Shown here: positions 1 to 64,000 of the stretch, in pieces
Layout: the number at the start of each line of letters is the position of its first letter
How positions within the stretch are numbered: position 1 is the stretch's first letter
Origin: an uncultured Methanosarcinales archaeon
GTDB taxonomy: Archaea; Nanobdellota; Nanobdellia; Woesearchaeales; GW2011-AR9
DNA: 64,000 bases
NCBI GenBank assembly: GCA_964344285.1
Contig: CAYFMM010000002.1
Coordinates: forward strand, 72-64,071
Direction: 5' to 3'
Made by a program: the position numbers and the translations under genes
The notes under the pieces: generated by a model
The model's database searches: none
Told to the model about the DNA's origin: nothing
The model's input: only the letters and a program-made list of their open reading frames with translations

Positions 1-9
1 ATAGGCTTT

Positions 10-453
10 ATGATGCGTCAATTATATCAAGGAATAGCTACAATTGCAACTGCTCTAACACTAGCGTCAGGATGTAAAATTATCCCTACTGTCAGACCAT
101 GGGATGAGAAAGAGTTAGTAGACCGAATTTTGAATGAAGAGAATGCGCGAAAGGTTTGTTTTAAAGATCAGAAGGGAACAAAATACGAAGTCTCCAGAGA
201 GAGAGAAGGGGTTGCTTACTCAGTTGACCATACTAACGGGACTGGAGTGATTATTTATGATAAAGACAATAACGGTTTAGGCGGAGACGGAGATAGAGTT
301 TCAATTACAATAAGAGTAGGCTATTCAGCTCAAGAGATTGTAGGAAAAGCAACAGGAGAAGGTGGGTTTAACTCAGTACCGTACCATATAGCAAGAGATA
401 TTGATAAATTACGCAAAGACTCAAAGAATAAATGTAAACCAACTGTTCTTTAA
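10..453 (+). CDS. Hypothetical secreted lipoprotein (signal peptide + 'LASGC' lipobox-like motif)
   Basis: ORF track 147 aa. N-terminal hydrophobic signal region ends in ASGC; no recognisable catalytic motifs. Confidence 0.4.
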   Translation: MMRQLYQGIATIATALTLASGCKIIPTVRPWDEKELVDRILNEENARKVCFKDQKGTKYEVSREREGVAYSVDHTNGTGVIIYDKDNNGLGGDGDRVSITIRVGYSAQEIVGKATGEGGFNSVPYHIARDIDKLRKDSKNKCKPTVL

Positions 454-469
454 ATTTTTTAAGAAAATA

Positions 470-535
470 AAAAAAGAATCCTGCCCGAGAATTCGTACAC
501 AGGGGGTGGTGTAACAAGAAGAGTACGGGCAAGAT
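470..535. terminator. Imperfect hairpin (tcctgcccg ... cgggcaaga) between convergent genes
   Basis: Inverted repeat with one mismatch in the 3' intergenic region shared by the lipoprotein ORF (+) and ftsZ (-). Loop is long (~38 nt), so this is weak. Confidence 0.2.
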
Positions 536-587
536 TTTTGAATGGAACTTAGGAGCAAACACTCTGCTCCCACGAACTATTAAACAC

Positions 588-1655
588 CTAAACCAACTCG
601 ATTCCTAGCTCCTGACTTAAGGATTGGGCACGTTGCTCGGTTTTCTTTTGATCCATTTTGCCCAGGATCCAAGGAGAGTTAACACCTGTAATGATTGTCA
701 TTACAGTCATTTTTCCTTTCATTTCATCCATAACACGAGCTCCCCAGATTACATTTGCATCATCATCTAAGGATTCTGTTACAAGTTCACCGATTCTAGA
801 TACTTCATCTAGTGTCATGTCTGGTCCACCAGTAATGTGGATTAGTGCTCCGGTTGCTCCTTCGTAGTTGATATCAAGTAAAGGATTGGATAATGCTCCT
901 TTTACTGCTTCATCTACTCTGTTGTTTGTATCTGAGCTTCCTACACCGATAGCTGCAACACCACCGTTGGACATGATTGCTTTTACGTCAGCATAATCTA
1001 AGTTTACTAAGGAAGGAACTGCAATTGTTTCTACAATACCTTTGATCATTGTTGCAATTAGTTCGTTTGCAACAGCAAATGCTTGCTGAATAGGTAAGTT
1101 TCCTGCAATTTGAACTAGTCTGTTGTTATCAATTACAATTACTGTGTCAGTTACTTGTCTTAGTTGTTGTAAACCAAATTCTGCTTTATCGCATCTTGCT
1201 CTTTCAATGTTAAACGGCATGGTAACTGTTCCGATTACAATTGCACCTGTATCTTTTGCAACTTGTGCTACTACTGGAGCTGCACCTGTTCCGGTTCCTC
1301 CACCCATACCAGCACATACAAATACCATGTCTGATGTTTTAAGAGCTTCTTTAATTTGCATTAATGATTCTTGTGCAGCTTCTGCTCCTCTTGATGGGAA
1401 TCCTCCACATCCTAGACCTCTTGTACATTCTTTTCCAATTAAGAACTTACGATCTGCACCTGTAATATTCAAGTGTTGATGATCTGTGTTTGTAGCAATG
1501 ATTTCTGCGCCTTTAACGCCTTTTTTGTATAACCATCCTACCATATTGTTACCAGCGCCACCTACACCAATAACCTTAATGTTTGCCTGACTCATGTTTT
1601 CGAAGTCATTTTCAGCCGGCATGCTTTCCAATGCTTTTTCCACAACAAATTCCAT
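588..1655 (-). CDS. ftsZ: Cell division GTPase FtsZ
   Basis: Tubulin/FtsZ signature GGGTGTG (in '...CAGMGGGTGTGAAPVVAQVAKDTGAIVIGTVTMPF') and N-terminal GVGGAGNN nucleotide-binding motif. 355 aa, typical length. Confidence 0.9.
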   Translation of the reverse strand: MEFVVEKALESMPAENDFENMSQANIKVIGVGGAGNNMVGWLYKKGVKGAEIIATNTDHQHLNITGADRKFLIGKECTRGLGCGGFPSRGAEAAQESLMQIKEALKTSDMVFVCAGMGGGTGTGAAPVVAQVAKDTGAIVIGTVTMPFNIERARCDKAEFGLQQLRQVTDTVIVIDNNRLVQIAGNLPIQQAFAVANELIATMIKGIVETIAVPSLVNLDYADVKAIMSNGGVAAIGVGSSDTNNRVDEAVKGALSNPLLDINYEGATGALIHITGGPDMTLDEVSRIGELVTESLDDDANVIWGARVMDEMKGKMTVMTIITGVNSPWILGKMDQKKTEQRAQSLSQELGIELV

Positions 1656-1789
1656 ATTTTACACCACCTTTTATAGTTTAGTTTTTTGTTCACCCCCTCT
1701 TGGGTGCCCGTGTCGTGTCATGTTTAACACATAACTATTATATTTGAAACTATGTTTTACAGCATATAAAATATTATATACTAGTTTAA

Positions 1790-1975
1790 CATTCTACTTT
1801 CTAGAAGTCACCAACTTCGAAACCAAACAAACCAATACCAAGAAACCAAAATCTAATTTAGATCGTTACCAGCGAACTAAATTTACCAAACCTAATTTGT
1901 AATAATCTTGAAAACGGGTACCAAACCGTTTCAAACACCCAAACCTAATTTTAGTAAATCTATTTGAGTATTTAA
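1790..1975. repeat. Non-coding region rich in ACCAAAC/CCAAACCTAATTT direct repeats and an aaacgg/ccgttt hairpin, upstream of ftsZ
   Basis: 'accaaac' variants recur at least 6 times. 'caaacctaattt' occurs twice, near 1877 and 1950. A perfect 6-bp inverted repeat (aaacgg gtaccaaa ccgttt) lies near 1913-1932. Confidence 0.4.
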
Positions 1976-2025
1976 ATATTTCTATTCAGAAGAATATAAT
2001 TTTTCTCATAAAAGATTCGAGAAAA

Positions 2026-2766
2026 TCACTCTTTTTTTTGTAAAGATTCTTTTGCTTTACCGACGACAAACTTAGCAGTTTCTTTAAGCGGCTGTGTTGC
2101 TGCATGTGCCTTTCTTGCAAGAATTGACGCAACATCACCCATATATTTTGCAGGGTCACGTAATTTACTTCTCCACCCACCCAAGTACGTAACTGTCTCC
2201 AAAGGATATTTTGGAGGCCTTGGAGGCACTTCTTTAGGATGCCCTACAACAATAATTGCCTGAGGCCTTATTTCTTCAGGGATGCCACAAATAGATTTGA
2301 TTGCTTCTTCATCAAAAGCGCCAATCCAAGTACTGCCAAGGCCTAAAGAATGGGCTTCTAAGAGCATATTTTGTGCTGCAGCCGCACAGTTTTGAATAGT
2401 ATAAAGACGCTCACCACGCAGGCCATAGTAACGCTCTGCCTTTTCAGGTTCAGCACAAATCACTATATGTGCTGCTGCTGGAGCAATGTCGTATTGTTCA
2501 TGACATGCTTCTGCAATAGCTTGTCTTTGTGCTGGTTTAAAGCAAACAATAAACTTCCAATTCTGAATATTCCCACAACTTGGAGCATGTCTTCCTGCAT
2601 CAATTACCCGTGCAATTTTCTCCCAGGAGACAAATTTATCTTGGTAATGTTTGATTGTTCTTCTTGATTTAATTAAATCTAGGATATCCGACATAAGTAA
2701 AACGAATGATTTAGAGTATTTATATGTTACTTTTTTATGATTATAAGTGGGGTCAGCAGCGCCCAT
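2026..2766 (-). CDS. Nitroreductase-family oxidoreductase
   Basis: N-terminus 'SRRTIKHYQDKFVSWEKIARVIDAGRHAPSCGNIQNWKFIV' matches the nitroreductase (NADH/FMN oxidoreductase) fold pattern. A C-terminal ~40 aa extension follows. Confidence 0.7.
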   Translation of the reverse strand: MGAADPTYNHKKVTYKYSKSFVLLMSDILDLIKSRRTIKHYQDKFVSWEKIARVIDAGRHAPSCGNIQNWKFIVCFKPAQRQAIAEACHEQYDIAPAAAHIVICAEPEKAERYYGLRGERLYTIQNCAAAAQNMLLEAHSLGLGSTWIGAFDEEAIKSICGIPEEIRPQAIIVVGHPKEVPPRPPKYPLETVTYLGGWRSKLRDPAKYMGDVASILARKAHAATQPLKETAKFVVGKAKESLQKKE

Positions 2767-2949
2767 CGAGGTGCATTACGTACAAACCAAAAACCCAAAT
2801 TAAAAAGACGTAATAAGAGGCACCGTGCTCTGCTGACCCAAAAAAGAGCTCAAATTTCTTATTTGAAATGAGATTTCATTTTTGAAAATTAATTCCAAAA
2901 GAGAAATGCATATAAACCCACAGTAAATTTCTTAGCATAGGGTGAAAGG

Positions 2950-3468
2950 ATGTATAAACAAGAATTATTAACAGAATTAATCGATAGTAAAATTGCAGCA
3001 GTTCTTAGAGTGATGTTAAATGCAAGTGAAGAACTATATCTAAAAGAGATTTCCACCAAAAGCAATGTGCCCATCACATCAGTATTTCGAATTTTGAATC
3101 AACTAGTAGAAATGGACGTGCTTGAAAAGAAAGAGTGGAAAAACAGCAAAGTCTACAAGTGCAAGCAAAACGAGAGAGTTGATTTTCTCAAAGAATTATT
3201 CCATGAAGAATTTGATGGAGTTAGGGTGTTTTTAGATCAAGTTAGAGAGATGAGTAGTGTCTCAAGTGTGATCATGCAAGGAGAAAGGAGCAAGGATCGA
3301 GCTAATGTGCTTTTAATTGGCCAAAATATCAATGTTGAAAAAGTAGACAGTATTTGTGATGAGTTACGCAGACACAACTTTGACCTAAGTTATTTGACAC
3401 TTACAAAAGAGCAGTATGAACAGATGTCAAGAATGGGCATGTATACTAAAGGACATAAAATTTCGTAG
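2950..3468 (+). CDS. Winged-helix transcriptional regulator (MarR/TrmB-like N-terminal HTH)
   Basis: N-terminal 'LLTELIDSKIAAVLRVMLNASEELYLKEISTKSNVPITSVFRILNQLVEMDVLEKKEW' has a typical wHTH layout. Confidence 0.5.
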   Translation: MYKQELLTELIDSKIAAVLRVMLNASEELYLKEISTKSNVPITSVFRILNQLVEMDVLEKKEWKNSKVYKCKQNERVDFLKELFHEEFDGVRVFLDQVREMSSVSSVIMQGERSKDRANVLLIGQNINVEKVDSICDELRRHNFDLSYLTLTKEQYEQMSRMGMYTKGHKIS

Positions 3469-3603
3469 AAAATTTAAGCCCTTTATATATACAAAAGGCG
3501 CAAAATTCGGATGGAATTCTTGAGTCTTTTGGCATATGCCGGTGAGAAAAAAGTGTTGAGATGAGGCCAGAGTTCTTTTAAAGAAAACGCTTTTTAAAAA
3601 CCC

Positions 3604-4119
3604 ATGCAAGTTAGAAAGTTTCAAAAAAGAGATTTAAGTGAGATCAAAGAAGTTTTCACGAGTTCATTCTTTAAACCCGATGAGAGGAGATACGCACCAC
3701 CGCATATAACAAAATTAGAAGAAGATCTAAGAGAAGACGATTGTGTTGTTGCAGAAAATGGAAGCACATACGCAGGTTTAGTATTAACATCTTATTTTAG
3801 AGGAGATGCCTTTCCAGAAAACTATGTTGCAAGAGAAGTGATGAGACAACTCAGGGAAAAAGGCAAACCAGAGGTGAATCCAAGTGACAAAGTTGCATAC
3901 TTCCATTGTTTGGGCGTTGAACCAAGATTTAGAGAAAAGGGCATCGGGACTTTGTTAGTTTCAAAGGCAATAGAACAAGCAAGAGAAAAAGAGGCTTCAT
4001 TAGGCATCGTTGAGTGTGTAGAAAGCTCAAGAAGCTTGTTTATGAGAAATGGATTTACACCGTTTTATGAAAGATACACAGGAGAACATAGGATTACTTA
4101 CCAGGCGATGAAATTTTAG
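3604..4119 (+). CDS. GNAT-family N-acetyltransferase
   Basis: Acetyl-CoA binding motif 'YFHCLGVEPRFREKGIGTLLVSKAIEQA' (Q/RxxGxG/A pattern). Confidence 0.7.
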   Translation: MQVRKFQKRDLSEIKEVFTSSFFKPDERRYAPPHITKLEEDLREDDCVVAENGSTYAGLVLTSYFRGDAFPENYVAREVMRQLREKGKPEVNPSDKVAYFHCLGVEPRFREKGIGTLLVSKAIEQAREKEASLGIVECVESSRSLFMRNGFTPFYERYTGEHRITYQAMKF

Positions 4120-4163
4120 TTTTCTTAATAATTATTTTAAAGTAGATGGGTTTTTGAAGGAAT

Positions 4164-4790
4164 ATGTTAATGGTAGTACCATATGAAGACCAACACAGAA
4201 GCCAGATGCGAGACATTTTTGAAGCATCATTCTTAAGCCCCCTAGATGAAAGAAGAGAAGCAAAAAGGATTAAACAATGCAGAGATTCATTTGAATCACT
4301 ATTTAAAAATAGAAGGAATAGAGGATATGTTGCAAAAAGATTATACACTGAAAGAGTTGAAGGAGTTGGATTTGTGACAGTCAAGGAGTTTGGAGAAAAA
4401 ACTGCCATTCAACCATTTATGGGCCACTTAGAAGATACAGTGAAGTTTGCAAGAGAAGCATTAGAAGAAAGGAAAAGTTCAATTAGTAGTGGCAATGTAG
4501 AATATAGAAACATTAATCCAGACGCACCACTTCCAAGAGAAGGAGAAAAGATAGGATATTTTCACACATTAGCTGTGGATCCAAAAGTTAGAAGAAGAGG
4601 AGTTGGCATGAATTTAATAAGCGGAAAATTAGAAGCATCTAAGATCTTTGGAGCAAAGGTAGGGATCGTTAGTTGCACTCAAGATTCAGGGAGCGAAAAT
4701 ATTTTTGAGGCATTAGGATTTGTTAGAGCGTTCACATATAAACAAGAAGGACAGGAATATAGATACATGACTAAAAGATTTACAGAATAA
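4164..4790 (+). CDS. GNAT-family N-acetyltransferase (tandem paralog)
   Basis: 'YFHTLAVDPKVRRRGVGMNLISGKLEA' motif parallels the upstream GNAT. Confidence 0.65.
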   Translation: MLMVVPYEDQHRSQMRDIFEASFLSPLDERREAKRIKQCRDSFESLFKNRRNRGYVAKRLYTERVEGVGFVTVKEFGEKTAIQPFMGHLEDTVKFAREALEERKSSISSGNVEYRNINPDAPLPREGEKIGYFHTLAVDPKVRRRGVGMNLISGKLEASKIFGAKVGIVSCTQDSGSENIFEALGFVRAFTYKQEGQEYRYMTKRFTE

Positions 4791-4988
4791 ACATAACCAA
4801 AGACGTTAATACTAAAATAAGCCCTAAGCCAATTGTAGGATAAGAGATTTGTTCTCCAAGACTAAGATTTTTGAAGTTTTTTAATTTGCTAAGAACAAAG
4901 TTTGTAAAATTATTAAGTTTAAGATTAATAGTATTAAGTGATTGTTTGAAATCCATAAAAAAAAGGTAAAGAAAAAGAGTATAAAAAT

Positions 4989-5429
4989 CTATTGTTCTGC
5001 TGGTTTTTCCTGCGCTTTTTCTTCTGCAGGTGCTTCACCCAAAGGAGCTGCTCCTGCCTTAGTAACTTTAAGATTTACTTGACGAATGATTTTTGTGATC
5101 ATTTCACCACACACAGTTCTTCTTCGAACTAAACCTTTTTGGTCTTTTCGAGTTGGTTTTTTACCTACTTTTCTTTTTTTACCGCAAAAGCCCACACTTT
5201 TTCCAATTAAGATTCTTTTACGTGGTTCTTGAACTCCTTTTCTCATAGGAAAACCACATTTGTCTGAACCGCCTGTGATTACAAATTCATACCCAGGGAA
5301 ACCCAGTTCATCTCCAGAAACTGTTTGGTTAATGCGTTTTTTTAATAATGCATCTGCGTGTGCATCTTTTAATTCAATTTGATGGGTTTTTCCATCTGTA
5401 TTTCCAATAACTGCTTTAAATTCAACCAT
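4989..5429 (-). CDS. rps6e: 30S ribosomal protein S6e
   Basis: 'GFPGYEFVITGGSDKCGFPMRKGV...RILIGKSVGFCGKKRKVGKKPTRKDQKGLVRRRTVCG' matches the S6e family, which occurs only in archaea and eukaryotes. Acidic low-complexity C-terminal tail. Confidence 0.85.
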   Translation of the reverse strand: MVEFKAVIGNTDGKTHQIELKDAHADALLKKRINQTVSGDELGFPGYEFVITGGSDKCGFPMRKGVQEPRKRILIGKSVGFCGKKRKVGKKPTRKDQKGLVRRRTVCGEMITKIIRQVNLKVTKAGAAPLGEAPAEEKAQEKPAEQ

Positions 5430-5600
5430 TTTTATTCTCCCCGAGGTTAAAGTCGGCTTCTTCTTGCCAACACATCTTGTTGATGACCTCAGCTAAGGTT
5501 TATTTTAGAGGATTATTTATAAAGATTTTGGTGGAAGATATTAAGAATTAGTTTATAGCACAAGCTAGTAGTAAGCCAGCGAAAAGTGCATCTTTTTATT

Positions 5601-5774
5601 GTTGTAAACTTTGCAGTTCATTCTGTAATGTCTGATGCTGTTCTTTTAAGGAAACAAGTTTTTGTTTTTTGAATTCATTGATCTGATTTCTACTTGCGTC
5701 CCATTCAAGTGGCTTGATACTACGCTCTAAGGAGAAGAGCTGTTCTTGTAGTTCAAGGATACGTTCTTTTGACA
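5601..5774 (-). CDS. Possible small coiled-coil protein (57 aa), not in the supplied ORF track
   Basis: My own minus-strand translation from the ATG at 5774-5772 gives MSKERILELQEQLFSLERSIKPLEWDASRNQINEFKKQKLVSLKEQHQTLQNELQSLQQ*. Uninterrupted and heptad-like, lying upstream of rps6e. Confidence 0.25.
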
Positions 5775-5862
5775 TAAGTAGAGTATATGTATTGAATTAT
5801 ATAAATATTTAGGGACAAATGAGCTGAATTGAATAAAATTAAGAACATAGACAAAGACCAAC

Positions 5863-6339
5863 TCAAGGAGCTAGCCTATATTCCCGCACAGTATATTTTT
5901 CTTTAAGAGCAGCAATAACATCTTCCCAGGCCATATCGCTTACAACCACATTCACACCCTCAGCAATTTGAGAAGGCTTAAGATCCATTAAGATGTCAGC
6001 TTCTAACATCCCCACTAAGAGGGAAGTCCTAGTAGTTTGAGGATGCCAACGATTCAAGTGAGAAGTTGTGTTTTCTTCATCAACTACGACTTGCAGTTCC
6101 CCCTCCCCGAATTCTGAATTATAGGGTCCTAAAGACACATAAGGCATTGAAGATGGTTTAGGAGACAGATCAGATCTACCTTCCATGTAAATTACATTAA
6201 AACCTTTTGAGTTCAAATAATTAACTTCCCCTGAATGCAAGATTATTGGGCCAGTGTTAGAAGGGTCTAACGCCTCAGGATGTACTGTTCTAAAAGAGTA
6301 ATTAGAATCCAAAGGGTTTGTTATTAGTTTTTCTTCCAT
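5863..6339 (-). CDS. Hypothetical protein
   Basis: 158-aa ORF with no motif I can place confidently. Confidence 0.4.
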   Translation of the reverse strand: MEEKLITNPLDSNYSFRTVHPEALDPSNTGPIILHSGEVNYLNSKGFNVIYMEGRSDLSPKPSSMPYVSLGPYNSEFGEGELQVVVDEENTTSHLNRWHPQTTRTSLLVGMLEADILMDLKPSQIAEGVNVVVSDMAWEDVIAALKEKYTVREYRLAP

Positions 6340-6431
6340 TTTAATTAGAAATCATCTTTTTTTTAAAAATTTAACCTGCATATATTTACTATATAGCCAA
6401 GTGTTTTAAGCCAATGGAAGAAAATTAAAGT

Positions 6432-6776
6432 ATGAATGAAATATTTTTGAAAAAAAGCGCATTTATTGTGATGACCATTGGGCTTGTTAGTTTGTTTTTA
6501 TATTCTGAGAGTATTGAACTCGAGAGCGTGACTATAATAGATGAGATTCCAGCCGAGGAGGTTGTAAAGATGCAGGGGACAGTAAAAAAGATTTCACAAC
6601 AAGAAAATGTTTTATTTCTCACATTACAAGGATTTCAAGAAGTAGAGACAGAAGCAATTTTGTTTACAGATAAAGAGATTAGGCTACAAGAAGGCGATTT
6701 TATAGAAGTGCAAGGAGAAGTTGAAGAATATAGAGGAGAAAAAGAAGTGATTGTGAATTGGATTAAGAAAAATTAA
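6432..6776 (+). CDS. Small membrane-anchored protein with probable OB-fold-like domain
   Basis: N-terminal hydrophobic anchor 'SAFIVMTIGLVSLFLY' followed by ~80 aa of beta-strand-rich sequence. A 4-nt stop/stop convergent overlap with the kinase gene. Confidence 0.35.
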   Translation: MNEIFLKKSAFIVMTIGLVSLFLYSESIELESVTIIDEIPAEEVVKMQGTVKKISQQENVLFLTLQGFQEVETEAILFTDKEIRLQEGDFIEVQGEVEEYRGEKEVIVNWIKKN

Positions 6777-8251
6777 GATCTGCGATACAAGAGATGCCTA
6801 TCTTCTCGAAGATGAGTGTCTTGAATGCCGAAAAGTTCAGTATCCATTCTTCCTTCACGATAATTTGCAAACAAGTTCAAAGGGTTTAGCGCACGTGCAA
6901 TTCTTGCAGCGCCATAAAGCCAAGAATTCGAGGAATTATTAGAGCCCCCACCAGAGCTATTCTTTTTTTGTAAAGAAGAATAAAGACCAATTAATTCATC
7001 ACGTAAGGGACGGTCATCTCGTTGCCAAGGAACAGCAGTTGCTTGTAAGAGTGGTTCAAATAAAGGACCATATCCTTTTTCTTCAAGTTTTGCAGCCCAT
7101 CTTGCATGAATCTTATCTTCCTCAGGAAGACGATAATTCAGAGCAGCAAAAGTTGACATCCAACGCACACGTGCATCGCGTCTACCATCACCTTCTTGAG
7201 GTTTGAGCTCAGAAAAAAGCATTTCACCCGTAAGAATTTCATAGACCATTGCTGCAACAGACATTTTATCCGTGTCTTGCCACTCAGCATCTTGCCTATA
7301 TTTTTTGTGTGCATCCATTGCACCATTTACTTTAGGCAAAGACAACACTTCATTCCCTAACGCTGCCAGATAGAGTGTAGGATGAATATTTTCTGGAGCA
7401 GAATATGCAGGAGTCCCCACAATCATCCCGTCATCCATGTTGACTGCAAGATAATCAGCTCTTCGTTGTGCAAAATCTTTCCACTTTATTGTATCTGTAT
7501 CGCCACCTTCCCGAGATAGAATCTCTTCTAATTTTTGAGGGGTTGGCGCCACTTTTGTTGCAATCCCAAAGTCAAATGCAGTAAGATGAGGATTTTTTTT
7601 CTCATCAAAGGAGACAAAGAGATTTTCAGGTTTATAGTCCCTATGAATTATTCCCGCGTCATTCATTGTTTCACGTAATTGTTGAACTTGAATTGCAATT
7701 GCAAGACGTTGAGTTGGACTCAAATCAGTTTCTTTTAAATGATGAGCAAGTGTTTTATCTGCAACATATTCCATCGTGATTGGAAACAGAGGTGCGTTAC
7801 CATCTTCAATTTGGTGAACACGAGTAATTGCAGGATCATCATGCGTCACCCAATTTAAATAACGAGCAAGGTTGAAATCTTGCAAAGCCATTTTACGAGC
7901 TTTTGCAGTTGGTAAAGAAGTATTAGATAACTTTACTGCAAGGCGAGATTCTTCCTCTAATTCCAAGCCATTTTTCTCTAGAAGTAAAACACTTCCAAAA
8001 GCCCCCGCATCTAAAGGTCTTGTACTATATCCTTTTGCTTTAACACTAGCAACATAATGTGACCATGCATCCCGATATCCTGTAGCTGGGGCTGCGATGG
8101 TTTGTGTTTCTCGTGGTGAATTTGCATTTGGTTGCACGCGTAAAGACCTCTTAAGAATTTCTAAATCTTGAGGGTCTAAGTCTATTGCTGTTGGTACTGT
8201 TGCTGAAACTTGTCTTAATTGTCCACCATGTCTTCGATTTCGATTATTCAT
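6773..8251 (-). CDS. Eukaryotic-like (Hanks-type) Ser/Thr protein kinase with N- and C-terminal extensions
   Basis: Catalytic loop 'HRDYKPENLF', DFG motif 'FDFGIA' and APE-like 'GTPAYSAPE'. ~200-aa C-terminal extension of unknown function. Confidence 0.8.
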   Translation of the reverse strand: MNNRNRRHGGQLRQVSATVPTAIDLDPQDLEILKRSLRVQPNANSPRETQTIAAPATGYRDAWSHYVASVKAKGYSTRPLDAGAFGSVLLLEKNGLELEEESRLAVKLSNTSLPTAKARKMALQDFNLARYLNWVTHDDPAITRVHQIEDGNAPLFPITMEYVADKTLAHHLKETDLSPTQRLAIAIQVQQLRETMNDAGIIHRDYKPENLFVSFDEKKNPHLTAFDFGIATKVAPTPQKLEEILSREGGDTDTIKWKDFAQRRADYLAVNMDDGMIVGTPAYSAPENIHPTLYLAALGNEVLSLPKVNGAMDAHKKYRQDAEWQDTDKMSVAAMVYEILTGEMLFSELKPQEGDGRRDARVRWMSTFAALNYRLPEEDKIHARWAAKLEEKGYGPLFEPLLQATAVPWQRDDRPLRDELIGLYSSLQKKNSSGGGSNNSSNSWLYGAARIARALNPLNLFANYREGRMDTELFGIQDTHLREDRHLLYRRS

Positions 8252-8405
8252 TTTCCATTACACCATATACTGCATATGCGAGTTTTGGGATAAAAGTGAG
8301 CCAATTATATATCTAACCAATATCTAATATATTTAGTATATCTTTTTAAGACAAAGATATCTTTTTGTCGTAAATTTTATAAAAGACTTAAAGAAACAAA
8401 AAAAC

Positions 8406-9275
8406 ATGAAACGTAAAATCATCAAACAAGCACAAGGATCAAGCACAATTATTTTACCTATCAAATGGATTAGAGAACATAATTTACAGCCAGGAGAAGA
8501 AGTTGAAGTTGATGAAGAAAATGGTAAATTGACGATTCAACCAAGGAAAACAACCGTTGAAAAAAAAGAATTATCCCTAAAAATCCCTGCCTCTGAAGAG
8601 ACATATGTGAGAACAATGATCGTAAATGCATATCGGTCAGGATTTGACATAATCCATGTCCAATATGGTGGAAAAGAAGATACGTTACATGAAATCATTG
8701 ACAAATACTTAATTGGTTTTGAGATGCATATTGTAAAAGAAGGGAATTATACCATAGAAGCCGTGAGTGAGCCGAGCACAAATAATTTTGAAGAAATTTT
8801 ACAACGCCAGTTTCATTCTATAAGCTTAATTGTGTCTAATTTAAATGGAGAAGAATCGGTTGTGATTAAAAATGTACAAAAGGTGCAAAGATACGATAAT
8901 TTTTTGAAAAGGTGTTTATCTAAGCGACGACAAAATAGCCCAGAGCTATGGCAATTATTAAGTAACATCACACAAATTGCAAGAGCTTGTGTACATTGTA
9001 AGAAATTTATAGAAGAGAATGAGATTGTCTTAAAAGAGAGAGTTATGCAAGAACTGACAAGAATGTTTTCTTTACTAAAGCAAGCCTTTTTACGTAAGGA
9101 TATTAGTTATTTACAAGAGCTCCATACACGTGAAAAAGATATCGTGTATAGAGAGGAAGAATTTTCAACGCAACCACAGTTAGCATACTTGATTAAGAAT
9201 CTTGCAAGAGTTATTTACATTGCTGGGAGTCCACTTACAGGATGGATTCACCGAACAAAGTTTCAAACAAAGTGA
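8406..9275 (+). CDS. AbrB/SpoVT-type swapped-hairpin domain fused to a PhoU-like helical domain (putative regulator)
   Basis: N-terminus 'GSSTIILPIKWIREHNLQPGEEVEVDEENGKLTIQPRK' is an AbrB/MazE-type fold. The remainder is helical with PhoU-like periodicity. AbrB+PhoU is a known archaeal architecture, but the assignment is tentative. Confidence 0.45.
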   Translation: MKRKIIKQAQGSSTIILPIKWIREHNLQPGEEVEVDEENGKLTIQPRKTTVEKKELSLKIPASEETYVRTMIVNAYRSGFDIIHVQYGGKEDTLHEIIDKYLIGFEMHIVKEGNYTIEAVSEPSTNNFEEILQRQFHSISLIVSNLNGEESVVIKNVQKVQRYDNFLKRCLSKRRQNSPELWQLLSNITQIARACVHCKKFIEENEIVLKERVMQELTRMFSLLKQAFLRKDISYLQELHTREKDIVYREEEFSTQPQLAYLIKNLARVIYIAGSPLTGWIHRTKFQTK

Positions 9276-10648
9276 GATTGTGCTCTTTTAAGATAATTTC
9301 CAACCACGTTGGGAGGCATACCGTGACTTACTTTTGCCGAAGCTACACGCACACTCCGTATTCCTGCAAGAAGGTTAGCTTGGGCAGAGAAAGTACCTAA
9401 TTCTTCTGTAATCGGAGACAAAGGATTATTAAAACCACGATTTGCAATAACATGAGGTAAGTTTTCTAAACAGTATAAAGCAAAGCGGGCATGTTCGCCC
9501 GATTTAAGAGAGCCAATACTTGCTAATTGTTGTGCAGGAGAAGAAACTTGAACGTGTCCAAAATCATAACCGATTACAAAATCACCACTAACCACATAAG
9601 TGTTTTCCTGCTTGCGATCAATATCTACAAGACATTTAGTCCCTTCAGGTAAATCACGCAATCTCTCTTCTGCTTGAAGATAAGGTTTTTTTAAAGCACG
9701 GAATTGTTGAAGTACATCAGGTGAAGTCTCTTTAGCACGTCCCATCAATTCTTCAAAGGGAATAACCTCAGGGCGAGGGTTAAGAGAATAAAGAAGGTTT
9801 TCTTTTTCTTCTTGTAATAAGATTTGTGCCAACGATGCATTAAATATTGGGACTGCAAGCCCATTTTCCCTTAGTTCTGCAAGGCCAAGGGGACGACTTG
9901 AAGCATATTCAATAAATAGATCTTTACACACACCAGCATACTTTTGAAAGTCTTTAATGTCAATTAATCCCTGGTTTTGTACACCATACGTAATAAGACC
10001 TGCTGTCTCTGATTCATTGTCAACTTCAAGACTATGAGGAACAACAGTAATTGGCCTAAGCAGACTATGTGCTCTTCGTTGTTGTAAATGAACATATTCT
10101 TTTACCAAGTCTAATGTTTTTCCTATTTTAAGATACATTGTTGTAGGACCTAAATCCGCATCAATAGTTGAATAACGAACAACACAACCAGTTCCAGTGT
10201 GAGTGTTGACTGCAACATCTTTTGAATTTCCAGTGGATAAAATATTCGCTGCTACTTCCAACCTATCTTCAGGAACTCCTTTTTTTGCAAGGCGAGAGAT
10301 TAAATCATCAGACCCGACACCAATTACTGATCGAATAGCAGCACGAACAGAAGTTAGATCCGATACAAGTGAATAATCAGCAGAGAGTACTGCATTTTCA
10401 CCATAAAGCACCATAGAAGCGACAGTGTTGGGAGAAGTGATACTTTCAAAAGAACCACCATCCATTTGAGAACGTGAAACACGAACTGCAAGAGTTGCCC
10501 CACTCCCTCTTTCAAGAGAATACAAAGATGCATCACCTACGTGAAGGTAAGGACGCGAATTAGCTTTAGATAGTTTGTTGTATACATTAAGCAGTGCTTG
10601 GGCTGCTTGTGGTGCTGTAGTCCAGTAAACCTGTTGTGAAGATTTCAT
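9263..10648 (-). CDS. Hypothetical 461-aa protein (weak resemblance to TldD/PmbA-family size and composition)
   Basis: Length and Gly/Ser-rich turns are compatible with PmbA/TldD, but no HExxxH motif is present. Treat as unknown. Confidence 0.3.
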   Translation of the reverse strand: MKSSQQVYWTTAPQAAQALLNVYNKLSKANSRPYLHVGDASLYSLERGSGATLAVRVSRSQMDGGSFESITSPNTVASMVLYGENAVLSADYSLVSDLTSVRAAIRSVIGVGSDDLISRLAKKGVPEDRLEVAANILSTGNSKDVAVNTHTGTGCVVRYSTIDADLGPTTMYLKIGKTLDLVKEYVHLQQRRAHSLLRPITVVPHSLEVDNESETAGLITYGVQNQGLIDIKDFQKYAGVCKDLFIEYASSRPLGLAELRENGLAVPIFNASLAQILLQEEKENLLYSLNPRPEVIPFEELMGRAKETSPDVLQQFRALKKPYLQAEERLRDLPEGTKCLVDIDRKQENTYVVSGDFVIGYDFGHVQVSSPAQQLASIGSLKSGEHARFALYCLENLPHVIANRGFNNPLSPITEELGTFSAQANLLAGIRSVRVASAKVSHGMPPNVVGNYLKRAQSHFV

Positions 10649-10754
10649 TTGTAATGAGAGAAAACACTTACCAAACCACCTTTGTTAATAAGAACTAAAT
10701 GAGGGTTTATTTTAAAAGATTTATTGTCTAAAAGGAAGAAAAAAGAATTAATAT

Positions 10755-11846
10755 CTAAAAAGAGTTATTTGAATTTATCTGAGAGGAAGCACCCATACCT
10801 GTTGTTTGATCCTTTTGCTCAGTTACTAATTCTTTAAACGCTTCTTCAATTTCTTTGTGTTTCCAACCTGTTTTTTCCATTAAAATTGCACGGATATCTT
10901 CGTCAGTTGTGCCCATTACATGTTCTTTTTTAATCCAAGTTTTAAGTTCTCGTAGATCATACACCATTTTAGGTTTTTTATGATAGTAGATTAGTGCAAT
11001 TAAACCAATGATTGCTGCAAGTAAGATGACACCTGCTCCAATGTAAAGAAGGGTCTTATAACGATCAAAAAATGACGTCGCTGTAGGTTGTTGCTGAGGA
11101 CTTAAAGGGATTTGCGGAGGAAGTAAATCACCTGAAACTCTTGAAGGAAGAAGACCTGAGTCGCCTGCACCACATGTTTTTTGCGTATCAGGTTGTAAAG
11201 CTAGAGTGCTACAAGCGTGTTCATCAACACAAGTCCTTTGTTGAATGCCATTAGAACAAGCTGACCAAGCTGAACAGATCCAAGACTCATCACAAACGTC
11301 ACATTCTTGTGTTTCAATTCTGGGTTGTTTGCCACAAGGACTAATATCAACACATTCCCTTACTTGTTGTAGATCAGAATTACAATATGACCAAGTGCCA
11401 CAACTCCACCTAGCTCTACAAAAATACCCACCACTTCCACCAGAAGAACCACCTGAGCTTCCTGGAGCTGAGCCACCAGAAGTTGGAGGCGGAGCTGCTG
11501 TAGTTGTTGTACAGCCAGGAGAGTTTAAACAGAATAATTGAGACGTACTTCCAGAAACACATTCTACGTTAATAGAATACGTTCCATCTTCAGGATTTGA
11601 AGCAGTGTTATAGGTTCTAGTGTAAGTCCCCACACCTCCTGAAAAATAAATTTGCCTATTGTCTGGACCGATTATTTCAAGAGTCGAGGGTTCTGCACAG
11701 TTAACAACAATGGAAACAATTTCATTATCAAGATAATCAGTTGTTGTACCAATGTCAATGGTTTGAGCCTGAACTAAAGCCAAGGAGAGTAAAACAAGAG
11801 TTAGAAAAATAAAAGTTACACGTTGAGTTCTTGTTATTGTTTGCAT
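10755..11846 (-). CDS. Type I membrane protein: signal peptide, beta-rich ectodomain, G/S linker, two 'WSxCxxxxQxRxC[VI]D' Cys-rich repeats, TM, conserved ~40-aa cytoplasmic tail
   Basis: Signal 'FIFLTLVLLSLALVQAQ'. Linker 'GGSAPGSSGGSSGGSGG'. Repeats 'CGTWSYCNSDLQQVRECVDISPCG' and 'CSAWSACSNGIQQRTCVDEHAC'. TM 'IGAGVILLAAIIGLIALIYY'. Tail 'LKTWIKKEHVMGTTDEDIRAILMEKTGWKHKEIEEAFKEL'. Confidence 0.6.
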   Translation of the reverse strand: MQTITRTQRVTFIFLTLVLLSLALVQAQTIDIGTTTDYLDNEIVSIVVNCAEPSTLEIIGPDNRQIYFSGGVGTYTRTYNTASNPEDGTYSINVECVSGSTSQLFCLNSPGCTTTTAAPPPTSGGSAPGSSGGSSGGSGGYFCRARWSCGTWSYCNSDLQQVRECVDISPCGKQPRIETQECDVCDESWICSAWSACSNGIQQRTCVDEHACSTLALQPDTQKTCGAGDSGLLPSRVSGDLLPPQIPLSPQQQPTATSFFDRYKTLLYIGAGVILLAAIIGLIALIYYHKKPKMVYDLRELKTWIKKEHVMGTTDEDIRAILMEKTGWKHKEIEEAFKELVTEQKDQTTGMGASSQINSNNSF

Positions 11847-11873
11847 TTTATGTTTGAATTTTTAACTAATCTT

Positions 11874-14084
11874 TTAACTTAAGATGATTCCTTGTTCTGT
11901 TGTTTGCACTGCATCTAAACTTTCAGTAAGCACGCCTGATGCATCTGGTGTATAATCAAAAATAATTCTTGCAAAGTTTCTTGCTGCTTGAGACGCTGGT
12001 GCATCTTGAACAAGAACTTCTCTTTGTGCCACGTAATTAGTGCCAGTTGGATTATAGCTGATTAATGCGTCGTAATTTGTTACATCTCTTACAACCTCTC
12101 GTTTGAAAGCAAGGATTACATTATTTGCATCATAGAGTGTTGTGTAAATTGTTAGTTGAGGGATTACTGCACCTGATTCAGAACTAAGTGTAGAACCAAA
12201 ATTCACAGTTGGACTACTTGCAATTACAGGTGGAGCTACACAAGCACCAACATCAATTTGACATGTTACAGGATCACAACTTAGACTTCCTGTTGCTCCA
12301 GCAACTGTTTGAGAAGCACAAGTTGCTGCTCCAAAGTTTGTACCATCACATTCTTCTCCAGCATCAATTACAGTGTTTCCACAGGTTGTTGGAGGAATTG
12401 TTACCGCTGTACAAGTTGCAGTTGTAAGGTCACAGGTTCCAGATGCGCACATTGAGTCAGTAACACAAGTATCACCACCTACCAAGTTTTGACATGCAGC
12501 ATTGCCATCACAATCCAAATCTTCACAATCTACTGGACCGTCACTATCATCATCAAAGCCATCATCACAAATTAATTCTGTTGCGGTAGGAGGAGGAGTT
12601 GTTGTACATTGAGTTACATCAAAATTACAAGTTGCATCACAACTTAACACACCCCCAGTAAAGGTTGAAGCCGGATCATAGTCAGTACAGTCTAGGCCTG
12701 CTGCATAAGAAGGCGTAGCACTGAGATCACATTGTTCAACTGTTGAATCGAATAAGCCGTCGCCACAAGTTGTTGGAAGACTAGAGGTTGGGACACATAG
12801 TTGAGTTGAAGAATCACAGACTCTTCCCGCTGGACAAGCATTAGGATCTAATGGATCGCAAGGTGAAAGGCATGTGTTTAAAGAAGGATCCCATGCACCA
12901 CCTGCTGTTGTACACGCTCCAGAAGTTGTACAACCTATAAGGTTAGTGATATCACAAAAGGAGATCACACAAGTTCCAACGCCAGCAACAGCTGCAGATA
13001 AATCACAAACTTCCCCACCAGAACAATCAGAATCTGTTCGACAAGTACTAGTTGTTGTAAGAGTACAGGAATCACCTAATGTTGGGTCACATGCCCGGCA
13101 TGTCAAGGAGGTTGTATCACACACATTTGTACCTGGACAATCAGTGTCTGTTACACAACTTAAAGCAACACAAGTGTATGTTGGTGTAGCACCAGAATTA
13201 TCACACATAGGAAGAAGAGGATCTGCAGTACAGTGCGCATTTGCAGTACATTCTTGAACAACAATTGGATCACTAATACCATTTGTAATTAAGTCAACAC
13301 TTGCAGTTGAGTCTAGGCTAAAGACATCAAAGGAATTGAAATTAAAATTGTAAGTTCCTGGTGATTGAGGTGCAATAGAGATTAGCGCAACCATAAAATT
13401 GCCAGTTTGTGCATTCGTTGGGTTAAAAGTAGTGTAATCAAAGTCAATTACTGACCCTGTTGCTGTATCAGTACAACTTCCAAGTGGAGTTCCCAAAGAG
13501 GAACTTGTCTCCCAAGTAGATAAACCTGAGCTCTCGACAATCGAGGTCACATCTGCACAACTTAATGAAGGGTCAAGTGCAAGTTGAAACATGACACTTA
13601 CAGTCTCAGCAGTCCCAATGTTTGATCGAATTTCAAGGTTAATATTATCAGAAAGTCCAATGGCAACTGTCGGTGTACTAATTCCTGCAGTGTTTAAATC
13701 TCCAGTATAAAATGCTCTTCCTGCTAATTGATCGGAGAAAAGTAAGAAAAGGCTTAGAATTAAAATTGCAATTACTGCAATACCTGCAATGATCCAGATC
13801 TTTTTGTTTGAGTTTTTTTGGGGCAAATACATCGATTGATTTTGTGTAGCCAATTTTTGTAGAGGAATACGGTTACCAAGATAGGCCTTTGTATTTGTTC
13901 TCTGGTTTATTCTAGTAGGTCTTACGATTCTTTGTGCATCTAATTTTGCTTTTAGTTGTTTTGTTGCAGAAAGGTTAGATCTTTTAGTAGAGCTAACACT
14001 AGAACGGATAGGACGTTTGGAGATCCTTGAAGTCGTTTTTGGTGTTCTTTGTGTCCCTTTTTTCATCGTTCTTTTTTTTGCCAT
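11874..14084 (-). CDS. Type II membrane protein (basic 'MAKKR...' cytoplasmic N-terminus, single TM) with large Cys-rich ectodomain containing Myxococcus-type 'CGDG...GEECD' cysteine-rich repeats
   Basis: TM 'IWIIAGIAVIAILILSLFLLF'. Repeats 'TTCGDGLFDSTVEQCD...' and 'TTCGNTVIDAGEECDGTNFGAATCASQTVAGATGSLSCDPVTCQIDVGAC'. The ORF is 736 aa and Cys-rich. Confidence 0.65.
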   Translation of the reverse strand: MAKKRTMKKGTQRTPKTTSRISKRPIRSSVSSTKRSNLSATKQLKAKLDAQRIVRPTRINQRTNTKAYLGNRIPLQKLATQNQSMYLPQKNSNKKIWIIAGIAVIAILILSLFLLFSDQLAGRAFYTGDLNTAGISTPTVAIGLSDNINLEIRSNIGTAETVSVMFQLALDPSLSCADVTSIVESSGLSTWETSSSLGTPLGSCTDTATGSVIDFDYTTFNPTNAQTGNFMVALISIAPQSPGTYNFNFNSFDVFSLDSTASVDLITNGISDPIVVQECTANAHCTADPLLPMCDNSGATPTYTCVALSCVTDTDCPGTNVCDTTSLTCRACDPTLGDSCTLTTTSTCRTDSDCSGGEVCDLSAAVAGVGTCVISFCDITNLIGCTTSGACTTAGGAWDPSLNTCLSPCDPLDPNACPAGRVCDSSTQLCVPTSSLPTTCGDGLFDSTVEQCDLSATPSYAAGLDCTDYDPASTFTGGVLSCDATCNFDVTQCTTTPPPTATELICDDGFDDDSDGPVDCEDLDCDGNAACQNLVGGDTCVTDSMCASGTCDLTTATCTAVTIPPTTCGNTVIDAGEECDGTNFGAATCASQTVAGATGSLSCDPVTCQIDVGACVAPPVIASSPTVNFGSTLSSESGAVIPQLTIYTTLYDANNVILAFKREVVRDVTNYDALISYNPTGTNYVAQREVLVQDAPASQAARNFARIIFDYTPDASGVLTESLDAVQTTEQGIILS

Positions 14085-14105
14085 TGTAAACCTCTATTTT
14101 ACCTC

Positions 14106-15086
14106 TTAAATTAATCCTGCTGCAGTCATGAAGTTTCTTAGAGATGCAACTACTTGTGAAATTATTTGCCCCACAGATAAGGAGTTATCATTAAGTGTGT
14201 TTGAAATTTCTTGTACTGTTGGAGTACATAAACCCCGTACTTCATCTCTTGCTCCGTCACAAGTACAACCTGAAGCCGCTACGTCTTGGTTATCTGTACA
14301 AGATGTTGCTGGAGGTGGAGTTGTTGCAACTGCACACGTCCCACTTACACATGAACCTGAAGCACACATAGAACTATCATAACAAAAGGAACCATCAGCC
14401 AAGTTAGAACATACACCAATTGTTGCACCGTGACATTGTGTGTCTTGACAATCTATTCTTCCATCCCCATCATTATCATTCCTATCTTGACATAATGCAG
14501 GAGTGTTTTCTGTTGTTGGAGTTGGAGCCGTACAAGCCGATGTATCTATTTGACAGGTTACAGGGTCACAAGATAAACTTCCTCTTGAGCCTGCTCCAAC
14601 TTCAGAAGCGCAAGTTGCTGTCCCAAAGTTTGTGCCGTCACATTCTTCTCCTGCATCAATGTTACCATCCCCACAAGTAGGAGCTGCAACAACACTTAAA
14701 GTAGAAGCTCCAGGTAAAGCAGTTGTTGATCCTTGAAAAATAACTCCACCTGTAAAAACACCTGATGTTGCAGTTGTGGGAGCAGTTACGACATAAGAAT
14801 GAACCGGTGAAGCTGGAATTGAAGTTAATGCCAACTTAAGATTTTGTCCGTTTTGTCTAAAAGAACCTACATCCGAGATTATCCAACCTGCAGGAACTTT
14901 TTCATCAATAGCATAGAAGAGCTCTCCTGCTGCAGGAGTTGCAGTAATTGTAACTGTCACAGTATTCCCTTGAGTCGCTGGGTCTGGACTAAAGGAACGT
15001 GTTGCAGTCCCTGCAAAAGCCATGGGCAGAAGTAGTGCAATTAACGCCACTACGATTATTAATTTCATATTTGTATTTTTCATCAT
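14106..15086 (-). CDS. Secreted protein: beta-sandwich N-domain + Myxococcus-type Cys-rich repeat + 'CQDRNDNDGDGRIDCQD' Asp/Cys-rich module
   Basis: The ORF track runs 14106..15116. I place the likely start at the internal Met giving 'MMKNTNMKLIIVVALIALLLPMAFAG', which removes the overlap with the upstream gene. Repeat 'TCGDGNIDAGEECDGTNFGTATCASEVGAGSRGSLSCDPVTCQIDTSAC'. Confidence 0.55.
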   Translation of the reverse strand: MMKNTNMKLIIVVALIALLLPMAFAGTATRSFSPDPATQGNTVTVTITATPAAGELFYAIDEKVPAGWIISDVGSFRQNGQNLKLALTSIPASPVHSYVVTAPTTATSGVFTGGVIFQGSTTALPGASTLSVVAAPTCGDGNIDAGEECDGTNFGTATCASEVGAGSRGSLSCDPVTCQIDTSACTAPTPTTENTPALCQDRNDNDGDGRIDCQDTQCHGATIGVCSNLADGSFCYDSSMCASGSCVSGTCAVATTPPPATSCTDNQDVAASGCTCDGARDEVRGLCTPTVQEISNTLNDNSLSVGQIISQVVASLRNFMTAAGLI

Positions 15087-15087
15087 C

Positions 15088-15900
15088 TTAGCACCCCGAG
15101 ATATACCAATTATCAATTACTTGGAATAAATCTGTTATAGTTGCAGTACCCGCGTACCAACTGTCGATATAGGAAAATAATTCTGGAACATCAATACAAC
15201 CACTGTTATCTGTATCGCCTAAAAGAGTAGAAACTGTTGTACAACCAGTAGTATCGATTTGACAAGTAGTGGGATTACAAGAGAGAGTTCCTCCAGTAAA
15301 AGAGCCAATATCATCGCATGCAAAACCCTGTAGGTCTGAGCTATCACATTCTTCATTACCCTCTATAATACCGTTCCCACAATTAGGAACAATTATGTTT
15401 ACCGTTCTTTGAGTAGGATCTTGAGAAGCACTAGTGGCGTAAGAACTTCTAAGGGAACCAGAAGCTACCATCCTATTAAAAAAGAATTCTACTGATCTTG
15501 GACTTGTCCCTGCTTGGTAAGTTGCAGTTGCAAATAACAAGTTATTACCAACTACAAAGTTAGTTCCTGAGAGAAGTTCAGGAAGAGGTCTCGTCTCAGC
15601 ATAACGCCATCTAAAATTTTGAGAGACATCATTAATAGTAGATGTAGTTGAAAGTAAATTCTCTCCTTGTTGAGAAATTCTCGTAACTCCACTACTAGAG
15701 TAGTATTCAAATTCTGCATAAGTAAGAGCCTCGTCAGTTGGAACATCCAAATAAACTTGCACATCAAAGGTCTCCCCTACGTAAACAGTTTGAGGGACTA
15801 CAACACGGAAGTTTACAGTTGCTTGAACACTTGTAACAACTAATGAAAATATAATTAATAAGAGTAAGAAAAATTTGAATTTATTGGTTTTTATTTTCAT
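15088..15900 (-). CDS. Secreted cohesin-like N-domain + Cys-rich repeat + C-terminal Ca-loop dockerin-like module
   Basis: Signal 'FKFFLLLLIIFSLVVTSVQA'. N-domain 'TVNFRVVVPQTVYVGETFDVQVYLDVPTDEALTYAEFEY' follows the cohesin strand pattern. Repeat 'CGNGIIEGNEECDSSDLQGFACDDIGSFTGGTLSCNPTTCQIDTTGC'. C-terminus 'GDTDNSGCIDVPELFSYIDSWYAGTATITDLFQVIDNWYISGC' has an EF-hand/dockerin-like DxDxSGxxDxxE loop. Confidence 0.6.
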   Translation of the reverse strand: MKIKTNKFKFFLLLLIIFSLVVTSVQATVNFRVVVPQTVYVGETFDVQVYLDVPTDEALTYAEFEYYSSSGVTRISQQGENLLSTTSTINDVSQNFRWRYAETRPLPELLSGTNFVVGNNLLFATATYQAGTSPRSVEFFFNRMVASGSLRSSYATSASQDPTQRTVNIIVPNCGNGIIEGNEECDSSDLQGFACDDIGSFTGGTLSCNPTTCQIDTTGCTTVSTLLGDTDNSGCIDVPELFSYIDSWYAGTATITDLFQVIDNWYISGC

Positions 15901-15903
15901 AAT

Positions 15904-18195
15904 CTAACACCTAAAACTGGTTTGTGAGGTTCTGCCATTACTACATAAGTGTAAGTCACTAAAAACACGACAAGCTTGCTGATTGCTTGAACCACAATTT
16001 GGTTGAGGGTTGTTGATTAGACTAAATATAAGTTGCTGCACAGCTGCATCTAGTCCATCAAGTATTCCATTACCATCAAAGTCATTGTAAAGATTGTTTG
16101 GCAAGTTTGGATCTTGGCAGGTAAAGGAAGTTTGTCCTGCTTGCCCATTTCTACAGATAAAACCCACTGAATGAGAGCAAGCAGTTTGTTTGTCTATTCC
16201 GCAAGTAGGTTGTGTTGCTGCTCCAGTTACAATTACGCTAAACGCATCTAAATCAAATTGAGTAATATCTCCATCTCCGTTAGTATCCCCTATTGGAAGA
16301 TAAGAAACATAGGTACAAGCCATGTCTAGAGCACAATCATCGTCATTACAATCATATTGTCCATCTAAGTCGTTATCGATTGTATCTGCACATTGCGTTT
16401 CAGTTGTTGGTGCACATCTTGGTAAAGAACTACACTCAGAGTCATCACAATCCACAAACCCATCTTGGTCATCATCCATATTGTTGTCACAAACTTCTAA
16501 AGGAGGCAATTGTGAAGGATTATGAACTGCAAGATTAGCGATTGTTCCTGGAAATAATATAGTGTCATAAACACGAATTTCATCTAAGTGGCCGTTTAAT
16601 CTAGTGCTTGCTTCTGCACCAAAGAAGAGTGTTTGAGCATTAGCCGTCCTTAAATTTAAGTAATCAGTCCCTTGTTTATTTGCACTCCCAGTAGTTGCAT
16701 ATGGGACTGAATAAGCTGGAGCTGCAAATCCATTTACTGTAAGTGTATGGCTAAAACCCTGAACGATGTTGCCCGGAAGAATCGGGTCTATTTGAATTGC
16801 AATATGGTTCCATTGATTAGGCCTAATTCCGGACTTAGTCATTGCTTGATTTCCGTTAACATACAATTGAACTGCACCATCAGCATAGAATAAAGACAGG
16901 AATGCAGTCGTCCTTGTGGGCGGTAGTTTACTAGAACCCCATTGTAAAATCCCTTGACTTGTAAGAGAAGATGTTGGTTTAAACCAGAAACTAATTGTGC
17001 GAGAAGTAGTTAATTGCCGAGGAAAGGCGTAAGGAATTGATAAAAAGCTAGAGCCAGGTGTTGCATATGCACCACGTTGTGTCGAATAAGTATTTAAAAT
17101 ACCATCTGTTGGAATAACTGATGCAGATCCAATAACACTTGCAGTAGTTGCTGTTAATGTTCCTTGGTTTGTGATTCTTGAGCCACTTGTTTGCGCGGTA
17201 AAAGGGAAGTAAAGCTCCACTGGAAGAGTTGCAAGGTTTTGGACAATCTGAGTTTGAGTTGATGTATCAGAAGTAGTTTGAATTGGTGTTTCTGTTGAGC
17301 CTAATTTATCAAGTAGAGAACCTCCAACTGCCCCCGCAGGCTCTAAGCCCCTAATAGGGTCTTTTTGAAGATCTGAAACCAACCCTTTAATTTCACTACA
17401 AGGAGTGTATTGAGAAGGCCAAGGAGAAGTTACACCAGACTGCACCTCTTGACAACCCGTTATATCCAATGTACCAAAAGCATTATTCCTTCCTGAAATT
17501 CGTGATGCAACGTTACATACAACATCTGATTCTGAATTAAAACAAACCTGGTTATCCTGGATTGTTGAAAGATCTGCGTTATTGATTACAAGACCTTGTT
17601 TATTGCCATGAATACGATTATTTGATAATTCTAAACGTTTAGGAGAACTTAGTACAATTCCAAAGACATTTGAAGTGAGTGTATTTTCAGTTAATTTTAG
17701 GTCAGTGATTGAGACTTCTTTGTTTAAACTAGTTGCCTGAATTGCAAAATCATAATTTGTAAAAGTACAACCCTGGATTGTTACACTATTGCTCTTGATT
17801 AATGCACCATAATCACCTTGAGATGCACTGCCATCAATTGTAAAACCTGGTTCACATTTTATTGTCACTGCACGATTTTCAATGTTAAAGCAAGTTTGTC
17901 CCTTAGAAGCTAAGTCAGTAATCACACGATACTCTACAAAAGGTTCAAGCTCAATCCCTTCATCAGTCGGGCATGCTGTTAATTCTTTAATTGGTTTTCC
18001 ACTTTGACAAATCCCAGATACGCAAGATTCTCCTGGATAACAATCTGCATTAACTTTACAAGCAGAACCAATTGCTTGTCCAAATAAGTTGCCAGTCCCT
18101 GAAACATTAAAGTAAAGGAGAAGCGAAGCTAAAAAGATGATACCAACAGAGATACTCGCTATTAACCAAGCCTTATGTTTATCCACCATGTACAC
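15904..18195 (-). CDS. Large surface protein: signal anchor, right-handed beta-helix (pectate-lyase-like) repeats, LamG/ConA-like lectin domain, Asp/Cys-rich module, two dockerin-like Ca-loop modules each followed by a 4-Cys segment
   Basis: Beta-helix 'LSNNRIHGNKQGLVINNADLSTIQDNQVCFNS'. LamG-like 'TISFWFKPTSSLTSQGILQWGSS...LYVNGNQAMTKSG...WNHIAIQ'. Asp/Cys module 'CDNNMDDDQDGFVDCDDSEC...CADTIDNDLDGQYDCNDDDC'. Dockerin-like loops 'GDTNGDGDITQFDLDAFSVIV' and 'NDFDGNGILDGLDAAVQQLIFSLIN'. Confidence 0.6.
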   Translation of the reverse strand: MYMVDKHKAWLIASISVGIIFLASLLLYFNVSGTGNLFGQAIGSACKVNADCYPGESCVSGICQSGKPIKELTACPTDEGIELEPFVEYRVITDLASKGQTCFNIENRAVTIKCEPGFTIDGSASQGDYGALIKSNSVTIQGCTFTNYDFAIQATSLNKEVSITDLKLTENTLTSNVFGIVLSSPKRLELSNNRIHGNKQGLVINNADLSTIQDNQVCFNSESDVVCNVASRISGRNNAFGTLDITGCQEVQSGVTSPWPSQYTPCSEIKGLVSDLQKDPIRGLEPAGAVGGSLLDKLGSTETPIQTTSDTSTQTQIVQNLATLPVELYFPFTAQTSGSRITNQGTLTATTASVIGSASVIPTDGILNTYSTQRGAYATPGSSFLSIPYAFPRQLTTSRTISFWFKPTSSLTSQGILQWGSSKLPPTRTTAFLSLFYADGAVQLYVNGNQAMTKSGIRPNQWNHIAIQIDPILPGNIVQGFSHTLTVNGFAAPAYSVPYATTGSANKQGTDYLNLRTANAQTLFFGAEASTRLNGHLDEIRVYDTILFPGTIANLAVHNPSQLPPLEVCDNNMDDDQDGFVDCDDSECSSLPRCAPTTETQCADTIDNDLDGQYDCNDDDCALDMACTYVSYLPIGDTNGDGDITQFDLDAFSVIVTGAATQPTCGIDKQTACSHSVGFICRNGQAGQTSFTCQDPNLPNNLYNDFDGNGILDGLDAAVQQLIFSLINNPQPNCGSSNQQACRVFSDLHLCSNGRTSQTSFRC

Positions 18196-18286
18196 CTTCT
18201 TTTTAGAGAAAAAGAAGTATACAGAGACTTATAAATGTATCGTTATAGCGACGAGGAGGTTTAGAGTTAGAAAAAGAAGATAAAAA

Positions 18287-18946
18287 TTAGCAACCATTAG
18301 TATACCAGTTATCAATCACATTAAAAAGATAATTTGTTTCAATTATGTTAAGGTACCAACCATCAATAAAGGAAAACAATTCCGGAACTCCAACGCAGCC
18401 ATCCCCAGTTGTGTCCCCAATAATAACAGAAGGAGAAGAAATTACAAGAATTCGGTTTTGAGAGACTGAAGAATCAAAAAAAGAATTTCTTGTAACAGTT
18501 GCACCAAAAGGAGCAGAAGTAGTTGGAAGATCTAGAATAAACGAGCCAGGAAGATAAGATACTGCATCGATGGTTGCAAGTAGACTATTACCCTGGAATG
18601 CAATCCCTCCCGATACATCCATTTCAGAAAAAGACCAAGAATTATATCCGTAAGGTGATTGTTCAAGGCCCGTGCTCGTTATTTCCACCTGAGATGTTTG
18701 AAACATATTATTTGAATTAGCAGACAAAAAAACTACCTCCAAAGGATTTCCTGTTCCAATTGCAGTAAGTTCAAAATCTGCTCCCGTTATTGTTTCTGAG
18801 ATGGGAACATTAACATAGATTTCAATTTGAAAAGGTTGCCCTTGTTGCACAGTGGAAGGAGCATCAATAGAGAATTCAACTACTGCCAAAGTAGAGACCA
18901 TGCTAACCAGAAAAAAGGTAAATAAGAAAATTAATGTAGAGCGCAT
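18287..18946 (-). CDS. Secreted cohesin-like N-domain + C-terminal dockerin-like module (paralog of 15088..15900)
   Basis: N-domain 'AVVEFSIDAPSTVQQGQPFQIEIYVNVPISETITGADFEL'. C-terminus 'GDTTGDGCVGVPELFSFIDGWYLNIIETNYLFNVIDNWYTNGC' is near-identical in architecture to the C-terminus of 15088..15900. Confidence 0.6.
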   Translation of the reverse strand: MRSTLIFLFTFFLVSMVSTLAVVEFSIDAPSTVQQGQPFQIEIYVNVPISETITGADFELTAIGTGNPLEVVFLSANSNNMFQTSQVEITSTGLEQSPYGYNSWSFSEMDVSGGIAFQGNSLLATIDAVSYLPGSFILDLPTTSAPFGATVTRNSFFDSSVSQNRILVISSPSVIIGDTTGDGCVGVPELFSFIDGWYLNIIETNYLFNVIDNWYTNGC

Positions 18947-18947
18947 T

Positions 18948-20054
18948 TTATTTTTTCAAAAATTTATCAACCTTAAGAGGATCCCATCCCCTAGCAACAA
19001 GTCTCGATTTAATCATCTGACCATTCATCCCTCGTTGTTTTGACTTAGTAATGTATTCCTTTAGCGGTGCATATTTTTTGTTATTTGAACGAATTAAGAT
19101 AATAGCTACTACAACAAGTGCAAGCAGTGTTACTCCACTAACTACTGCAGCAACCCACGGAAATTTTGAACTAGAATCAGTATTGCCACCTGCTAAAGGT
19201 TGTGCATCTTGACAAAGTACAAGTAAGGGATCACAAGTACCAGGACAAATTTGTAATATATCGTATCCAGACCCATCAAAGGAACATTGCTCAATTACAT
19301 CACCGTTACATCTTTTTGTATTTGGTTCACAGAACTGTTGTGCTGCTGCAACCCGAGAGGGTTGACAAGTTCTTGATTCTTCAGGTTTAGGTATTTGTGT
19401 AACGTTCATGGTTGCAGGATTACAGTTGTCAATTCTTACACAAGTTCTTGTTTGTTGCGCTCCCTGACATGTTGTCCAACCACTACATTGCCAGTTATAC
19501 CTACAAGTCGTACTTGATTCTTGTGCTGAGGTTGTATCAGAAGAACGAGAACTACCACTTCTTCTTGAACTCCCTGAGCTACTTGGACTGTCTGAATCTG
19601 AAGAATCGGAATCAGAATCCGAACCTGAAGTAGTGTCGTCAGTAGTACCAGTATCACTTGAGTCTGAAGTTGCGGGAGCAAGATAATCCAAATTAAATTG
19701 TTCTACAGTTCCAGCAGAATATGTTGCTGTGCCCACAGGTTGACGAGTTCCAAAAGTATCAAGAACAAAAAAAGTTAAAGTTGCATCTTGAGCAGTGCGA
19801 ACCTTCAAAGTAGGAGAATACCCATATTGAGCATTGGAAATTTGAGTTCTTGTTAGTTCTGTTCCAGAAGACTCCACCACTAAAATAAAAGTGCCAAGAG
19901 GAAGATTTTGAATTGAGCCATAAAATTGATGAAAATCAGTTAAGGACGGAGGGTTGTTTTGTGCCACTGCAAGAGAGGCTAATGAGAAAAGCATACAGAG
20001 AACTATAAGTAATGTTAAAAAACGCTGCAAGGTTGTTTTGCTTCCTTGGTTCAT
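18948..20054 (-). CDS. Type I membrane protein: signal peptide, ectodomain, Ser/Asp-rich linker, WxC Cys-rich repeat region, TM, conserved cytoplasmic tail (paralogous architecture to 10755..11846)
   Basis: Start taken at the internal Met 'MNQGSKTTLQRFLTLLIVLCMLFSLASLAVAQN', an ATGA 4-nt overlap with the upstream gene. The ORF track extends to 20099. Linker 'SDSSDTGTTDDTTSGSDSDSDSSDSDSPSSSGSSRRSGSSRSS'. Cys repeat 'CRYNWQCSGWTTCQGAQQTRTCVRIDNC'. Tail 'LKEYITKSKQRGMNGQMIKSRLVARGWDPLKVDKFLKK' aligns with the tail of 10755..11846. Confidence 0.6.
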   Translation of the reverse strand: MNQGSKTTLQRFLTLLIVLCMLFSLASLAVAQNNPPSLTDFHQFYGSIQNLPLGTFILVVESSGTELTRTQISNAQYGYSPTLKVRTAQDATLTFFVLDTFGTRQPVGTATYSAGTVEQFNLDYLAPATSDSSDTGTTDDTTSGSDSDSDSSDSDSPSSSGSSRRSGSSRSSDTTSAQESSTTCRYNWQCSGWTTCQGAQQTRTCVRIDNCNPATMNVTQIPKPEESRTCQPSRVAAAQQFCEPNTKRCNGDVIEQCSFDGSGYDILQICPGTCDPLLVLCQDAQPLAGGNTDSSSKFPWVAAVVSGVTLLALVVVAIILIRSNNKKYAPLKEYITKSKQRGMNGQMIKSRLVARGWDPLKVDKFLKK

Positions 20055-21631
20055 TGTAATGTATACCTCATTGTTAAGCCACTTGTCGAGTAAATCCAAT
20101 AAGGCCTTCCAGGGATAAGAGGGGTCGTTGGATCAACTTGCGTACAGACATAATTTTGTGCACACGAAAATAGGTTAAACTGTTGTTGTCCTACAAAGTC
20201 AGTAAGTGGCCTTGGCACAATTCCAGGAATGGAAATTAAATTCCACTGAGGTGCAATGATTCTTGTTTGCTCAGTAGGTGAAGGGACAAGTGAAGCAGGC
20301 ATTAAATCTTGTACATTACAAGTAAAGGAAACAGTAGTTGCTTGGGCATTTGTTAATTCTAGGAAATATCCTTCAAAAAGATTGAATTGTGAAATATCAC
20401 CAGGAGAGTTTTGTGATGCCACTACTGGTGCTCCATTGTTAAATGAATAAATTCTTGCTATCTCTGGGTTAGCTGTAAGGAACCGATCAACTTGAGGGCT
20501 TGTTGGAAGACAAGGAAATGCTAGAGGCTGAAGTTGTGTTGTTGCTCTAAGAGTTGCTTCAAATGTTGCTGTTGTTGCAGTAGTAGAAGTCATGCGTAAA
20601 GCAGGGTAATTTTGTTGTTGTTGTGCAAAGACAACATTGCCAACAGCAAAGGTGTAATAGGCATGTGTCTGTTGGGATTGAACGGTTGCAACGATGTCAA
20701 GAACTGCCGCAGTCGAGGAAGAGGGGGCCTGCCAAGAGAAACGTGCAGAGGTAGAATTGTCTACTAATCGTTGTTGAAGATTTGTTAATGGAAGTGCAGA
20801 AGTTTGTCCATTTACTGTGATTTGTGCAGTTATGTCTGGCGAAGTTACACTTGTTGCATTGATGATTCCAGAAAAGGTAGCACCTGGCTGTAAGGAGATG
20901 ATTGGAGTCTGAGCAGTTCTTGGAGGCGCCAAAGTTGCATCAAACACTTCCACAGCAGAAGGTGCTGCATTAACATAGTGTAAGTTTGTAACAGTGATTT
21001 GATTATTTTGAAGTGTTACTTGAAGGTCTGCAATTGGATCTGCTGTAGTGAGGTGAAGGACGGTATTATCGTTTGGAAGGGTAACTTGGTCACGTACTAT
21101 GATCCGATTTGGGTTTGCAGGAGTAGTTGCAGGATAACTTGTTTGAATTGTAAAATTGTAAGTTGGTTGTTGAGCTGCACTAAGAGTTGAAGATGGTTTT
21201 TGTTGAATTGTAAAATTATAGGTCCTATGCGTGAATGAAAGAGGGTCATCAGTAATATTAAAAGTCACAGTCACCGGATTTTGTGGAAGTGTCGTAAAGA
21301 TAAAAGATTCTTCCGTTACTAAGTTTACAGGAGCAATTACTGGCTGAGAGCCAAAGAAGATTGCTTGCCCTACCTGTCCAGAGTAAAACGTCCCAAAGAG
21401 AACAACAACAATGATTAAAAGCAAAGCTATGCTTACAAACATAAAGATACCTTTACCAGATTTTTTTTCTTCGTTAAATTGAGTTGTTGTGTTTTGAGCA
21501 GAAGCACCATTACTAGAAGGAGTAGAGGAGTTAGAAGAAGATCCAGATTGTAATTGTTCTTCAGCTTTCTTTTTAAGGAGAGCTTTTGCAGTTGCTCTTG
21601 TACTCGCTTTTGATGCTGTTGTTTTTGCCAT
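20051..21631 (-). CDS. Type II membrane protein ('MAKTTASK...' basic/Ser-rich cytoplasmic N-terminus, one TM) with beta-rich repetitive ectodomain
   Basis: TM 'IFMFVSIALLLIIVVVLFGTFY'. Internal repeats 'RTYNFTIQQ.../PTYNFTIQTS...'. Many NxT/S sequons. Confidence 0.55.
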   Translation of the reverse strand: MAKTTASKASTRATAKALLKKKAEEQLQSGSSSNSSTPSSNGASAQNTTTQFNEEKKSGKGIFMFVSIALLLIIVVVLFGTFYSGQVGQAIFFGSQPVIAPVNLVTEESFIFTTLPQNPVTVTFNITDDPLSFTHRTYNFTIQQKPSSTLSAAQQPTYNFTIQTSYPATTPANPNRIIVRDQVTLPNDNTVLHLTTADPIADLQVTLQNNQITVTNLHYVNAAPSAVEVFDATLAPPRTAQTPIISLQPGATFSGIINATSVTSPDITAQITVNGQTSALPLTNLQQRLVDNSTSARFSWQAPSSSTAAVLDIVATVQSQQTHAYYTFAVGNVVFAQQQQNYPALRMTSTTATTATFEATLRATTQLQPLAFPCLPTSPQVDRFLTANPEIARIYSFNNGAPVVASQNSPGDISQFNLFEGYFLELTNAQATTVSFTCNVQDLMPASLVPSPTEQTRIIAPQWNLISIPGIVPRPLTDFVGQQQFNLFSCAQNYVCTQVDPTTPLIPGRPYWIYSTSGLTMRYTLQ

Positions 21632-21653
21632 AGTTATTAGTAATTCTTAATTG

Positions 21654-24600
21654 TTATCTTCTTACTTCCACTTCAGTATAATAATTATTGTTTGCCCTAT
21701 CTTCGTTAATTTTTTGTACAATGATTTGAATTGCTTGCCCATCTAAAGTAATAGCCCTTGTATCTCCTTGTGCAAATAAACGATCAAGGATTACTTGTCG
21801 AGGAGTTGCAGAGACATCTGTTATTCGGAGATTGATTAAATCCGTGGGAGTTGCTGTTAATTGTAACACGTATTGATTTCCAGCAGGAGTTGTTACAAAA
21901 TCAAGTAAGCTTGCAGGGAAGGCTCCAACAGTAGAAGTATGGTTAATAGCAATACTTGAACCGTCAGTAGGAACTACGTTGTACGAACGTAGTGCGAATG
22001 TTGCATCAACCGTTCTTTCGTTGATTGGCCCACTTAAGGATTGAGTAATGTCAACAATATTTTGTCCAAGTAAAAGAGTCCCACTTGAAAGGATTGGAGA
22101 TTGCGATTGTATATTTTGAATAGAACTTAATTGTCCTGCAGGATAAGATTGCATTGCAAAGTTTTGTAATAAGCTATCTTGTGCCACTGGTTGGTATAGG
22201 GCGCCTGAGATATTAAACACAGGAACGTCGTTATTAATTACTTGCCCAGTAAAAGCAGTCCAGTTGGTTGGGCCATATGCAGGATTAGTTGAATCTATTC
22301 TTGTTACTTTTCTAATTGTTACTTGTTTATTTTCTCGCGTTAGACCATTTGATTCCAAGACATATTCTTGACCAGCTAAAGTAAGGTATTCATTCCCATC
22401 CACTACAAGTTGTTGCGCTGCTGTAGCTCCCCAACAAACATTTGCTGCAGTTAGGTCTTGGTAAATTTGTTGGTTACATAACTGGAAGCGTTGATTATTG
22501 ATTAAAACACTGTTAGTAGTTGTAAGAGTAAAAGAGTTTTGAGCAACAAAGTTAAGGCTATCTCTAATATCTTGAGAGAGGTAGTAAAATCTAATGACCC
22601 TATTTGGACCTGGAGAACTAGGAATAATAAATTCCACATCCCCTTGAGGGAGAGAGAACATTGCAACTAAGTCTCCATTTCGAGTTTCTAAAGTTGGCTG
22701 ATACACTTGTTGATGGTCTAATGAATAAATTCTTATTTGCTGCATGTCAAAAATTTGAGTTTGTGTATTTTGAGCAGCATAACCAACTGCATAATAGACA
22801 ATTGCATTGGTAATCGGAGTTGTAACTGCAAGAGCAAATTCATTACCGCTGGTTAAATTATTAACAAAGTATTCATCAAATGTACGTTGAGCATAACCAA
22901 GAATATTTGGAACATCATATCTCCTGTAAATAGATACTGTTTTAATAGGAGTATTTCCGTTAACTTGAATGTTGTCGTAATAATATAAGTACGGTCCTCG
23001 CTGAAGAGGTTGTTGATAATTTAGAGAAACTGGTGTTCCACCCACATCTAATTGGAACGTTGGCTGAAACGTTGCAAGATCATTTTGTGCAACTGCAACT
23101 ACCCCTTCGTTTTGAGGAGAAGTAATCCTCACAGGTGTTTGTGAAGACATAGAGACAAAGAGTTGTCCATTTAAATCAACTGGAGTGTCAACTACTTGTT
23201 GAGCTGTTAATGCACTAATTTGGAATGGAGGTGGAGGGACACCATAGTTTCGTTGGATAGTGATTCTTCCTCCATTTAGAGTTGAAAAGTGTGCAATATC
23301 TTCACTGCCAGTTGCAGGGATAGTAGTTTGTCCCGAAGCAGTATAATGAACTAAGTTAATGCTTTGTAAAGATAATTGTGTTTGTTGGGGATGTTCTAGT
23401 AAGTAGACATTATTTTGAAAGCGCACTGCTTTTCTTCTACCTGCAATCATTGCGTTAATAAAGTCATTGTAATTGAGATTAGATTGTGTATTTGCTAAGT
23501 CTGTAAGTGTGAAGATAGATACTTTCTTTTCATTTCCATCATGTTGATAGAGAAATGCATAATCTGTTGTTTGTCCACCTGCAGTCACTGGAAGCACTGT
23601 TAAGACATCACGACGCAGAGTTGCAAGAGTTTGTGCGCCCGCTCCTTGATCATTACATAGTAATGCTTGTTGTAAGTCTGCAGAATTGTCTTGACGGCAG
23701 ATAGTGAGTACACCTAGTGGGTTTGATGCAGGAGTTGTGATGTCAACGGGAGCATTAAGAGCTACTTGAATTTCGTGATCTTGTTCCAAGTTAAAAGGAG
23801 TTACAAAGTTTGCAGGTGCTTCTCCAACATTTCCTGCACGGACCATTACCTGTCCTTGGTTAATTGTGACTATAATTGTCCTACTATTTTCCACATCAAA
23901 GACATAACTATTTGTTCCGGCGTATTGTTGAGCAGCATACGTGGTTAACCTTGGAATGTGGCGAAGTTGGAGCTGATCTAGTGAGAATAAAGTTTGTCCT
24001 GAAGCATGAGTTAATTCATAATATTGATTTTCTAAGACGAATAAAAGAGACTGTCCTTGAATCAAATTTTGTGAAAATATGCCTAAAGGGAATTGAATAC
24101 CTTGTCCCCCTACAGAGATAGAGTTTGTTAGAATTGCATCTACTTGTTTTTGTGATCCTTGAGTCGGTTGTTGATAAAGAAAAGTTATTTGCTGATTCGT
24201 AGTCGGGTTTCTATTTGCATTACGGAGCACAGAAAGTGATTCTATTGGATTTTGTGGAGAACCTTGCAAGCAGACAGTTGCCCTATCTGCTACAGATTGT
24301 GTCCCTTGGTCACAAAGGTAAAGGCCGGGGTGTATCGAAGATCCTCCGGCAGTAGCCGCACCAATATAAGTATTAATGTTGTAACATCCATCATCTTGTA
24401 AAGTGAGAGAGTATGATGCATCAAAGTGAAATCTTTCGTCAAAAATAGTTGTAGGATTTACATTAGGATTACAGATTTGCCATTGTCCGCTACTACAATA
24501 AGCTTTCTCACCACCAGTAGTTGTTCTGATTAATCCTTGAATTTCAGGTGTATTATCGCATTGTTCCCAATCTCCAGAGGGAGTACAAAATAAATTACCC

Positions 24601-24977
24601 ATAACGCCAGTCCCTGCTCCTTCTGAAAAACAATTTAGCCCTCCAAACTTCATGGCACAACTTGCTTGACTTGGGCAACATAATTCTAAAGGAACAAAAG
24701 AAGATGGCACTTCAAAATTACCTGTAGAAGGGTTGTATTGATTAATTCTGCTTGAGATCAATTGGCTTCCTGAAGAACATGATTGACCAGTAAGTACAGT
24801 ACCAACTCCTAAAAAAGCTTGTCCTGCTAAGGCTTGATTAAAGTCTTGATCTTGTTGTGAGTCTATAGCACTTGGAGAATAGTAAAAAGAAGCAACAATA
24901 CCTAAAATCACAACAAAAATGAGAGACGTAACTAGAACGGTCTTTCTATTTGCCTCTTTTCCACTCTTTAATGCCAC
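21654..24977 (-). CDS. 1107-aa signal-anchored surface protein with Cys-rich N-terminal module and long beta-rich Gln/Asn/Thr-rich ectodomain
   Basis: N-terminus 'MALKSGKEANRKTVLVTSLIFVVILGIVASFYY'. Cys cluster in the first ~230 aa. No enzymatic motif recognised. Confidence 0.55.
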   Translation of the reverse strand: MALKSGKEANRKTVLVTSLIFVVILGIVASFYYSPSAIDSQQDQDFNQALAGQAFLGVGTVLTGQSCSSGSQLISSRINQYNPSTGNFEVPSSFVPLELCCPSQASCAMKFGGLNCFSEGAGTGVMGNLFCTPSGDWEQCDNTPEIQGLIRTTTGGEKAYCSSGQWQICNPNVNPTTIFDERFHFDASYSLTLQDDGCYNINTYIGAATAGGSSIHPGLYLCDQGTQSVADRATVCLQGSPQNPIESLSVLRNANRNPTTNQQITFLYQQPTQGSQKQVDAILTNSISVGGQGIQFPLGIFSQNLIQGQSLLFVLENQYYELTHASGQTLFSLDQLQLRHIPRLTTYAAQQYAGTNSYVFDVENSRTIIVTINQGQVMVRAGNVGEAPANFVTPFNLEQDHEIQVALNAPVDITTPASNPLGVLTICRQDNSADLQQALLCNDQGAGAQTLATLRRDVLTVLPVTAGGQTTDYAFLYQHDGNEKKVSIFTLTDLANTQSNLNYNDFINAMIAGRRKAVRFQNNVYLLEHPQQTQLSLQSINLVHYTASGQTTIPATGSEDIAHFSTLNGGRITIQRNYGVPPPPFQISALTAQQVVDTPVDLNGQLFVSMSSQTPVRITSPQNEGVVAVAQNDLATFQPTFQLDVGGTPVSLNYQQPLQRGPYLYYYDNIQVNGNTPIKTVSIYRRYDVPNILGYAQRTFDEYFVNNLTSGNEFALAVTTPITNAIVYYAVGYAAQNTQTQIFDMQQIRIYSLDHQQVYQPTLETRNGDLVAMFSLPQGDVEFIIPSSPGPNRVIRFYYLSQDIRDSLNFVAQNSFTLTTTNSVLINNQRFQLCNQQIYQDLTAANVCWGATAAQQLVVDGNEYLTLAGQEYVLESNGLTRENKQVTIRKVTRIDSTNPAYGPTNWTAFTGQVINNDVPVFNISGALYQPVAQDSLLQNFAMQSYPAGQLSSIQNIQSQSPILSSGTLLLGQNIVDITQSLSGPINERTVDATFALRSYNVVPTDGSSIAINHTSTVGAFPASLLDFVTTPAGNQYVLQLTATPTDLINLRITDVSATPRQVILDRLFAQGDTRAITLDGQAIQIIVQKINEDRANNNYYTEVEVRR

Positions 24978-25120
24978 ACTCTATCAGTAGAAAATGAAAT
25001 TTTTTGTGTATATAAAGGTTGCTATAAAGGACAGTTAAGATACGTAAGCACAAGACACTTGATTGAACACTAGGAAAGAAAGAAAAGAAAAAAAAAGGAT
25101 AGAAGAAAAGGATTAAAAAG

Positions 25121-25133
25121 AGCGCCACGGGCC
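25121..25133. repeat. 13-bp direct repeat 'agcgccacgggcc' identical to the 3' end region of tRNA-Ser at 47342..47354 (candidate distal att site)
   Basis: Exact 13-nt GC-rich match in an AT-rich genome, same orientation as the tRNA copy. No cloverleaf can be folded around this copy. Confidence 0.4.
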
Positions 25134-25585
25134 CGCAGGGGACAATCTTGACCAAGACAGTGAGATTTAAAGCTAAAGTGCGCATTCTTTCGAGGTCTGA
25201 TTAGAAGATAGCCGTACCCATTTTATTTCACAAGTACCAAAGCTTACATTTAAAAAGAACAAAATAATCCAAAGAACATGTTAGTTTTTGGCACAGATGT
25301 TCCCCTCATCGAGATTATATTCTCATTAGCTATTTTGACTTTTCTTATCCTTGCAGAAGTAATTATCATCTTGGCATTAATGATAAAGAGGATGAATGAG
25401 TGACCAAGGAACAAGATATTGCTCAGAGATTCCAAATAGAGAACATTTGTATAACTGCGTAGTTTCAAACACAGATAACTCAGACATTTTTATTACAACT
25501 CCAAATGAGCAAACAAGAACCATGACAAACACTTCAAGTAAGAGTGAATCCGTAATTGAGTGTGTTAAAGTTAATTAGTTTTTTT

Positions 25586-28500
25586 CTATTCTCCAAATGG
25601 ACTCTTAAACGTCCAGTCTTGAATTGCTTGGTTGCCTGCTTCATCATGTATTATTAGTGCAACATCATGATAACCACCAAAAAGAGGAGATGGAGTATAA
25701 CTAATACCTGAGGGAGTAATTGTTGCAGATGAGGTAACTATATTTCCATCAAGTTTTAACATAACATTACCTACATCTATTCCAGATAACAGGTCACTAA
25801 ATTGAGCTTCAATCAAAGGTTGAGTTGTGGTTACTTGACCAGCAGGGCCATAATTTGAAATGGTGGGAGGTGTTAAATCTACAAATAATTGTATACTTGC
25901 AATATTACCTTCATTTAAAGCATTATCAACTGCACGAACTTCTATAAGATGAGTTCCTTGACCTAAGTTTATTCCGATAGAGGTCAAAAGTGTCTGTTGC
26001 CAAGAACCACCATTTGTTCTGTATTCATAATACTTAATTCCACTTAGATCACTGATTGGACTCCAAGAAACTGTATGTTGTTGTATATTTATCCAATTAG
26101 TATAGGCAGTGGTTAAAGATGGAGTCCCAGGAGCAGTAGTATCCACTTTCAAATCTTGAGAAGCAATCTGACCTATATTTCCAGCAGCATCAATAGCTCG
26201 AACTTCGACAGGATGTACTCCATCTGACAACGAAGAAGTTGAAAACGATTTTCCTATAACGCTTTGCCAAGGATTTGAATCAACACGATATTCGTAGTAA
26301 TTGATAGAGTCAGCTAAAACATTCCAAATGACATCAAATTGTGTTTGTTGAGTCCACTCCGGATAAAGTGTTCCAAATGTCACAGCATTAGGAGGAGTTG
26401 TATCAATAGTTACATCCAAATTTCCAATTGCACCAGTATTCCCAGAATTATCAATTGCCCTTACACCGATATTTGTAATCCCATCTGGCAAATTAAATTG
26501 TGGATAAAATTCAGTTTGTGTTCCTACAATTACCCAAGGATTACCATCAACAGAGTATTCATATTCTGCAATACCAGATACATCATTCAATGCTTGCCAA
26601 TAAATACGGGGTTGGTCATTATTAGTAGGGCTATTGGGATCTGATTGAACCATCGGTGCAGCTGGACCTTGGAGATCAACATAAAGACTAATATTTGATG
26701 CAGGCCCAACGTTTCCAGCATTGTCAATTGCACGAACTTCCATTGTGTGAATCCCATGTGCTAATGTTTGTGTGGTTGCTTCCCTAATAGTAATTGCTTG
26801 CCAAGCTGCACCATCAACACGATATTCATAACTTGAAATGCCACTTGCATCTACTGGATCAGACCAAGTTACAGTATGTACTTGAACTGGAGTCCAAGTT
26901 GTGTGTGCTGTGTTTAGAGTTGGAGATGGAGGTGGTGTCTGATCTACTTGTGCCGTGACAAAACCAATCCCTCCTTGATTACCCGCAGTGTCCACTGCAT
27001 AAACACTGACGATATGTGTACCCTCAGGAACAGTTATTGTTGCACTTTGATTTAGACTAGCATTTATTGGGGCACTCGAACCGACTTGATATTCATAATG
27101 AGAAATTCCTGAAGCATCAGTTACTGCACTCCAAGTAAGAGCATGACTATTTTGATTTGTCCAGGTATTTGGATTAATTACAACATCTGGTGCAGCAGGA
27201 GCTGTTGTATCAATGTAGATACTTGCTTGCGCAATTGCACCCACATTACCTGCATTGTCAATTGCACGCACACTGATGTTGTGAACTCCACTCGTTAGTG
27301 TTGGAGTAGTAAGTGTTGTTGTAGATCCTACTGAAGTCCAAGTGCCAGCATCAATTGCGTACTCGTAATAATTAACCCCACTTAAATCATTAATAGAGTC
27401 CCAAGACACTTGCACCGTTGATTGAGTTGTCCAAGTTGGTGGACTTACTGTTAGCGTTGGTGCAACTGGTGCTTTGGAGTCTACCTTAAAATGATACGTT
27501 GAGGCAGAACTAAAAAGACCTACTTCGTCTACTGCAACTACATGAACATTCCATTGTCCATCAGGGAATACTGCTTGGCTTTGGTTTGTAAAAGCGCCCA
27601 CCGAAGAGAGATTAAATGAACCTGCATTGGAGAAACGATTCATTCTTCCTGGAACTGTATTTGTAAAAGTATCTGTAACATAATGATACCCAGCAATACC
27701 AGAGTGATTATCTGTTGCATTAGCACTAATTTCTACAATATTATTAGAGTACCACATTTGGTCGTCTGGGTGTGAGTTTGATGTAATCGTAGGAGTTGAT
27801 GGATTCTCTTTATCTATTTTTACGGTAACTACATTTGAAAAAGTCTGGTGGTTTAAAAAGTCAATTGCAATCACAGATAAATCATAAATGCCGGAAGGGT
27901 GAGTTGGATGAAAATAATTTTCCTCAATTGGAGTTGACACCGAATTTCCCGAGAGGAAATAGGTTTGAATACCACTACCCGCATCACCAGGATGATCCCA
28001 AGTGTAATAAGGAGAATCATGTGTTGTCCATTCAGATCCAGAATGCCATTCTTGTAAAAAGATTGGATTTGGAGGCAGTGTATCAATAAAAAGGTTAGTT
28101 GTGCCAACCTCACCAAGGTTTCCAAAATTATCTACTGCACGCACGGCAATTAAATGTGTTCCATCAGTTTGAGAAGGGGTTGTCACACTTGTAGCAGTTC
28201 CAACAGATGTCCAAACACCACCGTCAATTGAATATTCATAATGTGAGATTCCGCTTAAGTCTGTAACAGTTGTCCAAGATACCTGGTGGGTTGTCTGGGT
28301 AGTCCAATTAAATGGCGCTGCATTAACTGTAGGTGCCACTGGACCTTCAAGGTCTAAGACTGTTACTTCTTTTGTTACTTCGTTGTTGCCCTCGTCTGAC
28401 TCTGTTATTAAGTCAGGGAAATCAGCAGTAACAGTCATCTGTTGATCACCGTATGTTGTTGCGTTCCAAACAAAAGTTAAAGTTTGAGAGCTCTGTTGAG

Positions 28501-31500
28501 CAATATCTACAGTTTGTTCGCTAAACCCATTTCCGTAGTTCAATCTAATGATTGTTCCACTTGCATCAGTAAAACCATTATTATGAACAGTTACTTGTGT
28601 TTGGAGTTGGTTTAAGTTTTGACCTAAGTTGATAACATCAAATGCATCTAAAGATAAGTCTGCTAAATTAGATTGAACTATTAGTTGTTTAGTTCTTTGT
28701 GTCTGCAATCCAGAGCTATCTGTTGCAGTTACTGTAATATGATATACTCCTGATTGGGGTGCAACTAAAGTTCCTTCGTAAAGACCATTGTTTAAGACTA
28801 AGGATTGATCTTGAGAAGACAAGCCTGCATTTACTTGGGCAACTTCAACGTTGTCAGTTGTATTAACCCCGATTTGAAATGATGTCCCTGCAACAACCCT
28901 ATTTGGTGCAATGATTTGATGAATCACAGGTCTTGTTCCATCTTGAACTGTAATTGGGATTGTAAGTTGATTATTTGTTTCATCAGATTCTAAAACACTG
29001 TTAGCTGAATCAATTTCAATTGTCACATTATGAGCTCCTGCTGTTGCAGCCCACGTAAAAGGAATTGTGCTCACTTGACTTGTTAAAGACACTGTTTGTG
29101 ACTGAGTCTGATTACCATCAACAAAAAGAGTTGCCTGAGTTGTGTACGAAGAGCCCCCGTTCTTTTCTACAAAGACAGTGATTGTATTAACCACATTATC
29201 AGTCACAGGAAGTGGTTGGAAGTTCATCGCTGAAACAATTAAATCTGGTGTTTGAGAAAATACTTCAGCCAAGATCTGACGAGAAGAACGAAGTCCATTT
29301 ACATCTTCTACGATTATATCAATTGAATATTGACCTGCTTGAAGTAAAACTGTTCCTTCATATAAGTTAGTAGTTGGGTTTAATTGAAGGTTAACATTAT
29401 TTCCAGCAACTTGAGCAGTTACCGCTACAACACCCACATTGTCAACTGCGTCTACACTAATAAAAGTTGGGTTTCCTTCAATAACATTTGTTGCAGTCGC
29501 TTGATTAATTGTTGGAGGGGTTTGATCTAATGCCCATAGGGTTGTTGTTAGAATGTTATTTGCTTCATTTGACTCTGGTATTTGATTAGTTGGGTCTATT
29601 GAGATTGTGACATTATTCTGCCCAACATTAGGAGTAAAGGCAAATTGAATCAATTGATTAGATTGGCCCGCCACAGTAGTTGTCTGATTAGAGATAACAG
29701 CATTATTTACAAATAAACTGACCATCACATTTTGTGCGTTAGCTAAACCATAGTTAAACACAGTAACATTTAATGTTGAGGATGCTCCTTCGTAAAGAGT
29801 ATTCACTTGAATATTTTGTGCGTTAAGATCCGCTTCAGGACTAACGAAATTAAAAGTGAAATTTCTCGTGCTTGTTAAACCATTGATATTTGTAGCAGTT
29901 AGCCTGCCACTATACCTCCCAGGATTAGAACTAAACCAACCACTCCCTAAATAGATGTCGTTTGTCGAAGATGGAGAGAATATTGAGCCTAAGCTGTAAG
30001 GTTTTGCATATATAACCAATTCCACATTCCCTAAAAGAGGCGTCTCATCTGAGATATTTGCAGTTAGAGGAAATGATGAACCTACCATAATTGGATCGGG
30101 GTAATCTAAACTATTAATTATAGGCGCAGTCAAGTCGTCATACTGATACTGGATGTTTAAGTTTGAAATATTAAGAACACCGCTTGAAGCTGAAGACAAA
30201 ACAATTGGTACTTGACAAGTTGTCTGGCTTGGAGGACAGAGTACGTCGTCATTAAGGTAATTTTGTAAGTCTTGTGAAAAATCTGTTGTTGTTGCAACAC
30301 CTTGAAATTCTCCAGTATGATTCCAATTAACACTTAAATCATTTGCAGCATCAAGTGATGGGTCTCTTGGAAAGTTACTGTAAGTTACTTGTATATTTGA
30401 AAAGTCTAATCTTCCAAGGGTGTCTGAATGGAAGGTTACTGGAACTAAGCAGAGGTGTTGTTGAAGTTGACATCCAACACAATCACAAGCACCATTATTT
30501 AGCGCTTGATTAATCTCTTGTGCAAAGTCTGGCACGGTTTGAGTAATATTAAAAGTATTTTGATAACTCCATTCATAAGAGCCATCAGCAGTTCCAACCT
30601 CTATAAATGGATTTGAAGGGTATGAAGAGTTCGCAAAATTTGCAACACCAGGTAGTCCATAATATCCATTATTTCCTGAATTCTGCCAAGCGTTATTTTG
30701 TTGGAACCACCGTTGACCCCCAATACCAGCAAGACCTGATTGAAGTAATCTAGTTGAGCTATCTACAAGATACAAAGAGGAGATATAAAGGTTACCTGAG
30801 TTGCCACCGCCACCACCATGACCCCCTTGACCACCTTCTCCAAAAGGCCCATTATGTGTAATCCTCTTTCCGCCATTACCTCCATTACCACCAGCGCTGC
30901 CAGAAAGGTCTATATTACCAGACAATAAAACGTTTTTTGCATAGAATCCAAGATTCCCGCCAGGGCTCCCTGCAACACCGCCTGCACCTCCGCCACCGCC
31001 AGCATCTAAGCACCAAGTACACTGCCATGAGCCTCCATGACTTAGCTGAACTGAACCATCTTGTCCATCAGCTCCATATGAATTTCCACCTGCACCACTT
31101 CGAACGTTAACTGAACAACCATAACCCCCTAATTCTGCAAGAGCTGAACCTGCCCCGCCTGCGCTAAAGCCATTTGCAGAAGAACCATCTTGTCTACGAA
31201 GACCATTCCCCCCTGAGAGATCAACGCTAGCTCCTGCTTGGCCAAAAGGAGTTCCGCCACCCACATTATTCCCTCCGTTATTAGGCCTATAATCACAATT
31301 AGTGCCCCCTCCTCTACCACTTGCTCCATACCCTGAAGTCTCACCACTCCCACTTCGTCCAACACCATTGGCACCAGATACTAGGACACCTGAAAGGTCA
31401 ACATCACCAGAAATAGTTACGCCATTTTGTGCACGAATAATCATTGTGTTTCCAGTGGTATCTTGTGTTGAAAGTGTTTTCCCAGTGCCAAGGTTGATAT

Positions 31501-33034
31501 TTGTAAATTGATACTCCTGATCCATGTTAAGATAAATTGTGTTTCCATTAACAGTATAATCTTGACCTTGAATCAGATTACCTAAAGAGGTTGCTGAGTT
31601 AGTAAAAATTAATTCTCCATCGCTACCATCCCCCATATTTATTGGAACGTCCATAGTACCAGTAATATCAAAGGTTGCAGAGCTTACATTTGCAAAACGG
31701 TTAACAACAATGCGATAAACTGGATCTGCTGTAGGGCCAATATGAATTGAACCAAAAGGTAAGAACTGGTTAAATACAATCACTACAGAGCCAGGTCCGA
31801 TTTTTACTTCTGTTTGTTCAGATTCTATTTCTAAGACAAAACTCCCAGAGTCTTGTATTGTAGGGTTAAATGAACCAACCATCTGTGCCTGTCCCTGTAA
31901 AACTTCAAAAGGCATGCCTTGATTTTTCACTTGTAATAAATCTTGTTTTAATTGTGTCCAATCTTTTGTAAAATAGTGATTTGCAAAATCTTCTGCTTGG
32001 TATAAATTCAAATAAGTTCTTGGAGGAAACTGCTCAATTTCTACTTCTGGCGCACATGTAACTTCCCCATTGTTATCTTCACAAGAAGGTGCAGGCATAT
32101 TTGTAACTTTTGGATATAATTCAGCTTCATCTACTTTATAGGTTTCTTTATCGACACCTAACTTTGTTAAACAGATATCAAAGTTATCTTCAGGATTACA
32201 TCTTTGAAAGACTTCTTTTACAAACTCGTCTTTCCATTGCCATTGCACACGATAAAAGTTTCCTTGAATATACTCTAAAGAATATTCTAAGTAATTAGAG
32301 ATGTAATCCTGTCTAGAGATCTCCCATGCGTGTGCAGTTGAATCTAATGAATCTAGTGAAGCTTGTAATTGATTAGCATCAAATTGACATTGGGATGTTG
32401 TTGGGCTTGGAGGGTTATTATGGGAAGGATCATTTGTTCTTGCATAACAATCATTTGAATCAACATAGAAGTGAGAAATTGTGTTGTCGTGGCGACAATC
32501 AGTTTGTAACTCAACCCAATTAGGAGTACAACCTGTATCTAATGAGGGAAGAGTAAACACATTAAAGTTCTCCACAGTAATTAAGTGTGAAAGTTCTTCG
32601 TCAGGATAAATGACTTCAATTTCAGGAATATTTTGAGTAGAGGTTTCTTCTAAAGTTAAAGTTCCAATTTGAGAAGAGGAAGCAAATTCTTCGTCTCCTT
32701 CAAATAACAAAGACATTTCATGGGTACCAAACTCGGTCCATTGGAAAAGAGCTTTTCCATCAACATCTGTTATCTGTGAGTCTTGTAGATTGTCATCGAT
32801 GTATAAATCAACTTGTTTTGCCTCTAGCGGCATGTTTTCAACATCAGTTAGTTGTGTTTCTATTTCTATAATATCAGATTGGGGGGTTGTGACAGATGTG
32901 AGAACTGTTTTCACAAGAGGGTTTTCAACCTGACTTAAAGCAATTGAAGAGATAATTACTAAGAGTAATACAAGTACGGAACCGAACAGTAATTTATTCC
33001 TCATTTGAAAGACCCTCCACTTGTGCAATGGCAC
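25586..33034 (-). CDS. Giant (about 2470-2482 aa) secreted adhesin-like protein: signal peptide, N-terminal Cys-containing region, Gly/Asn-rich segment, 3 CARDB-like + 3 Ig-like alternating repeats, then ~9-10 FN3-like repeats
   Basis: Probable true start at the internal Met 'MRNKLLFGSVLVLLLVIISSIALSQV' (~33004). CARDB hallmark endings 'ESNEANN', 'ESDETNN', 'ESDEGNN'. FN3-like unit 'PxAPTxxxxPxxWTxQxxHxVxWxxVxDxSGIxxYEYxxDGGxW...RAxDNxGNxG' repeated from ~28360 down to ~25850. Gly-rich segment 'GGNGGNGGKRITHNGPFGEGGQGGHGGGGGNSGN' lies at ~30700-31400. Its 5' end overlaps the 3' end of the subtilase gene. Confidence 0.7.
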   Translation of the reverse strand: MPLHKWRVFQMRNKLLFGSVLVLLLVIISSIALSQVENPLVKTVLTSVTTPQSDIIEIETQLTDVENMPLEAKQVDLYIDDNLQDSQITDVDGKALFQWTEFGTHEMSLLFEGDEEFASSSQIGTLTLEETSTQNIPEIEVIYPDEELSHLITVENFNVFTLPSLDTGCTPNWVELQTDCRHDNTISHFYVDSNDCYARTNDPSHNNPPSPTTSQCQFDANQLQASLDSLDSTAHAWEISRQDYISNYLEYSLEYIQGNFYRVQWQWKDEFVKEVFQRCNPEDNFDICLTKLGVDKETYKVDEAELYPKVTNMPAPSCEDNNGEVTCAPEVEIEQFPPRTYLNLYQAEDFANHYFTKDWTQLKQDLLQVKNQGMPFEVLQGQAQMVGSFNPTIQDSGSFVLEIESEQTEVKIGPGSVVIVFNQFLPFGSIHIGPTADPVYRIVVNRFANVSSATFDITGTMDVPINMGDGSDGELIFTNSATSLGNLIQGQDYTVNGNTIYLNMDQEYQFTNINLGTGKTLSTQDTTGNTMIIRAQNGVTISGDVDLSGVLVSGANGVGRSGSGETSGYGASGRGGGTNCDYRPNNGGNNVGGGTPFGQAGASVDLSGGNGLRRQDGSSANGFSAGGAGSALAELGGYGCSVNVRSGAGGNSYGADGQDGSVQLSHGGSWQCTWCLDAGGGGGAGGVAGSPGGNLGFYAKNVLLSGNIDLSGSAGGNGGNGGKRITHNGPFGEGGQGGHGGGGGNSGNLYISSLYLVDSSTRLLQSGLAGIGGQRWFQQNNAWQNSGNNGYYGLPGVANFANSSYPSNPFIEVGTADGSYEWSYQNTFNITQTVPDFAQEINQALNNGACDCVGCQLQQHLCLVPVTFHSDTLGRLDFSNIQVTYSNFPRDPSLDAANDLSVNWNHTGEFQGVATTTDFSQDLQNYLNDDVLCPPSQTTCQVPIVLSSASSGVLNISNLNIQYQYDDLTAPIINSLDYPDPIMVGSSFPLTANISDETPLLGNVELVIYAKPYSLGSIFSPSSTNDIYLGSGWFSSNPGRYSGRLTATNINGLTSTRNFTFNFVSPEADLNAQNIQVNTLYEGASSTLNVTVFNYGLANAQNVMVSLFVNNAVISNQTTTVAGQSNQLIQFAFTPNVGQNNVTISIDPTNQIPESNEANNILTTTLWALDQTPPTINQATATNVIEGNPTFISVDAVDNVGVVAVTAQVAGNNVNLQLNPTTNLYEGTVLLQAGQYSIDIIVEDVNGLRSSRQILAEVFSQTPDLIVSAMNFQPLPVTDNVVNTITVFVEKNGGSSYTTQATLFVDGNQTQSQTVSLTSQVSTIPFTWAATAGAHNVTIEIDSANSVLESDETNNQLTIPITVQDGTRPVIHQIIAPNRVVAGTSFQIGVNTTDNVEVAQVNAGLSSQDQSLVLNNGLYEGTLVAPQSGVYHITVTATDSSGLQTQRTKQLIVQSNLADLSLDAFDVINLGQNLNQLQTQVTVHNNGFTDASGTIIRLNYGNGFSEQTVDIAQQSSQTLTFVWNATTYGDQQMTVTADFPDLITESDEGNNEVTKEVTVLDLEGPVAPTVNAAPFNWTTQTTHQVSWTTVTDLSGISHYEYSIDGGVWTSVGTATSVTTPSQTDGTHLIAVRAVDNFGNLGEVGTTNLFIDTLPPNPIFLQEWHSGSEWTTHDSPYYTWDHPGDAGSGIQTYFLSGNSVSTPIEENYFHPTHPSGIYDLSVIAIDFLNHQTFSNVVTVKIDKENPSTPTITSNSHPDDQMWYSNNIVEISANATDNHSGIAGYHYVTDTFTNTVPGRMNRFSNAGSFNLSSVGAFTNQSQAVFPDGQWNVHVVAVDEVGLFSSASTYHFKVDSKAPVAPTLTVSPPTWTTQSTVQVSWDSINDLSGVNYYEYAIDAGTWTSVGSTTTLTTPTLTSGVHNISVRAIDNAGNVGAIAQASIYIDTTAPAAPDVVINPNTWTNQNSHALTWSAVTDASGISHYEYQVGSSAPINASLNQSATITVPEGTHIVSVYAVDTAGNQGGIGFVTAQVDQTPPPSPTLNTAHTTWTPVQVHTVTWSDPVDASGISSYEYRVDGAAWQAITIREATTQTLAHGIHTMEVRAIDNAGNVGPASNISLYVDLQGPAAPMVQSDPNSPTNNDQPRIYWQALNDVSGIAEYEYSVDGNPWVIVGTQTEFYPQFNLPDGITNIGVRAIDNSGNTGAIGNLDVTIDTTPPNAVTFGTLYPEWTQQTQFDVIWNVLADSINYYEYRVDSNPWQSVIGKSFSTSSLSDGVHPVEVRAIDAAGNIGQIASQDLKVDTTAPGTPSLTTAYTNWINIQQHTVSWSPISDLSGIKYYEYRTNGGSWQQTLLTSIGINLGQGTHLIEVRAVDNALNEGNIASIQLFVDLTPPTISNYGPAGQVTTTQPLIEAQFSDLLSGIDVGNVMLKLDGNIVTSSATITPSGISYTPSPLFGGYHDVALIIHDEAGNQAIQDWTFKSPFGE

Positions 33035-36000
33035 TAGTTATTGTTGCTGATTTTGGAAGTGTAACATAAACGATTTGTTGCCCTCCCTGTTGAAAGGTCA
33101 CATTTTGACTATTTCTGCCATCTGAGAATGTTGATAAGGTATTTGATTGAGCGGAGGTAACGATTACTTGAACTGAATCTTGAGACTGCACACCATGACT
33201 GTCAGTAACTGTTGCAGTGATCACATGAGCACCTAATGCTAGGTTTGCAACCGCTAAAGGTGCTGTCGCAATAAGATTATTCCCATCTCTCCATTCAACC
33301 GTATTAATAGTGCCATCTTCTAAATCAGTAGCAGTAGCACTAAGAGTTATTGTTGATCCTTCTAAAAAGTACTCGTTGGAAAGAGGACTTTGGATGCTAA
33401 CTTGAGGTGGCATTGATGTAATTGTAATTTGCGAAGTTGCAACGTGAGTTAATCCATCGTTATCAGTTGCTTGAGCTGTAATCTGATGTGTACCTATTTG
33501 TAAGCTTGATGTTGCTAGTTGTTCTCCCGAACCAAGATATCCATCTAAGGAAGAAGTCCAAGTAACATTAGTTACATTTCCGTCTAAGTCTATTACTAAG
33601 GAGCGTAGAAGCAATGGATTTGAATTAACCGCATTTGAATTATGCATCGGCGATAATATAGATACTGTAGGAGGAAGAGGTGCATGTTGTTGTACTAAAA
33701 CCGTATGTGAATTAGAGAGACCATTAGAATCTGTAACTGATGCAGTAAGTAAATGATATCCCACAGAAAGTGTTCTTGAAAGAACATTTCCCGTGCCAAG
33801 AGAACCATCTAAGGAAGAAGTCCATTGAAGACTTGAGTTCAGATTTCCTTCATGAGGATCATAAGCAGAACCAATTAAAGTAAGAAGGCGATTAAAGAAA
33901 CTTTGTGAGTTGTTAGTAGGAGTTATTATTTGAACTATAGGAGTTGATTCTTCAATTTCAATAGTTACGGATTGCATTGCAGTTGTTGAGGAAGAGTCCA
34001 CTACAAAGTAAGTCAAAGTATGATTACCTACACTTAAGTTTTGTATGTTTACAAGGTTTGAATTTGCAATAGGACCATCTAAAGAAGAGTTCCAACTCCC
34101 TGGGAGACTACCATCTTCAGGATCATTTGCAGTTGCGTCCAAGTAGATGATTTCACCTTCTTCAAACATCTGACTTGTTAGAGGAGAGTTAAGAGTGATT
34201 ACAGGAGGTTGTGAAGGAACAATAGAGATTGTTACTTGATGCGTATTTGTATTACCGTCTGAGTCTTGCACAGTTAAGGTAATGCGATGTTCTCCCAAAG
34301 AGAGGGTTGATGCATTAATTACATTGCCATTTCCAAGATTACCATCACGATCAGAAACCCACCTGAATAAAGATTCATTTAAAGTTCCGTCTTTAACATC
34401 ATACCCATCTCCAATTAATTCTAAGCTGGAATTAACTGCTGCTTGGTGGCCATTTTGAGGAGAGTAAATTTGAGCTTGTGGTAAAGGATCGACCACTTGA
34501 ATCTGTTCACTCCTTTCATTATTAAACTCATTGAATTCAACCACAGCATTTTGTGAATCTAGTTCAACAGTAATTTTATGTACCCCCATAAACGCCGAGG
34601 TAAATGTTGTATTTAATTGATAATGTTGACTTGGAGCAATTGCGGGAAGCAAAACTGTGCTAAAAGTGCTAAGACCCAAAGAGGAGTTGTCTGTAAAGCG
34701 CACAGTTGTAGGAGTTGATGCAACACTCCCTTCATTTGAAACTAGTACACTAACAGTTGTTGGAGCATTTGCATCAGGTGTGAGTGATGAAAATGCAAGT
34801 GCAATAGGAACTAAATCAGGTTGATTTGGATTTCTTGCAGTGCTAAAGTAAACATTATTATCTCGCACAAAAGATTCAATATTAGTGTCATCCATTACTT
34901 GTTGAGTGTGGTTAGAAATATTCCCTGTAATGTTTGGAGCTAGTGCACCAAATTCAATGCCCCCATACCAGTCAATTGCATGATTGTTTCCTAAAAAATC
35001 AGGCACATTTTGTTGAGTGTAAAGATATTGCCATGCCTGTTGATTCCAATATGTTTCATCAAAAGGAATTTCCACACTGCTAATATTATTTGAATCAATA
35101 ATATTTCCAAATGGAAGAGTAGCCCTATTTTGTTGTTTGTACCATTGTGCTATTGCAAGAGATTTTGCTGCTCTGCGTAGTTCTTCATACTCAGGTGCGG
35201 AATTGATTTTTTGTACAGTTTGTGCTGTAACTTGATTTAGATGACCATTAATATGACGTTGTTGCCACTGTAGTAATCTTGCATCTAAATCATCTTGAAT
35301 CTGTTGATTAAAGTTATACAGAGAAAGATCTAAATAAATTGCATCCCACACATAATCAATATTTAACGTAACATTTTCTACAAATACATTACAACCTCTG
35401 CTTGTTGCATCAAGTTGCTCTGGATAGATCCACGTTCTTCTAAAACCCTGGGGAAAGGCATTAAATCCTTGTGCTTGAATCTGATTCCAGTAAGGACTTG
35501 CTTGTACTGTTGCAATCCAATCAAGCATCATTGTTCTTTCATAGTTTCCCGATGGAGAGCCAAATTGATCCCTTTTTAGTTGAACATCTGCAGCTAGAAG
35601 AGTTTGGCCTAATTTAGTTCTTTTTAGTTCATTGTGAACCCTACTTGTATCTCCCACTCTACCCAAAGGACCATTTCCAGGTTGGTGATCCATTGTAATC
35701 CAGAGATCATTGTTTGGGATTGCAAGTCCTGCAAGAAAATAGTCAACTGCATTTCTAGTTGCCTGTGATGCATTAATTGCAGGAAGACCCTCTTGTCCTT
35801 CCATTACAAACTGGACGTTGTTAGGATCACAAGTTGAGATATAATTTAAGTTGAGTGAGGTGAAGTCGATACCGGCAGGGTAAAGAGAGTCTACTTTTTT
35901 TGCTGAGACCGTGAATGGGACTGGCTTTCGGTTCCAACGATGGCCTTTTACCTTAATGATCCATTCTCCTGAAACTGCAGGGTTGATAGTTATCTTTTTA

Positions 36001-37571
36001 TTAAGAGAAGAATCATATGAGAAATATTCAGTCCCATTAGGGGCAACTAAAGAAAGATTAACTTTCTCCATTGATTGTTGATTTAATGAAACTTCAAAAG
36101 CAGGGGCAGTACTAGGAACTGTTAAATTAGTTCTCCAGATTTGTTTCCTGTGTACTTCACCCGAAGCAATTTCTCTGAATTGAATTGTGTTTAGGTAATT
36201 TATTGCTGCCCAAACGTCGATACGAGAAACTGTTATGTTCGTCTCTCCATCGTAGATGGGAACCCCAGATTTATTCAAAAGAAAGTATAATTCCATAGGA
36301 GTAGGATCTACACCAAATTGTTCCATGGAATATTGTTTAATTAGGCCCGCTGCTCCAGAAACGTGAGGAGTTGCCATGGAAGTACCTCCTTCACTTCTGT
36401 GAAGATTATTCTTATTCCATAGAGATTTTATACCAGATGCCCCTTGGATTCCGCCCCCTGGTGCTACCAGATCCAGTCTTGCCCCTCTCTCCCTAGATGG
36501 ACCTCGGTTGGTGTAATCTGTAAGTGCATAACTAGCATCATATTTTGCCACCGAGCCGACCGAAAATGATCTAGGGCCACAAGCAGGAGCATTAATACCA
36601 TCCCTAAGAAAATCATTACCCGAAGCCACATAAGAAGGAATTCCCAGATGGTAAGCAGTATTGATTGCACTAATTGCATTATAATCAGGATCATAACATC
36701 CATCCCGCCATGTTTCTTTTTCAGTCCCAATACTCATTGAAATGATAGATATATTTAACCTATCTTTATTCCTAATACACCATTCAACACCTTCCTCAGC
36801 AATAACGTCATCACCATTCCCTTCCTCATCAAGAACTTTTATAGCAACAATGTTGATTCCTTTAGCAACACCTGTTGCAATAGGGGAAGTAGATGCAATA
36901 ATCCCTGCTACATGAGTCCCATGACTTTCGTCATCATAAGGATCATTATCTCCATTAATGATATCTGTACCACCGACAACAACACTACAATTAGCTCTGT
37001 TGATGTCATTAGTCCTTGAGCAATTCCCCATATAACTATGGGTATAATCTACTCCCGTATCTAAAACACATACAGATTGAAATCTTATGTTATTTACAAG
37101 AGGTTGGGCCAAGTGGGCGTTTATCGAAGCCACACTCCCTCCCACTGAAGGATTAGACCAATCCTGGGGAGCCCCTAATGAAGCATGCATTTTTCTTGGA
37201 AGGGTTATCAACTGGACGGACTCAAGAGAGTCTAATTTCTCTAAACCTTTTTTTGAAACCGAACCATATATAACTGGCCTTAAATCCAATTCTCCTTGTG
37301 GCACATAATCCTCTTCTCCAAGAAGATTAAGAACTTCATCTTTTTTTGCCCGATTATAATTTGCAATTAAGGGATATGCTTCTTCCATATTCCCAGGCAC
37401 ATAATTTTTTTCTAAAGAGATTTCGGGAGGCAAAGTGTCTTCAATAAAAATTGTCACTTTCACCCATTCTTGACTCTCAAGCACAGAGTAGACCTCATTA
37501 CCGATTACACTTTCTGCTAAAGTACTAGAAAGAAATAATATAAGGAGGAAAACTAAGAGTTTAACTCTCAT
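32994..37571 (-). CDS. 1525-aa secreted subtilisin-like serine protease (peptidase S8) with large central unknown domain and C-terminal array of ~5 Ig-like repeats bearing a 'DPEDG' motif
   Basis: Catalytic triad contexts 'VCVLDTGVDYTHS' (Asp, ~37060), 'HGTHVAGIIAST' (His) and 'GGTSMATPHVSGAAGL' (Ser, ~36370). C-terminal repeats 'A.A.DPEDG.L...W.S.LDG.LG.G..L....L..G.H.IT..VTDS.G' cover ~33000-34570. Confidence 0.8.
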   Translation of the reverse strand: MRVKLLVFLLILFLSSTLAESVIGNEVYSVLESQEWVKVTIFIEDTLPPEISLEKNYVPGNMEEAYPLIANYNRAKKDEVLNLLGEEDYVPQGELDLRPVIYGSVSKKGLEKLDSLESVQLITLPRKMHASLGAPQDWSNPSVGGSVASINAHLAQPLVNNIRFQSVCVLDTGVDYTHSYMGNCSRTNDINRANCSVVVGGTDIINGDNDPYDDESHGTHVAGIIASTSPIATGVAKGINIVAIKVLDEEGNGDDVIAEEGVEWCIRNKDRLNISIISMSIGTEKETWRDGCYDPDYNAISAINTAYHLGIPSYVASGNDFLRDGINAPACGPRSFSVGSVAKYDASYALTDYTNRGPSRERGARLDLVAPGGGIQGASGIKSLWNKNNLHRSEGGTSMATPHVSGAAGLIKQYSMEQFGVDPTPMELYFLLNKSGVPIYDGETNITVSRIDVWAAINYLNTIQFREIASGEVHRKQIWRTNLTVPSTAPAFEVSLNQQSMEKVNLSLVAPNGTEYFSYDSSLNKKITINPAVSGEWIIKVKGHRWNRKPVPFTVSAKKVDSLYPAGIDFTSLNLNYISTCDPNNVQFVMEGQEGLPAINASQATRNAVDYFLAGLAIPNNDLWITMDHQPGNGPLGRVGDTSRVHNELKRTKLGQTLLAADVQLKRDQFGSPSGNYERTMMLDWIATVQASPYWNQIQAQGFNAFPQGFRRTWIYPEQLDATSRGCNVFVENVTLNIDYVWDAIYLDLSLYNFNQQIQDDLDARLLQWQQRHINGHLNQVTAQTVQKINSAPEYEELRRAAKSLAIAQWYKQQNRATLPFGNIIDSNNISSVEIPFDETYWNQQAWQYLYTQQNVPDFLGNNHAIDWYGGIEFGALAPNITGNISNHTQQVMDDTNIESFVRDNNVYFSTARNPNQPDLVPIALAFSSLTPDANAPTTVSVLVSNEGSVASTPTTVRFTDNSSLGLSTFSTVLLPAIAPSQHYQLNTTFTSAFMGVHKITVELDSQNAVVEFNEFNNERSEQIQVVDPLPQAQIYSPQNGHQAAVNSSLELIGDGYDVKDGTLNESLFRWVSDRDGNLGNGNVINASTLSLGEHRITLTVQDSDGNTNTHQVTISIVPSQPPVITLNSPLTSQMFEEGEIIYLDATANDPEDGSLPGSWNSSLDGPIANSNLVNIQNLSVGNHTLTYFVVDSSSTTAMQSVTIEIEESTPIVQIITPTNNSQSFFNRLLTLIGSAYDPHEGNLNSSLQWTSSLDGSLGTGNVLSRTLSVGYHLLTASVTDSNGLSNSHTVLVQQHAPLPPTVSILSPMHNSNAVNSNPLLLRSLVIDLDGNVTNVTWTSSLDGYLGSGEQLATSSLQIGTHQITAQATDNDGLTHVATSQITITSMPPQVSIQSPLSNEYFLEGSTITLSATATDLEDGTINTVEWRDGNNLIATAPLAVANLALGAHVITATVTDSHGVQSQDSVQVIVTSAQSNTLSTFSDGRNSQNVTFQQGGQQIVYVTLPKSATITSAIAQVEGLSNEE

Positions 37572-38452
37572 AGTTTTTTTGTCCTCACTGTACTCTTTAT
37601 TAATAGGATACCACTATTATTTTCAAGATAAGGCAAATGATCTTCGGTTAGCCTAACTACCAATCTTGCTTCCGATTCTTTAATAGACCTTACTTCTAAA
37701 GAGATAGGAAAACTATCCAAAAAATTGTTGATAATCTTTTGATTCCAATCGCTAGAGTTTCCAGAAACCTTTTCATCTAAATGAGTATTAAGATAAATTA
37801 TAAAATAATCATCTCCACCAGATTGAATCTTTTTTATAACTCCTTCCTCAAACAGAGGCCCTTCCCTTTGGTTTAGTAAAATGATTCTCTCCACAAAAGA
37901 TTCTCCATTAGAAGGAACCATTGCTACATGAGAAATCAATGGGTTTTTATTCAAGTCTTTCAAAGCTCCCAGGACATCTGCTCCAGTAAAAGAGAGGTGG
38001 AATATTTCCCCTCCATTCCAATCTAAACCCCCATCTAAAATAAGATATTCTTCCTCCTCAACCAAAGACATTAAAGAAGAAGAGTCTCCAAGATAAAGAA
38101 TCACAACTTCATGATTTAAGAAAGCAGAAGACTTCTCCAAACCATAATCATAAATACCAAACTCAACTGTTTCTTTCACATCTGGATCTAACCCTCCATA
38201 AACATACACTAAATCACTCCTAATAAATAATAGCCCATATTTCTCATCTGCTAAATCTGTAAATTCATAATATCCATTTTCATCTGTAAACGTTTCTGCA
38301 ACTACAGATAAGTTTTGAATCAGTTGAACTTTTACTCCTTCTTCACTCGGAGTAATCGTTCCAGAGATAGAATCATCAGTACACCCTACTAAAAACAGTA
38401 AAGCAAACACAGCAACAAGTATTTTAAAATTATTTTTCATTCTTATTATCAT
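37568..38452 (-). CDS. Lipoprotein with N-terminal carboxypeptidase-regulatory-like (transthyretin-like) beta-sandwich domain
   Basis: Lipobox 'LFLVGC'. 'ISGTITPSEEGVKVQLIQ...ETFTDENGYYEFTDLADEKYGLLF' matches the CarbopepD_reg-like pattern. A 4-nt overlap with the subtilase gene suggests co-transcription. Confidence 0.5.
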   Translation of the reverse strand: MIIRMKNNFKILVAVFALLFLVGCTDDSISGTITPSEEGVKVQLIQNLSVVAETFTDENGYYEFTDLADEKYGLLFIRSDLVYVYGGLDPDVKETVEFGIYDYGLEKSSAFLNHEVVILYLGDSSSLMSLVEEEEYLILDGGLDWNGGEIFHLSFTGADVLGALKDLNKNPLISHVAMVPSNGESFVERIILLNQREGPLFEEGVIKKIQSGGDDYFIIYLNTHLDEKVSGNSSDWNQKIINNFLDSFPISLEVRSIKESEARLVVRLTEDHLPYLENNSGILLIKSTVRTKKL

Positions 38453-38933
38453 TTTAAACTTCTATTTAAACCATTTGTATATGCTAAATATATCTTTTGA
38501 CGACTGATTTTCAGGTATATACTTCTTTTCATGCTTTTCTCACAAACGCTTTTGTTGTTTTCTTTTCAACTTCACCACCAGCCGCTATTTTTGTAGCAAC
38601 TTCTTTAAGATACACAATATACCTTTCTCCTTGCAGTTCAACTTCTTTTTCGCAGATTATTTTCATTGTCAATCTCTTTGTTAACTTCCATGAACTTTCT
38701 TACTACTTTCCTGTATTCAATCCAGTAACTGGGAAAATCCCGTTTGACAGTAAAGACTGCCTGAAGTTTAGCAAAATCGGAGGGATCAAGTCTCATGAAA
38801 AATTCTCTTTGATAAATTATTAAATATCTTACCTTTACAAATTTCCTTTGCTGTCCTCTTTTTCCGACACTTTAAAGAAGATGTCCAGTACTTCCGTACA
38901 AACTTATATATGAAAAGATCTTTTGTAAATTGA

Positions 38934-39542
38934 ATGAGGAGTTATGAGGTCAGAAAACTAAGTAGAAACGAGGATCCAGAAGCAACACTATTAACTTCTC
39001 TTCGCAGGCAGATATTCCCTGAGAACATTCGTGGTTCTCCAACAGTTATGCGTGATCGCTTTGAAATTTCTCCTTGTGCTTATATAGCATATCATAATGA
39101 AGATCCAATTGGGTTTTTGACATACACAGTTTTAGATCCTCGGTTTGTTAGAAATTTTAAAGAAGGAGGTTACAAAGGCCACATTGATCTTGCGTACCTA
39201 TTACCTGAAGATTTATCTCAACCATCAAAATATCTTCATTTTCTTTCTCTAGGCGTTGCCAAACCACATACTAGAACAGAACGCAAAAAAGCAGGAGCAC
39301 AAGTAAATCCTGCAGCATCATACCAATTACTTGATGCAGTTATTAGAGAAACTCAAGGACGTGGTTTTAGGTATCTTACCGCAATTCTTTCAACAGACAA
39401 TGCAAAACGAATGTTTAGAACCCTAGACTTTGATATAATTCATTCCCACCCTCAAGGAGGAATAGAACATGAACTGGCTCAATATGAAATTGGGGATGTA
39501 AAAAAGAAAGAGAGTCTTGTTACGCTATTGCGTTCTCAGTAA
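38934..39542 (+). CDS. Putative GNAT-like acetyltransferase
   Basis: 202 aa. 'HFLSLGVAKPHTRTERKKAGAQV...QGRGFRYLTAI' is compatible with a degenerate GNAT core. Weak. Confidence 0.35.
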   Translation: MRSYEVRKLSRNEDPEATLLTSLRRQIFPENIRGSPTVMRDRFEISPCAYIAYHNEDPIGFLTYTVLDPRFVRNFKEGGYKGHIDLAYLLPEDLSQPSKYLHFLSLGVAKPHTRTERKKAGAQVNPAASYQLLDAVIRETQGRGFRYLTAILSTDNAKRMFRTLDFDIIHSHPQGGIEHELAQYEIGDVKKKESLVTLLRSQ

Positions 39543-40356
39543 AAATTGTGTTCATATAATCTTTATAAAAATCAATAAAACCCTTGTTATTTATTACCAG
39601 CAAATATTGTTTTCTTTTCTCCGTGTATAAATTAAAGTAATCAGTAGTGTTAATATCTTCAATAGAGTCAATTTCTGCATACATCTTCTCAATTGCTCTT
39701 CGCGTGTCTGGGTGATGATGGAATAAAAGCATAATGTCATTAAAAATACCTACATCTTTGCCAATGATTAGATCTGCACCAGTCTTGATTTCTACCCCTA
39801 AATTTTTGTATAAAGATTCTGACAATTTGTCTAAAGGTGAATTCCCACGTACAGCAATTAATATTTTGATTTTTCTCTTTATTGCTTCCCTAGTTAGCCG
39901 CGTATTTTTCCCAAGCGATAAAAGTTTCCACCTGATATGGTTTCCAAGCCATACTATGACATCATCTCCTTCTCCTTTCGACTCTTCAATGAACTTCGTT
40001 TTGAAATGATGATAAAAAATATCCATCTCCTCCAAAGATGAAAATTCCATAACTTCTCCTAGAGGAGATGATGGATAGCCATAAAATGAAGGCAATTCTG
40101 TATGCAATCCATCACTAAATGCTTTCATCTCTTGAATCCATTCTGAATGTAACTGATAGCCATCTTCATTTTTGATTACAATATTTTTATTCTGTAAATC
40201 CCTTAAATTCTCGTGAATGGTTGTTCTAGCAACAAAATGATTCTGTTTTTTGCTTAATTTATGGATATCTCTAACTTTAAGCGGGTATTGTTGATGTAGA
40301 ATACTAATAATGATGTCCTTTGTACATTTAGTAAAAAGTGGGAAGGTGTGTATCAT
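39520..40356 (-). CDS. Winged-helix DNA-binding protein with C-terminal domain of unknown function
   Basis: N-terminus 'ISILHQQYPLKVRDIHKLSKKQNHFVARTTIHENLRDLQNKNIVIKNEDGYQL' has a wHTH pattern. Confidence 0.4.
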   Translation of the reverse strand: MIHTFPLFTKCTKDIIISILHQQYPLKVRDIHKLSKKQNHFVARTTIHENLRDLQNKNIVIKNEDGYQLHSEWIQEMKAFSDGLHTELPSFYGYPSSPLGEVMEFSSLEEMDIFYHHFKTKFIEESKGEGDDVIVWLGNHIRWKLLSLGKNTRLTREAIKRKIKILIAVRGNSPLDKLSESLYKNLGVEIKTGADLIIGKDVGIFNDIMLLFHHHPDTRRAIEKMYAEIDSIEDINTTDYFNLYTEKRKQYLLVINNKGFIDFYKDYMNTIFTENAIA

Positions 40357-40441
40357 ATATCCTGCTCCTACACCTCAAATAGGTAAAAAAAGTAAATAGT
40401 ACATAAATACTTCCTAAATTCTGCATATACCCCATATACCC

Positions 40442-40696
40442 TTATGGCATCTTTTCAAGAAATTTTATTCCTTCTTTGGTAATTGAAATTCGAAATGATT
40501 CTTTTTTAGAAGGGCTTTTATCTTTAGGTATTTTCTCTATTGTAATAAACCCGTATTTTCCTAAAGCTTCGCAATTACTTTTTACTGTCCTAAACCCTGT
40601 CTTGATAAGTTCAGTTAACTGAAAGTAAGAATCAGCAGGTTTGTTTACCAATGTTTTAAGAATGTCCTTTCTGATTTCATCATTGTTTCTTCGCAT
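40442..40696 (-). CDS. Small (84 aa) winged-helix transcriptional regulator
   Basis: 'IRKDILKTLVNKPADSYFQLTELIKTGFRTVKSNCEALGKYGFITIEK' is a typical small wHTH repressor layout. Confidence 0.4.
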   Translation of the reverse strand: MRRNNDEIRKDILKTLVNKPADSYFQLTELIKTGFRTVKSNCEALGKYGFITIEKIPKDKSPSKKESFRISITKEGIKFLEKMP

Positions 40697-41040
40697 CAGT
40701 GCATATTAGCAGTAAAATTTATAAATAGCTTCAGTATTTTGTAGCACTGATGAATCGAAAAGAAAAAAGATACCTAGAATTTGTATTATCTGACTGCAAG
40801 AGACTTGAAAAAGAGAATAATCTAGCAGAGTATGGAAAGGGACAAAAAGACTTATGTTTAATTCTTCTAAAAGAAAATTATTCGTAAATGCTTGCATTTA
40901 AGGTATTTAACCTAGAGAGTGCTAAAGCAAACACTTATTTCGAATTTTATTACTGCAGTTGTTCTGGTTTATAATAGTTTGTTTTCTTACTATTTTTCTC
41001 ATAACCTACCTAAAAATTTATAAATAAACACTACTTTGTA

Positions 41041-42327
41041 ATGACAATGAAACTCGAAAACATCATGCGAAAAACTTTACCTTTCCTATTATCCACTTCA
41101 TTATTCACGGCAACTTCCTGTGTGGATAAATCAGAAATGCTCAACAATAATCAGGTTGACGTTTGTTCTTATGATCCTGCAATCTGTAGACCAGCAAGTG
41201 GCTCAACACCCTCAGGCGAGGACTGGGAAAAAACATATGATTCTAATGGAGGCATTGGCATTGCACGTGGGGTAGCTGTTGATTCACGTAATAATATCGT
41301 TGTAGTAGGAGACGGATATAATGTTGCTTCTACTCAAAGTGGATTTGATATGGTAGCTAAGAGATTTGATGCAAATGGACAAGAAGATCCAAATTGGAAT
41401 CCTGTCATAAACCCAGCAGATGGCACAGATCAGGCTTTAGATGTTGCAGTCGATTCTCAGGATAATGTGTATGTTGTTGGACTTACAACAAGTGAAGGAA
41501 ACAATATGGATTGGTCTATTTCAAAATATGATCCTTGTGGGAATTTATTGTGGGCCAAATCAGTTGACGGATCAGGTGGAACAGATGTACTACATAGTGT
41601 GGCTGTAGATTCTCAAGATAATGTGTATGTTGCAGGAGCAATTACAAATGAACAGAGTGGAATTGATATGGTTGTTACTAAATATGATTCTTGTGGAGAA
41701 GAGCAATGGAGCAGGGATTTTGATAACAACGGGGGCCACGAAATTGCTAGTACAGTAGCTGTTGATTCTCAAGATAATATTTATGTTGGAGGTAACGGAT
41801 CAGGCTTAGTAGAAGGTTCAGGAAGCGACGACCAGATAGTAATAAAATACGATTCTTCTGGAGAAGAACTATGGAGAAAAACTACAGATCATGGGAAAAG
41901 TGAAACTGTTTCTGATATTGTAATTGATTCCAATGACAATGTTTATGTTGCAGGTAACTCAGTTGATTTTGACAATAATACTTCCAGTTCAACATTTGCA
42001 AAATATGACCCTTCTGGAAATGAACTTGAGAATAGGGTTGCAAATACAAATACTGCTTTTGCTGTAACTACTGATGCAGAAGGTAATGTTTATGTCGGTG
42101 GATTTGCCATAAATTCAGAGGGAAAGAAAGATTGGTCTTTAGTGAAATATGATCCTTCTGGAGATGAAACATGGGACAGGACATTCGATGTGAATGGTGG
42201 AAACGACACCATTCGTTCAATTACAGCAAACAGTGCTGATAAATTATATGTTGTTGGCGGTGGAGAAAATGCAGTTGGTTCTCAAACAAATGCAGATTGG
42301 GTAGTGAGACAGATTTCTAGAGAATAA
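41041..42327 (+). CDS. Lipoprotein composed of ~7 SBBP-type beta-propeller repeats
   Basis: Signal + lipobox 'STSLFTATSC'. Repeated ~50-aa unit 'SVAVDSQDNVYVAG...G.DMVVTKYDSCGEEQWSRDFD' (pattern VAVDSxxNxYVxG....DxxxxKYDxxGxxxW). Confidence 0.65.
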   Translation: MTMKLENIMRKTLPFLLSTSLFTATSCVDKSEMLNNNQVDVCSYDPAICRPASGSTPSGEDWEKTYDSNGGIGIARGVAVDSRNNIVVVGDGYNVASTQSGFDMVAKRFDANGQEDPNWNPVINPADGTDQALDVAVDSQDNVYVVGLTTSEGNNMDWSISKYDPCGNLLWAKSVDGSGGTDVLHSVAVDSQDNVYVAGAITNEQSGIDMVVTKYDSCGEEQWSRDFDNNGGHEIASTVAVDSQDNIYVGGNGSGLVEGSGSDDQIVIKYDSSGEELWRKTTDHGKSETVSDIVIDSNDNVYVAGNSVDFDNNTSSSTFAKYDPSGNELENRVANTNTAFAVTTDAEGNVYVGGFAINSEGKKDWSLVKYDPSGDETWDRTFDVNGGNDTIRSITANSADKLYVVGGGENAVGSQTNADWVVRQISRE

Positions 42328-42380
42328 AGTCTTTTATAGCAACTTTAATAAACGCTCTTTTCTTACTCTTATTTAGTATA

Positions 42381-45300
42381 ATGGAAGAAAAAAGGAGATT
42401 GGTACTAGTGTTAGTTCTACTTTTAAGTCTCTCTTTATATTTTGCATTCTCAATTGACGGTACTGAAGACATTATTGGATGGAATTTAACGTTTGATGCA
42501 ACTGGAGCTCCTGACGTCGCACGTGGAGTTGCAATAGATTCAAACAATTATGTATATGTTGTGGGAGAAGGATTTAACCTATACAGTGAGCCAACAAGCG
42601 GGGCTGATTGGTGGGTAAAAAAATTTTACGAGAATGGTACCGAATTTAATACAACGGCAGGGTGGAATAAGTCAATTGATGGAAATAGTAACACAGATCA
42701 AGCTTTAGGTGTTGCTATTGATTCAAACAATAATATTTATGTTGTAGGAACTGCAACTAATGTTTACAACACAACAAGTCAGAATGATTGGTGGGTTAAG
42801 AAATTTAACTCAACAGGACATGAATTTAACATAACAGAAGGATGGAATAAGACATTTGATGCAACTGGTGCAGGGGATATTGCATATGGAGTAGCTACTG
42901 ATTCAAATGATAACATCTACGTTGTTGGTGTTGCAACAAATCTTGTTGGAGCTGGGACTGGTTCTGATTGGTGGATCAAAAAATTTAACTCTTCAGGACA
43001 TGAATTTAATACAACAGAAGGATGGAATAAATCTTACGATGGAGCCAGTGGAGCAGATATTGCAAGAGCTGTAGCAATTGATTCAAATAATGACGTGTAT
43101 GTTGTAGGTCAAGCTACAAATTTAGTGAATGGAACTAGTCAAAACGATTGGTGGATCAAAAAGTTTAATTCTTCAGGTACTGAAAATATTAGTGCATGGA
43201 ACAAAACTTTTGATGGTTCTGGAAGTAGTGATATCCCTTACGGCATAGACATTGATTCTGAGAATAATGTTTATGTCATTGGCGATTCTACCAATCTTGT
43301 AAGTGGCACAAGTGGACTAGATTGGTGGATTAAAAAGTTTAATTCAACAGGGAATGAAACGTTTACTGGATGGAATAGAACATTTGATGGGAATAGTGGC
43401 GCAGACAGTCCATTTGGCATTAACATTGATTTAGAAGATAATGTGTATGTTGTTGGTTATGCAACAAATATCGTAAGTGGAAGTAGCGGAGCTGATTGGT
43501 GGGTCAAGCGATTTAACAAAACAGGCTACGAATTTAATGCAACTGATGGGTGGAACAAAACATATGACGTAGACGATAGTAGTGACCAGGCTAGGGCTGT
43601 TGCAGTATTTTCTGACAATAATGTAAGTGTAGTTGGTCATGCGACAAATGCAGTGTCTGCTTCTAGCAACCAAGATTGGTGGTTAAAGAAATTTGAAGGA
43701 AGTGATAGAACTGCACCATCAGTAAACATCACTAACCCAACAAACAACAGTAATTTCTCTTCAAGTGTGCAAGCGTTTAATGCAACTGTTACTGATACTT
43801 TTTCTAATGTAGATCAAGTGATTTTTGTATTCTCCACAAACACAACTCCATTCAATAGAAGTGCAACAAATATTTCAGGTAATTGGAACACTAACGTCGA
43901 TTTATCAACAGTAGTTGAAGGAACACATATAATCACTGTATTTGCAAATGATACTTCAAACAACATAAACATAACACAATCAATTACAATTATAATAGAC
44001 AGAACGAATCCTCTTGTAAATATTACAACTCCTGTAAATGGAACAAACCTTAGCTCAGGCACACAAGCATTTAATACAACAGTTCAAGATTTAACTGCAA
44101 GGCAAGTAATCTTTGTCTTTAACAACGCTTCAGGAAATGATTTTAATGTTACAGCAGCCAACAATTCAGGCAACTGGCACAACAATGTTGACCTTTCAAG
44201 ATTTATTGAAAGTAAAAGCCATAATGTAACGGTCTTTGCAAATGACAGCCTTAACAATATTAATTATACAGAATCTATTTGGTTTACTGTAGACCGAACC
44301 GCACCAAATGTGACAATCATCAACACTTCATTTAGCACAACTTCAACAACACCTGTAATTTATGTTAATGTAACAGACAATATTTTCAACCAGACTTCAT
44401 GTAGTCTTTATTTTTCTAATTCTCTTTCAACTACGTCTACAGTAATAAACGCAACTTTGACTGGCATTACTGCATCTTCTCTTTCAACTGGGACGTATGC
44501 AACAAATGTAAATTGTACCGACAGTTCAGGAAATCTAGGCAATAGTAGCGTAATTAACGTGACCATCACAGCCACAAGTTCTTCTGATAGCAGTAGTAGC
44601 GGAGGTAGTGGGGGTTCTGGCCGTTCAGGAGGAGGAGGTTCTCTGCCAGTTCCAGAAGAGACTACTACAGAAGAGAATCCAACGGAGGAGAATTCAGGCA
44701 ACTTCTTAGTTGAGATCATTGCAGAAACAGAAGAACTATCTCAAGAAGAAGGAGAAACAGCATTAGTGGGCAGTGCGATAGCAACTCCACAAACAAGTAC
44801 AAAGCCATTCACCAGAGAAAAAACAGTGACGGTACGTTTTACAAATACAAAAAACAATGCAATAACCGTACTTCCAACAATAAAAGAATTTCTGCCCCCC
44901 TTAGAAAATGAGAATATTCTGCAGCAAAAAGTCGGTGAACAACAACTTGAAACATTAAAACGAATTGAAAAAGAAAATGTTAATTTCATTACTGGTAGAG
45001 CAGTTTCTTTTAGTAAAGGAACAGCATGCAGGACATTTAGTGGTATGCAATATTCAAGAGATTTAATCACTGGGGATTTGCTCAAGCCAGAGATTCTTAA
45101 CCCGCGTGAGATCACAGTATTGCCTAATCAAACTATTGAAGAGGATTTTAACATCCGCCAGGGAGTCTCAGCTAAGGTAGGTAGAGATACACTTGTGTTT
45201 GTTTCTGGAGAAAAAGAAGTTGCGCAAAAAGAGATTATTGCAAAAAGGGAAATTGGCAGTACCGTAAGTATTGATGCGAAAAATCACATATTAGACCTTT

Positions 45301-45929
45301 ATGCACAAATTCCAAAGCAGGACAACAAGGCAAGATATATGGTGGAAGTTAATATTAATCAAGATGAAGACTCCCTTCTTTGGCAACCAAAAAACTTATT
45401 TGGTGACCTGTATGGCACGTACACCTCAGGAGCAGTATTTGCCCAGCAGTTCATCTACGATCCTACATGTTATCAGGGTAAGGCAATACTTAATGCCAAG
45501 ATTTACAAGGACAACGAAGTAGTTTCAAACAACTTCTTTGCAATTAATTTTAATACCGGAACTGTAACCCCAACAGGAAAAACAGAACCAAGAATTGGTA
45601 TTGCAGGGATAGTTTTCTTATTCTTATTATTTGCTGGAACCATAATATTTTGCCTGTTTTTAATCAGGCAAGTTACAGTAAGAAAAAAACCATTTGTTCT
45701 AAAACCAATAGCATACCTTACGCCAAAACCAGTCATTTCCAAAGAAGAAAAAGAACTGCTGGAAAAAGAGGCTAAAAGAAAGTATCTCCTAAAAAGGCGT
45801 GAGGAACTAAAAAGACAAATCGCGCAGTTAAAAGCAAAAAGACAACAAGAGGTGAATTTTAGAACTGAACGATTTCATAAATTTAAAACAGAACTGGATG
45901 AAGAACATAGAAAGATTGTGAGAAAATGA
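42381..45929 (+). CDS. 1182-aa type I surface protein: signal, ~8 SBBP beta-propeller repeats, ~6 Ig-like N-glycosylated repeats, Ser/Gly and acidic linkers, C-terminal domain, TM and KR-rich coiled-coil cytoplasmic tail
   Basis: Repeats 'WNKTFDATGAGDIAYGVATDSNDNIYVVGVATNLVGAGTGSDWWIKKFNSSGHEFNTTEG'. Ig-like units are dense in NxT/S sequons (NIT, NTT, NVT, NSS). TM 'IGIAGIVFLFLLFAGTIIFCLFLI'. Tail 'KEEKELLEKEAKRKYLLKRREELKRQIAQLKAKRQQ'. Confidence 0.7.
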   Translation: MEEKRRLVLVLVLLLSLSLYFAFSIDGTEDIIGWNLTFDATGAPDVARGVAIDSNNYVYVVGEGFNLYSEPTSGADWWVKKFYENGTEFNTTAGWNKSIDGNSNTDQALGVAIDSNNNIYVVGTATNVYNTTSQNDWWVKKFNSTGHEFNITEGWNKTFDATGAGDIAYGVATDSNDNIYVVGVATNLVGAGTGSDWWIKKFNSSGHEFNTTEGWNKSYDGASGADIARAVAIDSNNDVYVVGQATNLVNGTSQNDWWIKKFNSSGTENISAWNKTFDGSGSSDIPYGIDIDSENNVYVIGDSTNLVSGTSGLDWWIKKFNSTGNETFTGWNRTFDGNSGADSPFGINIDLEDNVYVVGYATNIVSGSSGADWWVKRFNKTGYEFNATDGWNKTYDVDDSSDQARAVAVFSDNNVSVVGHATNAVSASSNQDWWLKKFEGSDRTAPSVNITNPTNNSNFSSSVQAFNATVTDTFSNVDQVIFVFSTNTTPFNRSATNISGNWNTNVDLSTVVEGTHIITVFANDTSNNINITQSITIIIDRTNPLVNITTPVNGTNLSSGTQAFNTTVQDLTARQVIFVFNNASGNDFNVTAANNSGNWHNNVDLSRFIESKSHNVTVFANDSLNNINYTESIWFTVDRTAPNVTIINTSFSTTSTTPVIYVNVTDNIFNQTSCSLYFSNSLSTTSTVINATLTGITASSLSTGTYATNVNCTDSSGNLGNSSVINVTITATSSSDSSSSGGSGGSGRSGGGGSLPVPEETTTEENPTEENSGNFLVEIIAETEELSQEEGETALVGSAIATPQTSTKPFTREKTVTVRFTNTKNNAITVLPTIKEFLPPLENENILQQKVGEQQLETLKRIEKENVNFITGRAVSFSKGTACRTFSGMQYSRDLITGDLLKPEILNPREITVLPNQTIEEDFNIRQGVSAKVGRDTLVFVSGEKEVAQKEIIAKREIGSTVSIDAKNHILDLYAQIPKQDNKARYMVEVNINQDEDSLLWQPKNLFGDLYGTYTSGAVFAQQFIYDPTCYQGKAILNAKIYKDNEVVSNNFFAINFNTGTVTPTGKTEPRIGIAGIVFLFLLFAGTIIFCLFLIRQVTVRKKPFVLKPIAYLTPKPVISKEEKELLEKEAKRKYLLKRREELKRQIAQLKAKRQQEVNFRTERFHKFKTELDEEHRKIVRK

Positions 45930-45943
45930 TCAGTTCCCCCTTA

Positions 45944-47239
45944 TTATTCTATCAATTCATTAAACTTTTCAAAATCATCTAACAATTCTTTCCGTAAGTC
46001 ATTTCGTAGCCATTTAGGATATTTCTGCAGTTTAGAATCAACAACCTTGGCGAATAATTCTTTTAGTGCAGCTTTAAGAGATTCCTTAAATAAATCAGGC
46101 TTCAAAAACTTCTTAATTTCTGCCAATTCAACTTCTCTTTGTTCATCTCTTAATTTTATTTCGTTTTCTAAAACAGTAATCCGTTTTTCTAATTTAGTAC
46201 GAGCTTCTGTTTCAAGAAGGATATCTTGCTCAACAATAGTATCTTTCATTCCCAATAGCTTGGTGTAATAATGCACTATGCTGTTTTCAACCCATCCAAA
46301 ACGGAATTTGAAAGCAGATTCAGATTTATAGCGGGGAAGCCAGTAACAAGCCGAGGAATGCCGAAAATCGTACAAACGAATTTCTCTGATAAATTTTCCT
46401 CCCTTCGTTTTAAAATCCCCGAGAACGCGCACAAAAAGCCGCTGAATGTATCTTTTGGCAACAGTAGGATCAATATTAAAGAGATAGGATTCGTTACCTA
46501 GATTCATTACTTCTAGGTATTCTTTAATGAGATTAGAACAAAGTAATAATTTAGGTCTCCTCCCAAAAGTTTTGGCAACCTCTTCTCTGATATTAACTTC
46601 ATACACATTTTCATCTTCACGCCACGTTAAATCTTCAACTTTGATATTCATTAATTCCGTAGGTGCACGGATGCCTGAGTCAAACATAAACCACATCATT
46701 ACTTTGTAATCAAATTTAGCCGATGCTACAACTCGCTTAAATTCTTCAATTGTAAAGTAAGCAAACTTATTTTCCTCCACTGGACCCATATCAATATAAG
46801 TTGTGATATCCTTAATAGAATTGCCATTTTCATCTTCTCTCTTTTGATACCAATGCCAAAATGCTTTGAAGACGTTAGCATAGTCCCTTACAGAAGTATA
46901 ACGATTTCCTTTATTTGTGAGAATGTATCCTTTCCTCATGTACTCGTTAAAGAACTTGCTCACATCCTTGCGAGTTAACTCACCAAGATTTTTTTTGAAT
47001 GATTGCTCCATTTGCAGCGCAATCCAGCGCATCCGCTGACGAAGATTATTGAGCCGTGCGTAGCTTAGACCCCCTGGTCTGCCCACATGGTAACCACTTT
47101 CCATGTCAGAGATATATTCTAAAATGAGCTCCTGGTTCTCAGAAGAGACATCTTTGACGATAGGATTTTTCTTCCAGTTAAGATATTTCTTTTCATGACC
47201 CCAAACATCACGTTTCATGTCGTTACTTGTGCATAGCAA
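45944..47239 (-). mobile_element. int: Tyrosine recombinase / phage-type integrase
   Basis: Box I 'FDSGIRAPTEL' (catalytic Arg), box II 'LYDFRHSSACYWL' (HxxR) and a downstream Tyr in 'SIVHYY'. Its 5' end faces the 3' end of tRNA-Ser ~100 nt away. Confidence 0.75.
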
Positions 47240-47343
47240 TTATTTAAGCGTTGTCCCACTCAGTTGCCTTATTTGTACTCCTGTCGACGATAAAGGGAAC
47301 TAAATGGGGAATTAAATTTCAAGTTTTGGTCAAAAAAGTAAAG

Positions 47344-47466
47344 CGCCACGGGCCGGATTTGAACCGACGATCCCAGATGGGACTGGATGTTTGGTATACA
47401 CGGAGATCTGATCGACAGATACAGCCGATAGCAATCCAGCGCAATACCAGACTATGCGACCGTGGC
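47344..47466 (-). tRNA. tRNA-Ser (anticodon GCU) with ~40-nt intron in the anticodon loop and a long variable arm
   Basis: Folded by hand on the minus strand. Acceptor GCCACGG/CCGTGGC, U8. D-loop carries GG. Anticodon stem CTGGA/TCCAG, loop TTGCTA|intron|A with U33 and A37. Variable arm 'TCCCATCTGGGATC' (class II). T-arm GTCGG-TTCAAAT-CCGGC. Ends may be off by +/-3 nt. Confidence 0.6.
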
Positions 47467-47594
47467 GCGAAGTGCAACGGAACGCAACGACTGAAAATAT
47501 AGACACTGTTATTTAAAGGTTATGTTCAAAGAAAAAACTTAGATAGAATATTTAGAAAAAAAAGCGTGGGAAAAAGAAAAAATAACTTTTAGAC

Positions 47595-48008
47595 TTACTC
47601 TTGAACCATTGAAGAATTTCTATGAATCCTTGCAAAGTACGGGGCGGCAACAACGTAATCTTCACCAAAACCTGCAATATCGCCTTCAATAGCATCGCAT
47701 GTTTTTCTGAGCTTAGAAATTGCTCTTTTTAATTCGACTAAGTCTTTATCTTTTAATGGCCTAATATTGATCAATGCAATAGTGGAGCCTTCACGTAATG
47801 TGTCAAGAACTTCTTTGATATCTTCAAAGTCTTCCATTACAAATGGTTTGATTAAAACTTTGGATTTTGCTTCCTCTCTGTTGGGAGTTGAAGCGCCTAA
47901 AACCTCTACATATTCCTCTCCAGCTTGAGGTTCCATTTCATAGTCCTCTTCCTCGACAGGTTTTGCAAATTTATCTCGTAATTGTAAAAAAAAATCTTTC
48001 ATTTTCAC
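47595..48008 (-). CDS. sepF: Cell division protein SepF (FtsZ-binding, DUF552 family)
   Basis: C-terminal domain 'VLIKPFVMEDFEDIKEVLDTLREGSTIALINIRPLKDKDLVELKRAISKLRKTCDAIEGDIAGFGEDYVVAAP' follows the SepF pattern. Acidic N-terminal region. Confidence 0.7.
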   Translation of the reverse strand: MKMKDFFLQLRDKFAKPVEEEDYEMEPQAGEEYVEVLGASTPNREEAKSKVLIKPFVMEDFEDIKEVLDTLREGSTIALINIRPLKDKDLVELKRAISKLRKTCDAIEGDIAGFGEDYVVAAPYFARIHRNSSMVQE

Positions 48009-48139
48009 ACCCTCTCCATCATTTAATTATGATAGAAAAATAAGAGGACACCTCATATATAAATGTTTTTATTATCCCATATGAAGACTCAAAACTCTAT
48101 ATCGTCACATGAATTACTGAAGGGACAAAAAGAGAAAAG

Positions 48140-48165
48140 GACGAGAGAGAGAGAGAGAGAGAAGA
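48140..48165. repeat. (GA)n microsatellite (~11 units)
   Basis: 'cgagagagagagagagagagaag' read directly, in the sepF upstream / adjacent-gene downstream intergenic region. Confidence 0.9.
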
Positions 48166-48181
48166 CAAAGAATTGAGAAAG

Positions 48182-49765
48182 TTACGCCTGTAAGCGAAAT
48201 ACATTAGAATATGCTTTTTTCTTGCGTTTTTTTTCTTTAAATTCAACGACTGCACGAGGGAGTTGGAATGTCCCAAGAATGTTTAATTTAGCTCGAATCT
48301 TGTAAGTTATTAGACGATGCTCGTGGGCATCTAACTCAGCCAGAGACCAAACAACTTTTGTGCCTGTTTTTGCATGGCGAATTTCATGAGGTTTTAGAGT
48401 TCCAAGTTCTAAACTTTTTTGCACATTTGCAATTGCTGGAACTAAGTCTGTGATGGAAGCATGAACTAAAGGTTTTTTAGACCTGTTAAGAACTTCTAAC
48501 GTGACCTTAATTTCAGATAGTGAGCCTTCATCATCGCTACGAGTAGTAATGGCTGTTTTTTTAATCGCAACAGGAGAACGCACAGAATAGTAAAAGATGA
48601 AGAACACCGTAATCAAGATAAGTAAGTAAAGAGGCAAACGATAATTTGTAGTGTAGGAGACATCTACAGACTCACCAGGAGCAAGTTCAAGGCCCCATAC
48701 CAAATAAGATTGGCCTTCTTCACGCACCACGTTGTCTGCCCCCCTAGAAAGGATTGCTTGCCAAAAAGGCACAGGATGCTTAACTTCCTGAGCATTTAAT
48801 ACATTGCCACCGTTTTTGATTGTAAGCAAAGTTGATTTTTTTAAAAGATTCATTTTGGAGTTTGCAGCCACATCAAAGACAGGAAGTACAGTTAGAATTT
48901 CAATTTTTTGCTCTTGAATTTTTGCCACTTCTCCTTTGTGTTCAAAGACAAAGAAGATAAGGTAATCTTTTGGTTGTTGATATTTATTTGGTGTGATAGA
49001 AAATTCGACTGACTTTTTTTGTAATGGAGGTAAGTCTATAGTCACTTCTTTTTGAAATTCAGGCATATCACTTTGTAATTTTACAACTAACCCCGATAAA
49101 TCAAGAGGATTTCTGTTTTCTAAAAACAACTTGATAGAAAGAGGTTTATTGGGATCAATTTTTTCATCCATGTCAACATCCACCTTGATTGCTGGAAGGT
49201 AGTCTAGTTGTTTTTCTGGACTAAGAAATACCTTCATAGAATCAGTATACCTATCACCAGAATCACTTTCTACAGAAAACGCAAGGTTGTAAATGCCCGC
49301 AGGAAAATTCGTAGTTGGTGTTGAGACAAGGCGAACGGTTCTAGACTGCCCCGCTGCAATTTTAAAAGTTCGGTCAGTAATTGGATTTGGATCTATATTC
49401 CACCCTTGGACAAAAGAGTAAACAACATAGCTTTGAGCTAGAGTGTCTTGATTACTAACAACAATGTCAAACTCAGCAGACTCCAAAGGAGAGATTAAGT
49501 CATTAACTGGCTTTACAGAAACTGTTGACTGTGCTAACACAAATGTTGAGAATGAAAATAATGCTAAGAGCAAGACAATGACAAAAGCTAGTAATTTATT
49601 ATATTTCAACCCACTCACCTCAAAGAAAAAACAAATTTTGCTAGTATTTAAAGTCTTCGTTTCCAGAGACAATATTGTCGAGGAGAAGAGAAAAGAATAC
49701 CGAGGAATACAAACCAAGTGGGCATCCGATAGATTTAAATACTTTAATTTTTTAGTTGAACTCAT
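48182..49765 (-). CDS. Membrane protein with large extracellular beta-sandwich (CARDB/DUF11-like) region, one TM and ~130-aa C-terminal domain
   Basis: Hydrophobic signal 'LLAFVIVLLLALFSFSTFVLAQS' (true start probably downstream of the annotated Met). TM 'LYLLILITVFFIFYYSV'. No enzymatic motifs. Confidence 0.45.
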   Translation of the reverse strand: MSSTKKLKYLNLSDAHLVCIPRYSFLFSSTILSLETKTLNTSKICFFFEVSGLKYNKLLAFVIVLLLALFSFSTFVLAQSTVSVKPVNDLISPLESAEFDIVVSNQDTLAQSYVVYSFVQGWNIDPNPITDRTFKIAAGQSRTVRLVSTPTTNFPAGIYNLAFSVESDSGDRYTDSMKVFLSPEKQLDYLPAIKVDVDMDEKIDPNKPLSIKLFLENRNPLDLSGLVVKLQSDMPEFQKEVTIDLPPLQKKSVEFSITPNKYQQPKDYLIFFVFEHKGEVAKIQEQKIEILTVLPVFDVAANSKMNLLKKSTLLTIKNGGNVLNAQEVKHPVPFWQAILSRGADNVVREEGQSYLVWGLELAPGESVDVSYTTNYRLPLYLLILITVFFIFYYSVRSPVAIKKTAITTRSDDEGSLSEIKVTLEVLNRSKKPLVHASITDLVPAIANVQKSLELGTLKPHEIRHAKTGTKVVWSLAELDAHEHRLITYKIRAKLNILGTFQLPRAVVEFKEKKRKKKAYSNVFRLQA

Positions 49766-49794
49766 AAAAAAACGATTAAAAGAGGCAATTGTAG

Positions 49795-50364
49795 ATGGCA
49801 GATAGTGTGTTTCGAGGTACGATAGAATTCTTAGGGGAAGTTGGATTATATGACATTGTTCTTCCTTTCTTGTTAGTGTTTACAATTATGTTTGCTATCT
49901 TGGAAAAAACAAAAATCCTAGGGATTGAGAAAGTAAACGATAAAGAATATGCAAAGAAGAATTTGAATGCAATCGTTGCGTTTTCAACTGCTTTTTTAGT
50001 TATTGCTTCTACACGGCTTGTTGCAATAATTAATGATGTTATTGCAAACATCGTGCTACTATTGATTTTAGCAATCAGTTTTCTGCTATTAGTAGGAGCA
50101 TTTATGGGCGATCATGAGTTCAGTTTAAAAGACCACCCTGGATGGGTTACTTTTTTTATGGTTGCTATGTTAGTGGGAATTGTCTTAATTTTCCTCAATG
50201 CATTAGGATGGTTAGAATATGTCACTAACCTGTTTACATACTGGAGAGGCGAATGGGCTTCAACAATTATTTTTATTGCAATCATTGTTGGATTCATGGC
50301 CTTAGTGGTTTTCGGAGGAGGAAACTCAGGGAGCTCAAGTTCAAAAGAGAAGAAAAAAGAATGA
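49795..50364 (+). CDS. Polytopic (approx. 4-TM) membrane protein, paralog 1 of a tandem triplet
   Basis: Shares the N-terminal motif 'G.yD..lPFLLVFtimFAILeKtkiLG' and the overall hydropathy with the next two ORFs. Confidence 0.55.
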   Translation: MADSVFRGTIEFLGEVGLYDIVLPFLLVFTIMFAILEKTKILGIEKVNDKEYAKKNLNAIVAFSTAFLVIASTRLVAIINDVIANIVLLLILAISFLLLVGAFMGDHEFSLKDHPGWVTFFMVAMLVGIVLIFLNALGWLEYVTNLFTYWRGEWASTIIFIAIIVGFMALVVFGGGNSGSSSSKEKKKE

Positions 50365-50374
50365 GGGTATAATA

Positions 50375-50947
50375 ATGGCTACATTTGAAAATATTGTGTT
50401 TTTGTTTCAAAACTATGGAGTTTTGGATTTTTTAATTCCTTTTCTGCTCGTATTTGCAGTAACATTTGCAATCCTACAAAAGAGCAAGATCTTAGGGGAT
50501 AAAGCAAATATCCATTTTATTATTGCATTCACATTTGGGATGTTATTTGTAGTTCCGCACGTTTTAGGAAGATATCCTCCACAGTACGACCCAGTACTAG
50601 TGTTAAATTCAGCAATCCCAAGTATTTCGCTAGTGAGTATTGCAGCAGTTGCAGTGTTAGTTTTGTTAGGAGTTTTTGGAAAGAGATTTTCAAAAACAGC
50701 TGCACCAGTTATTGCTATTCTATCTATTCTCGCTGTAATTTTTATCTTTGGCTCTGCATTAGGATTATGGGTTGCACCAAATGACCTATTCTATTGGTGG
50801 ACTGCAGACGACTTTGAGTGGCTAGTAGTAATACTTGTCTTTGGAGTTTTAGTATTCTTAATTACAATGCCTCAAAGAAATAAAGAGAAGAAAGCTGGAG
50901 GAGCCCTTAAAGACTTTTTAGGAGGCTTAACTGAGGACACAAATTAA
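50375..50947 (+). CDS. Polytopic membrane protein, paralog 2 of tandem triplet
   Basis: 'GVLDFLIPFLLVFAVTFAILQKSKILG'. Same length (190 aa) and topology as its neighbours. Confidence 0.55.
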   Translation: MATFENIVFLFQNYGVLDFLIPFLLVFAVTFAILQKSKILGDKANIHFIIAFTFGMLFVVPHVLGRYPPQYDPVLVLNSAIPSISLVSIAAVAVLVLLGVFGKRFSKTAAPVIAILSILAVIFIFGSALGLWVAPNDLFYWWTADDFEWLVVILVFGVLVFLITMPQRNKEKKAGGALKDFLGGLTEDTN

Positions 50948-50948
50948 A

Positions 50949-51518
50949 ATGGCAACAGTATTAGATGCAGGATTACTTGGGACTTTTGGGATTGTCTTTC
51001 CATTTTTGTTTGTATTTGCACTGATATATGCAGTACTTCACAAGACTGGCCTTTTAGGCAAGAGCCCTGCGTTAAATGCAATCATTTCTGTTGCTACAGC
51101 ATTTTTAGTAGTTCTTTCTGATGCTGCTGTTGACGTGATTAACATCATCATTCCTTGGTTTGCAGCAATGATTGTGTTCTTTATTTTGATGTTATTGTTA
51201 TTTCAGATGTTTGGTGCTAAAGAAGCAGATATCTTTAGTGCTATGAAGAACAATGAAGCAATTTCTTGGGTGTTAATTGCAGTAGGGATTATTATCATTT
51301 TAACCGCGCTAGGAACTGTATTTGGGCAACGTTTTACAGAAGTTGCATTTGATGAGTCTAACGGCACATTAGATGCTAATTCTCTAGGAGGAGCAGTTGA
51401 TACTAGTGACTTTCAACAAAATATAATTAATACACTAGTACATCCAAAAGTCGTTGGCACAATGATTCTATTTATCATAGCAATATTTGCCATAGCGTTG
51501 TTAACAGGCAGCAAGTGA
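50949..51518 (+). CDS. Polytopic membrane protein, paralog 3 of tandem triplet
   Basis: 'GTFGIVFPFLFVFALIYAVLHKTGLLG'. 189 aa. Starts 1 nt after the stop of paralog 2. Confidence 0.55.
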   Translation: MATVLDAGLLGTFGIVFPFLFVFALIYAVLHKTGLLGKSPALNAIISVATAFLVVLSDAAVDVINIIIPWFAAMIVFFILMLLLFQMFGAKEADIFSAMKNNEAISWVLIAVGIIIILTALGTVFGQRFTEVAFDESNGTLDANSLGGAVDTSDFQQNIINTLVHPKVVGTMILFIIAIFAIALLTGSK

Positions 51519-51573
51519 GTGGCATAGAATGTTCTGAATTCAGGTTTGATTAGAAGAATAATAAGAAGTAAAG

Positions 51574-52197
51574 TTATTTTTTCTTAATTTTATCTGTAAG
51601 ACTGTTTAGTTCCTTAACGTTTTCAACAAACTGAGGAACAACATCTTTAAACACCTTTCCTACAGCGTTAAGTTCTGTGCCCACATCTTGCATTCGGTTG
51701 TCATAATCATCTAATTTTCCTAAAACTCCTTGGTGAAGTGTTGAGAAGTCTTCTTTTAGCTTTGCAACATCGTGAGCAAGTTTCATTTGTTTTTCTTCAA
51801 ATTTATTTTTCCAGTCAACAATTTTTTTAACTTCGGAGATTAGTTCATCCCATTTTTCATCAATTAAATTCTCCGTAATTTCTTCTATTCTGTCATAAAC
51901 ATTTGCAGGCGAGGATGAAGTCCCCACATTTGGAGCATAGTCAGAATATCCAGAACCTGTTGGAGGCTGCATATCTCCCATCGGCGGCTGCATTGTTTGG
52001 TTGGGAAAAGGATTTGGAGCACCTGGAGCACCATTAGGACTTGGAGGTACATCCAAAGGCTCTAAGCTCATTATTGCTTGATTAACAGCATCAGGAGAAA
52101 GACCTTTTTGAGTTAGTTCTTCCATGATAACTGAGTCTGTAAGGCCTTGTGCGCGTAAGTTTTGTACTTCTTCAACTGGACTATTCATTTGTATCAC
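51574..52197 (-). CDS. Hypothetical protein: small N-terminal helical domain, Pro/Gly-rich linker, C-terminal coiled coil
   Basis: 'PPSPNGAPGAPNPFPNQTMQPPMGDMQPPTGSG' linker, then heptad-rich 'EKWDELISEVKKIVDWKNKFEEKQMKLAHDVAKLKEDF...'. Confidence 0.4.
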   Translation of the reverse strand: MIQMNSPVEEVQNLRAQGLTDSVIMEELTQKGLSPDAVNQAIMSLEPLDVPPSPNGAPGAPNPFPNQTMQPPMGDMQPPTGSGYSDYAPNVGTSSSPANVYDRIEEITENLIDEKWDELISEVKKIVDWKNKFEEKQMKLAHDVAKLKEDFSTLHQGVLGKLDDYDNRMQDVGTELNAVGKVFKDVVPQFVENVKELNSLTDKIKKK

Positions 52198-52750
52198 CTT
52201 TGTGAGTTGTTTTTGTTCTTTGATTTTTTGTAGAAGATAATTTATGTGGACTTTTTTGTAACGCTAGTTGCTTTGTTATTTCTCTTTTGATATCCTTTTG
52301 TGTAACAAAGTTAAGAGGATTCCAAAGATCAACATATTTTTTTAAAGTCATTACTTCTTCTCTTCCTGCTGATTGTTTTAGTTCCTTGATAATTAAGTCT
52401 ACTTTTTGACGTAGTTTTTCATTTTCATGCTTTGTTTCCATGAGCTCTTCAGACAAAGATTTATTTTCTTGACGTAGTGCATTTTGTTTTGTGATAAAAT
52501 CATTTTTTAAAACACGCATTTCTCTTAGAAGATTATTTACTTTGCCTTCTAAACTTTTTACCCATACATACATCTGTTGATTTCCAAAATCAGATTGCTG
52601 TGGTTGCACAGGAGGTGCTTTGCTTTTAAGTAAAGACATAGATGAAATAGAGCGAAGTGCATATAATAAAGTTGTGTTAGTATTTGAGAGTAGTATTTTT
52701 GGCGGAGGAGAGTTTTTATTCTGAGAGATAGAAAAGGTAATAAAGCACAA
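52181..52750 (-). CDS. Hypothetical coiled-coil protein
   Basis: Continuous heptad pattern 'LLREMRVLKNDFITKQNALRQENKSLSEELMETKHENEKLRQKVDLIIKELK'. 17-nt overlap with the downstream coiled-coil gene. Confidence 0.4.
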   Translation of the reverse strand: MCFITFSISQNKNSPPPKILLSNTNTTLLYALRSISSMSLLKSKAPPVQPQQSDFGNQQMYVWVKSLEGKVNNLLREMRVLKNDFITKQNALRQENKSLSEELMETKHENEKLRQKVDLIIKELKQSAGREEVMTLKKYVDLWNPLNFVTQKDIKREITKQLALQKSPHKLSSTKNQRTKTTHKGDTNE

Positions 52751-52766
52751 GAGCCGTTCTAAGAAG

Positions 52767-55085
52767 ATGGTTACAGGAAGAACTACATTTTGTTTTGCAC
52801 ATGATATTTTTCATGAGGGAGAGAATAAAATTGTAAAGATTTCTATGGAAAAATGTAATTTTCCCCCATCCATCGAATATAGTGGTATTTGTATGAGTAA
52901 GGTTATTGAGGTTTTATTGCAAAATCAAGGGATAAATATTATTGTTTTAACACAATTACGAGAATATGAATATGATTTTTCGCAGGTTGCTTTGCTTGAT
53001 GAAATTGCACAGGCGTTTAAAAAGTTAAATCAAGATGAAAGACATATCCATTCGCAGCTTGTTACAAATCCTGAACATGAGAGGTATATTAGGGGAGTAT
53101 ATACTGAATTTCAACGGATTATTTCTAAAGAACTAAAAGAAGACCCATTTGCAGCATTTGTAGGTTTAAAGAGATTATATAGTCGTGAAAAAATCAGACA
53201 TGGGAATATTGTTGACGTGAGACATGGGCAAAGTCAAGGATTATTTTTGCAGATGTTAGATAGTGCAATTTCTGTACTAGAAGGCACTAAAATGATTCAA
53301 ATGATGATGCCACTTGCAAAGGATTATGATGTGGGAGATCGCCAAATTTATGGTAATGTTTTTCATCCAATTACAAGGCCTGATTTTATGTATACTAAGT
53401 TAGTAACTGATTTTCCAGAGGGGGAGTTAAAAGAGAGTTACACGTTTCATGCAGGTAGTGATGAATGTGAAGTTAATATTTTTGGATTTGATGATGACAT
53501 TAAAACACTGTATCATTTAACTCCACCTGAATTTCAATTTCCAGAAGAGATGTATGAACTACTTGATGATGCAAAAAGAATTATGTCTGAACATAAGCCA
53601 ACAAAAGAAGAGTTTGTTGATCCTCAGAGAATGCGAGAAGTATTTTTGAGTATTGGTAAAGATTTAATTGAAGATTTAGTAAAGCACAAAAAGATGCGTT
53701 TATCACAGCAAAAAGTTGACCAATTGGCACAAGCTTTATTGCGTTATACTGTTGGTTTTGGGTTAATTGAGTTATTATTATCTGATCCGAAAGTTCAGGA
53801 TGTAAATATTAATTCTCCAAACGGTGAGCTTCCAATTTTTATTGTACATCAAGATTATGGTGATTGTTATACGAATGTGTATCCAACTAGACTTGAGACT
53901 GAGAGTTGGGCAACAAAGTTACGTTTGATTTCTGGCAGACCGTTAGATGAGGCAAATCCAATTTTAGATACAGAGCTTAAAGTGCCTGGTTTTACGTCAA
54001 GAGTTTCTGCAATTACTGCTCCTTTGAGCCCGAATGGACTTGCCTTTTCATTTCGACGTCACAGAGATTTTCCATGGACATTCCCATTGTATTTGCAACC
54101 TAAAATTAGGTATATGGATGAGACTGCAGCAGGTCTGCTTAGTTTTTTAATTGCAAATAATGCTACAATGCTTGTTGCAGGAACTAGGTCTTCTGGAAAG
54201 AGTAGTCTTTTAGGAAGTTTCTTAGTTGAAATTTCTCGTCGTTCACGAATTTTAACAATCGAGGATACATTTGAATTGCCACAAGAATCTTTGCGTGCAT
54301 TAGGATATAATTTAGAATCATTAAAAGTTGCATCTGCACTTGCGACAAAGGAAGGTAGTGAAGTTGATCCATCGATTGGAATTAGATCTACATTGCGTTT
54401 GGGAGATAGTGCAATTTTTGTAGGAGAAGTTAGAAGTAAAGAAGCTGTTGCATTGTTTGAAGCAATGCGTGTTGGGGCTGCTGCAAATGTTGTTGCAGGA
54501 ACAATTCATGCTGACTCCCCCTATGGAGTATATGACAGGGTTGTAAATGACATTGGCGTTCCTAAAACGTCGTTTAAAGCAATTGATATTATTGTTGTAA
54601 CAAATCCGGTCATTTCTGGCCTTAAGAAGTTTAAGCGGATTTTACGTGTTACAGAAGTGCGTAAAGAGTGGGAAAATGATCCGTTGCAAGAACATGCGTT
54701 TGTTGATTTGATGGTGTATAATGCAAAGACCGATCAGTTAGAGATTACTGAGGATTTACGTAACGGAAATTCAGATATTTTAAAACGAATGGCTGGAAGA
54801 ATTAAAGAGTTTGCAGGCGATTGGGATGCGGTGTGGGACAATATTGCACTACGCGGGAAATGTAAACAAGCAATTGTTGATGAGTTTAGCAAGGTTGTTG
54901 AAAAAGAAGAATTGAAAGGCGAGTCTAAAGAGATTTTAGAAGCAAAATTTGTAATTAAAGCTAATGATATGTTTAATTTAATCTCTGATAGGGTTAAAGA
55001 GAAGAAAGGAAAGCTAGACTCTGACACTATTTTCTTTGAGTATAAAGAGTGGTTAAAAAAGGAAGTTAAGAAGATTGTGTTGTGA
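52767..55085 (+). CDS. Type II/IV secretion system-family ATPase (FlaI/PilB/VirB11-like), unusually long (772 aa) with large N-terminal extension
   Basis: Walker A 'AGTRSSGKSSLL' and Walker B 'RILTIEDTFEL'. The T2SE N-domain region 'VQDVNINSPNGELPIFIVHQDYG...LDTELKVPGFTSRVSAITAPLSPNGLAFSFRRH' is present. Confidence 0.8.
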   Translation: MVTGRTTFCFAHDIFHEGENKIVKISMEKCNFPPSIEYSGICMSKVIEVLLQNQGINIIVLTQLREYEYDFSQVALLDEIAQAFKKLNQDERHIHSQLVTNPEHERYIRGVYTEFQRIISKELKEDPFAAFVGLKRLYSREKIRHGNIVDVRHGQSQGLFLQMLDSAISVLEGTKMIQMMMPLAKDYDVGDRQIYGNVFHPITRPDFMYTKLVTDFPEGELKESYTFHAGSDECEVNIFGFDDDIKTLYHLTPPEFQFPEEMYELLDDAKRIMSEHKPTKEEFVDPQRMREVFLSIGKDLIEDLVKHKKMRLSQQKVDQLAQALLRYTVGFGLIELLLSDPKVQDVNINSPNGELPIFIVHQDYGDCYTNVYPTRLETESWATKLRLISGRPLDEANPILDTELKVPGFTSRVSAITAPLSPNGLAFSFRRHRDFPWTFPLYLQPKIRYMDETAAGLLSFLIANNATMLVAGTRSSGKSSLLGSFLVEISRRSRILTIEDTFELPQESLRALGYNLESLKVASALATKEGSEVDPSIGIRSTLRLGDSAIFVGEVRSKEAVALFEAMRVGAAANVVAGTIHADSPYGVYDRVVNDIGVPKTSFKAIDIIVVTNPVISGLKKFKRILRVTEVRKEWENDPLQEHAFVDLMVYNAKTDQLEITEDLRNGNSDILKRMAGRIKEFAGDWDAVWDNIALRGKCKQAIVDEFSKVVEKEELKGESKEILEAKFVIKANDMFNLISDRVKEKKGKLDSDTIFFEYKEWLKKEVKKIVL

Positions 55086-55096
55086 GAGTTGAGAGA

Positions 55097-56290
55097 TCAT
55101 AATAATTCATGTACGCCAGAAGGGCTACGTCGCTGTGAGAGTGGCACCGGAGTTTTTTTATCGTATACCCACCCTCCAATTGGAGCAGCAAAAAGGCGTT
55201 TAACAGTTAATTCTGATTTTATTGCTTGATACAACTTCTCTCCTAAGTCTCTTGTAACAGGATTAGGGTCTACTGCTTTTACAAACCCATCAACAAGATT
55301 CCCATAACCTTCCCTTTTCATGCTATCTACATAAGGTTCTATTCTAGAGTCAGGATCACGCTCATATTCAAGCAAATCACTAATACTTACACCTTCTAAC
55401 ATATTTCTACCCACACATGTTTCTCCTACCACTGTTGCATAAGCAAAGGAATCAACATGGGGCATTGTAAGTAGAGCTCCTCGCGTATATTCATTATTTT
55501 CTTTGGAACGTTGAGCATAAAATTCTGAAAACACGTTTGCCAATTTGTGGCCAATCATTTTTGGAGGAATACGTTCAGGTGCAAAATGTCCCAGAGTACC
55601 ATAAAACTCTCCCGAAGGAAATGGATCATAAATAATTCCAGACTCTTTTGCACTGGCAAGGCCAAAATCAAGAAGCACAACACCACTATCTTTGCGTAAA
55701 AGAACATTCAAGGGTTTAATATCTCTGTGAACAATTCCCTGTGCATGCGTCTCACCCATTACTTCATATAAGGAAGCGCCAGTTTGCAAACGTTTACGTC
55801 TTGAAAGAGAATCTTTTAAAATTAATTCTTGCAGATTTTCTCCTTGAGCATACTGCATCCACAGTGGTGTGAGAGGTTCTTCTGATTCAAATTTCCAGAG
55901 CTCTGCTACATTTCTTCCTAAAGGTTGTGCCCTTCTTAAAATTCCAGCTTCATGATGCGCAAATTGTGCACTTATTACCTTTTGGGGAATGGTGAATAAT
56001 TTTACTGCTAGAGTTAAATCTTCCTTCATTCTTTTCTTTCTCTTAACCCGAGGAACCAAATAGACTTCGCTAAATGCACCCTCGCCTATTTTTTGCGGTA
56101 CTTCATAATTGCCATTCCCTGCAATTCGTTGCAAAAAAGCATCACGGTGTTTTGTAATTTCTTCCGCGGAGTAAGCCTCTCTTGGATCCCCATCTATTTT
56201 GTATATATCTTCTATTGAAGCTGCAGCTAGGCCTGGTTCTGTTGACCCTTGAAGAGGCGCTCCCGTGAATAATTCTATCCAATCGACCAT
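55097..56290 (-). CDS. Eukaryotic-like (Hanks-type) Ser/Thr protein kinase
   Basis: 'HRDIKPLNVLL' catalytic loop, 'LDFGLASA' DFG motif, 'GTLGHFAPER' APE motif. Glycine-rich loop 'IGEGAFSEVY' and Lys in 'LAVKLF'. Confidence 0.8.
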   Translation of the reverse strand: MVDWIELFTGAPLQGSTEPGLAAASIEDIYKIDGDPREAYSAEEITKHRDAFLQRIAGNGNYEVPQKIGEGAFSEVYLVPRVKRKKRMKEDLTLAVKLFTIPQKVISAQFAHHEAGILRRAQPLGRNVAELWKFESEEPLTPLWMQYAQGENLQELILKDSLSRRKRLQTGASLYEVMGETHAQGIVHRDIKPLNVLLRKDSGVVLLDFGLASAKESGIIYDPFPSGEFYGTLGHFAPERIPPKMIGHKLANVFSEFYAQRSKENNEYTRGALLTMPHVDSFAYATVVGETCVGRNMLEGVSISDLLEYERDPDSRIEPYVDSMKREGYGNLVDGFVKAVDPNPVTRDLGEKLYQAIKSELTVKRLFAAPIGGWVYDKKTPVPLSQRRSPSGVHELL

Positions 56291-56362
56291 AAGAACAAGA
56301 AAAAACAGCTGTTTTCTTTATAAGAGTTTAGTTTAGAATAAAGGAGTAAGAGATTATGAGTT

Positions 56363-56752
56363 TTACTTATAACAGATATCACAACTAGAAAGACCAGTCT
56401 CTACATCCATATGGATTCTGCAAATTGCTTTTGATGTTTTAATGTAATCGCTTATTTTTTGGATTTGTTGATATGCTGTTTTTGTATCTTTAATGTTTGC
56501 TGCTGCTTTTGTGATAAACTCTTTTACGTCTTCTGGTAAAGAAATGTCTTTTGCGCGTTTTGCGTTACAATATTGTGAGACTGCCGATGGTGTTAGGTTT
56601 AAAAGAGTTGCAATTTCTTTTTGAGAGTGATTTTGTTTTTTAAGGGCTAGAACTAATTCTTTTCTAATGATTGGAAGAACATACCAGACTTCAATCTCTT
56701 GAGGATGTTTTACAGGTATTGTGTTGTCTTGTGGTTGGATTGTTGTAGGCAT
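56363..56752 (-). CDS. Archaeal-type HTH transcriptional regulator with C-terminal Cys/His cluster
   Basis: HTH 'SQKEIATLLNLTPSAVSQYCN'. C-terminal 'CRIHMDVETGLSSCDICYK' is a possible metal-binding knuckle. Architecture resembles archaeal COG2522-like regulators (inference). Confidence 0.5.
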   Translation of the reverse strand: MPTTIQPQDNTIPVKHPQEIEVWYVLPIIRKELVLALKKQNHSQKEIATLLNLTPSAVSQYCNAKRAKDISLPEDVKEFITKAAANIKDTKTAYQQIQKISDYIKTSKAICRIHMDVETGLSSCDICYK

Positions 56753-56803
56753 TGTTTTTTTTGTATATTTTTGTTTGTGATAAATGTTTTTGTTTTTATT
56801 AGC

Positions 56804-57649
56804 TTAATCAGCGCAGAGTAGAGATAGTTCTATCTGTAATGGCACTATCCTCCGTGCTTCTTTATTTTCATGAGCTGCTAATGCTACTGCATCTGCAAGG
56901 TTTTGACCGTATTGTAAACGAATTTCTTCATGAATTCGTAAACGATCTAATTTATTATATCTTATTCTCTTATGAACAATTTCTCGAAAATCTCCTTTAG
57001 TAACTAACTTTTCACGTAACAATCCTTCCCGAACAACTAGTGCCAAAGAAAAATAATCTGCTCGAAAATCTATAGGCTCACATCGTGCTTGTTCTGGCGC
57101 CATATATTCAACAGTCCCAAAAAGAGTTGTTGTTTGTTCTAAAGATGTATCTTGATTCTTTTTTGTTGCCAAGCCAAAATCAGATAAAATTGCAGGGCCA
57201 CGATTAAATGGAAGTAAGATATTATCCGGTTTCACATCTCCGTGAACGTATTGACAACCATGTACATATTCAAAAGCATCAGCAATATCAACACCCATAG
57301 CTGCAACTTCACAAACACCCATATTTTGTGTATATGCTGTTGCTAAAGGTGTACCACTAAAGTAAAAAAAGCAAACTTGGGCTCTTTCATCAGTATTGCC
57401 ATTTGTGTACCAATAAGGACGAGGTAGTCCTTTACACACCTCCCCTGTTTGTTCATGAATTGCATGAAGTATCTTTGCTTCATTAACAATAGGACCATTA
57501 TATCCTGGATCTCGTGCAACTTTCAAAATACCTGTAAATCCTTGATTTGGAAATGCCATAAACATCACATCACTCATCCCACCATATCCAAAAAGAGATA
57601 AGTGAAACTCTTCTGTTGCGTCTAATCTTTGATCCATTTTACACCCCAA
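56804..57649 (-). CDS. Hanks-type protein kinase, non-RD ('HGD') variant
   Basis: Catalytic loop 'YVHGDVKPDNILL', DFG 'LSDFGLATK' and APE-like 'GTVEYMAPEQ'. Compact at 281 aa. Confidence 0.65.
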   Translation of the reverse strand: MGCKMDQRLDATEEFHLSLFGYGGMSDVMFMAFPNQGFTGILKVARDPGYNGPIVNEAKILHAIHEQTGEVCKGLPRPYWYTNGNTDERAQVCFFYFSGTPLATAYTQNMGVCEVAAMGVDIADAFEYVHGCQYVHGDVKPDNILLPFNRGPAILSDFGLATKKNQDTSLEQTTTLFGTVEYMAPEQARCEPIDFRADYFSLALVVREGLLREKLVTKGDFREIVHKRIRYNKLDRLRIHEEIRLQYGQNLADAVALAAHENKEARRIVPLQIELSLLCAD

Positions 57650-57941
57650 GCATTTCCCTTAATTCTTCACTTGGTTTCCAAGCAGGCTCAAAGGTGATTT
57701 CAATTGTAACATCGTCTGCACCCTGTTCTTTGATCATCGTTTCAAGTTCGTCAATCATTTGTGGACCAAGTGGACACATAGGAGAGGTAAAGGTCATTTT
57801 TACCCAAACGTTTATTTTGCCATCTTGTTCTTTTACCGTAAAATCGTAAATTAGTCCAAGTGCCCAAACGTCGATATGGAGTTCCGGATCTAAGTATTTT
57901 TTGAATACTTGTTCAATAATTTGTTCTTTTGTAATTGTCAT
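57639..57941 (-). CDS. sufT: DUF59/MIP18-family Fe-S cluster assembly protein (SufT-like)
   Basis: 'IDVWALGLIYDFTV...VWVKMTFTSPMCPLGPQMIDELE' has the conserved CP(L) motif and DUF59 layout. Adjacent to the SUF operon. Confidence 0.65.
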   Translation of the reverse strand: MTITKEQIIEQVFKKYLDPELHIDVWALGLIYDFTVKEQDGKINVWVKMTFTSPMCPLGPQMIDELETMIKEQGADDVTIEITFEPAWKPSEELREMLGV

Positions 57942-57943
57942 TT

Positions 57944-58504
57944 TTATCGTGTTGGTCTTAATGCAGTTAAGACTTCTTGTGTTGTTGCAAGTTGTAATTT
58001 ATCTGCAGGAACTGAAGTCACTTCACTCAAAACACCCTCTTTCCAAGTAGAAGCATTATCTGATCTGTATGCTGGAAATAAAGCATCATAGACACCCACT
58101 ACATTATAGCCCAAATTAAGTGCTTCGATTGCACTTACTGCTGCACAGCCATTTGGTTTGGTTCCTGTAATTAACACTGTATCTCTTCCTTGTGATTTTA
58201 AATAATTATTTAAACCCAAACTTGAACTGGAAGTATCAAAAGCACTCATGTCTTGTCCTTTCACGTATCGTGCAGATTCATTTGATTGTGAAATTGCTTG
58301 TGTAATCCACTTGTGAGTTGGTCCTTGATTTTTCATTTCAATTAAAGTCCTACCTAATTCTCTTGGTGATCTTGTAATTAGGCCACAGAGATTCATTAAA
58401 GGCCGAGAGTAATTCATAGGATTAGGTCCCACTTCTTGTTCTGTAAAACTTGGTTGCATATGAATTACAAGCAGTTCTGTTTTTGTAGGATCTAAGTATT
58501 GCAT
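57944..58504 (-). CDS. Isochorismatase-family cysteine hydrolase
   Basis: 'DTVLITGTKPNGCAAVSAIEALNLGYNVVGVYDA' matches the isochorismatase catalytic Cys region. Confidence 0.65.
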   Translation of the reverse strand: MQYLDPTKTELLVIHMQPSFTEQEVGPNPMNYSRPLMNLCGLITRSPRELGRTLIEMKNQGPTHKWITQAISQSNESARYVKGQDMSAFDTSSSSLGLNNYLKSQGRDTVLITGTKPNGCAAVSAIEALNLGYNVVGVYDALFPAYRSDNASTWKEGVLSEVTSVPADKLQLATTQEVLTALRPTR

Positions 58505-58505
58505 T

Positions 58506-59246
58506 TTAGTTAATTATTTTTTCAAAGCCTTCTTTTTCAATTTGCTGTGCAAGTTCAAAGCCACCTTGCTTGATGATATTTCCTTTATAGAGGATACTTA
58601 CTTTATGTGGTTTGAGGTATTGTAAGAATCTGTTGTAGTGAGTAATTACAACAACTCCCATTTGTGTGTGTTCTCGTGCAGTGATTATATTTTCTGCTAC
58701 AGTTTTAATTGCGTCTACGTCTAGTCCAGAGTCTGTTTCGTCAAGTAATGCGTATTTTGGCTCAAGTAGCATTAGCTGTAACATTTCATTACGCTTCTTT
58801 TCTCCCCCTGAAAAACCATGATTAAGTGCTCTTCTACTAAAGGCAGGATCCATTTTAAGAAGTGCCATTTTTTCTTTGAGAATTTTATGAAAATCAATTA
58901 CAGAGAGTTTGTTTCCTTCATCACGTTTTGCATTTACTGCTGTTCGTAAGAAATTACTGATAGTTACACCTTGAACTTCTTGGGGGTATTGAAATGATAA
59001 AAACAGTCCTGCTTTTGCACGAATGTTTACGGGTTCGTGTGTAATGTCTTTTCCATCAAGGATTATTTTTCCCTGCGTGATTTTGTATTTTGGATGACCC
59101 ATTAATGCGTTTGCAAGGGTGGATTTTCCAGAGCCATTAGGCCCCATAATTACGTGAATTGAGTCTGGTTCAAAAACAAGGTTAATCCCGTTAAGGATTT
59201 GTGTTCCTTCAACTTCAACGTGTAAATTTTGTATTTCGAGTGCCAT
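58506..59246 (-). CDS. sufC: Fe-S cluster assembly ATPase SufC
   Basis: Walker A 'GPNGSGKSTL'. ABC signature/Walker B region 'LLDETDSGLD'. 246 aa. Confidence 0.9.
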   Translation of the reverse strand: MALEIQNLHVEVEGTQILNGINLVFEPDSIHVIMGPNGSGKSTLANALMGHPKYKITQGKIILDGKDITHEPVNIRAKAGLFLSFQYPQEVQGVTISNFLRTAVNAKRDEGNKLSVIDFHKILKEKMALLKMDPAFSRRALNHGFSGGEKKRNEMLQLMLLEPKYALLDETDSGLDVDAIKTVAENIITAREHTQMGVVVITHYNRFLQYLKPHKVSILYKGNIIKQGGFELAQQIEKEGFEKIIN

Positions 59247-59258
59247 TTTTTATTGTAT

Positions 59259-60965
59259 TTATTGTGTTGTTTCAAGACCTTTGTGCAGTGCCTTAAGTGA
59301 GAGTAGTGCACATTTCATTCTAGAGTGACTGATGGGAATTCCCAGTAAGTCAAAGATATCTTGTTGGGTAAGTTGGTGTAGTTTTTCTTTTGTCATGCCT
59401 TTTATTTTGTCTGTGAGCATGGAAATTGACGCTTGACTAATTGCACAGCCATCCCCTTGAAAGCCAACTTGTGTAACTTTATTATTTTCAAGTGTTACAT
59501 AGAGCGTAATATTGTCCCCACATAGAGGATTTACTTCTTTGTGTTTGAAAGTATAGTCTTTTAAAGTTTTAAAGTTGTGAGGGTTTTTGTAGTGATCAAT
59601 AATATTTTCTTTATAGAGTTCTTGCTCTTCAGTTAGTTTTTGTGAAGAGATTTCATTTCGATCGTATGTTATTTGTTCTGGTTCCTTGTTTGTTGTAGCT
59701 TGATCTTTTGATGTAGCAGTGTAATCAAAAAGAACATTTTTAATTCCCTCAATGAGTTTGTCTACATCTTCTTTTGTATTGTAAAGATAAAATGATGCTC
59801 TTGTTGTGCCTGAAATATTAAGAGATTTCATCAAAGGTCCACAACAGTGATGTCCTGCCCGTACTGCAATGTTTTGTTGATTTAATTCTTCGCTTATATC
59901 ATGTGGGTGTAAGTTATCAATTGTAAAGGAGATGACCGCGCCACGATGAGCTGCATTTGGTGTACTGAGTATAGTTAAACCATGTTTTGTGAGGGGTTGA
60001 AGAAGTTTGAGTGCATAAGTTGTAAGCTCTGTTGTGTGTGCATGAATTTTTTCCATACCAATTTGTTCAAGGTATTTTACCGCTGCTGCAAGTCCAATTG
60101 CGCCAGCAATATTTGGTGTTCCTGCTTCAAATTTTTCTGGAAGATCTGCCCAAGTTGTTTTTTCCTTTGTAACTTCTAAGATCATTCCACCCCCAGTGTA
60201 GGAGGGAGGTAATTTTTGTAAGATCTCTTTTTTTGCGTAGAGTACACCTATTCCTGTTGGGCCACACATTTTATGTCCTGAAAAAGCAAGAAAATCACAA
60301 TTAAGTTGTGTTACATCGATTGGTATGTGTGGTGCTGATTGTGCAGCGTCTACGATGATTAATGCGTTGTTTTTATGTGCAAGATTTGTAAGTTCTTTAA
60401 TTGGATTAATTGTCCCTAGAACGTTTGAGATGTGTGTTACTGCTACAAGTTTTGTTTTTGGCGTGATTAATTTTTCAGCTTGTTGCATGTCTAGTTCATA
60501 ATCTTTTGTGATAGGAATGAATTTAAGAGTGCATTTTTTTTGGAGTGCTAGTTGCTGCCATGGGACAAAGTTGCTATGGTGTTCCATTTCTGTAAGCACT
60601 ATCTCATCTCCCGGTTGAAGGTTGATTAGTTCGGATGATTGTGCAAAGGAATGTGCTAAGGTGTTCATTGCATGTGTTGTGCCAGAGGTAAAAATTATTT
60701 CTTCAGGTTGTGCGTTAATGAATTTAGCAAGAGTTTCATGAGCTTGTTCATAAAGGATTGTTGCTTTTTGTGAGAGAGTGTGAATTCCTCTATGTACATT
60801 AGCATTTGATTTTTCATAGAAGTCAATAATTGCTTGAATTACTGATTGTGGCTTTTGTGTAGTTGCAGCATTATCTAGATAGACTAAGTTTGGATTGTTG
60901 TTAAAAATTGGAAAGTCTTCTTGTTTCATTTTTGTATTTTGTATTTTACCCTGAATTCCGCACAC
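59259..60965 (-). CDS. sufS: Cysteine desulfurase SufS fused to C-terminal SufU/IscU-like scaffold domain
   Basis: PLP-Lys 'FSGHKMCGPTGIG' and catalytic Cys loop 'RAGHHCCGPL'. C-terminal ~130 aa 'NPLCGDNITLYV...GDGCAISQASISMLTDKIKG...SRMKCALL' carries the three Cys of NifU-N/SufU. Alternative start at 60929 (MKQEDF...). Confidence 0.85.
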   Translation of the reverse strand: MCGIQGKIQNTKMKQEDFPIFNNNPNLVYLDNAATTQKPQSVIQAIIDFYEKSNANVHRGIHTLSQKATILYEQAHETLAKFINAQPEEIIFTSGTTHAMNTLAHSFAQSSELINLQPGDEIVLTEMEHHSNFVPWQQLALQKKCTLKFIPITKDYELDMQQAEKLITPKTKLVAVTHISNVLGTINPIKELTNLAHKNNALIIVDAAQSAPHIPIDVTQLNCDFLAFSGHKMCGPTGIGVLYAKKEILQKLPPSYTGGGMILEVTKEKTTWADLPEKFEAGTPNIAGAIGLAAAVKYLEQIGMEKIHAHTTELTTYALKLLQPLTKHGLTILSTPNAAHRGAVISFTIDNLHPHDISEELNQQNIAVRAGHHCCGPLMKSLNISGTTRASFYLYNTKEDVDKLIEGIKNVLFDYTATSKDQATTNKEPEQITYDRNEISSQKLTEEQELYKENIIDHYKNPHNFKTLKDYTFKHKEVNPLCGDNITLYVTLENNKVTQVGFQGDGCAISQASISMLTDKIKGMTKEKLHQLTQQDIFDLLGIPISHSRMKCALLSLKALHKGLETTQ

Positions 60966-60979
60966 TGAGCTCCGCCCAT

Positions 60980-62440
60980 TTAGTGCCCTTCAATTTCTAT
61001 TTCAATTAGCTTGTTTAGCTCTACTGCGTATTCTAATGGTAGTGCTTTAACAATTGGTGCAATAAATCCAGAGACAATCATTTTAACTGCTTCTTCTTCA
61101 CTAAGACCACGACTCATAAGATAGAAGATGTGTTCGTCTCCGATTTTTCCAACAGTTGCTTCGTGTGCAGCGTCTACTTCTGGAGTGTCGATTTCAAGTA
61201 CGGGAATTGCGTCTGATTTTGATTTATTGTCTAAGATTAGTCCGTTACATGCCATGTAGGCTTTTGAGTTTACTGCTTTTGGTAAAACCTTTACAAGTCC
61301 TCTGTATGTTGAGATCCCTCCGCTTTTAGAGATGCTTTTTGAGTCTATTGTAGAGGTTGTGTTTGGTGCTGCGTGAATAACTTTACTTCCAGTGTCTTGA
61401 TTTTGTCCTTCGCTAGCAAAGGCAATACCGAGGCTATCACTTGATGCACCTTGTCCAATAAGAACAGAGCAAGGATAGAGCATGGTTACTGCACTACCAA
61501 CGTTGCCGTTAAGCCATTTGATTGATGCGTCTTTGTAAACCATTGCACGTTTTGTGTTTAGGTTGTAGACGTTTCTACTCCAATTTTCAATAGAGGAGTA
61601 AATCATTTTTGCATTATCATGAACAAAAATCTCTACGCATCCTGCGTGTAATGAGTTTTTTGAGTATCTTGGAGAAGAGCATCCTTCGATATAATGTAGT
61701 TCTGCTCCTTCATCAACAATAATTAAGGTGTGTTCAAATTGCCCGCCACGCTGTGCGTTCATTCTAAAGTATGCTTGAAGGGGGAGTTCTACCTTGACAT
61801 TTTTTGGAACATAAATGAATGTGCCACCACTCCAGACTGCTGCATGAAGCATGATGAGTTTGTGATCTGTAATGGGGATACATTTTGTCATGAAATATTT
61901 TTTTACTAAATCAGGATATTTTTGTAAAGCCACATCCATATTTTCAAAGATCACACCTTTTTCTTGGAGGGTCTTTTGTAAGTTGTGATAAATCATGCCA
62001 GAATCGTACTGTGCTCCAGCTCCTGCAAGTGCTTTTTTTTCAGCTTCAGGAATTCCTAGTCTGTCAAAAGTTTTTTTGATATCTTCTGGAACATCATCCC
62101 AGTTGTTTGTTTCTTTTGCGTTTGGGTCGACATAGTAAATGATTTCATCAAAGTCAAGGTCTTTTAGAGATGGACCCCAGTTAGGCATTGGTGTTTTTAA
62201 GAATAATTTTAGTGCTTTGAGTCTTTTTTCTAGCATCCATTCTGGTTCATTTTTTGATTTTGAGACATATCTAACTAGTTCTTCAGATAGACCTGGTTCT
62301 GCAGTGAATTTTGGAGCATGGGAATCAGCAGATTCATATCTAGTTCTATCAATTTCAATCTGCTTTGAAGTGCTTTTTATCTCTTGAGTAGAGGTACTAT
62401 TTTGAGTCTGGTTAGAGCTATTTTGAGCTGTATTTGCCAT
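60980..62440 (-). CDS. sufB: Fe-S cluster assembly protein SufB
   Basis: C-terminal beta-helix region 'GCSSPRYSKNSLHAGCVEIFVHDNAKMIYSSIENWS...' matches the SufB/SufD family at SufB-typical length (486 aa). Sits upstream of sufS and sufC in the same orientation. Confidence 0.85.
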   Translation of the reverse strand: MANTAQNSSNQTQNSTSTQEIKSTSKQIEIDRTRYESADSHAPKFTAEPGLSEELVRYVSKSKNEPEWMLEKRLKALKLFLKTPMPNWGPSLKDLDFDEIIYYVDPNAKETNNWDDVPEDIKKTFDRLGIPEAEKKALAGAGAQYDSGMIYHNLQKTLQEKGVIFENMDVALQKYPDLVKKYFMTKCIPITDHKLIMLHAAVWSGGTFIYVPKNVKVELPLQAYFRMNAQRGGQFEHTLIIVDEGAELHYIEGCSSPRYSKNSLHAGCVEIFVHDNAKMIYSSIENWSRNVYNLNTKRAMVYKDASIKWLNGNVGSAVTMLYPCSVLIGQGASSDSLGIAFASEGQNQDTGSKVIHAAPNTTSTIDSKSISKSGGISTYRGLVKVLPKAVNSKAYMACNGLILDNKSKSDAIPVLEIDTPEVDAAHEATVGKIGDEHIFYLMSRGLSEEEAVKMIVSGFIAPIVKALPLEYAVELNKLIEIEIEGH

Positions 62441-62529
62441 TAATTAACGATTGTTAACTCTGTTTTATAAATGTTATGGGGTGAAAGAGAGGAGTTACCT
62501 TTTTATAGTCATAGAGATTAATTTCTTTT

Positions 62530-64000
62530 GAGGCAATAGATGGAACGAGATGATTATCAAGATATTCTAGAGAAGTATAAGGCTAGAGTGAGGGACGAGT
62601 TTGGAGAGACGTCACAACAAGAGATTAAGGTAACGTCACAAGAGTATTCACAGTTTAAACAGGAATTATACCCCACACATTATTCTTTGTATGAGAGGGG
62701 ATGTAATTTTGCAGAGAATGCATTGAAGTTAAAGGTTGATCCTAAAAAAGCTGTTGAAAAACAAAAGAATTTAGATATTTGTCATTTGAATGTGAGCCCT
62801 TCAGGAGTTTTATCATTTGCAATTTTAATGGGATTATTTGTAATGGTCTTTGGATCATTAATTTTGTTTGCAGCACCGATTATTTTAGGATTAGAACCAA
62901 TGTTGTTTTTAGTGATGTTTGCACTCATTGGGGGTTTAGCGTTAATTCCAGCATTGCAAAAGTATCCTGATTTTTTAGCCAATAGATGGAGGATGAAGGC
63001 ATCAAACCAAATGGTGCAAAGCATTTTTTATCTTGTAACATATATGCGACATACATCAAACTTAGAGCGTGCAATTGAGTTTGCTGCTGAGCATTTAGAG
63101 GCTCCTTTATCACTGGATTTTAGAAAGATTTTATGGGACGTTGAAACACAAAAGTATAGCACAATTCGCGATAGTGCAAATGCATATTTAGAAACGTGGA
63201 AAGAATGGAATAAAGAATTTGTTGAAGCATTTCATTTAGTGGAGTCTTCTTTGTTTGAAGGTTCTGAAGATAGAAGATTAGCATTATTAGATAAGTCATT
63301 AAGTGTTATTTTGAATGGAACATATGAGAATATGTTACATTATGCACATAATCTAAAGGGACCAATGACAATGCTTCACATGTTAGGAATTATCTTGCCA
63401 ATTTTGGGTTTAGTTATTTTACCATTGGTTGTAAGTTTTTTGGGAAGTGAAACCAGCCCATTTACAATGGCTGTGTATATTTCGTTGTTGTATAATATTA
63501 CAATTCCTATTGCAGTGTATTATTTAGGGCAGACAATTCTTGCAAAAAGACCAGCAGGATATGGTGCAACTGATATTAGCGAGAAGAAAGGCTTTAGAAA
63601 GTTACGTAATGTAAATATTCCTTTAGGTAAGAAGCTTTCTATTAGTGTCAATCCTTTTTATTTTAGTATTATGGTATTTGCAGTAGCATTTTTGATGGGA
63701 ATTAGCCCATTAGTGTTGCATGCAGTTGGTGCAAGTGATTTTAGTTTTGATAGCAGAGGAAGTATTAAGATGTTGGATTATGTTTGTCCACCGCAGTTTG
63801 GTACTCCTTGTGATGCATCTGTACAAGTTGGTCCATACGGCATGGGTGCAGCAATGTTATCTTTAGTGTTGATTGCAGGACTAGGTGCAAGTATTGGACT
63901 ATTTTTTGCATTGCGATCAAAGAATGTGATTAAGGTTCGAGAGAGAACTAAATTATTAGAAGATGAATTTTCTTCTGCATTGTTTCAGTTAGGAAATAGA
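62530..64000 (+). CDS. FlaJ/TadC/PilC-like secretion-system membrane platform protein (partial, runs off window end)
   Basis: My own translation from ATG 62530 is open to 64000 (>490 aa), so it is absent from the ORF track. Cytoplasmic helical domains alternate with hydrophobic helix pairs ('VLSFAILMGLFVMVFGSLILFAAPIILGL', 'MLHMLGIILPILGLVILPLVVSFLG'). '...ERTKLLEDEFSSALFQLGNR' resembles the T2SSF-domain start. Confidence 0.55.

Follow-up and report, generated by a model that had tools for sequence, protein, structure and literature searches.

Does a run of surface-protein genes in an AT-rich archaeal genome encode a modular assembly held together by sockets and plugs, in the manner of a cellulosome? 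The window, by which we mean the whole 64-kb stretch of DNA that was analysed, contains nine consecutive, co-directional minus-strand ORFs between 10755 and 24977, located exactly where the original prediction had placed them. Gene calls on the source contig (ENA ERZ930065 k127_58283, 192 kb) reproduce the same nine genes, with internal ATGs as the starts of three ORFs, which shortens them from 383, 336 and 763 aa to 368, 326 and 761 aa. That the genome is AT-rich and archaeal is borne out by a GC content of ~0.37, an intron-bearing tRNA, an S6e gene and relatives among Woesearchaeota/Nanoarchaeota MAGs. According to topology prediction all nine products carry a signal peptide or are membrane-anchored. 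The genes had been described as tightly spaced (2-30 nt) or linked by ATGA overlaps. We measured spacers of 22, -4, 1, 91-97, 3, 1, 21 and 27 nt along the cluster: the ATGA at 20051-20054 is real, the stop of the 526-aa gene overlapping the start of the 368-aa gene there, but the 91-97 nt between the genes for the 219- and the 763-aa protein mean that this junction is not tight. As a T-run and a TATA-like element also lie in this gap, the cluster may comprise two transcription units that are split here. Upstream of the first gene lie ~600 nt of non-coding or opposite-strand DNA with a TATA-like box inside.

The candidate sockets are found in three proteins. In the 219-aa protein (gene 18287-18946, minus strand like all features below) the N-domain covers residues 21-172 (18431..18886), and in the 270-aa protein (gene 15088-15900) residues 27-172 (15385..15822); both proteins have a predicted N-terminal signal peptide. 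When modelled with AlphaFold2, the 219-aa protein and a domain behind the transmembrane (TM) helix of the 736-aa protein (13251-13724) had cohesins exclusively as their top structural matches. All 11 Foldseek matches at E<=1e-3 were cohesins, in independent agreement with the other fold search, and in three fold searches cohesins clearly outranked all other sandwich classes. Both models are of moderate confidence (pLDDT 66) and were built on alignments of 5-6 sequences. The two domain families lack detectable sequence similarity to each other (hhalign probability 10%), and both models nevertheless converge on the cohesin fold. The N-terminal region of the 270-aa protein is homologous to that of the 219-aa protein (40% identity over 55 aa by BLAST), which is why we assign it the same fold; its N-domain forms one family profile with the relatives P0012, P0017 and P0019. 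By sequence profiles the relationship is distant: Pfam Cohesin (PF00963) and Dockerin (PF00404) gave no above-threshold match in any window protein, so that neither family can claim these proteins. Pfam Cohesin scored below threshold in the relatives P0008 (E 0.0023) and P0011, and the PDB matches of one profile (A3) were NagJ cohesins only, a match that was lost once two more sequences joined the profile. A predicted cohesin fold is supported for the 219-aa N-domain and, in the 736-aa protein, for the domain next to the membrane, and by homology for the 270-aa N-domain. The two small proteins thus have the cohesin-like sandwiches that had been proposed for them, while the third such domain, in the 736-aa protein, had been overlooked.

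The candidate plugs are the last 47 aa of the two small proteins. In the 270-aa protein this module (15091..15231) consists of a canonical, 12-residue EF-hand-type loop, DTDNSGCIDVPE, followed by helix 1, VPELFSYIDSWY, helix 2, ITDLFQVIDNWY, and a terminal Cys. In the 219-aa protein (18290..18430) the corresponding parts are a calcium-type loop, DTTGDGCVGVPE, whose position 3 is Thr in place of the canonical Asp or Asn, the helices VPELFSFIDGWY and TNYLFNVIDNWY, both predicted by AlphaFold2 with pLDDT 80-92, and again a terminal Cys. The modules share 55% identity over 47 aa (E 2e-16). Each has a single loop with Glu at position 12, and the two helices are an internal duplication with 6 of 12 positions identical. 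Within the family a Cys at loop position 7 is always accompanied by the terminal Cys (10 of 10 such modules), and a disulfide clasp probably joins the ends of the module. These modules had been called calcium-loop and dockerin-like. The first half of that description holds; as to the second, the 47-aa module gave no match in a Dockerin_1 search, its profile is closer to calmodulin loops than to dockerins, and the 270-aa copy has matches to EF-hand_6 and EF-hand_1, both below threshold. An alignment by hhalign with a dockerin-like module from an orthologous locus (L008) reached a probability of 76% over the first loop and helix only. With calmodulin-type EF-hands the module shares the 12-residue loop D-x-D-x-[DSN]-G-x-[IV]-x-x-x-E and the exiting helix, but it has neither an entering helix nor a paired second hand, and it is extracellular, sits at the extreme C-terminus, repeats helix 1 as helix 2 and probably has disulfide-linked termini. 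The module is therefore not a canonical dockerin, and the likeness to dockerins is supported only as an analogy.

Dockerin-type loops occur in the 763-aa protein (15904..18195; 761 aa when read from the ATG at 18189), the candidate cargo or lectin. It has a TM helix (18109-18165), a NosD-type beta-helix (17527-17877; Pfam E 1.4e-8), a Laminin_G_3 domain (16540-17010; 3.4e-11), two acidic double-disulfide repeats (16315-16494) and two C-terminal units (16117-16293 and 15907-16086); it also matches NF033662 with 45.7 bits, above the 41-bit cut-off. These units, 68 residues apart, had been taken for modules like those of the two small proteins, from which they differ in being composed of a dockerin-type loop with Asp at position 12, a helix and a 4-Cys knot. 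Against Dockerin_1 the C-terminus scored 16 bits in the loop region only (cut-off 22.9), and its profile found weak PDB matches that were mostly dockerin chains. The same double unit occurs in a related locus (L004, 1446-3494). When the profiles of the N-domain, the post-TM domain and the C-module were run against the window together with the loop motif, matches were confined to the 736-, 270-, 763- and 219-aa ORFs.

The remaining parts of the cluster could provide anchors and stalks. The predicted topologies agree with those proposed before: type I for the 363- and 368-aa proteins, with signal peptide, C-terminal TM helix and cytoplasmic tail, and a single N-terminal TM helix in each of the 736-, 526-, 761/763- and 1107-aa proteins. 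The candidate anchor is the type II 736-aa protein (11874..14084), which consists of a basic cytoplasmic N-terminus of ~95 aa, the TM helix (13737-13793), the motif LAGRAF, the predicted cohesin-fold domain, a long stalk rich in Cys (44 Cys) and, at the C-terminal end, a further domain. If the GxA motif downstream of the TM helix is a signal-peptidase site, as it could be, the candidate anchor would be released. The 1107-aa protein (21654..24977), encoded by the first gene, has its TM helix at residues 13-33, followed by LAGQAF; it had no match in Pfam and NCBIfam searches and no relatives in syntenic loci. The type II 526-aa protein (20051..21631; cytoplasmic N-terminus of ~60 aa, TM helix at residues 61-83) was assigned no family by the same searches, and with only four Cys it is not the Cys-rich protein it had been thought to be. 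The 368-aa protein (18948..20054) combines a signal peptide with an acidic, Ser-rich linker and a Cys motif, CxxxWxCxxWxxC, at 19422-19508; its TM helix lies at 19092-19157 and its ~47-aa cytoplasmic tail at 18951-19091. Its paralogue (E 2e-12), the 363-aa protein (10755..11846), likewise has a signal peptide, here together with an Ig-like N-domain and two copies of the Cys motif (at 11334-11426 and at 11211-11297); the TM helix lies at 10983-11045, and the cytoplasmic tail, at 10824-10982, is conserved. Its gene is the best conserved one in the locus, with relatives in 10 of 10 related loci at 33-47% identity. Between its two modules the 270-aa protein has a Cys-rich repeat (CGNGxxExxEECD..., 15241..15384) of the DUF4215/myxo_disulf_rpt type, an assignment for which both HMM matches were sub-threshold (PF13948: E 5.4e-4, 20.6 bits against 27; TIGR02232: 16.4 bits against 20.8). 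Similar, paralogous repeats occur in the 736-aa protein (12240-12386, 12606-12770) and in the secreted 326-aa protein (14106..15086; repeat at 14532-14678), which further comprises a signal peptide, a small beta-domain (TATRSFSPD...VPAGWIIS) and an acidic double-disulfide repeat and has an orthologue in locus L005 (11618-12592).

Could sandwich pattern and D-x-D-x-D-G loops simply be coincidental, low-information motifs in fast-evolving orphans? The 270- and 219-aa proteins are indeed orphans in a word-indexed search of 5.8 billion proteins, and an exhaustive search yielded only 17 matches. We nevertheless regard chance as extremely improbable, given the highly significant paralogy of the two proteins, the specificity of the fold searches and the recurrence of the modules at the syntenic locus of independent MAGs. 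In ten Woesearchaeota/Nanoarchaeota MAG loci the cluster modules recur in reshuffled combinations, and where the flanks were read, in two relatives, the position near tRNA-anticodon-OB, S6e, nitroreductase and FtsZ genes is conserved.

The same loci bear on a rather unlikely alternative, namely that these are generic adhesins or surface proteins that do not pair, their cohesin folds serving as stalk or Ig-like spacers and the C-module as a calcium-stabilised, disulfide-clasped cap or as a binder of some ligand outside the cluster (host surface, S-layer or glycan). The failure of Cohesin family membership by sequence and the closer resemblance of the C-module to an EF-hand loop would fit such proteins, as would the fact that calcium-binding, Cys-rich elements (TSP_3, MopE, acidic disulfide repeats) are common here in purely structural roles. 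Against this stand the clear lead of cohesins in the fold searches and the repeated company of C-module and cohesin-like domain in one protein or one locus: six of the 13 C-module proteins from outside the window also have a cohesin-like domain, and any locus with a C-module protein also has a TM-anchored cohesin-like protein that lacks the C-module. Moreover, some positional equivalents of the C-module look like true dockerins, their matches being weak yet specific. In L008 a secreted protein combines a sandwich, Cys residues and a double loop-helix, the profile of which has dockerins as 5 of 6 PDB matches, spanning both segments (E 0.033); Pfam Dockerin_1 matches one of the two modules (E 0.0022) and not the other.

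Socket and plug share a polypeptide in 8 of 15 C-module proteins. Proteins with a cohesin-like domain at one end and a plug at the opposite end (270, 219, P0006-P0011 and P0019) might instead polymerise head to tail in trans into chains, fibres or a lattice with no hierarchy of anchor, adaptor and cargo, or fold back in an auto-inhibited form. The presence of two paralogous proteins of this kind in the window and the helix duplication, which suggests a two-fold symmetric binding surface, argue for it. However, ordinary adaptor scaffoldins have the same architecture, with cohesin and dockerin differing in specificity, and we consider this arrangement improbable.

To the reading that the cluster encodes a modular surface assembly of a DPANN archaeon, whose parts are sockets with a very divergent cohesin fold and short calcium-loop/helix plugs at the C-terminus, we would give an even chance. 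In such an assembly the 736-aa protein would present its cohesin-like domain close to the membrane, the 270- and 219-aa proteins would act as adaptors or chain extenders, and the 763-aa protein would be a lectin-like cargo, plugged in via its C-terminus. Binding of plug to socket would be calcium-dependent, and the conserved tails of the type I proteins would connect the assembly with the cytoplasm. Module anatomy and predicted folds are the firm part of this scheme, and the layout of anchor, adaptor and cargo is consistent with them and with the related loci; from these we infer the pairing, its dependence on calcium and a possible role in attaching to a host. Archaeal cohesin-dockerin pairs are referred to as binding in PMC9012536 (citing Bayer 1999 and Haimovitz 2008). 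More tentatively, the LamG and beta-helix domains, together with the lifestyle of DPANN archaea, would point to adhesion to a host or substrate.

The adaptor and anchoring scaffoldins of Clostridia and Ruminococcus (type I-III; PDB 1ohz, 4uyp, 5lxv) resemble the cluster in their cohesin-fold sandwiches (predicted here), in short calcium-loop and helix modules at the extreme C-terminus of secreted proteins, in the union of socket and plug in some proteins and in a membrane- or cell-bound socket protein beside plug-only cargo. They differ in that the PF00963 and PF00404 matches of the cluster are sub-threshold or absent, and in that the cluster has no multi-cohesin scaffoldin, glycoside hydrolases or CBMs, anchors by TM helices without SLH or sortase and has long Cys-rich stalks; a cellulosomal dockerin has two loops, Asp at position 12 and 60-70 aa, whereas the plug of the small proteins has one loop, Glu at 12, ~45 aa and the probable Cys-Cys clasp. 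Non-cellulosomal systems, such as the Archaeoglobus fulgidus cohesin (PDB 2xdh), the NagJ, NagH and sialidase cohesins of Clostridium perfringens (2vo8, 2jh2, 2ozn) and the dockerin/cohesin proteins of ANME archaea (PMC9012536), are alike in their non-cellulolytic, in part archaeal hosts, in having one or few cohesins per protein and in a presumed role in surface or extracellular complex assembly. Their modules are found by standard domain libraries, unlike those of the cluster, which belongs to a DPANN lineage, has C-modules that are structurally reduced or carry 4-Cys inserts, and lies at a conserved locus where modules are shuffled. Going by predicted fold and module anatomy, the cluster thus appears to be a non-cellulolytic, very divergent form of the plug-and-socket system of cellulosomes in a tiny DPANN-type archaeon.

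The nine minus-strand open reading frames at 10755-24977, which encode proteins of 1107, 526, 368, 219, 763, 270, 326, 736 and 363 aa in that order, are present as the original prediction described them. They are identical to genes on the ENA metagenome contig ERZ930065 k127_58283 (192 kb, PRJEB17505), whose gene calls start slightly shorter in three genes and give 368, 326 and 761 aa, the last being the 763-aa protein below. By hydropathy scan the 270-, 219-, 326-, 363- and 368-aa proteins carry signal peptides, the 363- and 368-aa proteins being of type I, with a C-terminal TM helix and a cytoplasmic tail. The 736-, 526-, 761- and 1107-aa proteins have one N-terminal TM helix each, and the first two are type II proteins with long, basic cytoplasmic N-termini. 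Spacers along the cluster measure 22, -4 (an ATGA overlap), 1, 91-97, 3, 1, 21 and 27 nt, so that the proposed tight packing holds for the overlap and the short spacers but not for the junction of the 219- and 763-aa genes. This sole long spacer (18196-18286) has an oligo-T run right after the stop codon of the 219-aa gene and a TATA-like 'catttataag' about 45 nt ahead of the ATG of the 763-aa gene. The two elements may be an internal terminator and promoter, and two transcription units are thus possible.

Solid family assignments are few and all lie in the 763-aa protein: a NosD-type beta-helix, Laminin_G_3 and acidic double-disulfide repeats. The latter pass NF033662 with 45.7 bits over two stretches (cut-off 41 bits), a threshold that the 736- and 326-aa proteins miss with about 29 bits each. 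The predicted DUF4215/myxo_disulf_rpt repeats gave sub-threshold matches only, with 20.6 bits to PF13948 and 16.4 bits to TIGR02232 for the 270-aa protein and 15.9 bits for the 326-aa protein (cut-offs 27 and 20.8 bits). Given its CGxGxxExxEECD motif, the Cys-rich repeat is probably a divergent member of this family; the 736-aa protein carries it too, as seen from BLAST paralogy with the repeats of the 270- and 326-aa proteins. BLAST also identifies the 270- and 219-aa proteins as paralogues, with 40% identity over 55 aa in their N-terminal regions and 55% over the 47 aa of their C-terminal module (E 2e-16).

At the level of sequence the expected membership in Pfam Cohesin (PF00963, gathering score 24.1 bits) failed for all cluster domains. 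The 270-, 219- and 736-aa proteins and their isolated domains have no PF00963 match even at E ≤ 10, and when all nine proteins and the isolated domains were scanned with Pfam and NCBIfam, there were zero Cohesin matches. Sub-threshold matches appear in relatives of the 736-type domain, the domain that follows the TM helix of the 736-aa protein: 18.6 bits in P0008 (E 0.0023), aligned over positions 8-113 of the 139 in the profile, and 13.3 bits in P0011. Searches of PDB sequences gave little: phmmer with the 270- and 219-aa proteins found spurious matches only (designed beta-propellers, a viral protein), and a 5-sequence profile of their N-terminal domain (N-domain), which spans residues 27-172 and 21-172 respectively, found none. 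A 6-sequence profile of the 736-type domain (alignment A3) matched only three entries of the C. perfringens NagJ cohesin (E 0.19), which an 8-sequence profile lost along with any other match; the NagJ match is therefore fragile and a mere hint. As hhalign detected no sequence similarity between the N-domain and the 736-type domain (probability 10%), the two families cannot be called homologous from sequence.

The cohesin fold is a nine-stranded flattened jelly-roll beta-sandwich, and this is the arrangement of the predicted structure. The model of the mature 219-aa protein, built on a 5-row alignment (mean pLDDT 66, pTM 0.66), is a beta-sandwich of about nine strands with two C-terminal helices at pLDDT 80-92. 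In a separate Foldseek run all 11 matches with E ≤ 1e-3 were cohesins. Because the N-domain and the 736-type domain share no detectable sequence similarity, two largely independent predictions converge on the cohesin fold. AF2 is biased towards known folds. With shallow alignments and moderate model confidence, we consider the cohesin-fold assignment very probable, and the N-domain of the 270-aa protein would inherit it by homology. The claim of cohesin-like N-domains thus survives as a predicted fold and not as a PF00963 match.

A dockerin has two copies in tandem of a unit of about 22 residues, made of a 12-residue calcium loop and a helix, within about 60-70 aa. The C-module, by which we mean the last 47 aa of the 270-aa protein (residues 224-270) and of the 219-aa protein (residues 173-219), has one loop. 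As read from the sequence, the 12-residue loop D-x-D-x-[DSN]-G-C-[IV]-x-x-x-E leads into an exiting helix, [VP]-P-E-L-F-S-[YF]-I-D-x-W-Y, and a turn of 5-7 residues, all that is left of a second loop, leads into a second helix, x-x-x-L-F-x-V-I-D-N-W-Y, a repeat of the first with 6/12 identical residues; the module closes with G-C. The loop of the 270-aa protein, DTDNSGCIDVPE, is a canonical 12-residue EF-hand loop with Glu at position 12; that of the 219-aa protein, DTTGDGCVGVPE, has Thr at position 3. A profile of 17 C-modules matched calmodulin-type EF-hand loops in the PDB at E ~5e-10 summed over several loops, single-loop matches being weak, and Pfam EF-hand_6 scored 17.2 bits, under its 25-bit cut-off. 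The paired helix-loop-helix of EF-hands is absent, as each module has one loop and no helix before it: DSSP on the 219-aa model places strand and coil ahead of the loop and helices at mature residues 167-178 and 184-197. All 10 modules with Cys at loop position 7 end in Cys; among the 7 modules that lack Cys7, 4 lack the terminal Cys and 3 have one whose partner is a Cys of the N-terminal flank. This covariation speaks for a disulfide clasp between the ends of the module. An Excalibur domain (DxDxDGxxCE) was set aside for the C-module because of the other loop position of its Cys and the absence of a Pfam match.

The C-module resembles a dockerin in its loop and exiting helix without an entering helix, its internal duplication, its adjacent termini and its C-terminal position in secreted proteins, but differs in the missing second calcium loop, in Glu instead of Asp at position 12 and in the failed Pfam test. 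What stands of the dockerin-like modules first proposed for the 270- and 219-aa proteins is hence the loop and exiting-helix anatomy at the C-terminus; the second loop and a match to PF00404 (gathering score 22.9 bits) are absent. The 763-aa protein likewise ends in loop-helix modules, of a type different from the C-module: two units, each a D-x-[DN]-x-[DN]-G-x-[IL]-x-x-x-D loop, a helix and a 4-Cys knot. They start 68 residues apart with the 4-Cys insert after each, which departs from the 60-70 aa of a dockerin. This C-terminus, residues 633-761 in the numbering of the 761-aa form, has the only sub-threshold PF00404 match among the nine proteins (16.0 bits, E 0.014, loop only), and none of the nine exceeds the threshold. 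Its profile gave 18 weak PDB matches (E 0.08-3.6), at least 11 of them to dockerins over one loop-helix segment each. The same double unit ends a protein at 1446-3494 of the related locus L004.

The 270- and 219-aa proteins are near-orphans: hardly anything but the queries came back from word-indexed searches of 5.8 billion proteins, and HMMER, run exhaustively against 1.84 billion cluster representatives, gave 17 matches with E ≤ 1e-3. A genome-collection scan with alignment A7 confirmed no relatives, and a metagenome scan returned only two contigs already known. Among the relatives, the N-domain occurs in P0012 (annotated Candidatus Woesearchaeota) and P0017 (MAG GCA_964598745.1), which run from signal peptide through N-domain to Cys-rich repeats, and in P0019, which has the architecture of the 219-aa protein. 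The C-module stands at the extreme C-terminus of P0006, P0007, P0008, P0010 and P0011, and alone or in tandem in some small proteins (P0009, P0013, P0014, P0016). All five of the former are built from a basic N-terminus, a TM helix, an xGxA motif, a beta-domain, a Cys-rich or LamG region and the C-module, and alignment A3 equates their beta-domain with residues 121-278 of the 736-aa protein. A head-to-tail polymer of proteins that carry sandwich and C-module together strikes us as quite improbable.

With the conserved C-terminal half of the 363-aa protein as its seed, a scan of genomes turned up 10 related loci in Woesearchaeota/Nanoarchaeota MAGs. HMM scans of all their ORFs place a 363-type protein in 10/10 (33-47% identity) and a TM-anchored cohesin-like domain in most, often in two copies; the N-domain and the C-module are sporadic, and the 1107- and 526-aa proteins have counterparts in none. 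In L004 and L005, the contigs of P0017 and P0008, the related clusters adjoin genes for tRNA-anticodon-OB, S6e, nitroreductase and FtsZ, the same neighbourhood as 588-5429 of the window. Each locus with a C-module protein also encodes a TM-anchored cohesin-like protein without a C-module. The main rival reading, in which the cluster makes adhesin sandwiches and calcium-stabilised caps that do not recognise each other, we hold to be rather unlikely, and for the socket-and-plug pairing the chances seem to us even.

Closer likeness to dockerins is found in L008, where a secreted protein joins a sandwich and a Cys-rich region to 'GDIDVDGDIDPDDISQFIYVYN...ADLDQDLLLGPDDISEFIFHYN'. Five of the six PDB matches of a profile of two L008 modules are dockerins, the best (2y3n_B, E 0.033) spanning both segments. 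Dockerin_1 scores stay below threshold for one of the two L008 modules (18.6 bits, E 0.0022) and for an L011 module (19.2 bits, E 0.0015), and hhalign aligned the C-module of the window with the L008 module at 76% probability, over the first loop and helix only. Further lineage-specific variants of the C-terminal loop and helix, for example 'GDLDFNGIVNTDDVEWIKSNPSSFWNSFLHKDIKNLNLFIKNMVENW' and 'ADIDADGDVDVDDAQEYIV...IDWENIKLFTYLYFNQP', end consecutive large proteins at 6141-9960 of L005 and 2-5718 of L011, suggesting a fast diversification of plug types from genome to genome. L007, L008, L011 and L013 come from records titled 'uncultured Methanosarcinales archaeon'; their loci are related to the Woesearchaeota/Nanoarchaeota locus, one having been checked as syntenic, and the label is probably wrong. 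The source of the window we regard as archaeal from a tRNA suggested to bear an intron, the S6e and FtsZ genes and the named relatives, all of them Candidatus Woesearchaeota/Nanoarchaeota MAG proteins. The tRNA (47344-47466, minus strand, 123 nt, Rfam 42 bits) is not reported by ARAGORN, a program tuned to bacterial-type tRNAs, and probably carries an archaeal intron.

Many proteins of the system share the motif [LFV]-[AVF]-G-[QKR]-A-[IFY] after the N-terminal TM helix (variants LAGRAF, LFGQAI, LAGQAF, VGQAIF and FVGKAI). It lies at 13713-13724 in the 736-aa, about 18072-18089 in the 763-aa and about 24813-24830 in the 1107-aa protein, after the TM helix of the 526-aa protein, and in P0006-P0011 and L004/L008 proteins. 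The GxA is compatible with a -3/-1 signal-peptidase site and may serve for processing or recognition. The cytoplasmic regions ahead of it, 30-95 aa, have a length uncommon in signal peptides. We set aside a class III (pilin-type) signal, as the motif follows the hydrophobic segment and does not precede it. The tails of the type I proteins hold a motif of about 45 aa, W-x-K-x-E-x-x-x-G-[TS]-x-x-[DE]-[IV]-x-x-[IL]-[LV]...G/T-W...[IV]-E-x-x-F, at 10824-10982 and 18951-19091 of the window, about 8900-9050 of L004 and about 15250-15400 of L005. It is kept across MAGs at 35-45% identity, a similar stretch opens ORF 51574-52197, and it could couple the surface assembly to something cytoplasmic.

Directly upstream on the same strand (25586-38452, minus), three further exported proteins, a 2482-aa CARDB/Big_13 protein, a 1525-aa S8 subtilase with CARDB/PKD/HYR and a 294-aa SdrD_B-like lipoprotein-type protein, extend the region to a surface-protein island of about 28 kb; all three lack loop-helix modules and cohesin-like domains, and an S8 homologue is also present in L011. 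At 41041-45929 there are two SBBP beta-propeller proteins. A 772-aa T2SSE-family (type II/IV secretion) ATPase has three tandem paralogous membrane proteins of about 190 aa close by (49795-51518 and 52767-55085, plus strand), and the group may be a module related to pili or secretion. The stretch that separates the surface cluster from the S6e gene encodes, at 6773-9275, a 492-aa Ser/Thr protein kinase and a 289-aa protein whose N-terminal domain is of the MazE/AbrB type, both absent among the genes called at the equivalent positions of L004 and L005.

The analysis shows the export signals, the predicted fold and the anatomy of the modules, along with paralogy, co-occurrence and synteny, and the anatomy is compatible with a socket-and-plug surface assembly. 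In such an assembly the 736-aa protein would be a membrane-proximal socket, the 270- and 219-aa proteins secreted adaptors with socket and plug, and the 763-aa protein, with its beta-helix and LamG domains, a lectin-like cargo that carries plugs; the 363- and 368-aa proteins would be type I components with a conserved cytoplasmic tail, and the 1107- and 526-aa proteins two large membrane proteins with no family assigned. We infer the partner choice of plugs and sockets, a dependence on calcium, anchoring by the 736-aa protein, polymer versus hierarchy and a role in host attachment. A wider and unlikely hypothesis is that the Woesearchaeota/Nanoarchaeota have a lineage-specific, Pfam-invisible analogue of cohesin and dockerin, whose plug has shrunk to one calcium loop and a duplicated helix, closed by a disulfide clasp. 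A conserved, module-shuffling locus, near ftsZ wherever the flanking genes were read, would build the apparatus with which these ultrasmall archaea hold on to host cells, and a rapid exchange of socket and plug types from genome to genome would reflect host-range evolution.

A. fulgidus is one archaeon with a non-cellulosomal cohesin, of solved structure (2xdh). Non-cellulosomal cohesin and dockerin modules are also found in many ANME proteins, which PMC9012536 reviews. Since such modules are already known in archaea, the principle is not new. Full-text literature searches found no mention of them as a feature of Woesearchaeota, and by these searches the DPANN lineage is new for cohesin/dockerin-like modules. 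New as well are the extreme divergence of the domains, invisible to Pfam and detectable by fold only, the plug cut to a single loop with clasp together with a second loop-helix and 4-Cys variant, and the position of the system at a conserved, module-shuffling locus. To our knowledge, little has been learnt of how DPANN archaea attach to hosts, and annotation is missing for the majority of their surface proteins. If the pairing is true, the 47-aa single-loop plug would be a minimal interaction tag for protein engineering, and the cohesin-dockerin principle would reach a lineage and a sequence space missed by standard domain libraries. If these domains pair like cohesins and dockerins, the window and 10 related loci in Woesearchaeota/Nanoarchaeota MAGs would hold a concrete, testable attachment scaffold.

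Follow-up and report, generated by a model that had tools for sequence, protein, structure and literature searches.

A widespread cytoplasmic tail domain and a predicted split cohesin scaffold in surface proteins of Woesearchaeota and Nanoarchaeia

Introduction

Cohesin modules of anchoring scaffoldins are known from cellulosomes (type I/II) and from the non-cellulosomal Archaeoglobus fulgidus cohesin 2xdh. Scaffoldins are held on the cell by SLH domains or sortase. PGF-CTERM/archaeosortase signals and plain S-layer transmembrane (TM) anchors of large secreted proteins consist of a hydrophobic helix at the C-terminal end with basic residues behind it; the sorting signals stop a few residues past this helix and are removed. 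Small three-helix domains have been described as RecX repeats (Pfam RecX_HTH1/2/3), tandem units of approximately 40-45 aa with the pattern 'G-[FY]-s..eI...L...G', and as UBA-like and other bundles such as the Pex14 N-domain and designed HHH miniproteins. Here we describe a locus of a Woesearchaeota-type (DPANN) archaeon within a window of 64,000 nucleotides (the whole stretch of DNA analyzed), in which two surface proteins with a C-terminal TM helix (type I) each follow a protein with an N-terminal TM segment (type II) and end in a small cytoplasmic domain.

Results

Organization of the locus

A tightly packed gene run with intergenic gaps of at most 91 nt extends from 24977 to 10755 on the minus strand. 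An oligo-T tract lies just past its 10755 end, and type I A is the final gene of the operon. Two arrangements of a type II followed by a type I gene (pairs A and B) were found on this strand at a distance of 7 kb, with open reading frames and coordinates as reported in the initial annotation. The ATG of type I B overlaps the stop codon of type II B as ATGA (20051-20054). The type I and type II topologies assigned previously agree with the Kyte-Doolittle profiles and the positive-inside rule. The features are:

10755..11846, minus: type I A gene, 363 aa (ORF, BLASTP, Kyte-Doolittle)
10824..10961, minus: tail domain A, residues 296-341 (profile and AlphaFold)
10980..11060, minus: C-terminal TM helix of type I A, residues ~263-289, then HKKPK (Kyte-Doolittle)
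11211..11420, minus: two WxC four-Cys repeats of type I A, residues 143-171 and 185-212
11511..11765, minus: N-domain of type I A, residues 28-112 (related-locus comparison)
11874..14084, minus: type II A gene, 736 aa
11877..12239, minus: C-terminal domain of type II A, residues ~616-736 (related-locus comparison)
13248..13721, minus: predicted cohesin-fold domain of type II A, residues 122-279 (AlphaFold and Foldseek)
13734..13799, minus: N-terminal TM segment of type II A, residues ~96-117 (Kyte-Doolittle)
14106..15116, minus: 336-aa secreted protein
15088..15900, minus: 270-aa secreted protein
15904..18195, minus: 763-aa protein
18287..18946, minus: 219-aa secreted protein
18948..20054, minus: type I B gene, 368 aa
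18951..19079, minus: tail domain B, residues 326-368 (profile)
19086..19154, minus: C-terminal TM helix of type I B, residues ~301-323, then RSNNKK (Kyte-Doolittle)
19422..19505, minus: WxC repeat of type I B, residues 184-211
20051..21631, minus: type II B gene, 526 aa
21654..24977, minus: 1107-aa surface protein, opening the gene run

The type I proteins share a C-terminal cassette

Both type I proteins begin with short signal peptides ending in VQA/AVA. In type I A the signal peptide is followed by a beta-rich N-domain, a Gly-rich linker, two WxC repeats, a Pro/Gln stalk, the TM helix and the tail, and in type I B by an N-domain, a Ser/Asp-rich linker, one WxC repeat, more Cys-rich sequence, the TM helix and the tail. 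BLASTP aligned the two proteins over 205 aa (25% identity, E=2e-10), covering the WxC repeat, TM helix and tail. The alignment begins at the WxC repeat, and the N-domains are unrelated. It indicates that the type I proteins are paralogues with a common C-terminal cassette composed of WxC, Pro/Gln-rich stalk, TM helix and tail. The repeats of type I A read CRARWSCGTWSYCNSDLQQVRECVDISPC and CDESWICSAWSACSNGIQQRTCVDEHAC, the single repeat of type I B CRYNWQCSGWTTCQGAQQTRTCVRIDNC. The Cys motif initially noted is genuine in both proteins, but its pattern was too strict, as the C-to-QQ spacing varies by one residue and repeat 2 of type I A contains QQRTC. Tail and WxC repeats are the best-conserved segments of both proteins: among homologues recovered by full-length searches, identities were 37-52% for the tail and 46-52% for the WxC repeats, whereas the N-domains reached 17-34% and the TM helices 7-37%.

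The tail is a member of an uncurated domain family

The tail comprises approximately 45 aa and starts about 8-10 residues below the membrane. When tails A and B were aligned alone (Smith-Waterman), an identity of 23% was obtained with z=4.6, a score reached by 4 of 5000 shuffles. A profile built from 67 other tails, from which A-type tails, B-family tails and all tails of the window had been left out, matched the two window tails at E=1.2e-11 and 6.7e-10 (538 six-frame segments); the only further match in the window, at 51577-52263, was weak. The similarity of the tails, which had been proposed by the initial annotation, is thus significant.

AlphaFold predicted a three-helix bundle for 82 tails (pLDDT 85; helices 3-16, 20-29 and 35-45), at least 90% of which keep G17, I23, L27 and G32-W33. 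Tail A exhibits the A-type signature W..E...GT[ST]..DI..IL...TGW...EI...F, tail B the general pattern L.eYI.....G....I...L...GW....V. The conserved polar residues (GTSxxD, TGW..E) occupy expected helix-cap positions. Net charges range from -9 to +10 over the family, with a mean of -3.4 +/- 2.2 for A-type tails and approximately +10 for tail B. Among PDB sequences, HHH miniproteins designed de novo come closest, which is consistent with an idealised, stable bundle; coiled coils were also among the best matches. Foldseek searches of PDB and BFVD with the tail model yielded no significant structural neighbor, the fold being generic, and the window tails did not match RecX, HTH or UBA models even at E<=10.

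Searching with the tail profile gave 1,541 cluster representatives at E<=1e-3, 159 of them at E<=1e-10. Within the best 151 proteins the domain lies at most 30 aa from the C-terminus in 142, is preceded by a TM helix at most 40 aa upstream in 108, and is present in several copies in 50. Large members possess beta-helix or Ig-like ectodomains. All members with a source name are 'hypothetical proteins' of Woesearchaeota or Nanoarchaeia. The A-type DNA pattern matched 42 GTDB genomes, mostly labelled Woesearchaeota, Nanoarchaeota or Nanoarchaeia. No family covering the tail was found in Pfam, NCBIfam or PDB. We conclude that the tail is a genuine, widespread and unnamed domain family that awaits curation. 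As far as can be judged from sequence, it is a cytoplasmic module, single or in tandem arrays, that typically closes single-pass surface proteins of Woesearchaeota/Nanoarchaeia.

Type II A is predicted to contain a cohesin-fold domain

Type II A consists of a 95-aa basic N-terminus, a TM helix, the motif LAGRA, the cohesin-fold domain, Cys-rich modules and a C-terminal beta domain. Its residues 122-279 were modelled with a pLDDT of 83.6 and a pTM of 0.80. The best 24 Foldseek matches in the PDB were all cohesins (E down to 3.2e-6, TM-scores ~0.55-0.75), the archaeal cohesin 2xdh being found at rank 31 (E=1.1e-3). The Pfam Cohesin model gave no match to type II A, so that the assignment as a cohesin-fold domain is based on the predicted fold. 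The domain includes two conserved Cys. A Cys-rich block of type II A is shared with the 336-aa protein (68% identity over 62 aa).

Type II B possesses a 60-aa basic N-terminus, a TM helix, the motif VGQA and an ectodomain, for which a family match was not found. The best alignment of the two type II proteins (E=0.16) was limited to the TM helix and the adjoining GxA motif, and the cohesin profile did not match type II B. Hence, the duplicated gene pair described in the initial annotation is not a duplicated two-gene cassette: the type II members are unrelated, and it is the C-terminal cassette of the type I proteins (WxC, TM helix, tail) that has been duplicated.

Pair A occurs in split and fused forms

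Pair A is kept as a two-gene unit in Woesearchaeota/Nanoarchaeota MAGs, with the split genes adjacent in at least 12 loci. Other genomes contain a fused one-gene form, which starts with a basic N-terminus, a TM helix and a VGKA motif, continues with the cohesin-fold domain, optionally Cys-rich spacers, and WxC repeats, and ends in a second TM helix and the tail. In six fused homologues (L044, L030, L028, L014, L008 and P0004) the N-part matches type II A residues ~60-340 (E down to 3e-28) and the C-part type I A residues 143-345 (E~1e-48). Fused forms account for 24 of the best 150 tail proteins, a list biased to the lineage that supplied the query profile. The N-domain of the type I gene directly follows the C-domain of the gene upstream of it in at least 13 related loci. 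Both domains are missing from the fused forms, the N-domain being present only in type I proteins of the split form. The fusions render the pairing of the two genes meaningful and indicate that pair A encodes a single cell-surface scaffold in two halves, the cohesin-bearing half being type II A and the stalk/anchor half type I A.

Pair B and neighboring genes

In metagenomes, type II B is syntenic with relatives of type I B, separately from the synteny of pair A. Pair B is a second, independently assembled unit, in which the same anchor cassette stands behind an unrelated ectodomain gene. The 1107-aa protein, whose homologue precedes the B pair in locus L004, has an N-terminal TM helix and an AGQA motif. 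The 763-aa protein shows an N-terminal TM helix, an FGQA motif, a NosD beta-helix, a LamG domain and two C-terminal Ca-loop-like DxNGDG motifs with a weak Dockerin_1 match. The 219-aa and 270-aa genes are paralogues of each other; the former product contains the C-terminal motif GDTTGDGC..VPELFSFIDGWY, and the latter combines a Cys repeat of DUF4215 type with a C-terminus that is EF-hand/dockerin-like. The dockerin assignment of these neighbors is weak (Dockerin_1 E=0.02, below cutoff; EF-hand E=0.006). No carbohydrate-active enzymes were found among the operon genes.

Discussion

We favor, with a probability of roughly 0.55, an explanation that combines a common anchor cassette, a split cohesin scaffold in pair A and a tail serving as cytoplasmic foot. 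The operon would build a surface complex, in which the halves of pair A may re-associate via the two additional domains on either side of the break point (C-domain in type II A, N-domain in type I A). The cohesin domain may hold partners, possibly the neighboring 763-, 270- and 219-aa proteins with their dockerin/EF-hand-like C-termini. The tail may be a small, very stable foot that secures the C-in topology and retains or clusters the anchors, either by contacts between tails or via a common partner; the tandem arrays of giant adhesin-like proteins would then be a reinforced foot. From the conserved tail, the initial annotation had deduced a shared cytoplasmic partner. The tails are indeed homologous and, together with WxC, the most conserved segments, but no conserved cytoplasmic gene accompanied the tail-bearing genes in 49 related loci. 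A purely structural or topological role would also suit the conserved polar residues, which are explicable as helix N-caps.

A possible, though less probable, alternative is that the basic N-terminus, the TM-like segment and the motif [FLV][VA]G[KQR]A of the type II proteins together act as a long signal peptide with cleavage after GxA. In this case the cohesin protein would be secreted and kept on the cell by the type I anchor alone, the fused forms by their tail and the TM helix preceding it. The motif carries G at -3 and A at -1, in agreement with the small-x-small rule of type I signal peptidase. It follows the hydrophobic segment by 5-20 residues in the 736-, 526-, 763- and 1107-aa proteins and occurs in essentially all split and fused homologues, its invariance in A4/A5 being by construction, as these sequences were extracted by a regular expression for the motif. 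Moreover, the first four residues of the modelled type II A domain (GRAF) are outside the fold (pLDDT <50), and gene pairing and fusion would become simple with one anchor per complex. However, the hydrophobic segment of about 20 residues has TM length, and n-regions of 60-95 aa in the window proteins, with a conserved LPPH[ST]xE.HP motif in homologues, are unusual for a cleaved Sec signal.

The other readings are far less probable. Tandem duplication of a type II plus type I cassette with subsequent divergence, as initially proposed, would account for the two equally ordered arrangements, the paralogous type I genes, the paralogy of the 219- and 270-aa genes and the double split-pair junction in locus L037, but is improbable in view of the unrelated type II proteins, of which B was not matched by the cohesin profile, the unrelated N-domains and the separate synteny of each pair in other genomes. 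At least equally doubtful in our view is that the tail binds nucleic acids as a helix-turn-helix tethered to the membrane and related to RecX-type repeats, by which the type I proteins would be surface receptors that signal directly to DNA/RNA or bring nucleic acid to the membrane. The G-W turn together with helices 2 and 3 looks HTH-like, tandem-array members exceed the Pfam RecX_HTH1 gathering cutoff (P0147, 35.6 bits; P0011, 48 bits) and gave partial matches to NCBIfam RecX, and tail B is strongly basic. Yet A-type tails are acidic on average, the window tails match no RecX, HTH or UBA model, RecX 3c1d reached only E=0.98 against the tail profile, Foldseek found no significant HTH neighbor, and the domain is situated close to the membrane on structural adhesin-like proteins. 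Chance similarity of Lys/Glu-rich amphipathic helices following a TM helix could be suspected from the modest pairwise alignment and from the designed helical proteins and coiled coils among the top PDB matches. It is effectively refuted by the 67-tail profile, which recognized both tails and almost nothing else in the window; the invariant residues, the confident fold prediction and the constant C-terminal post-TM position over the family also argue against it.

With its common cassette, predicted split scaffold and proposed cytoplasmic foot, the locus resembles several known systems in part. The WxC repeat resembles the thrombospondin type-1 repeat, a short Trp/Cys-rich extracellular stalk/adhesion repeat with W..W..C....Q.R.C spacing; the likeness is a lead only, the WxC repeat having no Pfam TSP_1 match at E<=1. 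The tail shares unit size, tandem arrangement and the G-[FY]-type pattern with RecX repeats, but differs from them by its GW signature, its attachment to a TM helix in surface proteins and the lack of a RecA association. In size and topology it corresponds to UBA-like bundles, to which array members gave weak matches, and the designed proteins 8vl3 and 8skx were its best PDB sequence matches; the window tails, however, have no significant match in sequence or structure and are juxtamembrane in an archaeal surface protein. The type I proteins end like PGF-CTERM proteins, and P0016 even combines a PGF-pre-PGF domain with a TM helix and tails. They differ by the absence of a PGF motif ahead of the TM helix and by the folded 45-aa domain or array that follows it. 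Like a scaffoldin, type II A would be a cohesin-bearing cell-surface protein encoded beside proteins with Ca-loop, dockerin-like C-termini. Here, however, the cohesin-fold domain has two conserved Cys and no Pfam match, the dockerin partners are putative, the operon lacks carbohydrate-active enzymes, and the scaffold is split over two genes and anchored by TM helices and a cytoplasmic three-helix tail. New to these systems are the uncurated tail domain family and the probable cohesin anchor that occurs in split and fused forms.

Genomic setting of the surface-protein operon

The DNA of the window is archaeal with a GC content of approximately 38% and also codes for FtsZ, ribosomal protein S6e, a SepF-like protein and a regulator of the AbrB/MazE-PhoU type. 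Since its FtsZ is 89-92% identical to FtsZ of MAGs labelled Candidatus Woesearchaeota (L010, L022, L048), we assigned the source organism to the Woesearchaeota-type DPANN archaea. Woesearchaeota-type genes are also carried by approximately 20 MAGs recorded as 'uncultured Methanosarcinales archaeon' (TPA_asm), including L008, L013, L014 and L019-L021; L021 encodes S6e and a partial FtsZ with 81% and 82% identity to the window, respectively. These records seem to bear a wrong organism label.

A long run of genes for secreted and surface proteins contains two pairs of adjacent genes (A and B), each composed of a gene for a type II membrane protein and one for a type I membrane protein with a cytoplasmic C-terminal tail. 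Other genes of the run encode an S8 subtilase of 1525 aa that contains CARDB/PKD domains and a CARDB/Ig protein of 2482 aa.

Features of the surface-protein gene run
10755-38452, minus strand: long run of secreted/surface protein genes containing pairs A and B
21654-24977, minus strand: 1107-aa protein
20051-21631, minus strand: type II B, 526 aa (pair B)
18948-20054, minus strand: type I B, 368 aa (pair B)
18287-18946, minus strand: 219-aa secreted protein
15904-18195, minus strand: 763-aa protein
15088-15900, minus strand: 270-aa secreted protein
14106-15116, minus strand: 336-aa protein
11874-14084, minus strand: type II A, 736 aa (pair A)
10755-11846, minus strand: type I A, 363 aa (pair A)
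13713-14084, 21365-21631, 18073-18195 and 24813-24977, minus strand: second-class N-terminal signals of the 736-, 526-, 763- and 1107-aa proteins
~12200-12390 and ~14540-14680, minus strand: shared Cys-rich block, TCG..IDAGEECDGTNFG.ATCAS...GSLSCDPVTCQID, DUF4215-like

From 24977 to 10755, nine ORFs are separated by gaps of at most 91 nt; stop and start codons overlap once, as ATGA (20051-20054), and the last gene, ending at 10755, is followed by an oligo-T tract. Most likely, the nine ORFs are co-transcribed. The four ORFs of pairs A and B are present as described in the initial annotation, and their exact protein sequences exist in public collections without names. When 588-5429 was compared with six related loci (L010, L021, L022, L030, L048, L049), several genomes had a gene of the type I A family, the last of its operon, within a few kb of FtsZ, S6e and a nitroreductase-like gene. 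Because of these recurring neighbours, the chromosomal place of the surface-protein operon is regarded as conserved. In a tblastn comparison of all window ORFs with 49 loci, FtsZ/S6e positional synteny was the sole conserved neighbourhood signal, and no conserved downstream or cytoplasmic neighbour was detected. A 461-aa ORF, the AbrB-PhoU gene and a Ser/Thr kinase gene (6773-10648) are insertions specific to the window.

The second-class N-terminal signals consist of a basic segment of 10-95 aa, a hydrophobic helix of ~20 aa and, 5-20 residues later, the motif [FLV][VAF]G[KQR]A, whose versions in the window are LAGRA, VGQA, FGQA and AGQA. The remaining operon proteins possess ordinary short signal peptides. 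In homologues elsewhere, a conserved cytoplasmic motif (LPPH[ST]xE.HP..A.GE..K) is situated ahead of the hydrophobic helix. The second-class segment might function as a special signal for cleavage or sorting. An important alternative to a membrane-bound type II protein is cleavage of its N-terminal TM helix and GxA segment, which would leave the type I protein as the sole anchor of the complex.

Relationship of the two gene pairs

The type I proteins A and B are homologous, with an alignment running from the WxC repeat, a four-Cys ectodomain repeat, to the C-terminus (E=2e-10). The Cys motif reported for both ectodomains does exist, but the pattern initially written for it was too strict. Hydrophobicity and charge distribution agree with the proposed type I and type II topologies. 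The assumption of a duplicated two-gene unit had to be abandoned: the type II proteins are unrelated, their alignment being limited to the TM helix and the subsequent GxA motif (E=0.16), and type I B has in common with type I A the anchor cassette only. From this shared cassette, the paralogous 219- and 270-aa proteins and the Cys-rich block, we concluded that the locus grew by module shuffling and not by copying of a two-gene unit.

Pair A belongs to a family that occurs in split and fused forms, defined by an N-part homologous to type II A and a C-part homologous to type I A, carried by a single polypeptide or by neighbouring genes. In the related locus L001 and at least 12 of 42 GTDB loci, a gene for a protein of 470-760 aa directly precedes a homologue of type I A of ~330 aa; the upstream product opens with a basic stretch, frequently LPPH[ST]xE.HP...GE..K, after which come a TM helix and FVGKA. 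Single-gene forms were found elsewhere (L044, 823 aa; L030, L028, L014, L008; P0004). Their N-part matches type II A residues ~60-340 with E-values down to 3e-28, and their C-part matches type I A residues 143-345 (E~1e-48), so pair A is the split version of such a gene. The best 150 tail-bearing representatives include 24 fused proteins of this kind. At no fewer than 13 split loci, a C-terminal domain of ~95 aa encoded by the upstream gene stands directly before an N-domain of ~85 aa encoded by the type I gene. Fused proteins lack both domains, which in pair A comprise type II A residues ~616-736 and type I A residues 28-112; the two may re-join the split halves. Locus L037 contains two copies of this junction (2154-2870 and 6548-7152) within less than 8 kb, and thus duplication of a split pair does happen elsewhere.

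AF2 modelled residues 122-279 of type II A, the domain next to the membrane, with a pLDDT of 83.6 and a pTM of 0.80. The model displays the cohesin fold, a nine-stranded flattened beta-sandwich (jelly-roll). The best 24 neighbours obtained by Foldseek in the PDB were all cohesins (E=3.2e-6 to 6e-4), with the archaeal cohesin 2xdh ranking just beneath them. An hmmscan of the 736-aa protein yielded no match to Pfam Cohesin (PF00963) at E<=1.

Cohesins bind dockerin modules in a Ca-dependent manner, and Ca-loop-plus-helix motifs form the C-termini of the 763-, 270- and 219-aa proteins. We tested for type I dockerins, which the family model describes as two copies of a 22-aa Ca-binding loop-helix segment. 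The C-terminus of the 763-aa protein gave a weak score with Dockerin_1 (PF00404; 15.5 bits, under the cutoff of 22.9; E=0.02), that of the 270-aa protein matched solely EF-hands below threshold (E=0.006), and that of the 219-aa protein matched neither Dockerin_1 nor EF-hand models. It is reasonable to consider the three proteins candidate dockerin-like partners in an assembly of the cohesin-dockerin type. The 219- and 270-aa proteins are paralogues (E=2e-16) with a common EF-hand/dockerin-like C-terminal motif, GDT..(G/S)GC..VPELFS[FY]ID.WY....LF.VIDNWY..GC, and the cohesin profile gave weak matches to the N-domains of the 270- and 219-aa proteins (E=0.003 and 0.02, respectively). The Cys-rich block is 68% identical between residues 567-627 of type II A and residues 147-208 of the 336-aa protein, and both proteins have a second module in common (..C.D..D.D.DG..DC.D..C), pointing to a recent module exchange inside the operon.

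Pair B is not a member of the split/fused family because type II B is not homologous to type II A. No family and no cohesin-profile match was obtained for type II B, nor was a fused form of pair B seen. Pair B has a synteny of its own: the metagenomic contigs L002-L007 keep the 1107-aa gene, type II B and type I B in this order.

The tail as a domain family

According to the initial annotation, the cytoplasmic tails of both type I proteins are similar. Compared directly, they exhibit 23% identity with a Smith-Waterman z of 4.6, a score reached by 4 of 5000 shuffles. A third-party profile of 67 tails, from which A-type tails, the B family and any tail of the window had been excluded, was searched against 538 six-frame segments and recovered both tails (E=1.2e-11 and 6.7e-10), so that the similarity is significant. 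The one further match in the window was weak and concerned the N-terminus of ORF 51574-52197.

Close homologues are few. The three of type I A and the two of type I B retain the tail; another relative of type I B, P0010, does not. Using homologues from a full-length search, and hence a set not biased towards the tail, we determined identities of 37-52% for the tail, 46-52% for the WxC repeats, 17-34% for the N-domains and 7-37% for the TM helices, which makes tail and WxC repeats the best conserved parts. P0010 (Woesearchaeota HZC31_03490) shares with type I B the N-domain, the acidic linker, the WxC repeat and the TM helix, but a Pro/Gln/Tyr-rich cytoplasmic tail takes the place of the three-helix domain. 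The tail is thus an exchangeable module. WxC repeats accompany A-type tails in 58 of 86 proteins, compared to 8 of 60 proteins with other tails.

AlphaFold predicted a confident three-helix bundle for 82 aligned tails (pLDDT 85; helices 3-16, 20-29 and 35-45), with G17, I23, L27 and G32-W33 kept in at least 90% of them. We defined the GW-tail family (profile A2) as a three-helix unit of ~45 aa with L..[YW]I, G17, I23, L27 and G32-W33, located at the C-terminus no more than 40 aa after a TM helix; both tails of the window belong to it. A 7-sequence tail profile retrieved 1,541 matches at E<=1e-3, 159 of them at E<=1e-10, from 1.84 billion cluster representatives. Among the best 151 proteins, the domain lies within 30 residues of the C-terminus in 142, a TM segment is present at most 40 residues upstream in 108, and 50 contain 2-10 tandem copies. 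Some members are soluble arrays, others arrays on polytopic membrane proteins; large members carry NosD/beta-helix and Ig-like ectodomains, one of them with a PGF-pre-PGF domain. All members with a named source are 'hypothetical proteins' of Woesearchaeota or Nanoarchaeia, and the A-type tail pattern (degenerate DNA) matched 42 GTDB species genomes of Woesearchaeota/Nanoarchaeia-type groups, a taxonomic range biased by the origin of the query.

Possible function of the tail

The data establish domain identities, architecture, synteny and the split/fusion relationship. The operon products would build a surface scaffold, in which the cassette of WxC stalk, TM helix and tail might serve as the membrane anchor. 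The tail is predicted to be a compact, very stable bundle 8-10 residues beneath the membrane, which would fix the C-in topology and may retain or cluster the anchors through protein contacts. Tandem tail arrays on giant proteins could be a reinforced form of it.

A different explanation is a specific cytoplasmic partner shared by the tails. It is opposed by the lack of a conserved cytoplasmic neighbour gene in the 49 loci, by conserved polar residues resembling helix caps and by net charges of the tails from -9 to +10; this variation in charge also disfavours a general nucleic-acid-binding role. A Pfam scan of tail proteins with unusual architectures disclosed no informative cytoplasmic partner domain. 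In its most far-reaching form, the GW tail would be a dedicated adaptor of DPANN archaea (Woesearchaeota/Nanoarchaeia) coupling cohesin-based or adhesin-like complexes to an intracellular partner, for example the membrane skeleton or the division/pilus machinery, and so mediating outside-in anchoring or signalling at host-cell attachment. We consider this unlikely, with a probability of roughly 0.15. One ORF of the window is a candidate for a soluble partner:

51574-52197, especially 52066-52167, minus strand: 207-aa ORF, possible soluble tail partner, N-terminus VEEVQNLRAQGLTDSVIMEELTQKGLSPDAVNQAI

Its N-terminus is weakly related to the tail domain (E~1e-5 within the window; weak RecX_HTH2 match) and is followed by a Pro-rich linker and a coiled coil. 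The ORF adjoins the ZapB-like coiled-coil ORF 52181-52750; relative to a gene for a T2SSE/FlaI-type ATPase (52767-55085) it is oriented divergently. Beside this ATPase/coiled-coil cluster, three tandem paralogous genes for membrane proteins of ~190 aa are situated on the plus strand (49795-51518).

The tiny, wall-less DPANN archaea spend their lives attached to other cells; to our knowledge, their surface proteins are almost wholly unannotated. The locus yields a new definable domain family with at least 1,500 cluster representatives, none of which is named. As the tail marks the cytoplasmic end of single-pass surface proteins, it can be used to find and orient them in metagenomes. The clean case of split and fusion ties a cohesin-fold protein to a membrane anchor and predicts a physical complex. 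If the tails have a common partner, they would offer a first handle on how the adhesion apparatus is tied to the cell interior.

Comparison with known systems

Archaeal cohesin folds are already known, as are archaeal surface proteins with a TM anchor. In the literature we found no description of the GW tail, the WxC repeat or the gene pair, and literature, Pfam and NCBIfam gave neither a description nor a curated model of the GW three-helix tail family, the WxC-stalk coupling or the split/fused cohesin-anchor gene. The window tails matched no Pfam or NCBIfam model at thresholds as loose as E<=10. Among PDB sequences, de novo designed HHH proteins came closest to the tail profile, and Foldseek returned no significant neighbour of the tail model in PDB or BFVD.

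SHOCT was ruled out by family-model scans. The UBA domain (PF00627) did not match the window tails, whose loop reads G-[TM]-[TSN] and not MGF/Y. A PGF-CTERM/archaeosortase signal places a PGF motif, a TM helix and a short basic tail at the very end of the protein, whereas in the window proteins the TM helix lacks a preceding PGF motif and leads into a folded domain of 45 aa; PGF-CTERM was not matched in the NCBIfam scan. The RecX three-helix repeat (PF21982/PF02631/PF21981) was likewise rejected as the identity of the window tails, which did not match it at E<=10, and RecX 3c1d reached E=0.98 with the tail profile. Array-bearing relatives of the tail score above the cutoff of RecX_HTH1, along with weak UBA and DUF494 matches, and the tail family may be distant kin of RecX-type three-helix repeats. 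RecX itself is a soluble RecA-binding regulator built of three tandem three-helix repeats, whereas the window proteins are secreted and carry one copy after a TM helix.

Follow-up and report, generated by a model that had tools for sequence, protein, structure and literature searches.

The two minus-strand ORFs at 15088..15900 and 18287..18946 of the window (the whole 64-kb stretch of DNA analysed here, from a DPANN archaeon of the Woesearchaeota) encode secreted proteins and terminate in near-identical 43-aa tails, GDTDNSGCIDVPELFSYIDSWYAGTATITDLFQVIDNWYISGC and GDTTGDGCVGVPELFSFIDGWYLNIIETNYLFNVIDNWYTNGC, and the family to which these tails belong is, as judged by profile comparison, a widespread yet uncatalogued relative of the GC-type dockerins. 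The most informative feature of the system, which was absent from the initial annotation of this region, is a conserved domain ('ND') encoded downstream of the tail or fused to it. We lean towards a reading in which the tail is a compact docking tag derived from the GC-type dockerins, most likely serving non-covalent attachment to a beta-sandwich receptor, for which ND is the best candidate. The features concerned are:

15091..15219, minus strand: tail module 1, residues 228-270 of a 270-aa protein (family-A HMM, E 1.8e-24); EF-hand loop DTDNSGCIDVPE, helix 1 ELFSYIDSWY, turn AGTAT, helix 2 ITDLFQVIDNWY, terminal SGC
18290..18418, minus strand: tail module 2, residues 177-219 of a 219-aa protein (family-A HMM, E 2.2e-20)
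15088..15900, minus strand: carrier 1 (P0001); Sec signal peptide, beta-rich N-domain, one CGNG..EECD Cys-rich repeat, tail
18287..18946, minus strand: carrier 2 (P0002); Sec signal peptide, N-domain that matches carrier 1 over its first ~30 mature residues, tail
about 14106..15086 (upper bound also given as 15116), minus strand: ND protein, candidate receptor, with homologues at other tail loci; signal peptide ...MAFAG/TATRSF, ~130-aa beta-sandwich ND domain (TVTRSF...YAIDE..P.GW...), then Cys-rich repeats
11874..14084, minus strand: third gene of the cassette; N-terminal membrane anchor, divergent cohesin-like domain (~13251..13721), then Cys-rich repeats, no tail
15907..16290, minus strand: C-terminus of a 763-aa NosD beta-helix/LamG protein; two units of EF-type loop, helix and CG...Q.AC.......C.NG....QTSF.C

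The initial annotation had described the two C-termini as nearly superimposable, and both ORFs are present with ends that match that description. BLASTP comparison of the carriers (P0001 vs P0002) gave 55% identity over the C-terminal 47 residues (E 2e-16), and a second alignment (40% over 55 aa, E 2e-9) covers the signal peptide and the first ~30 residues of the mature proteins. These were the only tail copies found by a six-frame search of the window. The pair has a pS of 0.73 versus a pN of 0.32 and uses different codons at 13 of its 25 identical residues; the resemblance is therefore due neither to chance nor to recent copying, and the tails are old paralogues under purifying selection. 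The Cys-rich repeat of carrier 1 is of the DUF4215/myxo_disulf type, at a sub-threshold score, and its N-domain shows no link to the cohesin-like group considered below (hhalign 2.5%); carrier 2 had no match in Pfam or NCBIfam.

The module occurs beyond this genome: 66 matches at E<=1e-3 came from an exhaustive HMMER search, and as a dockerin/EF-hand relationship was also found (see below), neither of the outcomes that the initial annotation had named as telling against its proposal was observed. The ~39 modules that we term family A share a layout in which one canonical EF-hand loop leads into two helices joined by a five-residue turn, with GC as the usual ending. Thirty-three of 39 end within 7 residues of the C-terminus and six are internal; their carriers are very different secreted proteins (beta-helix, LamG, LRR, polysaccharide deacetylase, F5/8-C and NHL-propeller), and at locus L093 the module is present in four consecutive genes.

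The EF-hand-type loop first proposed (D1, D/T3, S/D5, G6, E12) is present as described in both tails, DTDNSGCIDVPE and DTTGDGCVGVPE each having the canonical 12-residue form with ligands at positions 1, 3, 5 and 12, Gly6 and a hydrophobic residue at position 8. Across family A the consensus is D1 (38/39), D/N3 (35/39), G6 (36/39), I/V8 (39/39) and E12 (38/39), with D, S or N at position 5, and on this pattern the loop would be expected to bind Ca2+. The two cysteines, put at ~31 residues apart in the initial annotation, are spaced by 35 (C8 and C43 of the 43-mer). A Cys at loop position 7 occurs together with a C-terminal Cys in 22 of the 39 modules and never without it; five modules have the terminal Cys only and 12 have neither. 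An AF2 model of tail module 1, built with the 39-sequence alignment (pLDDT 94.7), comprises the loop (1–13) and two helices (14–25 and 31–44) with a turn between them, and a beta-bridge joining residues 12 and 45 brings the two Cys side by side. With this predicted adjacency and the 22:0 co-occurrence, the pair acts like the disulfide suggested originally, and a bond between the loop Cys and the terminal Cys is probable.

Helices 1 and 2 are more alike within modules (4.9/10 identical) than between them (3.3/10; p<=5e-5, the Fisher and permutation p-values of this analysis disregarding how closely the sequences are related); the two helices co-vary, and the module therefore has two-fold symmetry. 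The earlier description of a single, unduplicated loop holds in that there is one complete loop, although a second repeat survives as helix 2 and loop positions 6–12 (G-x-[VIA]-x-[IM]-x-[DE]), with positions 1–5 and the linker gone; the two full repeats that define Pfam Dockerin_1 (PF00404) are thus not both present.

Comparison of family A with a set of GC-type dockerins (hhalign, A3 vs A4) gave a probability of 97.2% and an E of 4.7e-11 over 45 aligned columns, with one 16-column gap that corresponds to the linker and loop-2 positions 1–5. All 21 members of that set match NCBIfam NF041540 ('GC-type dockerin domain-anchored protein', dockerin_GC), to which family A is, at the level of profiles, demonstrably homologous. 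Both window tails have the extreme C-terminal Gly-Cys and second bracketing Cys of NF041540; neither window protein matches this model at E<=1, and four of 39 family-A members touch it, all below its 29-bit cut-off (best E 0.0022). PF00404 (gathering cut-off 22.9 bits) was matched by neither full protein at E<=1, by neither isolated tail at E<=10 and by none of the 39 modules at E<=0.01; Foldseek searches of the PDB with the tail model returned nothing significant, the best matches being generic helical hairpins, with dockerins at E>2. The GC-type family is itself weakly tied to canonical dockerins, in that one of its 21 members matches Dockerin_1 and the match of the set to solved dockerins, which spans the full length, is weak. 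Thus, the dockerin relationship in the initial annotation stands as a conserved module with a GC-type match, whereas the link to canonical dockerins is transitive and weak because no family-A member matches Dockerin_1 and Foldseek gave no significant result. EF-hand_6 scored 17.0–17.4 bits for tail 1, below the 25-bit cut-off of the Pfam EF-hand models, and did not match tail 2.

NF041540 and the window tails both occupy the extreme C-terminus, with an EF-type loop and, after it, a helix whose last residues are an aromatic pair (WF/WY), and both have a terminal Gly-Cys and a second Cys that probably bracket a disulfide. NF041540, however, has two full loop-helix repeats (ADFDGNGxVxVxDlFaFLxAWFA) where the window family has one loop, the linker and loop-2 positions 1–5 having been deleted; loop position 12 is D rather than E; and its first Cys lies before loop 1 rather than at loop position 7. 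Our literature search on NF041540 found neither papers nor experimental data.

Single-loop dockerins have been characterized in Ruminococcus flavefaciens, where the naturally truncated group-2 modules have a single repeat and a high affinity for cohesin (Duarte et al., 2025; PMC12270676). These are ~40 residues long with a single Ca2+ loop in a loop-helix-loop-helix arrangement; their carriers are non-enzymatic and include an LRR protein and a cohesin-like module, and their partner is the bona fide cohesin ScaE, two dockerins binding side by side per cohesin (PMC12270676). The AF2 tail model resembles them in its ~40-aa length, one Ca2+-type loop, helix-loop-helix and C-terminal placement. Unlike the window tails, they are bacterial, cellulosomal and derived from group-4 dockerins; their recognition pair at loop positions 10/11 is Gly-Arg, where both window tails have V-P and family A is variable, and they lack the Cys bracket and WY/WK helix ends. 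We detected no sequence relationship between the window tail and group 2, and the published group-2 structure was not among the 50 Foldseek matches listed. The proposal of a distinct, possibly new, dockerin variant is therefore upheld as regards a real, uncatalogued variant; it is no new kind, because the Cys-bracketed ...GC terminus already has a catalogue entry for the two-loop form (NF041540) and functional single-loop dockerins are published (R. flavefaciens group 2).

Non-cellulosomal archaeal cohesin-dockerin pairs have been experimentally verified (PMC9012536 and references therein). With these pairs (Bayer et al., 1999; Peer et al., 2009; ANME genomes, PMC9012536) and with canonical type I/II dockerins (PF00404) the tails share the F-hand logic of a Ca2+-type loop and a helix. 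Further parallels are the internally symmetric, duplicated helix, the attachment of the tag to the C-termini of many secreted proteins that are otherwise unrelated, and the presence of cohesin-like domains in the same genomes and gene clusters. Canonical dockerins differ: they have ~60–70 aa, both of their 22-residue repeats are complete, and D occupies loop position 12. Here, the candidate partner with the tightest linkage to the tail is no cohesin. The loop itself is a textbook EF-hand (PF13405/PF00036; DxDxDGxIxxxE, with a bidentate Glu at 12, then a helix), but the tail lacks both the entering helix and a second EF-hand to pair with, a C-terminal strand replacing the partner loop in the model; it is also extracellular and, probably, disulfide-bracketed.

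In the ORF at 15904..18195, the initial annotation had described two loops, GDTNGDGDITQFD and NDFDGNGILDGLD, each followed by a 4-Cys segment; we confirmed both, each loop being followed by a helix and the segment, and found the two segments to be homologous (48% identity, E 5e-8). This C-terminus (15907..16290) scores below threshold against Dockerin_1 (E 0.019), at 64–79% against family A and, with the Cys inserts removed, at 52% against the GC-type dockerin profile (hhalign); P0023 has the same architecture as the 763-aa protein, with a family-A tail at the equivalent position. It is possibly a divergent relative of the tail module, so that the original grouping is retained for the loops and Cys segments as described, with the relationship weak (hhalign 52–79%).

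The stop codon of carrier 1 is separated from the ATG of the ND gene by 1 nt (junction TAAGATG). An ND domain lies downstream of, near or fused to the tail gene in 10 of 12 loci: the tail gene is directly followed by it in seven (five of these have spacers between -4 and +3 nt), one has it at a distance of 2.7 kb, and in two it is fused to the tail. Within surface-protein gene clusters of related genomes, such adjacency could in part be inherited synteny. Module-ND fusions were found in P0016, P0051, P0070 and P0042, those in P0016 and P0051 being additional to the two fused loci. The association is absent from loci L092 and L093; in the window, 14106..15086 is the only ND match and no ND gene follows the second tail gene (18287..18946). 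On this linkage, ND is probably the docking partner of the tail.

In the docking-tag reading, the first repeat would keep its complete EF-hand Ca2+ loop while the second is reduced to a tight turn and helix 2. Bound Ca2+ would hold the single loop and the beginning of helix 1 in place, and the terminal Gly-Cys strand, through a beta-bridge to loop position 8, would stand in for the usual partner loop. The helical hairpin would be locked by a disulfide from the position-7 Cys to the C-terminal one, and its two helices would offer pseudo-two-fold-symmetric faces. Carried at the C-termini of unrelated secreted proteins, such a tag would attach non-covalently to the beta-sandwich domain of another surface protein, with the product of the immediately downstream gene as the best candidate receptor; the membrane-anchored 11874..14084 would then either connect the assembly to the cell or serve as the receptor instead.

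The last possibility bears on a classical cohesin-dockerin pairing, in which the tail would bind the cohesin-like domain (here 11874..14084) to form chains or anchor proteins to the cell and ND would be a mere member of the cassette. The protein 11874..14084 aligns with cohesin-positive relatives (hhalign 95%, E 2.9e-8, 108 columns); three of nine members of its family match Pfam Cohesin (PF00963; best E 4.8e-8), and the top PDB matches of the group profile are cohesins only (NagJ, E 0.013–0.08). The cassette of tail, ND and cohesin-like genes recurs in five DPANN loci, and 6/6 DPANN-type loci have a cohesin-like ORF no more than a few kb from the tail gene. P0020 combines a tail with an above-threshold Cohesin match (29.8 bits; cut-off 24.1), and P0008, P0014, P0015 and P0019 likewise carry a cohesin-like domain and a tail in one polypeptide, although this is equally expected of a scaffold that docks elsewhere. 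The binding of cohesin by R. flavefaciens single-loop dockerins, one of them attached to a cohesin-like module, also fits such a pairing (PMC12270676). Set against this, L089, L090, L092, L093 and L094 have no cohesin-like ORF; 11874..14084 itself is not recognised by Pfam Cohesin; the cohesin-like genes are nearby but not adjacent, a looser association than that of ND, and we saw no tandem repeats of module and cohesin. Both ND and cohesin-like domains are thus receptor candidates that the present data fail to separate, although we regard a purely classical pairing as rather unlikely.

Lone EF-hands usually pair, and the module might alternatively act as a stabilising cap that depends on Ca2+, or mediate homodimerisation through the pairing of two single EF-hands, and so cross-link or stabilise surface proteins. 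Matches of 11/39 family-A members to the Pfam EF-hand models (E<=0.01), E12 as in true EF-hands and a PDB profile search that gave calmodulin-type loops only are all consistent with this; the internal symmetry could equally reflect helix-helix packing, and in R. flavefaciens the partner carries two single-loop dockerins next to each other (PMC12270676). EF-hand pairing is not required, however, because the terminal GC strand already occupies the partner-loop position in the AF2 model, and a pure cap would leave unexplained the tight, conserved coupling to one downstream domain, the repeated module-ND fusions and the dockerin-like spread over unrelated carriers; we consider it improbable. That the tail is a sorting or processing signal (like PGF-CTERM/archaeosortase or LPXTG/sortase) with the terminal Cys as a site of covalent attachment or lipidation is highly improbable, despite the nearly constant extreme C-terminal position, the conserved terminal G-C and the NCBIfam term 'anchored' for the related family, as the tail is a predicted well-folded amphipathic hairpin with no hydrophobic transmembrane stretch or basic tail, both Cys are missing in 12/39 modules and six modules are internal, the terminal Cys co-varies with the internal Cys as fits a disulfide better than a free attachment site, and the cassette showed no sortase-like gene.

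Returning to the docking tag with ND as its receptor, we tentatively raise the possibility that the single-loop GC tail and ND, a DUF11/NEW3-like, non-cohesin receptor, form an undescribed two-component docking pair analogous to dockerin and cohesin. It would occur in two forms: in DPANN Woesearchaeota as split, translationally coupled genes (tail, ND and membrane-anchored cohesin-like, in that order), and in other uncultivated archaea as tandem arrays in which module and ND are fused. If so, the tail-ND pair would be how tiny episymbiotic cells assemble and anchor their large and diverse surface proteins.

The 43-residue C-termini that the initial annotation had described as nearly superimposable were confirmed for both ORFs concerned, here termed carriers P0001 and P0002, although the two cysteines in each tail are 35 residues apart and not ~31 as had been given. 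By BLASTP the last 47 residues of the two proteins are 55% identical (E 2e-16), and a second match spans the signal peptide together with ~30 residues at the start of the mature protein. No further copy of the tail was found in the 64-kb window, either by a motif scan of all six frames or with the family HMM. Most synonymous sites differ between them (pS 0.73 versus pN 0.32) and 13 of the 25 identical residues are encoded by different codons; their similarity therefore reflects an old duplication under purifying selection. The genes discussed are as follows.

11874..14084, minus strand: membrane-anchored protein with a divergent cohesin-like domain
14106..15086, minus strand: secreted protein with a ~130-aa beta-sandwich domain (ND)
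15088..15900, minus strand: P0001 (270 aa), tail at 15091..15219
15904..18195, minus strand: 763-aa NosD/LamG protein
18287..18946, minus strand: P0002 (219 aa), tail at 18290..18418

The tail genes sit within a ~27-kb one-strand array coding for surface proteins, whose products include a 2,482-aa CARDB/Ig protein and an S8 subtilase that carries CARDB/PKD domains. Upstream of the tail/ND/cohesin-like cassette, 21654..38452 (minus strand) encodes a series of very large secreted proteins.

Within 21654..38452, minus strand: 1,107-aa secreted protein, no Pfam match
Within 21654..38452, minus strand: 2,482-aa secreted protein with CARDB, Big_13 and Big_3_4
Within 21654..38452, minus strand: 1,525-aa secreted protein, S8 subtilase with CARDB, HYR and PKD domains

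The tail/ND/cohesin-like block is flanked by two minus-strand genes (10755..11846 and 18948..20099) that have no significant Pfam match and whose C-terminal ~200 residues are homologous (25% identity, E 3.8e-9). Three adjoining proteins within 11874..15900 (minus strand) have Cys-rich repeats in common: the repeat CGNG/CGDG..(E)ECDG...GG.LSC...C..D...C (DUF4215/myxo_disulf type), which was the source of the only non-self matches in the first protein search, and the acidic double-disulfide repeat C.D..DNDGDG..DC.D..C (NF033662). On the plus strand, three tandem paralogous ORFs of ~190 aa with hydrophobic stretches (49795..51518) lie beside a T2SSE-type secretion/pilus ATPase (52767..55085), and a comparable ~192-aa gene set is present in the Woesearchaeota locus L087 (1656..3493).

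The window is part of a metagenome contig of 192 kb (PRJEB17505). SufB encoded in the window is closest to that of Candidatus Woesearchaeota genomes (identity up to 76%), which identifies the source organism as a DPANN archaeon. SufB proteins 60–72% identical to it occur in several metagenome-assembled genomes (TPA records, among them L006, L007 and L008) that bear the labels 'uncultured Methanosarcinales archaeon', 'Saccharibacteria' or 'Gammaproteobacteria'; one such genome (GCA_964510085.1) encodes P0014, a related protein of DPANN-like architecture. The taxon labels on these genomes look unreliable.

The tail is a genuine module, one member of a widespread family missed by the curated models. 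No curated threshold was reached by full-length P0001 or P0002 or by the isolated tails: the first tail scored 17 bits against EF-hand_6 (cut-off 25), the second gave no score against this model, and neither the proteins nor their tails matched Pfam Dockerin_1 or NCBIfam. A single-sequence search of the PDB with the tail returned only EF-hand loops, at E values of at least 0.24. Word-indexed searches of 5.8 billion proteins found no relatives of the tails alone; with the full carrier proteins, matches were limited to the CGNG..EECD Cys repeat, and a 39-member profile recovered four short fragments only. DNA-pattern scans of 185,579 species-representative reference genomes found no tail, a scan of JGI metagenomes found the WY-subtype tail at two loci only, and tblastn of the carriers against plasmids gave no match. 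The family was recovered by exhaustive HMMER searching with a two-tail profile against 1.84 billion cluster representatives, which yielded 66 proteins at a cut-off of E <= 1e-3. Carrier clusters were all annotated 'hypothetical protein', and included one Woesearchaeota record.

Inspection of the HMMER matches separated family A (39 modules, alignments A3/A5) from family B (21 modules, alignment A4), which differ in architecture. Family A modules have one loop, with the consensus D1 (38/39), D/N3 (35/39), D/S/N5 (39/39), G6 (36/39), I/V8 (39/39) and E12 (38/39). After the loop come a first helix (EL.x[YF]I[DG]xW[YK]), the turn x-G-x-[VIA]-x-[IM]-x-[DE], a second helix (L.x[VA]I[DG]xW[YK]) and, in most cases, ..GC. 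Most (33 of 39) lie no more than 7 residues from the C-terminus, and the carriers include NosD/beta-helix, LamG, LRR/fn3, polysaccharide deacetylase, F5/8 type C and NHL-propeller proteins. Family B has two complete loop-helix repeats ending in ...WFAGC, and all 21 members match NCBIfam NF041540 ('GC-type dockerin domain-anchored protein'). Four family A modules touch NF041540, every one below threshold; 11 of the 39 match Pfam EF-hand models and none matches Dockerin_1. At locus L093 (778..8068) the single-loop module occurs on four consecutive genes.

L093: 160-aa protein, internal module copy
L093: polysaccharide deacetylase, C-terminal module
L093: beta-helix protein, C-terminal module
L093: 1,023-aa beta-helix protein, internal module copy

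Family A is a one-loop derivative of the GC-type dockerin fold, stapled by a predicted disulfide. The two families align by hhalign at 97.2% probability (E 4.7e-11), and the sole large gap, of 16 columns, falls exactly at the inter-repeat linker and second-loop positions 1–5 of family B. Given the position of this gap, the window sequence W-Y-A-G-T-A-T-I-T-D-L-F keeps second-loop positions 6–12, with G6, hydrophobic residues at 8 and 10 and an acidic residue at 12, and is without the D1/D3/D5 ligands. The earlier description of a single EF-hand-like loop was thus right in that only one loop is complete, but the second repeat is degenerate and not missing.

The first tail, modelled by AF2 from the 39-sequence alignment, was predicted with a pLDDT of 94.7 and a pTM of 0.71 as the loop, a helix (residues 14–25), a 5-residue turn and a second helix (residues 31–44); the whole 219-aa P0002 run from its single sequence reached a pLDDT of 36. 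In paired EF-hands the bridge to the partner loop is made by loop position 8. DSSP assigned to the tail model an isolated beta-bridge from residue 12 (loop position 8) to residue 45 (the G of GC), and in this model the C-terminal strand stands in for the partner loop, which places Cys11 (loop position 7) beside Cys46. Across family A the loop-position-7 and terminal cysteines occur together in 22 modules, the loop cysteine alone in none, the terminal cysteine alone in five and neither in 12 (Fisher p 1.6e-6, ignoring sequence relatedness). An optional second pair, a pre-loop cysteine and one at loop position 4, also co-varies: both are present in seven modules, the loop-position-4 cysteine alone in one, the pre-loop cysteine alone in two and neither in 29. 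The two helices are 4.9/10 identical within a module compared with 3.3/10 between modules (permutation p <= 5e-5, relatedness among sequences again ignored), the excess arising at positions 3 (F/F, M/M, L/L), 9 (W/W, Y/Y) and 10 (Y/Y, K/K, F/F). This two-fold symmetry is of the same kind as that of canonical dockerins.

The tie between family B and canonical dockerins is weak: the family aligns over its full length with solved dockerins (2y3n_B, 2ccl_B, 1ohz_B and others) only at E 0.02–0.2, and just one of 21 members matches Dockerin_1; the family A profile by itself found only calmodulin-type loops in the PDB. Group-2 dockerins of R. flavefaciens, ~40 aa long, have one Ca2+ loop and then a helix-loop-helix; their affinity for the ScaE cohesin is high, two dockerins bind per cohesin, and they are found on an LRR protein and with a cohesin-like module (PMC12270676); archaeal non-cellulosomal cohesin–dockerin pairs are also established (PMC9012536 and references therein). 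The proposal of a distinct and possibly new dockerin/EF-hand module must accordingly be narrowed: dockerin-like tags, one-loop forms included, are a known kind, but to judge from the available libraries and literature, this variant is new, as is its non-cohesin setting. Literature searches for 'GC-type dockerin' and for EF-hand surface proteins or modules in DPANN archaea found nothing.

The C-terminus of the 763-aa protein is as originally described: in each of its tandem units an EF-type loop is followed by a helix and then by a 4-Cys segment.

15907..16290, minus strand: two tandem units with the Cys segment CG...Q.AC.......C.NG....QTSF.C, the segments homologous (48% identity, E 5e-8)

No family was found for the 4-Cys segments. 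Profile comparisons of this C-terminus are no more than suggestive of a relationship to family A or B (Dockerin_1, E 0.019; hhalign 64–79% to family A, and 52% to family B once the Cys inserts were removed). The related protein P0023 has the same architecture (N-terminal anchor, NosD, LamG and acidic repeats) with a family A tail at the equivalent position, which hints that the tail and the loop/4-Cys units have equivalent roles.

The tail most likely serves to dock secreted proteins, in a Ca2+-dependent manner, onto a beta-sandwich receptor. A role as a sorting signal was rejected, since the tail is predicted to fold and its C-terminus is neither hydrophobic nor basic. Two neighbouring proteins were considered as partners, and the signal for ND is stronger than that for the cohesin-like domain. 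A homologous secreted ND protein is encoded directly downstream of the tail gene in seven loci, with a signal peptide ending in ...AG followed by TVTRSF...G..V.V.L.V...YAIDE..P.GW.V.D.G....

Loci with the ND gene right after the tail gene, and spacing from tail stop to ND start
Window, 14106..15116: 1 nt (TAAGATG)
L084: 1 nt (TAAGATG)
L085: ND gene right after the tail gene
L087: 3 nt
L088: -1 nt
L089: 68 nt
L091: -4 nt

At L086 the ND gene is 2.7 kb downstream. An HMM built solely from six of the downstream proteins also detected ND inside module-bearing proteins (three copies in P0016, two in P0051 and one in P0070), and a wider profile added one copy in P0042. P0016 and P0051 have the order module, ~10-residue linker, ND (...DNWAEG-SSAGMTIP-TVSRDLP...), and it is exactly at this linker that the DPANN loci have a stop codon and a signal peptide; this is a fusion/fission pattern. 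A single interrupted ORF was rejected for the tail and ND genes, ND being in another frame with its own signal peptide at the start. Overall, ND is adjacent, near or fused at 10 of 12 loci and was absent from L092 and L093. In the 64-kb window the HMM matched one ORF only. Residues R, P, G, Y, P and G are invariant in ND, and the domain has weak Pfam matches only (DUF11, NEW3, MG10), no solved full-length homologue and, by hhalign (1%), no relationship to the cohesin-like domain. The adjoining ND protein is our best candidate receptor.

The cohesin-like protein is an alternative receptor or may be the next link. Its domain is typified by the N-terminal domains of the tail carriers P0008, P0014, P0015, P0019 and P0020, straight after the membrane anchor; P0020 scores 29.8 bits against Pfam Cohesin (threshold 24.1), and three of nine group members match that model. 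The group profile placed NagJ cohesins top in the PDB, yet only at E 0.013–0.08. Among the window proteins, that of 11874..14084 is a member (hhalign 95%, E 2.9e-8); a cohesin identity was rejected for the N-domains of P0001 and P0002 (hhalign to the cohesin-positive group 2.5%, no Pfam match). All six DPANN-type loci have a separate cohesin-like ORF no more than a few kb from the tail gene, and none of the five remaining loci has one; the 8-kb L093 contig has neither an ND nor a cohesin-like ORF. The order tail, ND, cohesin-like is found in five DPANN loci, two of which have a toxin–antitoxin pair inserted before the cohesin-like gene. This small two-gene pair occupies the same place, between the ND and cohesin-like genes, in L084 (2484..3142) and L091 (6101..6738); that of L091 is annotated NTP_transf_2/Polbeta and HepT-like, that of L084 is apparently of the same type by sequence look only, and similar Polbeta/NTP_transf_2 genes occur in L086.

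Four minus-strand surface proteins of the window (11874..14084, 15904..18195, 20051..21631 and 21654..24977) begin with a basic stretch and a single hydrophobic helix, then the conserved juxtamembrane motif [LV]xG[QKR]A[IF] (LAGRAF, LFGQAI, VGQAI, LAGQAF), directly after the helix in three and ~20 residues beyond it in 21654..24977. The motif is also present in P0008, P0009, P0014, P0015, P0019, P0020, P0023, P0063 and ORFs of L084, L086 and L087, and in relatives it stands before the cohesin-like domain. The motif could mark a signal-peptidase site that follows an n-region of unusual length, or else form a conserved part of the anchor.

Truncated dockerins have attracted interest as small affinity tags for protein engineering (PMC12270676), and a 43-residue tag, if true, would be a very small one. 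Such a tag would also widen the range of dockerin-type docking to include a shorter module and possibly a non-cohesin receptor. The family at present escapes Pfam and NCBIfam, and dozens of protein clusters are still "hypothetical" despite a common, recognisable module. DPANN archaea need physical contact with host cells, and large secreted proteins take up much of their small genomes, yet little is known of how the cell retains them. If the Ca2+- and disulfide-stabilised docking tag and its partner gene hold true, they would provide a concrete mechanism for assembling the DPANN cell surface.
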